NCBI GenBank assembly: GCA_000494145.1
Contig: AWOE01000011.1
Location: forward strand, 2,011 to 31,490
Source of the DNA: Candidatus Calditenuaceae archaeon JGI OTU-1
GTDB taxonomy: Archaea > Thermoproteota > Nitrososphaeria_A > Caldarchaeales > Calditenuaceae
Direction of reading: 5' to 3'
Length of the DNA: 29,480 nucleotides
In this document: positions 1 to 29,480 of the stretch, piece after piece
Layout of the letters: each line of letters opens with the position of its first letter
How positions within the stretch are numbered: the first letter of the stretch is position 1
Made by a program: the position numbers and the translations under genes
The notes under the pieces: model-generated
Told to the model about the DNA's origin: nothing
What the model saw: only the letters and a program-made list of their open reading frames with translations
Database searches by the model: none

Positions 1-187
1 TCTTCTTGGCGACCCTGACCGTGGCCCTTCCCCTGAAGGACGTCCTGAAGCGCTGGAGCACATCAGCGCTCGTCCTCGTCAGGTCGAGGACCATCACCAC
101 CGGCTTCTCCCTGAACATTCTCTCGAGCAGCTCGATCTCCCTCGCCTTCCTCTCCCTCGGCCTCAGCAGCGCCCTCTGGGCCGCCAT
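1..187 (-). CDS. rpl10: 50S ribosomal protein uL10 (archaeal P0), N-terminal part; open at the left window edge
   Basis: Absent from the ORF track because it runs off the window. The reverse strand from ATG 187-185 reads MAAQRALLRPRERKAREIELLERMFREKPVVMVLDLTRTSADVLQRFRTSFRGRATVRVAKK. This fits the conserved N-terminal pattern of archaeal P0/uL10: a hydrophobic VV-x-V-x-DL block, then VxQRxR, then a basic VAKK segment. An A/T-rich box (221-228, reverse ATATTTAA) lies upstream. GTG at 199 is an alternative start. Confidence 0.55.
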   Translation of the reverse strand, partial: MAAQRALLRPRERKAREIELLERMFREKPVVMVLDLTRTSADVLQRFRTSFRGRATVRVAKK

Positions 188-406
188 CTTCGATCCCACG
201 CTCCGGGCGCCCAACCTCGTTAAATATGTACGTCCAGACCGTGCGAACGCGCTCCGCTGACGGTGGTGATGACCTCCCGATACCGAGGGGCGGATCGGTC
301 GCACCCGTCAACGATATCGGCTCCTTGACCGCTCTGACCCGCAACCAGACACGCTCCGGGCCAGTTAAGGGATGTGGACGTCGTCGCCAATGAACCGCGA
401 AAGGGA

Positions 407-496
407 CGGGCCCGCCGGGACTCGAACCCGGGACCTCCGGCTCTCCGCTCGGGCGATCCGCAGGCCGGCGCCCTATCCATGCTAGGCCACGGGCCC
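407..496 (-). tRNA. tRNA-Arg (anticodon GCG) with a 15-nt intron at the canonical 37/38 position
   Basis: The reverse complement of 408-496 folds as a cloverleaf. Acceptor stem GGGCCCG/CGGGCCC; D stem GCCT/GGGC; anticodon stem CCGGC/GCCGG; loop C-U-GCG-G-[intron]-A; variable loop AGGTC; T stem CCGGG/CCCGG with loop TTCGAGT. The intron is ATCGCCCGAGCGGAG (plus-strand coordinates 443-457). Position 407 would be a G discriminator. No CCA is encoded. Confidence 0.9.
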
Positions 497-518
497 TAAC
501 CCTGAACGTTCGGAGGCC

Positions 519-531
519 TCTCAAAAACTCA
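519..531 (-). promoter_or_regulatory. T5 tract (reverse GAGTTTTTGAG): candidate TATA-like box for the tRNA and/or oligo-T terminator for the upstream membrane-protein genes
   Basis: The A5 run at 523-527 on the plus strand is T5 on the minus strand. It sits 27-31 nt upstream of the tRNA 5' end (496) and directly follows the TGA (531-529) of the 32-codon micro-ORF. Archaeal termination typically uses oligo-T. Confidence 0.3.
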
Positions 532-627
532 GAGCTGCCCGGTGAGACGGAGGATCAGCATCAGGAGCACGAGGAGCCCCAGGACCGATGCGAGCAGGGC
601 GACGGAGCCGGCGCTGCTCATGCCCAT
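529..627 (-). CDS. 32-aa hydrophobic micro-protein (single predicted TM helix), translationally coupled to the upstream gene
   Basis: Below the ORF-track size cutoff. Reverse-strand ATG 627-625 overlaps the TGA (629-627) of the 627..911 gene as TGATG. The translation is MGMSSAGSVALLASVLGLLVLLMLILRLTGQL, ending at TGA 531-529. Confidence 0.3.
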   Translation of the reverse strand: MGMSSAGSVALLASVLGLLVLLMLILRLTGQL

Positions 628-911
628 CACCTGATAGGAACGAACTGGACGCCAGCGATCGAGAGGACGCTCAGCAGCAGGAAGGCGATGACGGCCCCTA
701 TCCCGAGGACGGCGAGGCTCGAGAGCGACCTGGGCTCGTAGGCCAGATGCATGAAGAACAGGGCTATCAGCACCGCCTTCCCTCCGGCCAGCAGGACTAT
801 CGACGCGTCGACCACGGCCCTCGGAAGGGGTTGGAAGAAGACCACTAGCTCAAGCGCGGTCAAGACCACGAGCGCCGCGAACACCGCGACGTAGATCCAG
901 ACCCTAGCCAA
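627..911 (-). CDS. Small three-helix membrane protein resembling the prokaryotic cytochrome oxidase subunit IV family (COX4_pro-like)
   Basis: 94 aa and strongly hydrophobic. The motif KAVLIALFFMHL resembles the K-x-(hydrophobic)-x-FMHL signature I recall for PF03626-type proteins. The start is a TTG at 911. A TATA-like box at 938-946 (reverse CATATATCA) lies about 30 nt upstream. No other oxidase subunit is adjacent, so the function is uncertain. Confidence 0.5.
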   Translation of the reverse strand: MARVWIYVAVFAALVVLTALELVVFFQPLPRAVVDASIVLLAGGKAVLIALFFMHLAYEPRSLSSLAVLGIGAVIAFLLLSVLSIAGVQFVPIR

Positions 912-916
912 GCCTC

Positions 917-930
917 CTCGTCCGGACGAG
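917..930. promoter_or_regulatory. Perfect 14-bp palindrome CTCGTCC/GGACGAG between the TATA-like box and the start of the 627..911 gene
   Basis: Read directly: ctcgtccggacgag is its own reverse complement. It lies between the A/T box (938-946) and the start codon (911), the position typical of archaeal repressor operators. Confidence 0.3.
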
Positions 931-1021
931 ATACCGGTGATATATGGTGATTTTCCGGCGAAGCGGTCGGGGCGCGGTCAGGGTTATCACGAGCTGGAGA
1001 AGCGGGACTCCGGGTCTCCGG

Positions 1022-2416
1022 ATGAGGGAGCTGCAGGTCTGGAAGTTCGGCGGAACCTCCCTAGGCAACGGCGTCCTGATGAGGAGCGCGGCCGAGCTGG
1101 TCGTCGAGGCCCTCGGGACGAGGGACCTCATCGTCGTCTGTTCGGCAATGGGCGACACGACGGACCATTTGATGGCGGTGGCGGACGCGGCCTCGAGGGG
1201 GGATTCCCAGACGGCCATCGAGACGATAAGGAGATTGAGGGAGGCCCACGTCAGGGCCTGTAGGGAGGCGGTTGGGGACGTCGAGGTCAGGAAAGAGGTC
1301 GAGTCGTTTGTGGCCGAGAGGACCGAGGAGCTCGAGAAGGTGGCGACCAGCGCTTCGCTGCTGCGGGAGGTCACCGATAGGACGAGGGACCTGATCGCGT
1401 CCTTCGGCGAGAGGCTCTCGACGAAGATCTTCTGGGGTGCCCTCAAGTCGATGGGCGTCGACGCGGTCTACCTCGAGGGAGGGGAAGCCGGCATCGTCAC
1501 CGACGACTCCTTCGGCAGCGCCAACCCGCTGATGCCCTTGACGGCCCAGCTGCTGAGGGAGCGCGTCGGCAGGCTCATCGCCGAGGGGAAGGTCCCTGTG
1601 GTGACCGGTTACATAGCGGCCAACAAGGAGGGCGTCACGACTACCCTCGGCAGGGGCGGATCGGACTACACGGCCACGCTCATCGCTTACTCGCTCGACG
1701 CCAAGGAGGTCTGGCTCTGGACGGACGTCGACGGCATGATGTCGGCGGACCCAAGGGTGGTCGGAACGGCTCGGGTCCTGAGGAGGATATCGTACGATGA
1801 GGCGGTGGAGATGGCCTACTTCGGCGCGAAGGGGCTCCAGATCAGGACGATCCTTCCGGCAAAGGAGAAGGGGATCCTCATCAGGATCAAGAACACCTTC
1901 AACCCCGAGGCCGAGGGGACGGTGATATGCGACTCGACCGAGAGGGAGCCGGGGGTCACCAAAGCGGTCCTCTTCACCAAGAACGTCTCGATGCTGACGG
2001 TCAAGGGCGACGTCCTCAAGGGCGGCGTCCTCTCCGCGAGGGTGCTCGCGGTCCTCGAGAAGCTGAAGGTCGTGCCGCTGATGATATCGCAGAGCGTCTC
2101 GAGCGCCTCCATCTCGGTCGTCCTCCCTAAACCCGTGACGGACCTCGTCGTCCCAGGGTTAGAGCGGGAGGTCATCGGCGAGCTCGGAGGGGGCGAGCTG
2201 GAGGTGGAGCGCGACGTCGCTGCGATCGCCGTGATCGGCGAGGGCATGAAGGGGACTCCGGGCGTTGCGAGCAGGGTCTTCACGGCGGTCGCGAAGAGGG
2301 GGATCAACGTCAGGATGATCGCTCAGGGCTCATCGGAGCTCAACATCTCGTTCGTCGTGAAGGAGCGGGACGCGGAGGAGGCCGTGAGGGCGGTCCACGA
2401 GGCCTTCATCGGGTAG
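1022..2416 (+). CDS. lysC: Aspartate kinase (amino-acid kinase domain plus C-terminal ACT domains)
   Basis: MRELQVWKFGGTSLGNG is the classic aspartokinase N-terminus, and TTLGRGGSDYTA and WTDVDGMMSADPR are also present. The C-terminal part has repeated ACT-like segments (AVIGEGMKGTPGVASRVF). The ORF-track start at 944 adds a non-homologous 26-aa extension, so I prefer ATG 1022. Confidence 0.9.
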   Translation: MRELQVWKFGGTSLGNGVLMRSAAELVVEALGTRDLIVVCSAMGDTTDHLMAVADAASRGDSQTAIETIRRLREAHVRACREAVGDVEVRKEVESFVAERTEELEKVATSASLLREVTDRTRDLIASFGERLSTKIFWGALKSMGVDAVYLEGGEAGIVTDDSFGSANPLMPLTAQLLRERVGRLIAEGKVPVVTGYIAANKEGVTTTLGRGGSDYTATLIAYSLDAKEVWLWTDVDGMMSADPRVVGTARVLRRISYDEAVEMAYFGAKGLQIRTILPAKEKGILIRIKNTFNPEAEGTVICDSTEREPGVTKAVLFTKNVSMLTVKGDVLKGGVLSARVLAVLEKLKVVPLMISQSVSSASISVVLPKPVTDLVVPGLEREVIGELGGGELEVERDVAAIAVIGEGMKGTPGVASRVFTAVAKRGINVRMIAQGSSELNISFVVKERDAEEAVRAVHEAFIG

Positions 2417-2427
2417 CCTCCGCGCGC

Positions 2428-3021
2428 TCACAGCCTGTTGACCTTGGGCCTCACTACGAGCTTGATCATCCCCCTCGAGACGGTCTGGTTGAGGACCTCG
2501 ACCCCGAAGACGGAGAGCATCTCCTTGGCCGCAACGGAGACGGCCTCCGTCGTCTCGATCGACTCTCCGATCCCCACAACCGATATCTCCATCCCGTCCT
2601 TCCCCAGGTTCTTCAGCTCTATCCTCTTCAGCGGGAAGAAGTATGAGAACAGCGCCGCGAGGCTCACGAGCTCCTCGAAGCTCGAGGCGTAGGTCTTCAT
2701 CAGGAGGCCGACGTCCTTGCCCAGCTGGCTGAAGAGGGAGAAGAGCTTCTTCCTGTCGTGGCTGTAAAGCTCCTTGATCAGTGCGTCCATGAAGTATGAG
2801 GGCAAGACCACCGCGTCGACGTCACGGAGGACCTTGTAGACCCGCCAGAGGTTGGAGATCACCGTGTCGCTCCCGCTCTCGCGGACGACCTGGATCCCCT
2901 GCTCCAGGATGCTGGAGGCCAAGGAGTAGACCGTTGACCTCCTCTCCTTCGCCAGCTCCGACAACTTCTCAGCTACGTCCCTCCTAACCGCTAAGGTAGT
3001 CCTCTCTCTGACCGCGTCCAA
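2428..3021 (-). CDS. Hypothetical protein with a possible N-terminal ribbon-helix-helix (CopG-like) segment
   Basis: 197-aa ORF with the GC3-rich codon usage typical of this window. The N-terminus TTLAVRRDVAEKLSELAKERRSTVYSLASSILEQGI has a beta-strand-then-two-helix RHH-like pattern. I do not recognise the rest. Confidence 0.55.
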   Translation of the reverse strand: MDAVRERTTLAVRRDVAEKLSELAKERRSTVYSLASSILEQGIQVVRESGSDTVISNLWRVYKVLRDVDAVVLPSYFMDALIKELYSHDRKKLFSLFSQLGKDVGLLMKTYASSFEELVSLAALFSYFFPLKRIELKNLGKDGMEISVVGIGESIETTEAVSVAAKEMLSVFGVEVLNQTVSRGMIKLVVRPKVNRL

Positions 3022-3086
3022 CTCTACATGTCACTTACTACAACCGGTATTCATTTGTGTTTGTTTGCATACACTGTAGCAGGCTC

Positions 3087-3587
3087 CTAAGACGACTGGG
3101 CGGGTTCGGCCTCCGGACGGAGCAGGAGCCTGATCTGGGCCTCTTCCTCCTTCTTCACGAGGTAGCCGGGGGCGTTCACGATCTGATCGCCTATGGCAAT
3201 GTGCCTGTGCGTTATCAGCTGCCGGGCGTGATAGACGGTCCTGGCCAATCCGAGCCTGTAGACCACGGTCTGGAGCCTCCTCTCGAGGATGTCCCTGACC
3301 GTGAGCCTAAGGACGTCGTCGGCCGTCGCGTTCTCGGAGACGAGCCCGTACTTCGCTAAGGTCCTGATCAGCTCCGACTCCCTCCTCGCCCTCTCCTCAC
3401 CTGTCAGGACGAAGAGGCTCCTAGCGATCTTCCTGTACTTCCTCAGGATCGCCTGCGCTCTCCAGAGCTCCCTCTTGTTCCTCAGGCCGTACTCTCCGAC
3501 TAGACTGAGCTCCTCCATCAGCCTGTCAGCGCGCCACGGATGCCTCGGCGTCTCGTACCTCTTCCGCGGCCTCTTCGGATCGCCCAT
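3087..3587 (-). CDS. rps4: 30S ribosomal protein uS4 (archaeal S4 / eukaryotic S9 type)
   Basis: The N-terminus MGDPKRPRKRYETPRHPW is typical of the family. An S4 RNA-binding domain follows (RRLQTVVYRLGLARTVYHARQLITHRHIAIGDQIVNAPGYLV). Confidence 0.95.
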   Translation of the reverse strand: MGDPKRPRKRYETPRHPWRADRLMEELSLVGEYGLRNKRELWRAQAILRKYRKIARSLFVLTGEERARRESELIRTLAKYGLVSENATADDVLRLTVRDILERRLQTVVYRLGLARTVYHARQLITHRHIAIGDQIVNAPGYLVKKEEEAQIRLLLRPEAEPAQSS

Positions 3588-3695
3588 TCCCCTCGGAGCG
3601 GTTCCGAGCGGGTATTAGACCTACCGCATGCCCCACGAGGACCAGCGACAGGGGTGGACCCCGACTCCTCTAACCAAAAATCCCGGCATCGAGAT

Positions 3696-5492
3696 GTGAA
3701 TGGTGTGAGGTCTGCCGAGGAGATCAGGGCGGTAATAGAGGCGGCGCAGGGGCTCAGGGACCTGACGCTCTTGATCAAGGGCGCTGGTGTCCTGAACGTC
3801 TTCACGGGCGAGATCGAGGACCTCAACATCGGGATCTACCTGGAGAGGGTCGTCTACCTAGGCAGGGAGGAACGGAAAGCGGAGAGGGTGATCGAGGTCC
3901 GCGGCGTAGCTGTCCCCGGCTTCATCGACACCCACCTCCACATCGAGAGCAGCATGGTCACGCCCGTGAGGTTCGCCGAGGCCGTACTACCTCACGGAAC
4001 CACCACCGTCGTCGCGGACCCTCACGAGATAGCGAACGTCCTCGGCAAGGAGGGGGTCAGGATGATGCTCGAGAACTCCAGAGGGCTCCCCATGAAGATC
4101 TACTACTTCATGCCGACGTGCGTCCCAGAATCCGACGCTGTCACAGCCGGTGCCGAGATAACGCCGGAGGACATCGAGGAGGCACTGGGATGGGACGGAA
4201 TAGCGGGGCTCGGCGAGGTTATGGACTTCGAGGCGGTCCTGGCGGGGAAGGAGAAGTTCATGCGCATCCTGGAGCTGGGTTGGAGGAAGAACGCCGTGAT
4301 CGACGGACACTGCGTCCTCCTCTCGGGTGCGAGGCTTGGCGCCTACATCGCTGCCGGCCCAGAGGCCGACCATGAGAACTTCACGGTCGATTCGATGCTC
4401 GAGAAGCTGAGGCGCGGCATGTACGTAAAGCTCAGGGGACCCTACATCCTGGACTCGAAGAGGTTCGTTGAGGCGCTGAGGTCAGTACCTGACGGATGGG
4501 ACAGGGTCCTGTTCGTGACCGACGACGTCATGCCCGACACGCTTCTCGAGAAGGGACACATGGACTTCGTGATCAGGTCGATGATCGAGGCGGGGATGGA
4601 CGAGGTCGAGGCGATCAGGAGCGCAACCCTTCGGCCGGCGGAGCACATGAGGATGCGGGAGCTCGGCGCGATCGCACCGGGCAGGCTGGCGGACGTCGTG
4701 GTCCTCAAGGACCTCAGGAGGGTCGAGGTCGACCTCGTGGTCTCGAAAGGCGTCCCCGTCGCGAGGGAGGGACGGATGATCGTCGAGCTCGACGGCAGGC
4801 CCTTCGACAGGAGGGCCTACGGCACGGTGAAGGTGAGGGAGCTGAGGCCTGAGGACTTCGAGTTCGTCGCCCCCATCGATAACGGCAGGATGAGGGTGAG
4901 GGTCGTGGACTTCCCGAGGCCCGAGGAGGTCCAGGGCGACCTCGCGTGGGCCTTCCTCCAGATGATCGTGACCAAGGCGTCGGAGGCCGTCGTCGAGGTG
5001 AGGGGTCGCAGGCCTGTCCTGGGGGAGGTGGCGCTGATGAAGGTGATAGAGCGTCACGGGAAGCACGGACAGAGCGGGATCGGCTTCGTGAGGAACATGC
5101 TGAGGAGGGGCGCTGTGGCGACGACGGTAGCCCACGACTCGCACAACCTAGCGGTGGTAGGGACCGACCCCGTGGACATGTACACCGCTGCGAAAGAGGT
5201 GGTGAAGGCCGGTGGAGGGATGGCTGCGGCTCTCAACGGAGAGGTTCTGGCTTTGATCGAGCTCCCTGTCGCAGGCCTGATGTCCGAGGAGCCGGTGGAG
5301 GTTATGGCGGGGAAGATGAAGGCCTTCAGGGAGGCCCTGAGGAAGCTCGATGCCATAGATCATCCGTACATGCCCCTCGTCTCGCTCATGACCCTCTCCG
5401 TGATCCCGGCCTACAGGATCACCGATAAGGGACTCTTCGACGTCGTGAACCAGCGCTTCCTCGACCCAGTCATCGAGGCATTCCCGTCATGA
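3696..5492 (+). CDS. ade: Adenine deaminase (amidohydrolase superfamily, Ade type)
   Basis: PGFIDTHLHIESSMVTP is the metal-binding HxH motif. Also present are GTTTVVADPHEIANV, a DGH segment and the C-terminal adenine-deaminase domain (ATTVAHDSHNLAVVG). The ORF-track start at 3540 overlaps rps4, so I use in-frame GTG 3696 (VNGVRSAEEIR). GTG 3705 is an alternative. Confidence 0.85.
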   Translation: MNGVRSAEEIRAVIEAAQGLRDLTLLIKGAGVLNVFTGEIEDLNIGIYLERVVYLGREERKAERVIEVRGVAVPGFIDTHLHIESSMVTPVRFAEAVLPHGTTTVVADPHEIANVLGKEGVRMMLENSRGLPMKIYYFMPTCVPESDAVTAGAEITPEDIEEALGWDGIAGLGEVMDFEAVLAGKEKFMRILELGWRKNAVIDGHCVLLSGARLGAYIAAGPEADHENFTVDSMLEKLRRGMYVKLRGPYILDSKRFVEALRSVPDGWDRVLFVTDDVMPDTLLEKGHMDFVIRSMIEAGMDEVEAIRSATLRPAEHMRMRELGAIAPGRLADVVVLKDLRRVEVDLVVSKGVPVAREGRMIVELDGRPFDRRAYGTVKVRELRPEDFEFVAPIDNGRMRVRVVDFPRPEEVQGDLAWAFLQMIVTKASEAVVEVRGRRPVLGEVALMKVIERHGKHGQSGIGFVRNMLRRGAVATTVAHDSHNLAVVGTDPVDMYTAAKEVVKAGGGMAAALNGEVLALIELPVAGLMSEEPVEVMAGKMKAFREALRKLDAIDHPYMPLVSLMTLSVIPAYRITDKGLFDVVNQRFLDPVIEAFPS

Positions 5493-5514
5493 ACCGGACT
5501 TCGGTGAAGGTCTG

Positions 5515-6912
5515 GTGACGACCTACGACCTGATCCTGAGGAACTGCAAAGCCGTGGACGTCTCGGGGACGCAGGACTGCGAGATTGCGGTCGACGGCGG
5601 AAAGATCGTCAAGCTCGCGAAGGTCATAGAGGACGGAGCGAACAGGATCATCGACTGCACCGGGAAGCTGGTCATCCCCGGAGCTATAGACGGCCACGTC
5701 CACTTCGAGATGGAGTACGGGCCGGGGATCAGGACCGCTGACGACTTCAGGACCGGGACCGAGAGCGCGGCGGCCGGCGGAGTGACGACGGTGATCGACT
5801 TCGTAACGCCGGTCAGGGGCCAGCCCCTCTCGGATGCCTTCGAGGAGAGGCTGAGGGCGGCGCAGGGGAAGGTCCTCGTCGACTTCGGGCTCCACGTCTG
5901 CGTCCTCGAGGCGAACGCCCAGAGGATCTCCGAACTGAGGCGGCTCGTCGAGGAGAGGGGCGTCGCATCGGTCAAGGTCTTCACGGCCTACAGGTCAAGG
6001 GGTCTGATGATAGACGACGGGTCCCTGATCAGGCTCTCGAGGGAGCTGGCTGCGATGGACGTGCTGATGCTCTGCCACTGCGAGAACGAGGAGATGGTGG
6101 CGAGGGCCACCGAGGAGCTCGCCTTCGAGGGGAGGACCGACGTCGCCCACTACGAGTCCAGCAGGCCCGATTACGCCGAGGCGGAGGCCGTGAACAGGAT
6201 CGGCTTCATCTCTGCGGTCACGGGCGTTGAGTTCCTCGTCGTCCACATCTCCTCGGCCGCTGCGCTCTCCTCCCTCAGGACCTTGAAGAGGTCGGGCGTC
6301 AGGGCGACGGGCGAGACATGTCCCCACTACCTCGTCTTCACGAAGGAGGTCTACAGGAGTGAGAGGGGGCCCCTGTACGTGATGGCACCTCCCCTGAGGA
6401 CCGCGCTGGACAAGGAGGCCCTCTGGAGAGGGATATCCGACGGAACGATCGACGTCGTCGGGAGCGACCACGCTCCCTACCTCGCGGTCCACAAGTTCAG
6501 GTCGAGGGACTTCAGGGAGATACCCGGCGGAGTTCAGGGGACCGAGGTGATCGTGCCGCTGCTCTTCTCGGAGGGCGTCAGGAGGGGCCTGATCGGTCTG
6601 GAGAGGCTGGTCGAGCTGACCTCCTACAACCCGGCGAGGATTTACGGCCTTTCGCACAGGAAGGGGAGAATCGCCGTCGGTTTCGACGCGGACATCGTCG
6701 TCATCGACCCCGAGAAGAGGGTGAGGCTCGGAAGGGAAACGCTCCACAGCTCCCTTGACCACTCGATCTACGAGGGCGTCGAGGTCACCGGCTACCCCGT
6801 CCTCACGGTGGCTCGTGGGGAGGTGGTTGCCGAGGACGGCCAGGTCACCGGAAGGCCGGGAAGGGGCGAGTACCTCCACAGGAGTAGGCAGAAGTCCAAT
6901 CAGCTGAGGTAG
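5515..6912 (+). CDS. Dihydropyrimidinase / D-hydantoinase family cyclic amidohydrolase
   Basis: PGAIDGHVHFEM provides the HxH motif. Also present are AAAGGVTTVIDF, KVFTAY (the carboxylated-lysine region), VHISS, and GSDHAP near the C-terminal third. GTG start at 5515 with GGTGA 7 nt upstream, 22 nt after the ade stop. Confidence 0.85.
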   Translation: MTTYDLILRNCKAVDVSGTQDCEIAVDGGKIVKLAKVIEDGANRIIDCTGKLVIPGAIDGHVHFEMEYGPGIRTADDFRTGTESAAAGGVTTVIDFVTPVRGQPLSDAFEERLRAAQGKVLVDFGLHVCVLEANAQRISELRRLVEERGVASVKVFTAYRSRGLMIDDGSLIRLSRELAAMDVLMLCHCENEEMVARATEELAFEGRTDVAHYESSRPDYAEAEAVNRIGFISAVTGVEFLVVHISSAAALSSLRTLKRSGVRATGETCPHYLVFTKEVYRSERGPLYVMAPPLRTALDKEALWRGISDGTIDVVGSDHAPYLAVHKFRSRDFREIPGGVQGTEVIVPLLFSEGVRRGLIGLERLVELTSYNPARIYGLSHRKGRIAVGFDADIVVIDPEKRVRLGRETLHSSLDHSIYEGVEVTGYPVLTVARGEVVAEDGQVTGRPGRGEYLHRSRQKSNQLR

Positions 6913-8177
6913 CGCTTAAGCTCCTCCACCTCCGGTTTTATCAGAGGTATCTCGCCGACGCTCCCCAGGAGCTTCTCGACCTCCTTCAGGCCCGATCCGG
7001 TGACCAGCACGACGACCCTGTCCGATCTGTCGATAAAGCCCTCGTCGAGGAGCCTCCTCAGCGCCGCGAGGCCCACGGCACCGGAAGGCTCCGCGAAGAC
7101 GCCGGCTTTGGACGCGAGGACCCTGACCGACTCCATTATCTCTTCGTCAGGGACCGCCACGCCTCTGCCTCCAGTCCTCTTGACGCCCTCGATCGCCGCG
7201 TCACCGTCCCAGGGGAAGGGGTCCAGAAGTCCAGACGCGACGGACCTGGGGTTCCTCTCCGGCTCTATCTCCTCGAAAGGCGTCCCCGAGTTGATGGCCC
7301 TCACGAGTTGCTGGTTCCCCTCCGGCTGGACCGGGATCAGCATCGGCAGGTCCTCCTCCCGCAAGAGGCCCAGCTCCGTCAGGTCCCTGAGGCCCTTCCA
7401 GATCCCGGTGATGAAGCACCCTGAACCGGTCGGGACGAGGATCGCGTCGGGCGACTCCCACCCCAGCTGCTCCAGGACCTCGTAGCTGACGGTCTTGGGG
7501 CCCTCGACCTGGTATGGGTTGAAGGGGCCGAAGCTCGGGCAGGGGTACCATCCGAAGGCCCTGACGGCCTTGACCATGAGGTCGACGGTCGGGTCCCTAC
7601 CTTCCTCGACCGACCTCACCCTGAAGAGCTTGGCGCCGAAGGTGACCAGCTGGGCCGCCTTCCCCATCGAGACGTCCTCAGGTACGAAGGCGTAGCACGA
7701 GATGCCGAGGGACGCGCAGTAGGCCGCGAGGGAGGAGGCAGCGTTGCCGCTGGAAGCGGTGACCGCCACTTTCTTCCCCAACTCCGCCGCCTTGGCCACG
7801 CCCACCGCCATCGCCCTGTCCTTGAAGGAGCCGGTCGGGTTGCGGGTCTCGTCCTTGAGGTAGACCGCCTCCGTCCCGAGGAACTCGTTGAGCCTGCTGG
7901 AGCGGAGCATGGGCGTCCCACCCTCCCGGATCGGCGACGCGAACTCCATCGGTGCCGGCATCAGCTCGTGGTACCGCCAGACGCCCATCTCCCTCGGCCT
8001 CGACTCGATGACCCGCCTGCTGAGGACCTCCCTGATCGCATCGTAGTCGTAGATCACGTCGAGCCTTCCGAGGTCCATCCTGCCGCACATCACCGGGCCT
8101 TCCTCCGGCCTGTACCTCGTCCCGCACCTGGAGCAGACCAGCTCCACCACGTAGGACCTCGACCTCGGACCGGGCAT
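6900..8177 (-). CDS. thrC: Threonine synthase family PLP enzyme (ThrC-like, N-terminal zinc ribbon)
   Basis: NPTGSFKDRAM carries the PLP lysine, ASSGNAASSLAAY is present, and CSRCGTRY...C is an N-terminal Cys-ribbon as in archaeal ThrC. The start ATG 8177 is 4 nt after the stop of the upstream SsnA-like gene. Operon context makes a non-threonine role possible. Confidence 0.8.
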   Translation of the reverse strand: MPGPRSRSYVVELVCSRCGTRYRPEEGPVMCGRMDLGRLDVIYDYDAIREVLSRRVIESRPREMGVWRYHELMPAPMEFASPIREGGTPMLRSSRLNEFLGTEAVYLKDETRNPTGSFKDRAMAVGVAKAAELGKKVAVTASSGNAASSLAAYCASLGISCYAFVPEDVSMGKAAQLVTFGAKLFRVRSVEEGRDPTVDLMVKAVRAFGWYPCPSFGPFNPYQVEGPKTVSYEVLEQLGWESPDAILVPTGSGCFITGIWKGLRDLTELGLLREEDLPMLIPVQPEGNQQLVRAINSGTPFEEIEPERNPRSVASGLLDPFPWDGDAAIEGVKRTGGRGVAVPDEEIMESVRVLASKAGVFAEPSGAVGLAALRRLLDEGFIDRSDRVVVLVTGSGLKEVEKLLGSVGEIPLIKPEVEELKRYLS

Positions 8178-8181
8178 CGGA

Positions 8182-9564
8182 TCACCTTCCGAGGCGCAGC
8201 GGCTCCACCGCCTCCGGTGGGGAGGCCCCGAGCCGATCCCAGAGCCTCTCCACGGTCCTCAAAATCCTCCTCTCGGCCTCCTCTACGTCCAGCGTGAGGA
8301 GCATCCCGTCCTCGACGATCTGCCTGCCGCCGACGATCACGTGCCTCACGTCGGCCCCTCCCATGCCGTTGACGATGTACGCGTAAGGGTCACCGGTGGT
8401 CGGGGTGGCCATCAACCTCGGCCTCAGGACCACTACGTCGGCCAGCTTCCCCGGAGCGATCGAGCCGTAGTCCTTCATGCCGTAGGCCCTTGCCGCCTTG
8501 ACCGTCACCATCTCGAGGACCTGCTTCGGGCTCAGGACGGTGGGGTTCCTCCTGCTGACCCTGTGGATCAGGAACGCCGACCTCACGTTCTCGAACATGT
8601 CGAAGACGTAGCCGTCGTTGCCGAGGCAGACGTTGACGCCAGCACCAAGCATCTCCGGGACCGGAGCTACGCCCACAGCGTTCAGCATGTTGCTCATGGG
8701 GTTGTGGGCGACGCTGGCCCCGTGCCTCGCAACGATCGCTATCTCCTTGTCGTTGAGGTGGACGCAGTGGGCGAGGACAGCCCTCCTGCTCAGCGCTCCG
8801 ACCTCCTCCAACCTCTCAACCGTCCTCTTCCCGTACCGCTCGATGTTGTGGTATACGTCGTTAGGCCCCTCGGAGACGTGGATCGTTATCGGGCACCCGA
8901 ACCTCTCGGAGATCTCGACGCCCTTCCTGACGATCTCGTCGGTCACCGTGAAGGAGGCGTGGACGCTGACCATTCCGTAGGCGTTGCCCTGCTGGCTCCT
9001 CAGGTACCTCTCGTTCTCCCTGAGGCCCCTCTCGCCCTCCTCCCGGGACCTCCTCTCGGTCGCCTCGAAGGCTATGAACCCGCGGATCCCGACCTCGTTC
9101 ACGGCCCTCGCTATCGCGTCGAGGGACCCTTCGATGCCGTTAGGAGCTGAGTAGGTGTCGGCGAAGCAGGTGGTGCCGGTGAGGGCCATCTCGATGCATG
9201 CGGCGAGGGCTGTGGCGTAGGCGTCTTCGTTCGTGAGCTTCTCGTCGAGGGGCCACCAGACGCGCTGGAGGATCTGCAGGAAGTCGCTCGGAGGCCTGAT
9301 GTTCAGCAAAGCCCCCCTCAAAGCTATCCCGTAGAGGTGCGTGTGGCCGCAGAACAGACCGGGCAGGACGAACCCTCCCCTCGCGTCTATCACCCTGTCC
9401 GGCTTCCCCTCCCTTTCCACCTCACCGGCCCTCCCCACCTTGGCGATCCGATCTCCCTCGATCAGAACGGCACCGTCCCTGATGATGCCGAGAGCGTCGT
9501 CCATCGTCACCACTGTTCCGCCTTTGACGAGGACCCTCTCCTCTGCCAGCCCCGACCACCTCAC
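8182..9564 (-). CDS. ssnA: SsnA-like amidohydrolase (chlorohydrolase / aminohydrolase family)
   Basis: LPGLFCGHTHLYG provides HxH. The block DFLQILQRVWWPLDEKLTNED aligns, as I recall it, with E. coli SsnA DFISTLKNLWWRLDRALDEES. IHVSEG, HCVHL, SNM and GNDG motifs follow. The GTG start at 9564 overlaps the TGA of the upstream LLM gene (GTGA). Confidence 0.8.
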   Translation of the reverse strand: MRWSGLAEERVLVKGGTVVTMDDALGIIRDGAVLIEGDRIAKVGRAGEVEREGKPDRVIDARGGFVLPGLFCGHTHLYGIALRGALLNIRPPSDFLQILQRVWWPLDEKLTNEDAYATALAACIEMALTGTTCFADTYSAPNGIEGSLDAIARAVNEVGIRGFIAFEATERRSREEGERGLRENERYLRSQQGNAYGMVSVHASFTVTDEIVRKGVEISERFGCPITIHVSEGPNDVYHNIERYGKRTVERLEEVGALSRRAVLAHCVHLNDKEIAIVARHGASVAHNPMSNMLNAVGVAPVPEMLGAGVNVCLGNDGYVFDMFENVRSAFLIHRVSRRNPTVLSPKQVLEMVTVKAARAYGMKDYGSIAPGKLADVVVLRPRLMATPTTGDPYAYIVNGMGGADVRHVIVGGRQIVEDGMLLTLDVEEAERRILRTVERLWDRLGASPPEAVEPLRLGR

Positions 9565-10568
9565 ACGGAGCTGAGGGCCTTTATCGCGTACTCGAGGTCG
9601 CCGCTGAGCAAAAGGATCAGGGGCGCTGTGCAGCCGTGCTTCATGTACTCCATGATCTTCGCCTTGACCTCCGTCGGCGTGCCCGACGCTGTGATCATCC
9701 TGACCACGTCGTCAGGGACGATCTCCATCGCCCTCTCGATCCCTCCGGGCTTCGCGGGCCATCCTCCCATCGCCTTCTGGACCTCCTCGATCAGGTCCTC
9801 GCTGACGCCGCTCGCCTTCATGATGTGCGGCTGCTGGCCGAGGGTCATCGTCACGTGCTTCTTCGCCAGCTTTATCGCCTTCTCCCCGTCCTCGTCGATC
9901 GAGCACGCGATCAGCTGCGGCCTGTCGACGTCCTCGAGCCTCCTCCCTGCCCTCCTGGCTCCCTTCTCGATGTGCTCGAGGGCCTTGTCGTTGTAGGCCG
10001 GCGATACGAGGTAGTTCAGCAGCACCCCGTCAGCTATCTCGCCCGCCAGCTCCATCATCTTGAAGCCTGTGGCGCCTATGTAGATGGGGATGTTCCTCGG
10101 GACCTGACCCTTCCCGTGGAGGACGTCGAGCCTGATGCCCCTGGCCTTCACGAACTTCCCCTCGAAGTTGACCTCCTCCATCCTGAGGAGCCTCCTGATC
10201 ACCTCCACGTACTCCCTCATGCACTGCAGCGGCTCCTTCCTCTCTATGCCCACCTTCCACGCCAGCGGGTCCCACCACGCTCCCAGCCCCAGCATCACCC
10301 TGTTGTCGGCCAGCTCGTCGAGCGTGGCGAAGGTCTGGGCGATCAGCGCCGCGTTCCTCGTCCATGTGTTGATGACCCCGGCCCCGACCTTGATCCTCTC
10401 GGTGACCGTCGCAATCGCGGTCATGGGGACGATCGCGTCCCTCGAGAGCCTCGACTCGGCGACCCAGGCGGACTCGAAACCGTGACGCTCCGCCAGCTGA
10501 GCGTACCTCACCATGTCCCTCACGTGCATGTCCTGAAGGTAGAGACCGAGCCTGGGGATCGACGTCAC
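9561..10568 (-). CDS. Luciferase-like (LLM) flavin/F420-dependent oxidoreductase, Mer-like
   Basis: IPIYIGATGFKMMELAGEIADGVLLN and CSIDEDGEKA align with the methylene-H4MPT reductase (Mer) pattern IPIYMGAQGP..AGE.SDG.L.N / CSIDED as I recall it. I chose GTG 10568 because an A/T box (reverse TTATTTT, 10591-10598) lies about 27 nt upstream. ATG 10601 is an alternative. The ORF-track start 10709 would run into the divergent gene. Confidence 0.85.
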   Translation of the reverse strand: MTSIPRLGLYLQDMHVRDMVRYAQLAERHGFESAWVAESRLSRDAIVPMTAIATVTERIKVGAGVINTWTRNAALIAQTFATLDELADNRVMLGLGAWWDPLAWKVGIERKEPLQCMREYVEVIRRLLRMEEVNFEGKFVKARGIRLDVLHGKGQVPRNIPIYIGATGFKMMELAGEIADGVLLNYLVSPAYNDKALEHIEKGARRAGRRLEDVDRPQLIACSIDEDGEKAIKLAKKHVTMTLGQQPHIMKASGVSEDLIEEVQKAMGGWPAKPGGIERAMEIVPDDVVRMITASGTPTEVKAKIMEYMKHGCTAPLILLLSGDLEYAIKALSSV

Positions 10569-10673
10569 ATGATATAGTGCGAGTCGTAACAAAATAAGCA
10601 TGATCCGGAACTGGTTCAGGGGTTGCCGATGGGTCCGGAAACGATTTATCCCCCCGAAGGATCGATTTGCCGA

Positions 10674-10904
10674 ATGCCGATTCAAGCCTACGTCCTGATC
10701 AGGACCCATCCGGGGAAGGCGAGGAACGTTGCCGAAGCGATAGCCAAGATCGCAGGATGCAGATCGGTCTGCGCGGTGACAGGGAGGTACGACGTGATCG
10801 CCCTCCTCGAGGCAGAGGACCTAAAGGGTCTCGGAGACCTGATACTCCAGAAGGTCCACACGATCGACGGCGTCGAGAGGACCGAGACGGCCGTCGTGGT
10901 CTGA
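10674..10904 (+). CDS. Stand-alone Lrp/AsnC ligand-binding (RAM) domain protein, no HTH
   Basis: MPIQAYVLIRTHPGKARNVAEAIAKIAGCRSVCAVTGRYDVIALLEAEDLKGLGDLILQKVHTIDGVERTETAVVV has the beta-alpha-beta-beta-alpha-beta RAM pattern. At 76 aa it has no room for a DNA-binding domain. It is divergent from the LLM-SsnA-ThrC operon. Confidence 0.75.
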   Translation: MPIQAYVLIRTHPGKARNVAEAIAKIAGCRSVCAVTGRYDVIALLEAEDLKGLGDLILQKVHTIDGVERTETAVVV

Positions 10905-10972
10905 GCAGGAATCAGAAACCAACCAGTGCGATCCATTTTTATTAGTTGCGGATTGAAACAAAATCAGTGGGC

Positions 10973-12514
10973 ATGGAACCTCCCCGAAGACCGCTCATAT
11001 CGATGAGGGGGATAACCAAGAGGTTCCCGGGCGGGGTGATCGCGAACGATCACGTCGACTTCGACCTGTATCCGGGGGAGGTCCACGCGCTTCTCGGAGA
11101 GAACGGAGCGGGTAAGACGACGCTGATGAACATACTGTACGGGCTGTACACCAAGGACGAGGGGGAGGTCTACGTCGACGGGAAAAGGGTCGAGATCAGG
11201 TCTCCGAAGGACGCGATCAGGCTCGGGATAGGCATGGTCCACCAGCAGTTCAAGCTCATCCCGCGCCACACGGTCCTCGAGAACGTCGTCCTCGGCCTGA
11301 GGGAGGCCGGCTTCGTCCTCAACTACAGGAGCCTCAGGGAGATGCTCGTCTCGACCATCAGGGAGTACGGCTGGAACCTCGACCCGGACGCGTACGTATG
11401 GCAGCTGACGGCCTCCCAGAAGCAGCAGGTCGAGATCCTGAAGCTCCTCGTGAGGAAGGCGCGGGTGCTGATACTGGACGAGCCGACGTCTATCCTGACG
11501 CCGCAGGAGACTACGCAGCTCTTCGAGAGCATCCGGTCGATGGCCGCGCAGGGAATGGGGGTCGTCCTGGTCACGCACAAGCTCGAGGAGGTGATGCGGG
11601 TCTGCGACAGGGTGACGGTGATGAGAAGAGGAAGGGTCGTTGCGGTGAGGAGGAGGGAGGAGCTGAACGCGGAGGAGCTGGTGACGCTGATGGTAGGCCG
11701 GAGCATAGACCAGACGTACCGCGTCACCGTTCGACCACGGGATGAGAGGGTCCTCGAGGTGAGGAACCTGAGGGTCCTCGACGACAGGGGGGCCGTGGCG
11801 GTCAAGGACGTGAGCTTCCACGTCATGAAGGGAGAGGTCTTCGGGATTGCGGGGGTCTCCGGGAACGGGCAGGACGAGCTCCTCGAGGCAATTTACGGCC
11901 TCAGGAAGGCGGTCTCTGGCAAAGTCTATCTCAACGGAAGGGACGTCACGAACCTCCCGACGTGGGAGCTGGTGAAGCAGGGTGTGGCGATGATCGTGCC
12001 AGAGGCGGTGAAGGGGGTCGGTCTCGGCCTCACGGTCGCCGAGAACCTCCTGCTGAAGTGCTACCGTTACGAGCCCTTCTCGAGGTGGGGCATCCTGAAG
12101 AGGAAGCTGATGGAGGAGTCGGCGAAGGAGCTGGTCGAGCAGCTCAAGATCGTCACGAGGTCCGTCACCGCCAGGGCCTCCACCCTCTCCGGCGGGAACC
12201 TCCAACGCCTCATCATCGCTCGGGAGCTCTTCGCGAACCCTAGCCGTCGGCTCCCGGTCCTGCTGCTCGCATCGCACCCCACTAAAGGCCTCGACGTGGC
12301 CGCCACCGACTACGTGAGGAGGCTGATACTCGGCGTGAGGGACTCGGGCGCTGGGGTCATCCTCCTCTCGGACGACCTCGAGGAGCTGATAGCGCTCAGC
12401 GACAGGATAGGCGTGATGTACAAGGGCGAACTGCTCGCGGTGCTGGAGAAGGAGCGGGCGGAGATCGAGACGATAGGCATGCTGATGATGGGCGTAAGGC
12501 CTGGCGGCCCCTAG
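10973..12514 (+). CDS. ABC transporter ATP-binding protein with duplicated ATPase domains (CUT2 family, nucleoside/Bmp-type motifs)
   Basis: Walker A is GENGAGKTT, GIGMVHQQFKL is typical of NupO/RnsA-like ATPases, and Walker B is LILDEPT. The second half carries GVSGNGQ, LSGGNLQR and LLSDDLEE. I use ATG 10973 (MEPPRRPLISMRGITKRFPG) rather than the TTG at 10946. An A/T box lies at 10933-10941. Confidence 0.9.
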   Translation: MEPPRRPLISMRGITKRFPGGVIANDHVDFDLYPGEVHALLGENGAGKTTLMNILYGLYTKDEGEVYVDGKRVEIRSPKDAIRLGIGMVHQQFKLIPRHTVLENVVLGLREAGFVLNYRSLREMLVSTIREYGWNLDPDAYVWQLTASQKQQVEILKLLVRKARVLILDEPTSILTPQETTQLFESIRSMAAQGMGVVLVTHKLEEVMRVCDRVTVMRRGRVVAVRRREELNAEELVTLMVGRSIDQTYRVTVRPRDERVLEVRNLRVLDDRGAVAVKDVSFHVMKGEVFGIAGVSGNGQDELLEAIYGLRKAVSGKVYLNGRDVTNLPTWELVKQGVAMIVPEAVKGVGLGLTVAENLLLKCYRYEPFSRWGILKRKLMEESAKELVEQLKIVTRSVTARASTLSGGNLQRLIIARELFANPSRRLPVLLLASHPTKGLDVAATDYVRRLILGVRDSGAGVILLSDDLEELIALSDRIGVMYKGELLAVLEKERAEIETIGMLMMGVRPGGP

Positions 12515-13563
12515 CCCATCGTCATCACCATCACGGCCTTCTGGACGTGGAGCCTGTTCTCGGCCTGCTCGAAGTAGAGCGAGTACCTCGGGTTGTCGAT
12601 GACGTCGTCGGTGACCTCCTGCCCCCTGTCAGCGGGACCGCAGTGCATGTACTTCCCGTTGTTGGTCAGGTCCATCAGCTCCTGCGTGCATATCCAGTGC
12701 TTGAACTTGTTCTGGTACTCGACCGCTCCCTCCTTGTCGACCTTGCTGTTGTACGGTGGGAAGAAGCCCTTGGGCGACCAGGCCTTCGGGTAGACGAAGT
12801 CCGCGCCCTCGAAGGCCTCCTTCATGTCGTGAACGATCTCGAAGCTTCCCCCGTACCTGTCGGCGTTCTCTCTGGCCGCCCTTATCACGTGGTCCTCGAG
12901 CTCGAAGCCCGGCGGGTGGGCGAGGACGACGTCCATCCCGAACATCGTCCCGATCAGGACGCACGACTGCGGCACCGCGAGGGGCTTCAGCCCTCCGGAG
13001 TAGGCGTAGGAGACGACGAACTTCTTCCCCTTTGGGTTAGGGGTCACATCGGTTATCGCCATGATGTCGGCCAGCGCCTGGAACGGATGGTAGATGTCGT
13101 CCTCCATGTTCAGGACCGGGACCGTGCTCCACCTGGCGAACTCCTGGATCACCCTGTGGCCGCGGCCGATGTGCCACTTGGCCGCGTCACCGTAGATCCT
13201 GATGGCGATCGCGTCGCCGTACCTGCTCAGGACCCTCGCGACGTCCGCAATCGACTCGGTCTGGTATGGTATCATGTCCTCCGGCAAGGTCGGCGTGTAG
13301 ACGTCCTGAGGGCTGAGGAAGTGGGCGTGGCCGCCTAGCTGGAAGATCCCCGCCTCGAAGGAGTTCCTCGTCCTTAGGCTTCTATTGTAGAAGAGCATGA
13401 AGAGCGTCTTGCCCTGCAGGTACGGCGTCGGGATCCTCGCCCTGAACTTGCTCCTGAGGTCCCTCGCGGCCTCCAGGACCTGCTCGATCTCCTCCCGTGT
13501 GAAGTCGTTTGTGTTCAGGAAATGCCTGCCCCTCAGGAGCCCCGCGTATTTGGGGAGATCCAT
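12511..13563 (-). CDS. ygeW: YgeW-type (knotted) carbamoyltransferase
   Basis: SLRTR is the carbamoyl-phosphate motif and HPFQALAD is present. The long block KGKKFVVSYAYSGGLKPLAVPQSCVLIGTMFGMDVVLAHPPGFEL...GGSFEIVHDMKEAFEGADFVYPKAWSP parallels E. coli YgeW as I recall it (KGKKIAMTWAYSPSYGKPLSVPQG...FGMDVTLAHPEGYDL...GGSFRQVTSMEEAFKDADIVYPKSWAP). MHCGPA matches MHCLPA. An A/T box at 13589-13598 lies about 31 nt upstream of ATG 13563. Confidence 0.85.
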   Translation of the reverse strand: MDLPKYAGLLRGRHFLNTNDFTREEIEQVLEAARDLRSKFRARIPTPYLQGKTLFMLFYNRSLRTRNSFEAGIFQLGGHAHFLSPQDVYTPTLPEDMIPYQTESIADVARVLSRYGDAIAIRIYGDAAKWHIGRGHRVIQEFARWSTVPVLNMEDDIYHPFQALADIMAITDVTPNPKGKKFVVSYAYSGGLKPLAVPQSCVLIGTMFGMDVVLAHPPGFELEDHVIRAARENADRYGGSFEIVHDMKEAFEGADFVYPKAWSPKGFFPPYNSKVDKEGAVEYQNKFKHWICTQELMDLTNNGKYMHCGPADRGQEVTDDVIDNPRYSLYFEQAENRLHVQKAVMVMTMG

Positions 13564-13679
13564 TTCGCCAACTCGTCCCTGGCCCGAGTTAAAAATTGTA
13601 TCCGGTCAGGGAGCACGGAGATGGAGTGAAGGGGAACCGACGATAAGGATTATCACCGGCCGGGTGATGGTCACTGCGG

Positions 13680-14099
13680 ATGTTCAGGAGACGTAGGTCG
13701 ATCCTCGACCTGATGAGGGAGTTGGAACAGGAGATGGAGCGGGAGATCGAGTACTTCCTGATGGAGCTGAAGCACGACGAGCTCGCAGGCCAGTGCCTCC
13801 AGCCGTTGTACGACGTGAGGGAGACCGACGAGGAGATCGTGGTGACGATAGACCTCCCAGGAGCGAGGAAGGAGGACATCGACCTAAGGCTGTCGGAGGA
13901 CTACCTCTCGCTCTACGCTCCCATCAGCTACGGCGTGAGGGTGAGCAGGAGCTACACGCGGGGTGCGACCTGCTACAGGCTCCACCTTGATCTGCCGGAG
14001 CCTGTCGACGTCGACTCGGCATCCAGCACGTACAGGAACGGCGTCCTTGAGGTGAGGGTGAAGAAAAGGCGTTCGGGTTACAGGATACCTGTCAAGTGA
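13680..14099 (+). CDS. Small heat-shock protein, Hsp20/alpha-crystallin family
   Basis: The alpha-crystallin domain pattern is present: PLYDVRETDEEIVVTIDLPGARKEDIDLRL ... YRLHLDLPEPVDVDSASSTYRNGVLEVRVKK. Confidence 0.9.
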   Translation: MFRRRRSILDLMRELEQEMEREIEYFLMELKHDELAGQCLQPLYDVRETDEEIVVTIDLPGARKEDIDLRLSEDYLSLYAPISYGVRVSRSYTRGATCYRLHLDLPEPVDVDSASSTYRNGVLEVRVKKRRSGYRIPVK

Positions 14100-14724
14100 T
14101 TTGCCTTGACCAGAGCTTCCTGAGGAGGCTCAGCGCTGCCCCCAGCGCCCCGGACTCGGCCCTCATGCAGTAGGATGCGCCGGCGATGATGATGCAGTCG
14201 TTCTCGACGGGCCTTATGGACGAGGTGATCCTCTCGGAGATGTGAGGGTAACGGGACGTGATGTCCTCCAGCTCAGGCATCAGGATCCTGCCGGACCTGT
14301 AGACCAGGACCATCGCAGCCTCGGCGCCGTGCCTCACCGCCTCGTCCCTCTCCTCGAGCCCGCGTCCCACGATCCGCGCCCCCTCCCTTACGGAGAGTCC
14401 TACGCTGCACGCGTGGTTCCAGACGTCGGTGAGGTCCAGCCCGACGGGCCCGGTGACGTGCTCGGAGAAGGCCGAGACCAACTCCTGACCTGAGTTCGTG
14501 AGCCTGCAACCGGACCTGATGACCTCGACGAGCCCCATGAGGGTGAGCCTCCGGACGAGCGACCTCACCGCTCCCTCCCCTATGCCGAGCTCCTCGCTGA
14601 GCTGCGCCCTGCTGACGATCCCGTCCCTTCTGATCAAGAGGAGAGCACGGACGGCCTCGATCGCGCCGTAGCTCGGCTTCGCGCCCTTCCTCGGCTGGTA
14701 CCGGTCATCGGAGATCAGCGACAT
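14092..14724 (-). CDS. Winged-helix DNA-binding protein with an uncharacterised C-terminal domain (possibly the archaeal DUF4443-type family)
   Basis: IVSRAQLSEELGIGEGAVRSLVRRLTLMGLVEV is a clear HTH plus wing. I chose ATG 14724 (MSLISDD) because the ORF-track TTG start (14763) lies inside an A/T box (reverse ATTTTTATAG, 14751-14760) about 31 nt upstream of 14724. It overlaps the hsp20 3' end by 8 nt, convergently. Confidence 0.55.
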   Translation of the reverse strand: MSLISDDRYQPRKGAKPSYGAIEAVRALLLIRRDGIVSRAQLSEELGIGEGAVRSLVRRLTLMGLVEVIRSGCRLTNSGQELVSAFSEHVTGPVGLDLTDVWNHACSVGLSVREGARIVGRGLEERDEAVRHGAEAAMVLVYRSGRILMPELEDITSRYPHISERITSSIRPVENDCIIIAGASYCMRAESGALGAALSLLRKLWSRQIT

Positions 14725-14820
14725 CAGGATCGCCGGCAGGGTCATCCCTGCTATAAAAATCAAGTTGGAGTGGCATAAGTATAGCGATTAGCTGTCTGCC
14801 GAACCTCCAATGACGTTGGT

Positions 14821-15354
14821 TTAAAGCAGGTTCAGGATCGGTTCTATGGGTGTCCTAAGGCTGTAGATGGCGGGGCAGCGCTCCTTCGCCTCCTCGACCA
14901 ACTTCTCGATCTCACTCCTGTCGATATCGGCCTCGATTCGCAGGTCGAACCTGACGTTCCTCACGATGGGGTGATCGGCAAGGCCGAGGGGCTTCCTGAA
15001 GTCGAGCTCGCAGGAGGCCGTCAAGTCGGCCCTGCTGAGCCTGATCCCCTTCTCCGACGCCACGCCGACCAGCGTAGCCAGAAAGCAGGAAGCCATGCCC
15101 ACGAGGCAGTAGTGCATCGGCCCGGGCCTGTTCCCTCCGCCTCCCATGAAGCCCGGCGAGTCGACCTCGAGGTTGAAGGCGCCCTTCTCGGTTTTACAGG
15201 TAGCGACGAACTGGTACTCGACGGGACCGCAGCTCCTGTCCTCAGTCATCCAGTACCCCTCGATCTGGACTGTCCTGATCGCCTTGCTCGGGTCAGACTT
15301 GATCTCCTCGACGGTCCTGCTGACCTTCTCGAGGTCGACGTTGTTGAGCTTCAC
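14821..15354 (-). CDS. OsmC/Ohr family peroxiredoxin-like protein
   Basis: GGGNRPGPMHYCLVGMASCFLATL carries the first conserved Cys and ERCPAIYSL the second. The size of 177 aa fits. GTG start at 15354. Confidence 0.85.
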   Translation of the reverse strand: MKLNNVDLEKVSRTVEEIKSDPSKAIRTVQIEGYWMTEDRSCGPVEYQFVATCKTEKGAFNLEVDSPGFMGGGGNRPGPMHYCLVGMASCFLATLVGVASEKGIRLSRADLTASCELDFRKPLGLADHPIVRNVRFDLRIEADIDRSEIEKLVEEAKERCPAIYSLRTPIEPILNLL

Positions 15355-15474
15355 GCCCCGGAGAGCTTCGCAGCGGATATTATACGTAGTCTTGCGAAAC
15401 GCTCTTGGAACTGAATGAGTTTGGCCGTGGACGCAGAACCGGTGTACGGAACGATGCTTTGCCCGTCATATATA

Positions 15475-15494
15475 AGCAGTCTATTTATACTGCT
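15475..15494 (+). promoter_or_regulatory. Islet promoter: TATA-like CTATTTAT framed by a 6-bp inverted repeat AGCAGT/ACTGCT; a second A/T box CATATATAAG lies at 15467-15476
   Basis: Read directly. The TATA-like centre (about 15485) is 27 nt upstream of GTG 15512. GGGAG at 15501-15505 lies 6 nt upstream of that GTG. Confidence 0.4.
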
Positions 15495-15511
15495 GATTAA
15501 GGGAGTAGTTA

Positions 15512-23238: not shown

Positions 23239-24123
23239 ATGGGCCTCGCGAAGGGCCTGGTGGGCGCCACAATCGTCGCTTTGCTGGTCGCCGGGATCGT
23301 GCCGCATGTCCTAGCCCAAGAGGGCACCGGGAGCTCGGAGGAGCCGACCCTTCCGCTGGGCCTCGAACTGACCTCGGAGCTGAGGGCGATAATCGAGGAG
23401 CACAAGGAGGCGGTCGGTTCGATCATCCTCGAGTTCAGGCTCAAGCTCGAGAACGTAACCGAGCGGAGGGCCGAGCTGATCAGGCAGTTCCTCGAGGAGC
23501 GGCTCAACAGGACCGATGCCATCAGGAAGGAGATGGAGAGGCTGAGGGAGCTCTACGAGTCAGGGAACATCACGAAAGGGGAATACCTCGTGGCGCTGAG
23601 GGCCCTCAAGGACGAGCTGAAGGCGCTGAGCAAGACCTCGGAGAAGCTCGGGCACCTCATGCAGGAGCTGACGAAGGAGCTCAGGGAGGCGGTAGAGGAG
23701 AAGGTCGAGCGGCTGAGGGAGGTCAACAGGGAGTTCGGCAGGAGGGTCGCGGAGGAGGCGAGGAGGATAGGCGAGGAGATGAGGGAGAGGGCCCGAGAGA
23801 GGGGGGATGAGCGTGAGGAGGCGACCGATGAGAGAGGTCAACCCGCCGACCAGACTCGGACCGGACATAGGGGAAGGGGCAGGGAAAATGCCGGGAGCGG
23901 AAGGACGACGACCGAGCGACAGGACCGAGACGGCCTAGATCGCGAGTCGGCTACGACGACTACAACTACGACCGCCGAGCGACACGGTGAAGGCAGGGAC
24001 GAAGGTCGCGGTCAAGGCAGGGGGCACAGCGACGAGCGGGGCCCGACAACGACCACCACCGCAACCAATACCCTTTCCGGTGAGGAGCGCGATCGAGGAC
24101 GAGGGCGTGGACGAGGAGGTTGA
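23239..24123 (+). CDS. Secreted coiled-coil protein with a Thr-rich / Arg-Gly-rich low-complexity tail
   Basis: The N-terminal signal-like segment is MGLAKGLVGATIVALLVAGIVPHVLAQE. A long E/R/K-rich heptad region follows, with N-x-T sequons (NVT, NRT, NIT). The tail has TTTTTTT and TTTTT runs and GRGRGRGG. A strong SD, GAGGTGA, lies 3 nt before the ATG. Confidence 0.6.
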   Translation: MGLAKGLVGATIVALLVAGIVPHVLAQEGTGSSEEPTLPLGLELTSELRAIIEEHKEAVGSIILEFRLKLENVTERRAELIRQFLEERLNRTDAIRKEMERLRELYESGNITKGEYLVALRALKDELKALSKTSEKLGHLMQELTKELREAVEEKVERLREVNREFGRRVAEEARRIGEEMRERARERGDEREEATDERGQPADQTRTGHRGRGRENAGSGRTTTERQDRDGLDRESATTTTTTTAERHGEGRDEGRGQGRGHSDERGPTTTTTATNTLSGEERDRGRGRGRGG

Positions 24124-24158
24124 GCGGCGCGGCTCGGGCCCCGATCAAGACTTTGCGG

Positions 24159-24193
24159 ATCGCGACGTTCAGCTGTTCGCGATGAGATTTTTT
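24159..24193 (+). terminator. Hairpin (ATCGCGA-11 nt-TCGCGAT) followed by a T6 tract: terminator of the 23239..24123 gene
   Basis: Read directly: 7-bp arms at 24159-24165 and 24177-24183, the loop contains CAGCTG, and T6 lies at 24188-24193, about 65 nt after the stop codon. Confidence 0.45.
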
Positions 24194-24240
24194 CTGACAC
24201 ACAGGCTATATATGACGCAGACCGCCGGGCCTTGCAGCGC

Positions 24241-25161
24241 ATGACGCCCCTGACACTGATGCTTCTTGCGTTGGTGGTCGCGGGTCAAGGAGCGCCGTTC
24301 ACCGTCTATCAGGTCCAGCTGAGGACCGACGGGTCGGCCCTTTGGACCATAGAACACAGGTATCCGCTCGGTGAGAAGACCTCATCGGAGCTCTTCGATC
24401 AGGCCAGCAGGAGCCTCGACGACCTGGCCGATGGTTACAGGAGCAGGCTTCAGTCGGTGATAGGCAGGATATCGACCCAGCTCGGGAGGCCCATGTCGGT
24501 CGAGAACCTGACCGTGACCGCGAAGGTCGCCGAGACGTTGACGGGGAGCGTCGGCGTAATCAGGATCGGTTTCGTCTGGAAGGGGTTCGCCCTCCAGCTC
24601 GGCGACGGGAGGCTGGAGGTGGGAGACGTCTTCATCGGAGGGCTCGTGCTCCTCGAAGGAGAATCCCTGAGGTTCCTCTTCCCCGAGCAGCTCTCGGTAG
24701 TGGAGGTCTCCCCGAGACCGGACACGTCCGGGCCTGGATTCGTGGAATGGTCCGGGAGGAAGGTCTTCAGGGACGGAGAGCCCCGGATCGTCCTCGCTGC
24801 AGGCCATCCATCCCAACAGGGCCCGCTAACCGCACCTTCACCGTCCACTTCAGCTCCGTCCCAGTTGTTTGACCCGCTAATCTTAGCGTTCTTCGCGGCA
24901 GCAGCCGCCGGCGTCGCGATCGGTGCTGTAGTCTTGGCCCGCAGCAGGAACAAGAGGAGTTTCGCGTACGCCTCGGACGACGTCGGGAAGGTCCTCGAGG
25001 TCATCAGGAGGCACGGAGGCGTGGTCACCCAGTCGACGATCGTGAGGGAGAGCGGGCTCTCGAAGTCGACGGTCAGCACGATCCTCAAGGTCCTCGAGAG
25101 GGAAGGCGTCGTGGTGAGGCAGAAGGCCGGTCGTGAGAAGCTGGTCCGGTTAACCAGGTGA
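24241..25161 (+). CDS. Membrane-anchored one-component regulator: signal peptide, extracytoplasmic domain, Pro/Ser linker, TM helix, cytoplasmic winged-helix domain
   Basis: The signal peptide is MTPLTLMLLALVVAGQGAP. An extracellular domain of about 190 aa follows, then the linker SQQGPLTAPSPSTSAPSQ. The TM helix is LILAFFAAAAAGVAIGAVVLA, followed by RSRNKR. The wHTH is VLEVIRRHGGVVTQSTIVRESGLSKSTVSTILKVLEREGVVVRQ. ATG 24241 lies about 31 nt downstream of the A/T box GCTATATATG (24205-24214). The ORF-track start at 24232 is a TTG. Confidence 0.7.
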   Translation: MTPLTLMLLALVVAGQGAPFTVYQVQLRTDGSALWTIEHRYPLGEKTSSELFDQASRSLDDLADGYRSRLQSVIGRISTQLGRPMSVENLTVTAKVAETLTGSVGVIRIGFVWKGFALQLGDGRLEVGDVFIGGLVLLEGESLRFLFPEQLSVVEVSPRPDTSGPGFVEWSGRKVFRDGEPRIVLAAGHPSQQGPLTAPSPSTSAPSQLFDPLILAFFAAAAAGVAIGAVVLARSRNKRSFAYASDDVGKVLEVIRRHGGVVTQSTIVRESGLSKSTVSTILKVLEREGVVVRQKAGREKLVRLTR

Positions 25162-25250
25162 GGCTCTAGACCCGCCCAGGATGCGGAGGAGCGGCTCGGC
25201 GGGCGTGGTCGGGTAAATCTAATCTTCAGCCGAGGTGAAGTCGAACGGGC

Positions 25251-25616
25251 TTGGCGCTGAAGGTCTCGATCGTGGGACTCTTCCCGACGGTCTTCTCGAC
25301 GAGGTGCAAGGCGGTCTGTGACCCCGCGGGGGTCGCCGGCCTCAGGACCATCGAGTCGCAGCTCTCCGAGTACCCGGAGGAGATCAGGGCTCAGGTCGCC
25401 GCGGCCGCTGAGGCGGTCGCCGAGTTGGTCAGGTTCTTCCCCGACCTCCAGATCGAGCTGGTCCACGCGATGAGCCCGAAGGGTCTCGTTCTCTCGCTCC
25501 TTCACAGGTTGAAGAGGGGGACCCACGCGATCATCGCAGGAAGGGTCTACTCGCTGCCTCATCAGCTGGAGGACCTAGTAAGGACGGTAGAGGGCCTGCT
25601 CACCTCGAACCGATAA
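25251..25616 (+). CDS. Hypothetical protein (121 aa from TTG; start uncertain)
   Basis: Codon usage is GC3-rich and its composition looks like a real protein, unlike the R/P/D-rich antisense ORF 24450..25562. GAGGTGA at 25232-25238 lies 12 nt upstream of TTG 25251. GTG 25272 is an alternative start. No family recognised. Confidence 0.4.
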   Translation: MALKVSIVGLFPTVFSTRCKAVCDPAGVAGLRTIESQLSEYPEEIRAQVAAAAEAVAELVRFFPDLQIELVHAMSPKGLVLSLLHRLKRGTHAIIAGRVYSLPHQLEDLVRTVEGLLTSNR

Positions 25617-25637
25617 CCGACTTATGAAATTGGTAAA

Positions 25638-26240
25638 ATGGGAGGACCCGCCGGCAGCTACGGGATGCTCTCCGGCAGAGAACCGGCAAGGACCGTCGCG
25701 CTGATCGTCGTCCTCTCAGTCCTCGGTCTGGTGCTGGCGCCTTTCTTCTGGTTCCCGTTCCTGGGCACGAGGGCCTTCCCGGGTCAGCACCTCGTCAACG
25801 TCCTCGCCGGCATACTGCTCGGGCCTGTCAGGTCGATACCGGTGCCTGTCATCGTCGGGACGGTGAGGCTGATGCTCGGGATAGGAACGGTCTTCGCGTA
25901 TCCGGGCGGCATACCCGGGACGATCATGGTGGGCCTCTTCCAGAGGTTCGTCACCGGCAGGTTCAGGGACCACAGGGTCAGGTACCTCTCGGCCTTCGCG
26001 GAGCCGATAGGGACCGTCCTGATCGGTGGCACGCTCTCGCTCCTCATCATCGGGCCGCTGCTGAACGTGCCCTCGATCGTCGACCTCCTCTCAGGGGAGA
26101 CCGTCATCGCGGCCCTGCTCACCTTCTGGGCCGGATGGGCGGTGAGCTCCGTCATCGGCGCCTCGATAGGCTACGTCGTAACGATGGTCCTGAGCAGGGC
26201 CCTCCCCGACCTCTTTCCGGGACCAGGGAGGCAGAAGTGA
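25638..26240 (+). CDS. thiW: ECF-type S component ThiW (thiazole/thiamine-precursor transporter)
   Basis: It is polytopic and hydrophobic. [18 protein letters not shown] and [10 protein letters not shown] match the FPGQH...AFPG motifs I recall for ThiW. It lies directly upstream of thiDN. ATG 25665 (MLSGREP) is an alternative start. Confidence 0.7.
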
Positions 26241-26896
26241 TGGACGTGGCGACGCTGGACCTCGAGGTCGATCGGCTGTTGGGGAAGAAGACCCTGATCG
26301 TCGGCGAGGCGGGCACCGGGAAGTCCCACCTCCTCGCCCGGATCCTCGAGAAGATGGTGGAGGTCCTCGATCCAAAAGAGATCACCCTGATAGACATGGC
26401 GCCTTTCAGGTTCTCGGGGATCGGCGGGAAGCTGAGGGACCTGACGGACTCTGTGGGTCGTGTCAGGTACCTGACCGATGACGGGATAGCGCCACCGAGG
26501 CTTCTCGGCAGGAACGCAGCCGAGGTCCTGAGGCTCGCGGAGCGCAACGCATCGCTCATCGGTCCTCTCCTGAACGAGTACCTCAAGAGGCCCACCCGTG
26601 TCCTCCTGGTCAACGACGTCACGGTCTACCTCCACGCCGGCGATCCGTCGTTGCTGGGGAGGGTCATGGAGGCTGCGGAGACGTTCGTTGCGACCTGTTA
26701 CGAGGGGAGGCTCCTGAGCGACGACAGGGGCTCCGGGATCACGGAAATAGAGAGGAAGAGGCTGGCCGAGCTCAAGGGGAGGGTCGACAACGTGCTGGTG
26801 CTGAGGGAACCGTTTATTGTCCGTCGAGATGGGATTGGAACCGGCGGAGGTGGGGCAGGTGAGGATACCGAGGGCCCTCACGGTAGCAGGTTCTGA
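26240..26896 (+). CDS. P-loop NTPase of unknown function, embedded in the thiamine cluster
   Basis: Walker A is [12 protein letters not shown] Walker B-like motif is [12 protein letters not shown] 26240-26242 overlaps the thiW TGA (26238-26240) as TGATG. The 3' end overlaps the thiDN start by 38 nt. The ORF-track start 26135 lies inside thiW. Confidence 0.7.
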
Positions 26897-28229
26897 CTCA
26901 GGAGGGGGTGCAGGAATCCAGGCGGACCTGAAGACCTTCGCAGCCCTCGGCGTCCACGGCATGTCGGCGATCACATCGATCACAGCTCAGAACACTCACT
27001 CGGTCACGAGGGTTGTGGACCTCGACCCCGAGATGGTGGTGGAGCAGATCAGGGTCTGCGTCGAGGACATCGGCGTCGACGCGGTCAAGACCGGGATGCT
27101 TCACACGACGGAGATCATCAGGGCCGTTGCGGACGAGCTCAAAAAGGTCGTTGCACCGAAGGTAGTAGACCCTGTGATGGTAGCGAAGAGCGGTGCGCCT
27201 CTTCTCAGGGACGACGCCATCAGAACCTTGGTTGAGGAGCTGATACCGATTGCAGATGTGGTGACGCCGAACGCGAGGGAGGCCGAGAGGTTGACCGGCA
27301 TACCTGTGAAGGGACTTGAGGACCAGAAGAAGGCTGCGAAGGAGATCGCCGAGCTGGGCGCAAGGGCTGTAATCGTAAAGGGAGGTCACGTTGACGGCCC
27401 TGTGGTCCGAGACGTTCTCTACTTCAACGGAGAGTATGTAGTTCTCGAGTCGGAGAGAATACAGACGAAGAACACCCACGGCACCGGTTGCACCTTCGCC
27501 TCGGCGATAGCTGCACACCTCGCCCACGGAAGGGAGGTCGTGGAGGCGGTAAGGAGGGCAAAGGAGTTCGTAACAGACGCGATAAGGTACGGGCTCGACC
27601 TGGGGAAGGGAGCAGGGCCGGTCAATCCGGTGTGGGGAGCGCTGAGGAAGGCGTGGCTTTACGAGGCGATGGAGAACGTCAGCGTTGCGACCGAGATCCT
27701 CGAGCGGGTTGAGGGGATCGGCTGGATCTGCCCCGAGTCGATGATCAACATAGCGGAGGTGGTGCCCTTCGGCTCCTCGATCGGCGACGTCGTCAGCATA
27801 CCGGGGAGAATAGCGAACGTCGGAGGCAGGTTGAGGCCCTCGTCGTGTCCCAGGCCGGGAGGCTCGAAGCACGTGGCCTCGGCTGTCCTCGTCGCCCATT
27901 CCCTCGACTGGAGGATCAGGGCTGCGATGAACGTCAGGTACGATGAGCGGATACTGGAGTCCGCGTCGAGGCTCGGCATGAGCGTCTCGAGCTACGACAG
28001 GTCCAAAGAACCTCCTGAGATCAAGAACGTGGAGGGTATGACCATCAGGTGGGGTGTTCGGGAGGCATTTAACCAGGCCGGTAAAGTGACGGACATAGTC
28101 TACCACCTGGGAGACTTCGGAAAAGAACCCATGATAACCATATTTGGCGAGAATGCTGTCGACGTCGTAAAAAAGCTACTCCGCATACTTAACAAGGAAG
28201 ATCAACCGGATCCAGAAAGGCATATCTGA
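26859..28229 (+). CDS. thiDN: Bifunctional ThiDN: HMP/HMP-P kinase (ThiD) fused to thiamine-phosphate synthase ThiN
   Basis: ThiD motifs are [27 protein letters not shown] and [13 protein letters not shown]. The C-terminal ThiN domain shows [14 protein letters not shown] ... [14 protein letters not shown] 26859 has GGAGGTG (26846-26852) 6 nt upstream. ORF-track start 26817 and ATG 26829 are alternatives. Confidence 0.9.
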
Positions 28230-28318
28230 TGGACGATCTCCTATTACCGGCATTCACATCATAACGATCTGCACTTTTATGTTGGCAGAATGTTATGCTA
28301 CGTAGCTATATAACAAAT

Positions 28319-28333
28319 CACAATTATATTGTG
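28319..28333. promoter_or_regulatory. 15-bp perfect palindrome CACAAT-TAT-ATTGTG between a TATA-like box and the flavoprotein start
   Basis: Read directly. The TATA-like GCTATATAAC lies at about 28305-28314 and GGTGAG just before ATG 28362. This is an operator-like position in an A/T-rich 130-nt intergenic region. Confidence 0.35.
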
Positions 28334-28361
28334 AGGCCATTCACCAAACAACGGTGAGAAC

Positions 28362-29438
28362 ATGGCGATGTACGACGTAGTGATCATCGGAGGTGGTGCG
28401 GTCGGACTCTCACTGGCGTACCTCGGAGCGAAGCGGGGATACGAGGTGGCGGTCATCGAGAGCAGGCACCTCTGCAGCGGCGCCACGGGTAGGAGCGCGG
28501 GGATCGTAACCGTCCAGCTGAGCATACCGGAGGACGTAGCGATGGCGAAGAGGACGATCGAGGTCTTCAGGGAGGTGAGCGACTTAACCGGCGTACCCTT
28601 CTACAGGAGGACCGGGTTCCTCACGGTGCTGCCTGAAAGGCTCCTCGATGAGTCGCTGGAACCGCTCAGAGCCAACGGAACGACCTACACGGTGCTGAAG
28701 GCCTACGAAATAGAGGGACACGTCCCGTTCCTGAGGGTCTACGACCACGAGGTGGGGATACTTACGCTCGACGACATGACCGTCGACGCCTCGAAGATGG
28801 GAAGGGCCTTCGGCGCTGTGCTGAGCGACTTCGGTGTTGACGTCTACGAGTGGAACGGCAGTACGTCCATATCCCTCGACGGGACGAGGATCAGGAGCGT
28901 CTCGGTCAACGGCGGGACTGAGCTGAGGGGGAGGAGCTACGTTCTGGCTGCTGGACCGTGGAATAAGGTCGTCCTAAAAGAGATCGGTGTTCGAGCATCG
29001 TTCCTCACAATATACAAATGCCAGGTCGTGAGGGTCAAGGGGGATGGAGTAGACGCATACGTGCCGCTCTACACGATGGGCGAGCACCTTTACATGAGGC
29101 CCGATATGGAAGGGACCTCCGTCGTCGGAAACGGATACGCTAAGGTCGTCGAGGTTCCGGAGGACGCGATGGACGGGCTCGAGAAGGAGTACGTGCAGCA
29201 CATAGCCGAGCTGCTGGCCGAGAGGGTCTTCAACCCCGAGGACTTCAGGGTCAACGGGGGATGGTCAGGCCCGTGCAGCATCACGCCCGACGGGTACCCC
29301 GTTATCGGTAGGGTCCCTGGGTTCGAGAACGCGTACATAGTCGACGGCCTCGACGGCTACGGGCTGATGAGGGCTGCCGGCGTCGCGGAGCGATCTTCGG
29401 GCAGACGGAGGGCATCTTCAGCTCCGACCTCGACCTGA
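28362..29438 (+). CDS. FAD-dependent oxidoreductase (DAO family; glycine/sarcosine-oxidase-like), native 3' end replaced at about 29386
   Basis: The dinucleotide-binding motif is [17 protein letters not shown]...G.EVAVIE, followed by [13 protein letters not shown] late G-D-G motif region is present ([11 protein letters not shown]). The last 16 codons ([16 protein letters not shown]) are an out-of-frame reading of the inverted dnaG fragment, so the true C-terminus, probably some 30-40 aa, is missing. Confidence 0.8.
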
Positions 29439-29480
29439 GGGAGCTCCAGCGGACAGGGAGGATCGGCCGGATAGAGGTTC
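29386..29480. repeat. Arm B of the perfect 95-bp inverted repeat (dnaG fragment), truncated by the window end
   Basis: Read in frame 29387, the plus strand gives [31 protein letters not shown], identical to DnaG residues about 29-59. The nucleotide sequence is the exact reverse complement of 22877-22971. Confidence 0.95.

Follow-up and report, generated by a model that had tools for sequence, protein, structure and literature searches.

The described systems closest to the locus analysed here are the bacterial urate/purine gene sets, i.e. ygeW-ygeX-ygeY-hyuA-yqeA together with ygfK-ssnA-ygfM-xdhD in E. coli, and their variants in Clostridium. In this pathway the partner of SsnA can be exchanged, its place being taken by YgfK, UacX or, in Chloroflexota, an F420 luciferase-family protein (Li et al. 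2025, PMC12507026). The Chloroflexota pairing, an SsnA-family amidohydrolase with a PF00296 protein instead of YgfK or UacX, is reported in bacteria only, as a neighbourhood statistic of a sequence-similarity-network analysis (PMC12507026). YgeW and carbamate kinase make ATP, and carbamate kinase is sometimes encoded elsewhere (Liu et al. 2025, bioRxiv 10.1101/2025.04.24.650524). For an archaeon, Haloferax volcanii, an oxidative purine degradation route with uricase, PucM, allantoinase and Xdh has been proposed (Pfeiffer and Dyall-Smith 2021, PMC8305020), so the statement in the sequence-only reading of our locus that such a pathway is not described for archaea is correct for the reductive route only.

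The window (the whole 29.5-kb stretch of DNA analysed) comes from the hot-spring archaeon Candidatus Calditenuis, and the cluster at 3696-13563 is kept across related genomes. All eight of its genes were found at the following coordinates:

3696-5492, + strand: adenine deaminase-like amidohydrolase (Ade), 598 aa; Adenine_deam_C and Amidohydro_1
5515-6912, + strand: D-hydantoinase/dihydropyrimidinase of the HyuA family (HYD), 465 aa; TIGR02033
6900-8177, - strand: ThrC-derived PLP enzyme, 425 aa; PALP, TIGR00260; N-terminal Cys-X2-Cys
8182-9564, - strand: SsnA-like amidohydrolase of a sister clade of SsnA (SSN), 460 aa; best model NF005540
9561-10565, - strand: Mer-like LLM oxidoreductase, predicted F420-dependent, 334 aa from a GTG at 10565; Bac_luciferase
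10674-10904, + strand: stand-alone RAM (Lrp/AsnC ligand-binding) domain protein, 76 aa; PF01037
10946-12514, + strand: two-domain ABC ATPase of BMP/CUT2 type, 522 aa; two ABC_tran
12511-13563, - strand: carbamoyltransferase of an N-acyl-ornithine transcarbamylase-like clade (CT), 350 aa; OTCace_N and OTCace

Ade lies 22 nt upstream of HYD on the same strand; the LLM stop codon and the SsnA-like start overlap by 4 nt, and the ThrC-like gene, 4 nt after the SsnA-like gene on the same strand, closes the run LLM/SsnA-like/ThrC-like. An aspartate kinase gene is found at 944-2416 of the window. As the sequence-only reading had noted, tblastn gave no match to XdhD, YgfK, YgfM, YgeY or YqeA in the window, and the sole trace of YgeX was a weak match of the ThrC-like protein in blastp (43 bits). 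Nor does the window contain genes for a molybdenum hydroxylase/xanthine dehydrogenase, a carbamate kinase, a second carbamoyltransferase, a Bmp binding protein or a permease.

On balance we lean towards the view that most of the genes for an archaeal form of the reductive (2,8-dioxopurine/urate) purine-ring degradation pathway lie in this segment; we infer the individual steps and the substrate from the protein families and from the conservation of the gene context. The locus resembles the bacterial pathway in its reductase coupled to an SsnA-type amidohydrolase, its HyuA-family hydantoinase, its carbamoyltransferase of the ATC/OTC superfamily and its fold-type II PLP enzyme acting last, and in relatives carbamate kinase is also found, as is an Xdh-family hydroxylase accompanied by XdhC and MocA. 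It differs in having an F420-type LLM rather than YgfK or UacX, a sister paralogue of SsnA, an AOTCase-like carbamoyltransferase and a ThrC-derived enzyme for YgeX, and in lacking the M20 peptidase YgeY, instead of which relatives have a second carbamoyltransferase. Selenium-associated genes are absent, the hydroxylase and carbamate kinase are missing from the window, and the host is archaeal and thermophilic. The Haloferax volcanii route is likewise an archaeal gene cluster for purine catabolism deduced from genomes, and it includes an Xdh-family enzyme, but it is uricase-based and oxidative and its post-urate enzymes are wholly different. The cluster is probably a new archaeal variant of reductive purine catabolism. 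The core idea of the sequence-only reading, a purine neighbourhood in an archaeal F420 version with non-orthologous replacements, is supported by the conserved context, whereas two of its family calls need revision.

The reductase and the amidohydrolase form the centre of the proposed pathway. The LLM protein matched Bac_luciferase with 240 bits; its top NCBIfam models are all F420 LLM families, beginning with Mer (TIGR03555, 205 against a cut-off of 349), and its best PDB matches are Mer structures (169 bits to PDB 8QQ8). Its start was placed by the conserved N-terminus SIPRLGLYLQD. Like Mer, its closest characterised relative, it is proposed to carry out F420H2-dependent reduction of an N-heterocycle; unlike Mer, it scores far below the family cut-off, belongs to a non-methanogen and is encoded by a gene that overlaps an amidohydrolase gene. 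F420 biosynthesis is reported in Calditenuis aerorheumensis (PMC4681859). For the amidohydrolase the best NCBIfam model is SsnA, at scores below the cut-offs (NF005540, 353 against 444; TIGR03314, 326 against 455.5), and identity to E. coli SsnA is 30%. In a neighbour-joining tree its clade and true SsnA were monophyletic in 100/100 bootstraps, excluding the MtaD/GuaD-like paralogues, which makes it, as judged by these sequence comparisons, a sister-clade paralogue of SsnA and not a member. The best PDB match is an MTA/SAH deaminase, no SsnA structure ranking first because none was among the PDB matches, and the clade retains the HxH..HxxE..D deaminase-type residues. We propose the LLM as candidate ring-reducing partner of this amidohydrolase, itself the candidate first ring-opening hydrolase.

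Upstream of these steps, the adenine deaminase-like protein matched Pfam Adenine_deam_C (165.9 bits) but fell below the TIGR01178 cut-off (449.3 against 472.5); orthologues with 60-90% identity occur in the same cluster of Calditenuaceae and Pelearchaeum. We set its start at GTG 3696 because the longer ORF from 3540 overlaps an S4 gene. The hydantoinase exceeded the TIGR02033 cut-off (422 against 393) and shows 35% identity to E. coli HyuA across 98% of HyuA length. In 57 of 81 loci the SsnA-like gene has a member of this family no more than 10 kb away, and we propose the protein as the candidate second ring-opening hydrolase.

The sequence-only reading had paired its SsnA-like assignment with a YgeW-type carbamoyltransferase; the first is to be corrected to a sister of SsnA, and the second has to be given up. 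With the YgeW models the protein scored 160 and 153, the cut-offs being 453 and 500. AOTCase was instead the top model (NF003384, 292 against 288; OTCase 239), and among PDB matches AOTCase came first (230 bits), followed by P. furiosus OTCase (204) and YgeW (144). The protein has in common with AOTCase (Xanthomonas ArgF', PDB 3KZC and related) the STRTR-like, HPxQ and HC(L/G)P motifs, the C-terminal AENRLHVQKA and a similar loop after K(S/A)W (FF..), but a Thr aligns with the AOTCase specificity residue E92, and the neighbours are the ThrC-like enzyme, carbamate kinase and a second carbamoyltransferase; arginine-biosynthesis genes were found in none of the carbamoyltransferase contexts looked up. 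Homologues with 73-87% identity occur in Nitrososphaerota, Nezhaarchaeales, Hadarchaeota and Desulfurococcales. Carbamate kinase adjoins the carbamoyltransferase gene in Desulfurococcales and in locus L085; in Caldarchaeum the two share a cluster. We propose that the enzyme phosphorolyses a ureido intermediate to give carbamoyl phosphate.

The ThrC-like protein (PALP 251 bits) passed TIGR00260 (186 against 167) and reached 302.9 against a cut-off of 303 for NF006050. It is homologous to threonine synthase overall (187 bits) and has the same fold-type II PLP architecture and Lys motif, NPTGSFKDR, but it carries an additional Cys-X2-Cys segment at its N-terminus, its gene context is catabolic, and three motifs are replaced. 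Five solved threonine synthases (PDB 2ZSJ, 2D1F, 6CGQ, 1UIM and 1E5X) share ASTG[ND]T, N-S-x-N-x-x-R-x-E-G-Q-K-T and GN-x-GN, which we take to be ligands of the O-phosphohomoserine phosphate; the same positions here read ASSGNAA, GPFNPYQVEGPKT and PTGSGC. Among 18 family members ASSGNAA is invariant and the other two changed motifs are nearly so. Given these three changes, the substrate is likely to differ from that of threonine synthase, and we propose that the enzyme stands in for YgeX and perhaps for YgeY too. A PALP protein of ~415 aa, assigned to this family solely by its length and domain, was found no more than 5 kb from the carbamoyltransferase family in four of the five distinct contexts looked up and at 6 kb in the fifth.

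We compared 80 loci anchored on the amidohydrolase; in a scan of the genome collection, which gave 194 relatives, 79 of the best 80 were archaeal. The sequence-only reading had reasoned that scattering of the genes in related genomes would point to coincidence; the LLM gene, however, adjoins the SsnA-like gene in 27 loci (63-95% identity) of Caldarchaeales and Nitrososphaerales. Calditenuaceae loci keep the full gene order of the window. In Caldarchaeum the order is BmpABC< Ade-like< LLM> SSN> XdhFAD> XdhFeS> XdhMo> CT2> CK< ThrC-like< V4R< CysK< CT<, and in Nitrososphaerales Xdh> CT2> .. LLM> SSN> HYD< deaminase< CK< purine-PRT> (arrowheads give gene direction; CK, carbamate kinase; CT2, second carbamoyltransferase). 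Both thus have a three-subunit xanthine dehydrogenase, which in Caldarchaeum comes immediately after the SsnA-like gene, as well as carbamate kinase and a second carbamoyltransferase; relatives' clusters also hold XdhC/MocA, and Caldarchaeum loci add a BMP transporter. The archaeal carbamate kinase scored 413 with TIGR00746 (cut-off 358) and is 51% identical to E. coli YqeA. No xanthine dehydrogenase was found within 10 kb in Calditenuaceae and Pelearchaeum loci. In Hadarchaeota all 17 loci have HYD and a PreA/PydA-like DHO_dh-2xFer4 reductase without LLM, paired with the same amidohydrolase clade as in the window, and no locus has both reductases. This exchange mirrors the bacterial swap between YgfK, UacX and the F420 luciferase-family protein (PMC12507026). 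True SsnA is separately present in Hadarchaeota (NF005540, 581 against 444) beside a YgfK orthologue (40% identity), which indicates that the bacterial type of pathway exists in archaea. Since the same gene set recurs in varied arrangements in related and distant archaea, comparative genomics argues against chance co-location.

In the proposed pathway, the adenine deaminase-like enzyme would channel adenine into the oxopurine pool, and a xanthine-dehydrogenase-family molybdenum hydroxylase encoded outside the window would set the purine oxidation pattern. The Mer-like LLM would use F420H2 to reduce (dearomatise) the ring, i.e. the role of YgfK/UacX; the SsnA-sister amidohydrolase, whose gene is downstream of and overlaps that of the LLM, would open the first ring; and the D-hydantoinase would open the second to give a di-ureido C3 acid. 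The AOTCase-like carbamoyltransferase could then phosphorolyse off a ureido group as carbamoyl phosphate, which would yield ATP where carbamate kinase is present, and the second carbamoyltransferase of relatives could replace the hydrolase YgeY. The ThrC-derived enzyme, replacing YgeX, would turn what remains, a 2,3-diamino or ureido-amino acid, into pyruvate and ammonia. Against this pathway, the hydroxylase and carbamate kinase that it needs are missing from the window, Calditenuaceae and Pelearchaeum loci are likewise without xanthine dehydrogenase within 10 kb, the carbamoyltransferase, adenine deaminase, LLM and amidohydrolase fall outside or marginally inside the curated cut-offs of characterised families, the carbamoyltransferase/ThrC-like pair is also found away from SsnA-like genes, and carbamate kinase can run in the biosynthetic direction in some hyperthermophiles.

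It is possible, but in our judgement unlikely, that the same logic of reduction, ring opening and ureido removal is applied to another N-heterocycle, e.g. pyrimidines, pterins or hydantoins/N-carbamoyl amino acids. For pyrimidines, the LLM or PydA-like protein would be the dihydropyrimidine dehydrogenase, HYD the dihydropyrimidinase and the SsnA-like protein a cytosine-type deaminase, with the carbamoyltransferase taking the place of beta-ureidopropionase; pyrimidine degradation, however, ends with beta-alanine, which is not known as the type of compound on which fold-type II ThrC-like enzymes act. The hydantoinase does pass the dihydropyrimidinase equivalog model, the Hadarchaeal partner reductase is PreA/PydA-like (DHO_dh with two Fer4 domains), Mer reduces a pterin derivative, the uncharacterised SsnA-sister clade keeps its deaminase-type residues and the window is without xanthine dehydrogenase. 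However, the PydA homologue UacX is used in the bacterial urate pathway (PMC12507026), two distinct ring-opening amidohydrolases with one reductase suit a bicyclic substrate, and the relatives' neighbours point to purines, i.e. three-subunit Xdh with XdhC and MocA, adenine deaminase, a purine phosphoribosyltransferase and guanine-deaminase-like paralogues.

Two unrelated modules could also abut, one for a heterocycle (Ade, HYD, LLM, SsnA-like) and one with the carbamoyltransferase and ThrC-like enzyme (plus CysK and carbamate kinase) that makes or degrades another carbamoylated amino acid, e.g. of arginine/citrulline type or a thermophile metabolite. We think this quite unlikely, although carbamoyltransferase/ThrC-like pairs do occur alone, far from any SsnA-like gene, in Hadarchaeaceae and on a JGI contig (no SsnA-like, LLM or HYD within 10 kb), Desulfurococcales have BmpABC, ThrC-like, CT2, CT, CK and Lrp without those three genes, the carbamoyltransferase identity across phyla is unusually high, which suggests a central role, and the AOTCase model is cleared by 4 bits. 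The carbamoyltransferase gene, the ThrC-like gene or both, however, lie beside SsnA-like genes in at least five arrangements (window/Calditenuaceae, Caldarchaeum, L014, L034/L035, L037 and L085), and in Calditenuaceae the ThrC-like gene comes 4 nt after the SsnA-like gene on the same strand; the lack of arginine genes and the Thr at E92 also weigh against separate modules, and the E. coli pathway is likewise split into two separable operons. That the genes are housekeeping neighbours by chance, i.e. a salvage adenine deaminase, a dihydroorotase-like enzyme, an MTA/5'-deoxyadenosine deaminase, an ornithine carbamoyltransferase, an orphan ABC ATPase and a threonine synthase near aspartate kinase, is very improbable. 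Automatic models would indeed name the PLP enzyme threonine synthase and the transferase ornithine or N-acetylornithine carbamoyltransferase, and the best PDB match of the amidohydrolase and the aspartate kinase gene fit this explanation, but the set of genes persists, though rearranged, from one order or phylum to another, the motifs that threonine synthases conserve are altered, the amidohydrolase has SsnA as best HMM and sister clade, and the aspartate kinase adjacency is limited to Calditenuis L001 and L002, being absent from other Calditenuaceae.

Under the preferred reductive purine pathway, the RAM protein may serve in sensing and the BMP-type ABC ATPase in uptake. No permease or binding-protein gene lies beside the window's ATPase gene; its orthologues in other Caldarchaeales (53-58% identity), however, belong to full operons with a Bmp-SBP and two permeases beside the LLM/SsnA-like pair. 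The top NCBIfam model of the ATPase was 'putative B6 ABC' (449 against 670), followed by sugar CUT2 ATPases. The RAM gene (PF01037, 57.7 bits) runs divergently from the LLM operon, upstream of the ATPase gene. The Calditenuaceae relative L087 has a PF01037 gene, also of 76 aa, in the corresponding place (CT> ABC< RAM<), and in a Calditenuaceae relative MoeA and MobB are inserted between RAM and LLM.

The window (~63% G+C) carries housekeeping genes for ribosomal protein S4, PheRS alpha and beta, DnaG and ThiDN, and the nearest relatives of its proteins are those of Candidatus Calditenuis (Caldarchaeales, formerly Aigarchaeota). At L001, a locus from a Calditenuis MAG, the gene order is as in the window and protein identities are 82-97%. 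The sequence-only reading had placed at 3696-13563 a cluster resembling the bacterial ygeW/ssnA/hyuA purine (urate) fermentation neighbourhood, and eight genes were found at those coordinates:

Genes of the cluster (coordinates, strand, product)
3696-5492, +, adenine deaminase-like protein (Ade)
5515-6912, +, D-hydantoinase (Hyd)
6900-8177, -, ThrC-like PLP enzyme, related to threonine synthase (ThrC)
8182-9564, -, SsnA-like amidohydrolase (SSN)
9561-10565, -, Mer-like luciferase-like oxidoreductase (LLM)
10674-10904, +, stand-alone RAM domain protein
10946-12514, +, two-domain ABC ATPase
12511-13563, -, carbamoyltransferase (CT)

The spacings, i.e. 22 nt between Ade and Hyd, a 4-nt overlap of the LLM and SsnA-like genes and 4 nt between the SsnA-like and ThrC-like genes, suggest two convergent operons; the RAM and ABC ATPase genes form a third unit, divergent from the LLM operon. 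An Rfam scan returned one tRNA only, and the cluster itself gave no RNA match, riboswitches included. The list of genes said to be missing was also borne out, as tblastn of the 29.5-kb window with E. coli and archaeal queries gave no xanthine dehydrogenase-family (Xdh) protein, carbamate kinase (CK), YgfK, YgeY, Bmp protein or permease, and queries with MocA, XdhC, PydA-like and YgeX proteins gave nothing beyond the eight genes; YgeX matched only the ThrC-like protein, weakly and by blastp.

In the bacterial 2,8-dioxopurine pathway, urate is converted to 2,8-dioxopurine by XdhD, the ring is reduced by YgfK or the PydA homologue UacX, the first ring is opened by SsnA and the second by HyuA to give 2,3-diureidopropionate, the ureido groups are taken off by YgeW or UacY and then by YgeY, and the product of YgeX is pyruvate (Li et al. 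2025, PMC12507026). In Chloroflexota SsnA neighbourhoods an F420 luciferase-family protein replaces YgfK or UacX (PMC12507026). ATP comes from YgeW together with carbamate kinase, the gene for which lies elsewhere in the genome in some bacterial strains (Liu et al. 2025, bioRxiv 10.1101/2025.04.24.650524).

We collected relatives of the cluster by a pattern scan with the amidohydrolase alignment over one genome per GTDB species, which gave 194 relatives. The best 80 of these were studied as loci with up to 10 kb of flank; the window proteins were placed on them by tblastn, all locus ORFs were clustered, and neighbour families were named by Pfam and NCBIfam. Apart from one Methylomirabilota locus, the best 80 of 194 were archaeal, from Caldarchaeales, Nitrososphaerales, Bathyarchaeia, Hadarchaeota, Conexivisphaerales, Baldrarchaeota and two Asgard MAGs, with the following arrangements (CT2 is a second carbamoyltransferase and HYD a hydantoinase):

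Gene order around SSN in relatives (> and <, gene orientation)
Calditenuaceae (L001, L002, L005, L051, L087): window gene order kept
Caldarchaeum: BmpSBP/ABC/two permeases<, Ade-like<, LLM>, SSN>, Xdh-FAD>, Xdh-2Fe2S>, Xdh-Mo>, CT2>, CK<, ThrC-like<, V4R<, CysK<, CT<
Nitrososphaerales-like: Xdh>, CT2>, .., LLM>, SSN>, HYD<, deaminase-like paralogue<, CK<, purine phosphoribosyltransferase>
Hadarchaeota (17/17): ADP-forming acetyl-CoA synthetase>, HYD<, histone<, SSN>, PreA/PydA-like (DHO_dh and two Fer4)>
Bathyarchaeia, mostly: XdhC<, MocA<, HYD<, SSN>

Among these best 80 of 194, LLM adjoins SSN in 27 loci and a PydA-like reductase adjoins it in 17/17 Hadarchaeota loci, where a second amidohydrolase gene often comes next; the two reductase types occurred together in no locus of the set within the flanks of up to 10 kb. 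A hydantoinase lies within 10 kb of SSN in 57 of 81 loci. When E. coli cluster proteins were compared with all ORFs, a YgeY-like M20 peptidase was not conserved in the archaeal loci, and CT2 was. The archaeal clusters follow the same logic as the bacterial pathway, the swap of reductase partner included, and this repetition is our main argument for LLM as the ring reductase serving the SsnA-like hydrolase.

LLM itself scores below the Mer cut-offs (TIGR03555, 205 vs 348.7; NF002619, 203 vs 276), its best structural matches are Mer, and the top 15 NCBIfam models for it are all F420-type, with FMN-type models at 61 or less. F420 biosynthesis has been reported for Calditenuis aerorheumensis (PMC4681859). 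The hydantoinase scores above the D-hydantoinase equivalog (TIGR02033, 422 vs cut-off 393) and is 35% identical to E. coli HyuA; Ade is slightly under its family cut-off (TIGR01178, 449.3 vs 472.5) and carries Adenine_deam_C at 165.9 bits (cut-off 27). Several Caldarchaeum loci (L009, L018, L020 and others) have an Ade-like gene upstream of LLM, its product 38-42% identical to the window Ade, and most Caldarchaeum loci with this gene have no hydantoinase within 10 kb. The paralogue might have another role, possibly as a second ring-opening hydrolase. The ABC ATPase is nucleoside-type only in the sense that it belongs to the BMP/CUT2 family; its best model is a putative B6 transporter, below cut-off. 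This gene (10946-12514) is an orphan in Calditenuaceae, the window having no gene for a Bmp binding protein or permease; other Caldarchaeales keep a complete transporter operon at its position.

The window SSN is below both SsnA cut-offs (NF005540, 353.3 vs 444; TIGR03314, 326 vs 455.5), with SsnA first among NCBIfam models (353), then chlorohydrolase (299) and 5'-deoxyadenosine deaminase (247). Of PDB entries it matches an MTA/SAH deaminase best, and SsnA is not represented among the matches. In a neighbour-joining tree, the window SSN clade (83/100 bootstraps) and true SsnA are monophyletic in 100/100 bootstraps, with the MtaD/GuaD-like paralogues of the same loci outside. Comparison of E. 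coli K-12 cluster proteins with all locus ORFs gave as best match to E. coli SsnA a second Hadarchaeal amidohydrolase, which passes both SsnA models (NF005540, 581; TIGR03314, 544) and adjoins a YgfK orthologue (40% identity over 97% of YgfK length). Archaea thus have bona fide SsnA-YgfK pairs, and the amidohydrolase of the window is an SsnA paralogue. The SsnA-like assignment made from sequence survives in that the protein is closer to SsnA than to MtaD, DadD or guanine deaminase, but it belongs to a sister clade under the curated cut-offs. It is predicted to cleave the reduced 2,8-dioxopurine ring, i.e. to take the role of SsnA. True SsnA and YgfK pairs were seen in L052 (4087-5538), L061 (6284-7609 and 7653-10949) and other Hadarchaeota loci, directly beside the set of SsnA-sister, PreA-like and hydantoinase genes; such a locus therefore holds two parallel reductase-hydrolase modules, flanked by ADP-forming acetyl-CoA synthetase genes.

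The designation of CT as a YgeW-type carbamoyltransferase did not hold. CT scores 153 and 160 with the YgeW models (TIGR03316 and NF005538, cut-offs 500 and 453), YgeW is only its sixth-best model, and it is 33% identical to E. coli YgeW. It passes the N-acetylornithine carbamoyltransferase (AOTCase) model NF003384 by 4 bits (292 vs 288; OTCase 239), and its PDB matches rank in the order AOTCase (230 bits), P. furiosus OTCase (204) and YgeW (3Q98, 144). The AOTCase specificity position 92, marked by E92A/S/V mutant PDB entries and discussed for its role in specificity (bioRxiv 10.1101/2024.10.14.618325), is Thr in CT and not Glu, with QTES of the window aligned to DTEEH. Five more distinct contexts of CT homologues were examined, from six loci of which L082 and L083 are near-duplicates:

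Gene order around CT (> and <, gene orientation)
Desulfurococcales: BmpABC<, ThrC-like>, ClC<, CT2>, CT>, CK>, Lrp
Hadarchaeaceae: CT>, ThrC-like<
L085: BmpABC<, amidohydrolase>, CysK>, ThrC-like>, CT2<, CK>, CT>
JGI contig: CT>, ThrC-like<
L087 (Calditenuaceae): the fifth context

The neighbours of CT in these contexts are ThrC-like, CT2, CK and BmpABC, and no arg genes were found in the five distinct CT-anchored contexts or in the SsnA-anchored loci. With Thr at position 92 and no arginine-biosynthesis neighbours in the contexts examined, CT is not a straightforward AOTCase. In four of the five contexts a PALP protein of ~415 aa, taken for a ThrC-like family member on its length and domain, is encoded no more than 5 kb from CT; in the fifth (L087) the distance is 6 kb. 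The module of CT and ThrC-like genes is also found alone. Another candidate for the nearest carbamoyltransferase, the ureidoglycine enzyme (Barba et al. 2013), was rejected, as it belongs to the pseudo-ATCase clade and not to the OTC/AOTC-like clade. CT identity is 73-87% among Nitrososphaerota, Nezhaarchaeales, Hadarchaeota and Desulfurococcales, and the amidohydrolase of the same clusters is far less conserved (48-67%); thermophiles may have exchanged CT genes recently, or CT may be under strong constraint.

The ThrC-like enzyme is above the threonine synthase cut-off of TIGR00260 (186.4 vs 167.1) and slightly under that of NF006050 (302.9 vs 303). Aligned with five solved ThrCs, which share the motifs ASTG[ND]T, N-S-x-N-x-x-R-x-E-G-Q-K-T and GN-x-GN, it has in their place ASSGNAA, GPFNPYQVEGPKT and PTGSGC; among 18 family members ASSGNAA is invariant and the other two changed motifs are nearly so. 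We take the three ThrC motifs to supply the ligands of the phosphate of O-phosphohomoserine, and their replacement means that the enzyme probably uses no phosphorylated substrate. The automatic names given to this altered 'threonine synthase' and to the AOTCase-like transferase are probably wrong. The aspartate kinase gene of the window (944-2416) was discounted as a sign of a real threonine synthase, its adjacency being confined to the two closest relatives.

No Xdh-family hydroxylase is encoded in the 29.5-kb window, nor is there one within 10 kb in the loci of Calditenuaceae; these and the Pelearchaeum loci all contain neither an Xdh-family gene nor CK in their flanks. Xdh lies in the same cluster in 9 of the 15 other Caldarchaeales loci, directly downstream of the SsnA-like gene in Caldarchaeum, and in 6 of 9 Nitrososphaerales-like loci, and the CK of relatives (TIGR00746, 413 vs cut-off 358) adjoins CT or CT2. 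When the Benthortus Xdh large subunit was used in a word-index search of proteins, none of the best 120 matches carried the name Calditenuis. C. fumarioli has been reported with a Mo/W transporter and without a tungsten AOR. This and the MoeA and MobB genes of the L087 cluster are indirect hints that a molybdoenzyme exists, and the MoeA/MobB genes hint also that it is part of the pathway, though none is encoded nearby. In L087 these two genes (12939-14637) lie between the RAM and LLM genes of an otherwise identical cluster. Several pairs of tungsten-type AOR and 4Fe-4S subunit genes flank the SsnA-like genes in L032, L034 and L035 (Baldrarchaeota and Nitrososphaeria MAGs), all three without Xdh and the latter two also with ThrC-like and CT2; an AOR-family enzyme may fill the hydroxylase role there.

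We are inclined, by a modest margin of belief, to regard the cluster as one for archaeal F420-type reductive catabolism of the purine ring. CT and CT2 would phosphorolyse both ureido groups, after which the ThrC-derived enzyme would carry out a final beta-elimination to pyruvate. An AOTCase-type pocket, which takes an N-acylated diamino acid with a terminal ureido group, would suit 2,3-diureidopropionate chemically. It is also possible that the cluster acts on other substrates, i.e. pyrimidines, pterins or N-carbamoyl amino acids. The purine interpretation of the sequence-only reading gains from the repetition of the clusters in archaea, the partner swap and the presence of Xdh and CK in relatives, and is weakened by the loss of the YgeW call, the qualified SsnA call and a window with neither Xdh nor CK.

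A wider and distinctly more doubtful proposal is that a reductive, ATP-yielding purine fermentation, assembled from interchangeable parts, is widespread in uncultured archaea; its hosts may include Caldarchaeales, non-AOA Nitrososphaerales, Bathyarchaeia, Hadarchaeota and some Asgard and Baldrarchaeota genomes. The parts would be an F420-LLM, PreA-like or YgfK reductase and a previously unrecognised SsnA sister clade, two AOTCase-like carbamoyltransferases, acting by phosphorolysis on the two ureido groups, would with CK give up to two ATP and not one, and a threonine-synthase-derived lyase would stand in place of YgeX and YgeY. In the boldest form of this proposal, the LLM/SsnA-like pair of Calditenuaceae, where no xanthine dehydrogenase is nearby, might work directly on hypoxanthine from the adjacent adenine deaminase, which, if true, would be a molybdenum-independent entry to purine ring degradation.

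Full-text literature searches found no SsnA-type or 2,8-dioxopurine-type pathway described in archaea, and xanthine dehydrogenase and purine catabolism go unmentioned in the Calditenuis and Caldarchaeales genome papers. An oxidative, uricase-type purine route has been proposed for Haloferax (PMC8305020), so the statement that the pathway is undescribed for archaea applies to the reductive route. The F420/LLM swap is already known from Chloroflexota, as is the overall logic from bacteria, and the system is therefore not categorically new; what appears new is how widely it is distributed in archaea, the clade sister to SsnA, the pair of AOTCase-like carbamoyltransferases and the terminal enzyme derived from ThrC. 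The anaerobic route of purine-ring cleavage was elucidated as recently as 2025, and in bacteria only. If archaea do have a version of this route, nucleobases would be a fermentable source of carbon, nitrogen and ATP for abundant uncultured archaea of hot springs, sediments and soils, F420 would gain a new physiological role, and functions would follow for four large clades, three now named amidohydrolase, threonine synthase and ornithine carbamoyltransferase and the fourth being LLM. It would also offer thermostable enzymes for the removal of urate and purines.

Elsewhere in the window, 15512-17009 is a low-G+C island (0.43-0.50 vs ~0.63) with the OsmC gene on one side and PheRS on the other. 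One of its two products is a 346-aa AAA_15/AAA_21 ATPase, for which the PADLOC matches are OLD/Gabija GajA/AriA/AbiL-like ATPases; the other, of 149 aa, matches no family. Calditenuis fumarioli (L002) lacks the insert, its PheRS and OsmC genes being neighbours, and this is probably a defence-type island of two genes, acquired recently. The tRNA at 407-496 (- strand, 90 nt, Rfam 48.4 bits), which ARAGORN gives a four-base anticodon 'cgga' and no type, is probably an intron-containing archaeal tRNA. A thiamine-related run at 25638-28229 comprises genes for a transporter (ThiW), for a P-loop protein that matches HerA/AAA weakly and for a ThiD-ThiN fusion; Calditenuis aerorheumensis has been reported as a thiamine auxotroph (PMC4681859).

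Follow-up and report, generated by a model that had tools for sequence, protein, structure and literature searches.

A threonine-synthase-like enzyme in a candidate purine-ring catabolic operon of Calditenuaceae and other archaea

The bacterial reductive uric-acid (2,8-dioxopurine, yanthine) pathway, described in 2025, involves XdhD, YgfK/UacX, SsnA and HyuA as well as YgeW/YqeA, YgeY and YgeX (PMC12507026; bioRxiv 10.1101/2025.04.24.650524). Reduction by YgfK is detectable only if coupled to SsnA, and the ygfK and ssnA genes co-localise (PMC12507026, section 7). The two genes lie 2 nt apart in E. coli. A PF00296 "F420-dependent luciferase-family" enzyme replacing YgfK/UacX in SsnA clusters of Chloroflexota has been noted bioinformatically (PMC12507026, section 9 and discussion). 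A sequence-only reading of the DNA analysed here had proposed reduction of a heterocycle, hydrolytic ring opening and PLP-dependent elimination, in that order, which is the logic of this bacterial pathway (PMC12507026). It had known of no characterised pathway with exactly this trio of genes, a point that calls for correction: the analogous succession of YgfK or UacX, then SsnA, then YgeX exists (PMC12507026). The literature searched contained no report of a ThrC-family enzyme replacing YgeX, or of a reductive urate pathway in archaea.

The window, the whole stretch of 29,480 nucleotides analysed, lies on contig AWOE01000011.1 of the Calditenuis-like hot-spring archaeon Candidatus Calditenuaceae archaeon JGI OTU-1 (Caldarchaeales). 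Three minus-strand open reading frames were confirmed at the coordinates first claimed for them:

9561..10568, minus strand: LLM-class (luciferase-like) oxidoreductase, 335 aa, start GTG 10568, first gene of the operon
8182..9564, minus strand: SsnA-like amidohydrolase, 460 aa
6900..8177, minus strand: ThrC-family PLP enzyme, 425 aa, with an N-terminal Cys-rich, zinc-ribbon-like segment

By analogy, we favour on balance the reading that this trio forms the central operon of an archaeal gene cluster for purine-ring catabolism, working like the bacterial reductive uric-acid pathway. The LLM protein (PF00296, 240 bits; 81% identical to its Caldarchaeum orthologue) has as top NCBIfam matches only F420-dependent LLM families of the Mer type, scoring 205.6 against the Mer equivalog, under the cut-off of 348.7, and among solved structures it comes closest to F420-dependent Mer (169 bits) and FGD. 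It is thus probably F420H2-dependent, and is proposed as the dearomatising reductase of the purine ring, a functional analogue of YgfK/UacX. For the SsnA-like protein (PF01979, 198 bits), proposed as the ring-opening hydrolase of the reduced purine, the top NCBIfam families are SsnA, with scores below their cut-offs (NF005540, 353.3 against 444; TIGR03314, 326 against 455.5), and identity to E. coli SsnA is 30% over 430 aa (E 3e-52).

The junctions of the trio, earlier read as a 4-nt overlap (LLM/SsnA) and a 4-nt gap (SsnA/ThrC-like), match the sequence in both cases:

9547..9570, minus strand: LLM/SsnA junction, LLM stop TGA overlapping an SD-like GAGGTG, with candidate SsnA starts GTG 9564 and CTG 9549
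8175..8192, minus strand: SsnA/ThrC-like junction, with the SsnA stop codon inside an SD-like AGGTGA, then 4 nt and ATG 8177
10569..10600, minus strand: putative archaeal promoter read from the sequence, A/T-rich, with a TATA-like TTATTTT (10597-10591)

The LLM end, TCC GTG TGA, overlaps the SsnA beginning, GTG AGG, as GTGA (9561-9564), and the SsnA stop TGA (8182-8184) is followed by TCCG and the ThrC-like ATG at 8177. In three related loci (L011, L013, L059) SsnA begins with an ATG located 5-12 nt past a conserved TGA-GGTG, in which a Shine-Dalgarno-like GAGGTG shares bases with a stop codon. The window codon aligned with this ATG is CTG (9549-9547), and the closest relative, L023, features an in-frame TGA directly after the GTG equivalent to GTG 9564. 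The assignment of GTG 9564 as SsnA start is insecure, with CTG 9549 as the alternative; this comparison thus puts the LLM/SsnA spacing between -4 and +11 nt, and the coupling holds whichever start is chosen. A short junction by itself says little when the genome is a compact archaeal one; it is conserved adjacency that goes beyond chance. The SsnA-like gene lies directly downstream of this LLM gene, in the same orientation, in 17 of the 21 non-redundant loci with such an LLM. The suggestion of one transcription unit is accordingly backed by spacing, by SD-like motifs over stop codons and by conserved adjacency. The TATA-like element has its centre some 26 nt upstream of the LLM GTG start, a position that suggests a leaderless operon transcript.

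The trio is part of a larger cluster in the window, with an adenine-deaminase-like amidohydrolase, a hydantoinase, a carbamoyltransferase and an ABC ATPase, and is accompanied by a small putative ligand-binding protein:

3705..5492, plus strand: adenine-deaminase-like amidohydrolase (PF13382 and PF01979), 22 nt upstream of the hydantoinase gene and in the same direction
5515..6912, plus strand: dihydropyrimidinase/hydantoinase (HyuA-like), convergent with the trio
10674..10904, plus strand: 76-aa protein made up of a stand-alone Lrp/AsnC ligand-binding (RAM) domain, gene divergent from that of LLM
10946..12514, plus strand: ABC-transporter ATPase with two ABC_tran domains (PF00005 twice)
12511..13563, minus strand: carbamoyltransferase of the N-acetylornithine-carbamoyltransferase/YgeW-like branch (PF02729 and PF00185)

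The hydantoinase gene, overlapped over 13 nt by the 3' end of the ThrC-like gene (6900-6912), holds the same position in L001, L012, L013, L023 and L059. Its product passes the D-hydantoinase model TIGR02033 (422 bits, cut-off 393.25), matches E. coli HyuA at 35% identity over 456 aa, and is proposed to open the second ring. The carbamoyltransferase, proposed to phosphorolyse ureido groups to carbamoyl phosphate, scores 292 with NF003384 (cut-off 288) and 160 with the YgeW model (cut-off 453), and shares 33.5% identity with E. coli YgeW. The adenine-deaminase-like protein, whose gene start was chosen by comparison with L001, scores 448.9 with TIGR01178, under the cut-off of 472.5; its homologues adjoin the LLM gene in Caldarchaeum and in Bathyarchaeia-type loci. 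The ABC ATPase is of the type partnering Bmp-family nucleoside-binding proteins and shares 47% identity with the ATPase component of the Bmp/BPD_transp_2 transporter next to the Bathyarchaeia cluster; no permease or binding protein gene adjoins it in the window. The RAM domain protein (PF01037, 56.8 bits; the L001 orthologue also has 76 aa), conserved in gene position in L013, L023 and L059, is a possible regulator or sensor. Unlike most relatives, the window contains no XDH, carbamate kinase, second carbamoyltransferase or CysK-like gene, so that the Calditenuis pathway is either incomplete in the window or dispersed. An aspartate kinase gene is found 4.5 kb from the ThrC-like gene, a neighbour seen only in Calditenuis.

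Synteny of the trio in relatives had been set beforehand as a test, and at the level of the cluster it is observed. A contiguous LLM-SsnA-ThrC-like trio is present in every Calditenuaceae locus long enough to hold it (L001/L011, L013, L023, L059; L012 is cut and is therefore left out of this tally), and the cluster is conserved in Caldarchaeales, other Nitrososphaeria, Conexivisphaerales, Bathyarchaeia, Hecatella and Desulfurococcales. Further members encoded in relatives are subunits of xanthine dehydrogenase, carbamate kinase, a CysK-like enzyme and a second carbamoyltransferase. A survey of 80 ThrC-like loci across TACK archaea found at least one pathway partner no further than 10 kb from the ThrC-like gene in 66 loci, and no further than 300 nt in 46. 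Partners within 10 kb include members of the OTCase family (53 of the 80), carbamate kinase (32), the CysK-like enzyme (31), the XDH large subunit (28), SsnA-like enzymes (26-34), LLM (16) and a DHO_dh reductase (12); carbamoyltransferases, carbamate kinase, SsnA-like enzymes, Mo-hydroxylases and dearomatising reductases recur as neighbours in several archaeal classes. The Desulfurococcales operon reads OTC, OTC, carbamate kinase, SsnA-like, DHO_dh with 2x[4Fe-4S] (UacX/PydA-type, PF01180), ThrC-like: LLM is displaced by a non-homologous DHO_dh/4Fe-4S reductase, whereas the SsnA and ThrC-like genes are kept. Genes for IF-2B (ribose-1,5-bisphosphate-isomerase-like) and PfkB are additionally present in Desulfurococcales loci, and a Bmp-type nucleoside ABC transporter in those of Bathyarchaeia.

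Under the purine reading, an XDH-family Mo-hydroxylase, encoded in the clusters of relatives and not in the window, would supply an oxopurine, which LLM would dearomatise with F420H2, replacing YgfK (E. coli) or UacX (C. difficile). The translationally coupled SsnA-like enzyme would hydrolyse the reduced ring immediately, so that the unfavourable reduction would be pulled forward, and the hydantoinase would open the second ring to give 2,3-diureidopropionate. Enzymes of the N-acetylornithine-carbamoyltransferase/YgeW branch, one in the window and two in most relatives, would phosphorolyse the ureido groups, and carbamoyl phosphate would yield ATP by way of carbamate kinase. The ThrC-like protein would catalyse the final PLP step, most likely conversion of 2,3-diaminopropionate or ureido-alanine to pyruvate and ammonia, as terminal lyase and analogue of YgeX. 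We infer the substrate, the use of F420, the order of steps and the ThrC-like reaction.

The cluster substrate could also be another oxopurine or a different ureide, and there is some chance, clearly smaller than that of the purine reading, of a genuine catabolic pathway for another N-heterocycle or ureide, with another purine entering via the adenine-deaminase-like enzyme, a pyrimidine and a hydantoin among the candidates. In that case the substrate of the ThrC-like enzyme would be some other amino-acid product, for example a four-carbon gamma-substituted one, which would fit the native beta,gamma-elimination of ThrC. The low identity and sub-cut-off scores of the SsnA-like protein speak for this, as do its nearest solved structures (MTA/SAH and 8-oxoguanine deaminases), the frequency of the adenine-deaminase-like neighbour (20 of 80 loci) and the fact that no XDH gene lies nearby in the window or in Desulfurococcales operons. 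DHO_dh/Fer4 reductases, moreover, reduce uracil too (PydA; PMC12507026). Against it, XDH-family subunits are clustered in 28 of the 80 loci, SsnA models remain the top-scoring families, and two carbamoyltransferases with carbamate kinase suit a diureido intermediate, which is a product of the purine and not of the pyrimidine route.

It is improbable, to our mind, that the ThrC-like protein is an ordinary threonine synthase merely co-transcribed with a purine/ureide operon in which only LLM and SsnA are functionally linked. This would agree with its scores (PF00291, 250.9 bits; 186.4 with the general thrC model TIGR00260, cut-off 167.1; 302.9 with NF006050, within 0.1 bit of the cut-off of 303), with best sequence and fold matches that are all threonine synthases (36-43% identity to Aquifex ThrC; best Foldseek matches of the AF2 model, pLDDT 88.6, to ThrC structures), and with 50-60% identity or so across classes, as in housekeeping enzymes. 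It would also suit the aspartate kinase gene in the window and the non-purine surroundings of the ThrC-like gene at L005/L038, L057 and L081, where L038, L057 and L081 have full 10-kb flanks and no pathway neighbour. The substrate site argues otherwise. It was compared, with T. thermophilus ThrC numbering, through HMMER alignments of the ThrC-like protein to 2zsj, 2d1f, 6cgq, 1uim and 1e5x and a table of 84 family sequences. The ThrC fold is retained, and the PLP lysine is found in all 84 members, but Thr88 is replaced by Ala, Asn154 by Gly, Arg160 by Gln and Ile243 by Asp in 84/84, and Ser155 by Pro in 83/84; the family has also gained an acidic DP(F/Y)PWDGD loop, which is invariant. Thr88, Asn154, Ser155 and Arg160, which we take to bind the phosphate of O-phosphohomoserine in the T. 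thermophilus enzyme, are invariant in four realigned solved threonine synthases and, by HMMER alignment, conserved in the Arabidopsis enzyme. The ThrC-like protein thus appears to have lost the phosphate pocket that canonical threonine synthases keep, and for this reason is probably a pathway-specific enzyme, not the threonine synthase of database labels. Across at least five archaeal lineages its gene also stays linked to those for carbamoyltransferase, carbamate kinase, XDH and SsnA-like enzymes through extensive rearrangement and the reductase swap, and no homoserine kinase or homoserine dehydrogenase gene occurs in any of about 94 loci. The earlier view that the trio does not look like threonine biosynthesis is therefore supported on two independent grounds, replaced ThrC-invariant residues and catabolic gene neighbours.

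Slightly less probable still is that the diaminopropionate step falls to the CysK-like PLP enzyme, which could be the real YgeX substitute in relatives. The ThrC-like enzyme would then serve the pathway in some other way, for instance by racemisation, or by beta-replacement or elimination with a ureido-alanine as substrate. In favour of this, a second PLP enzyme for the same step would be superfluous, and in many loci the CysK-like gene, itself coupled to a carbamoyltransferase gene, sits just upstream of the ThrC-like gene or overlaps with it; in most relatives the two are translationally coupled. Against it, the clusters of Calditenuaceae and Desulfurococcales have no CysK-like gene and yet keep the ThrC-like one, so that the ThrC-like enzyme is the sole PLP enzyme that every variant shares.

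Taken together, the archaeal cluster, in the window and its relatives, matches the bacterial reductive urate pathway in content, enzyme for enzyme. Carbamate kinase of relatives is 47% identical to E. coli YqeA, and their XDH large subunit is 33% identical to XdhA and 30% to XdhD, with XDH-family subunits sometimes present as a double set, as they are in E. coli. Curated equivalog cut-offs are reached by none of the SsnA-like, Mer-like and YgeW-like proteins, and no YgeX or YgfK homologue is encoded in the approximately 94 archaeal loci. The best reading of the cluster is that of an archaeal variant of the known pathway, with a ThrC-family enzyme as presumed lyase in the place of YgeX.

The window is archaeal: it encodes an archaeal ribosomal protein S4, the alpha and beta subunits of PheRS and a DnaG-type Toprim protein, has a G+C content of about 63%, and its proteins find their best matches in Candidatus Calditenuis MAGs (84-95% identity; order Caldarchaeales, phylum Nitrososphaerota). 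The three minus-strand ORFs which the sequence-only reading had proposed as a coupled operon are real, and are listed here with their neighbours.

The trio and adjacent genes in the window
3705-5492, convergent with the trio: adenine-deaminase-like amidohydrolase, paired with the hydantoinase
5515-6912, convergent with the trio: hydantoinase (TIGR02033, 422 bits, cut-off of 393.25 passed)
6900-8177, minus strand: ThrC-like PLP enzyme, 425 aa (PF00291, 250.9 bits)
8182-9564, minus strand: SsnA-like amidohydrolase, 460 aa (PF01979, 198 bits)
9561-10568, minus strand: luciferase-like (LLM-class) oxidoreductase, 335 aa from the GTG at 10568 (PF00296, 240.2 bits)
10674-10904, divergent from the trio: stand-alone Lrp/AsnC ligand-binding-domain protein
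10946-12514: two-domain ABC ATPase
12511-13563, convergent: carbamoyltransferase (N-acetylornithine-carbamoyltransferase model NF003384 just passed)

The junctions, too, agree exactly with what had been read from the sequence: the LLM and SsnA-like genes overlap by GTGA (9561-9564), a 4-nt spacer (8178-8181) precedes the ThrC-like gene, and both stop codons lie within Shine-Dalgarno-like strings (GGTGA/GAGGTG). The annotated overlap may in reality be a spacing of +11 nt, because SsnA starts 5-12 nt past the LLM stop at the orthologous junctions of three other Calditenuaceae loci (L011, L013, L059), the ATG start of the orthologues aligns with a CTG in the window (9547-9564 region), and the closest relative, L023, has an in-frame TGA (5784-5792) directly after the GTG equivalent to the window's ORF-finder start. 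Either the near-cognate CTG is used in the window, or the window and L023 differ in their starts; the LLM and SsnA genes are coupled under both. An A/T-rich TTATTTT about 26 nt upstream of the LLM start is a putative promoter and suggests that the trio operon is transcribed as a leaderless message. At the other end, the ThrC-like gene and the convergent hydantoinase gene share their last 13 nt (6900-6912), which leaves no space for a terminator between the two converging operons.

A nine-gene arrangement is common to the window, Ca. Calditenuis fumarioli and other Calditenuaceae. The hydantoinase is 35% identical to E. coli HyuA, and the carbamoyltransferase is 33.5% identical to E. coli YgeW, with a YgeW model score of 160 against a cut-off of 453. 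A role of the latter in arginine biosynthesis was considered since NF003384 is just passed, and was judged unlikely because paralogue pairs of this enzyme occur with carbamate kinase and SsnA-like genes. Between the trio and this gene (10674-12514), the Lrp/AsnC ligand-binding domain protein is without a DNA-binding domain, and the ABC ATPase has no adjoining permease or Bmp binding protein; related clusters hold a full transporter. Further along, a low-G+C island (15400-17050; 43-50% vs about 63% elsewhere) between an OsmC-like gene and pheS holds the gene of an OLD/GajA/AbiL-like AAA ATPase (15512-16552) together with an ORF of 149 aa (16560-17009). In Ca. Calditenuis fumarioli (L001) no more than about 220 nt separate the OsmC-like gene from the PheRS genes, and the island looks like a recently inserted two-gene defence-type module. 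ARAGORN calls a 90-nt tRNA on the minus strand (407-496) and leaves its four-base 'anticodon' (cgga) undetermined; this is probably an archaeal tRNA with an intron, mis-parsed by the bacterial settings.

The gene content invites comparison with the reductive urate pathway, which was worked out in 2023-2025 and only in gut bacteria. It has been described for xdhD-ygfM, ygfK, ssnA, hyuA, ygeW, yqeA, ygeY as well as ygeX of E. coli and for a C. sporogenes cluster (PMC12507026; bioRxiv 10.1101/2025.04.24.650524). XdhD reduces urate to 2,8-dioxopurine (yanthine), which is then dearomatised by YgfK or, in C. difficile, by UacX; SsnA and HyuA open both rings to yield 2,3-diureidopropionate, the ureido groups are taken off by YgeW with YqeA and by YgeY, and YgeX turns 2,3-diaminopropionate into pyruvate and ammonia (PMC12507026). 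YgfK activity is visible only with SsnA coupling, probably because the reduction is unfavourable, and ygfK and ssnA co-localise (PMC12507026). The gap between the two genes in E. coli is 2 nt.

The LLM protein is 81% identical to its Caldarchaeum orthologue and 60-72% identical to those of further lineages, and the SsnA-like gene lies directly downstream of it on the same strand in 17 of 21 non-redundant LLM-bearing loci. F420 enzymes account for all of the LLM protein's 15 top-scoring NCBIfam families and 8 top PDB sequence matches; F420 rather than FMN is its candidate cofactor. Assignment as methylene-H4MPT reductase (Mer), and hence to C1 metabolism, was rejected, given scores well under the Mer cut-offs (TIGR03555, 205.6 vs 348.7; NF002619, 204 vs 276) and neighbours of purine type. 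The SsnA-like protein carries the HxH metal motif ('CGHTHLYG' in translation) and is 30% identical to E. coli SsnA; the SsnA models score under their cut-offs (NF005540, 353.3 vs 444; TIGR03314, 326 vs 455.5), yet are its two best-scoring families. In relatives the pair is surrounded by genes for XDH-family subunits (Mo, FAD and 2Fe-2S, sometimes in two sets), one or two carbamoyltransferases, carbamate kinase (arcC, 431 bits in L002) and hydantoinase-like and adenine-deaminase-like amidohydrolases. As judged by homology, these genes correspond to those of the reductive uric-acid pathway in bacteria. The exchange of YgfK for an LLM enzyme has already been noted in Chloroflexota, and the pair in the window appears to be the archaeal counterpart of that PF00296-SsnA variant. 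A Chloroflexota link through L009 and L010, two LLM loci (61% identity) suspected of being bacterial, was discarded, as the ThrC-like protein of L010 groups with Bathyarchaeia. These two loci, together with L032, L033 and L048, contain two different sets of XDH-family subunits, a parallel to XdhABC and XdhD/YgfM of E. coli, and in L009 and L010 small ThiS-like genes lie between the XDH-family subunit genes.

The third protein of the trio is named threonine synthase in databases, and its fold is that of ThrC. The AF2 model (pLDDT 88.6) has threonine synthases as its top 20 Foldseek PDB matches, led by 2zsj, 2d1f, 6nmx, 3aey and 2c2b; the match to 2zsj (E 3.5e-28, TM 0.84 normalised to target) establishes the fold, which does not discriminate function. 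Among the ThrC models, TIGR00260 scores above its cut-off (186.4 vs 167.1), NF006050 just below (302.9 vs 303) and the other ThrC equivalogs far below. The family is 36-43% identical in sequence to Aquifex ThrC, and the protein has the PLP-lysine motif SFKDR, with Lys119 aligned to Lys61 of T. thermophilus ThrC, the Ser-x-Gly-Asn loop and an N-terminal Cys-rich extension. Active-site positions were compared first through HMMER alignments to five solved threonine synthases and then by aligning 84 members of the family with four of these in MAFFT.

Active-site residues in solved threonine synthases (T. thermophilus numbering) and in the ThrC-like family
Lys61 (PLP lysine): Lys in solved ThrCs; Lys in 84/84 family members
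Thr88 (in S-T-G-N-T): Thr in solved ThrCs; Ala in 84/84
Asn154: Asn in solved ThrCs; Gly in 84/84
Ser155: Ser in solved ThrCs; Pro in 83/84
Arg160 (in N-S-x-N-P-x-R-x-E-G-Q-K-T): Arg in solved ThrCs; Gln in 84/84
Ile243: Ile in solved ThrCs; Asp in 84/84

Thr88, Asn154, Ser155 and Arg160 are invariant in the four realigned solved ThrCs and conserved in the Arabidopsis enzyme (HMMER alignment); we take them to be the residues that hold the phosphate of O-phosphohomoserine in the T. thermophilus enzyme. The Asp at position 243 sits inside a new invariant loop, DP(F/Y)PWDGD. Loss of the Arg/Asn/Ser/Thr pocket together with gain of an acidic loop argues against a phosphate-ester substrate, and the aligned residues would fit one whose leaving group is cationic or a hydrogen-bond donor, e.g. 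an amino or ureido group. Identity as cysteate synthase was dismissed (TIGR03844, 56.6 vs a cut-off of 324.9), and identity to YgeX is about 20% (E 1e-7). Three motifs, ASSGNAA, PSFGPFNPYQxEGPK and DP(F/Y)PWDGD, mark the subfamily, which is widespread in TACK archaea. One Bathyarchaeia locus, L078 (1609-2907, 6441-7703, 9561-10796), combines a ThrC-like gene with one for an M20 peptidase resembling N-carbamoyl-amino-acid amidohydrolases and with a further ThrC paralogue of greater divergence, which is likewise without the canonical N-S...R motif and reads 'YYCGFQVNPFASEGSKT'.

A scan of one genome per species with two signature peptides as queries gave 230 relatives of the ThrC-like protein, and neighbourhoods were counted for the best 80 of these, with partners detected by tblastn with reference proteins. 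These 80 loci belong to Caldarchaeales, other Nitrososphaeria, Conexivisphaerales, Bathyarchaeia, Hecatella, Methanomethylicota, Methanodesulfokora, Baldrarchaeota and Desulfurococcales; none of these best 80 matches is bacterial. At least one pathway partner lies within 10 kb of the ThrC-like gene in 66/80 of them, and within 300 nt in 46/80.

Genes within 10 kb of the ThrC-like gene (best 80 of 230 relatives)
Carbamoyltransferase: 53/80, with two or more in 29
Carbamate kinase: 32/80
CysK-like PLP enzyme: 31/80
XDH large subunit: 28/80; XDH small subunit: 26/80
SsnA-like amidohydrolase: 26-34 of 80
Adenine-deaminase-like amidohydrolase: 20/80
LLM oxidoreductase: 16/80

Fourteen of these best 80 loci are partnerless, nine of the 14 being contigs shorter than 10 kb; the ThrC-like gene is solitary in three loci with full flanks (L038, L057, L081). 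Most telling are the Desulfurococcales, whose operon runs carbamoyltransferase, carbamoyltransferase, carbamate kinase, SsnA-like, DHO_dh + 2x[4Fe-4S] protein and ThrC-like, and the SsnA-like gene adjoins the DHO_dh/Fer4 reductase gene in 8 loci of this order. The reductase here is a non-homologous replacement, and the SsnA and ThrC-like genes remain linked. In Bathyarchaeia, a widespread form of the cluster also includes a nucleoside ABC transporter of Bmp type, whose ATPase is 47% identical to the orphan ABC ATPase of the window; in this form the CysK-like gene and the ThrC-like gene have a 4-nt overlap. In Desulfurococcales, genes of the IF-2B family and for PfkB come after the operon. In locus L087 of this order (11330-15415), the ThrC-like gene is directly followed by genes for a metallo-beta-lactamase-fold protein, two IF-2B-family proteins resembling ribose-1,5-bisphosphate isomerase, and a kinase of the PfkB type, a hint that the breakdown of bases may be linked there to the archaeal pentose-bisphosphate route for nucleosides. 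The Bathyarchaeia and Desulfurococcales contexts both point to a presumed role in nucleoside and base catabolism. The CysK-like enzyme (TIGR01139, 362 bits) is translationally coupled to the carbamoyltransferase and ThrC-like genes in most relatives (e.g. L002, 7390-12219; L004, 6284-9580; L007, 17455-20846; L092, 8952-11251) and is absent from the Desulfurococcales operons, as it is from the window.

Neither homoserine kinase nor homoserine dehydrogenase was detected in about 94 loci when E. coli ThrB and a homoserine-dehydrogenase domain served as tblastn queries, a search that a divergent archaeal ThrB could escape; the flanks covered, some 20 kb per genome, hold no canonical thrC, thrB or hom, and aspartate kinase is a neighbour of the ThrC-like gene only in Calditenuis. 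The same 94 or so loci contain no homologue of YgeX or YgfK, and a YgeY homologue in only 2. The window has no XDH, and in particular no XdhD-type Mo-hydroxylase in its 29 kb, nor a carbamate kinase or second carbamoyltransferase.

The cluster probably encodes a pathway of the reductive purine-ring catabolic kind, and the ThrC-like protein is likely, with only slightly less assurance, to be an enzyme of that pathway rather than a housekeeping threonine synthase. The composite reading, in which the trio operon encodes three consecutive or co-operating steps of such an archaeal pathway, is one that we favour with moderate confidence on the strength of sequence and gene order. In it, the LLM enzyme would carry out an F420H2-dependent dearomatisation, the SsnA-like enzyme would open the ring hydrolytically at once, as SsnA does in turning reduced 2,8-dioxopurine into ureidomethyl-hydantoin, and, after the action of hydantoinase and carbamoyltransferase, the ThrC-derived enzyme would catalyse a terminal PLP-dependent elimination in place of the missing YgeX. 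No PLP enzymes other than the ThrC-like and CysK-like ones occur in the clusters, and the alternative for the last step is that the CysK-like enzyme of relatives substitutes for YgeX. For the ThrC-like enzyme itself, conversion of diaminopropionate (or ureido-alanine) to pyruvate is a tentative assignment. It is tempting to go further and to propose, as a speculation we would hold at somewhat less than even chances, that this protein founds a ThrC-derived lyase subfamily, with an acidic pocket in exchange for the phosphate pocket, which cleaves 2,3-diaminopropionate or ureido-alanine in an energy-conserving archaeal purine pathway. The other members of that pathway would be an F420- or ferredoxin-linked reductase, the SsnA-like enzyme, two phosphorolytic carbamoyltransferases and carbamate kinase. 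If true, up to two carbamoyl phosphates, and hence two ATP, could be gained per purine ring, with a link to archaeal nucleoside breakdown.

In the searchable literature, neither an archaeal occurrence of the pathway, nor a doubling of its carbamoyltransferases, nor a ThrC-family member of such a cluster was found to be reported. The pathway's presence in hot-spring and sediment archaea would make the reductive breakdown of purines a general and ancient route to ATP and nitrogen rather than a speciality of the gut, in an archaeal version with an F420-type or ferredoxin-type reductase and two steps yielding carbamoyl phosphate. The label 'threonine synthase' is probably an annotation error for the ThrC-like family. 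Archaeal proteins so labelled number in the thousands (2,693 and 5,054 database matches at E <= 1e-20 and E <= 1e-30), and metabolic reconstructions that credit threonine synthesis on this label may be wrong. The reading offers a testable new activity for an enzyme family that is probably mis-annotated widely.

The archaeal clusters resemble the bacterial pathway in logic and in most enzyme families: a Mo-hydroxylase (in relatives), an SsnA-linked dearomatising reductase, a hydantoinase, a carbamoyltransferase together with (in relatives) carbamate kinase for ATP, and a fold-type-II PLP enzyme as the proposed last step. As in E. coli, the reductase gene comes before SsnA, a few nucleotides away. 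They differ in that the reductase is a PF00296 LLM enzyme instead of YgfK, relatives carry two carbamoyltransferase paralogues instead of YgeW and YgeY, the PLP enzyme is a member of the ThrC family, and they occur in archaea, among which are many thermophiles. Because YgfK, YgeX and mostly YgeY are absent, and identity of the shared enzymes to their E. coli counterparts reaches only 30-47%, the archaeal cluster is best viewed as working like the 2,8-dioxopurine pathway without being a strict member of it. In the Chloroflexota variant a PF00296 enzyme, proposed as an F420-dependent yanthine reductase, likewise adjoins SsnA in place of YgfK/UacX; that variant is bacterial and described only from neighbourhood colouring, in a study with neither archaea nor a ThrC-type PLP enzyme (PMC12507026). 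C. difficile uses UacX (PF01180, PydA-like, ferredoxin-linked) as the alternative to YgfK, together with UacY (PMC12507026). The DHO_dh+2x[4Fe-4S] reductase directly adjoining the SsnA-like gene in Desulfurococcales is a substitution of the same kind, whereas the window uses an LLM enzyme, and in place of the hydrolytic UacY the archaeal clusters have retained carbamate kinase and phosphorolytic carbamoyltransferases.

The ThrC-like enzyme shares with YgeX, the 2,3-diaminopropionate ammonia-lyase, the fold-type-II PLP architecture (PF00291) and the proposed position in the pathway, but falls in another subfamily, and its lyase activity is a prediction. With class I ThrC (EC 4.2.3.1; T. thermophilus, M. 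tuberculosis, B. subtilis, A. aeolicus) it has in common the fold, SFKDR and the Ser-x-Gly-Asn loop, and it departs from that class in its Ala/Gly/Pro/Gln for Thr88/Asn154/Ser155/Arg160, its acidic loop, its Cys-rich extension and a genomic context that is catabolic instead of a thr operon. Cysteate synthase of Methanosarcinales is derived from ThrC and sets a precedent for the archaeal recruitment of a ThrC homologue to another reaction, although the context of the ThrC-like gene is unrelated to coenzyme M. With cysteate synthase as the first case, the ThrC-like enzyme is a candidate for a second recruitment of ThrC to new chemistry.
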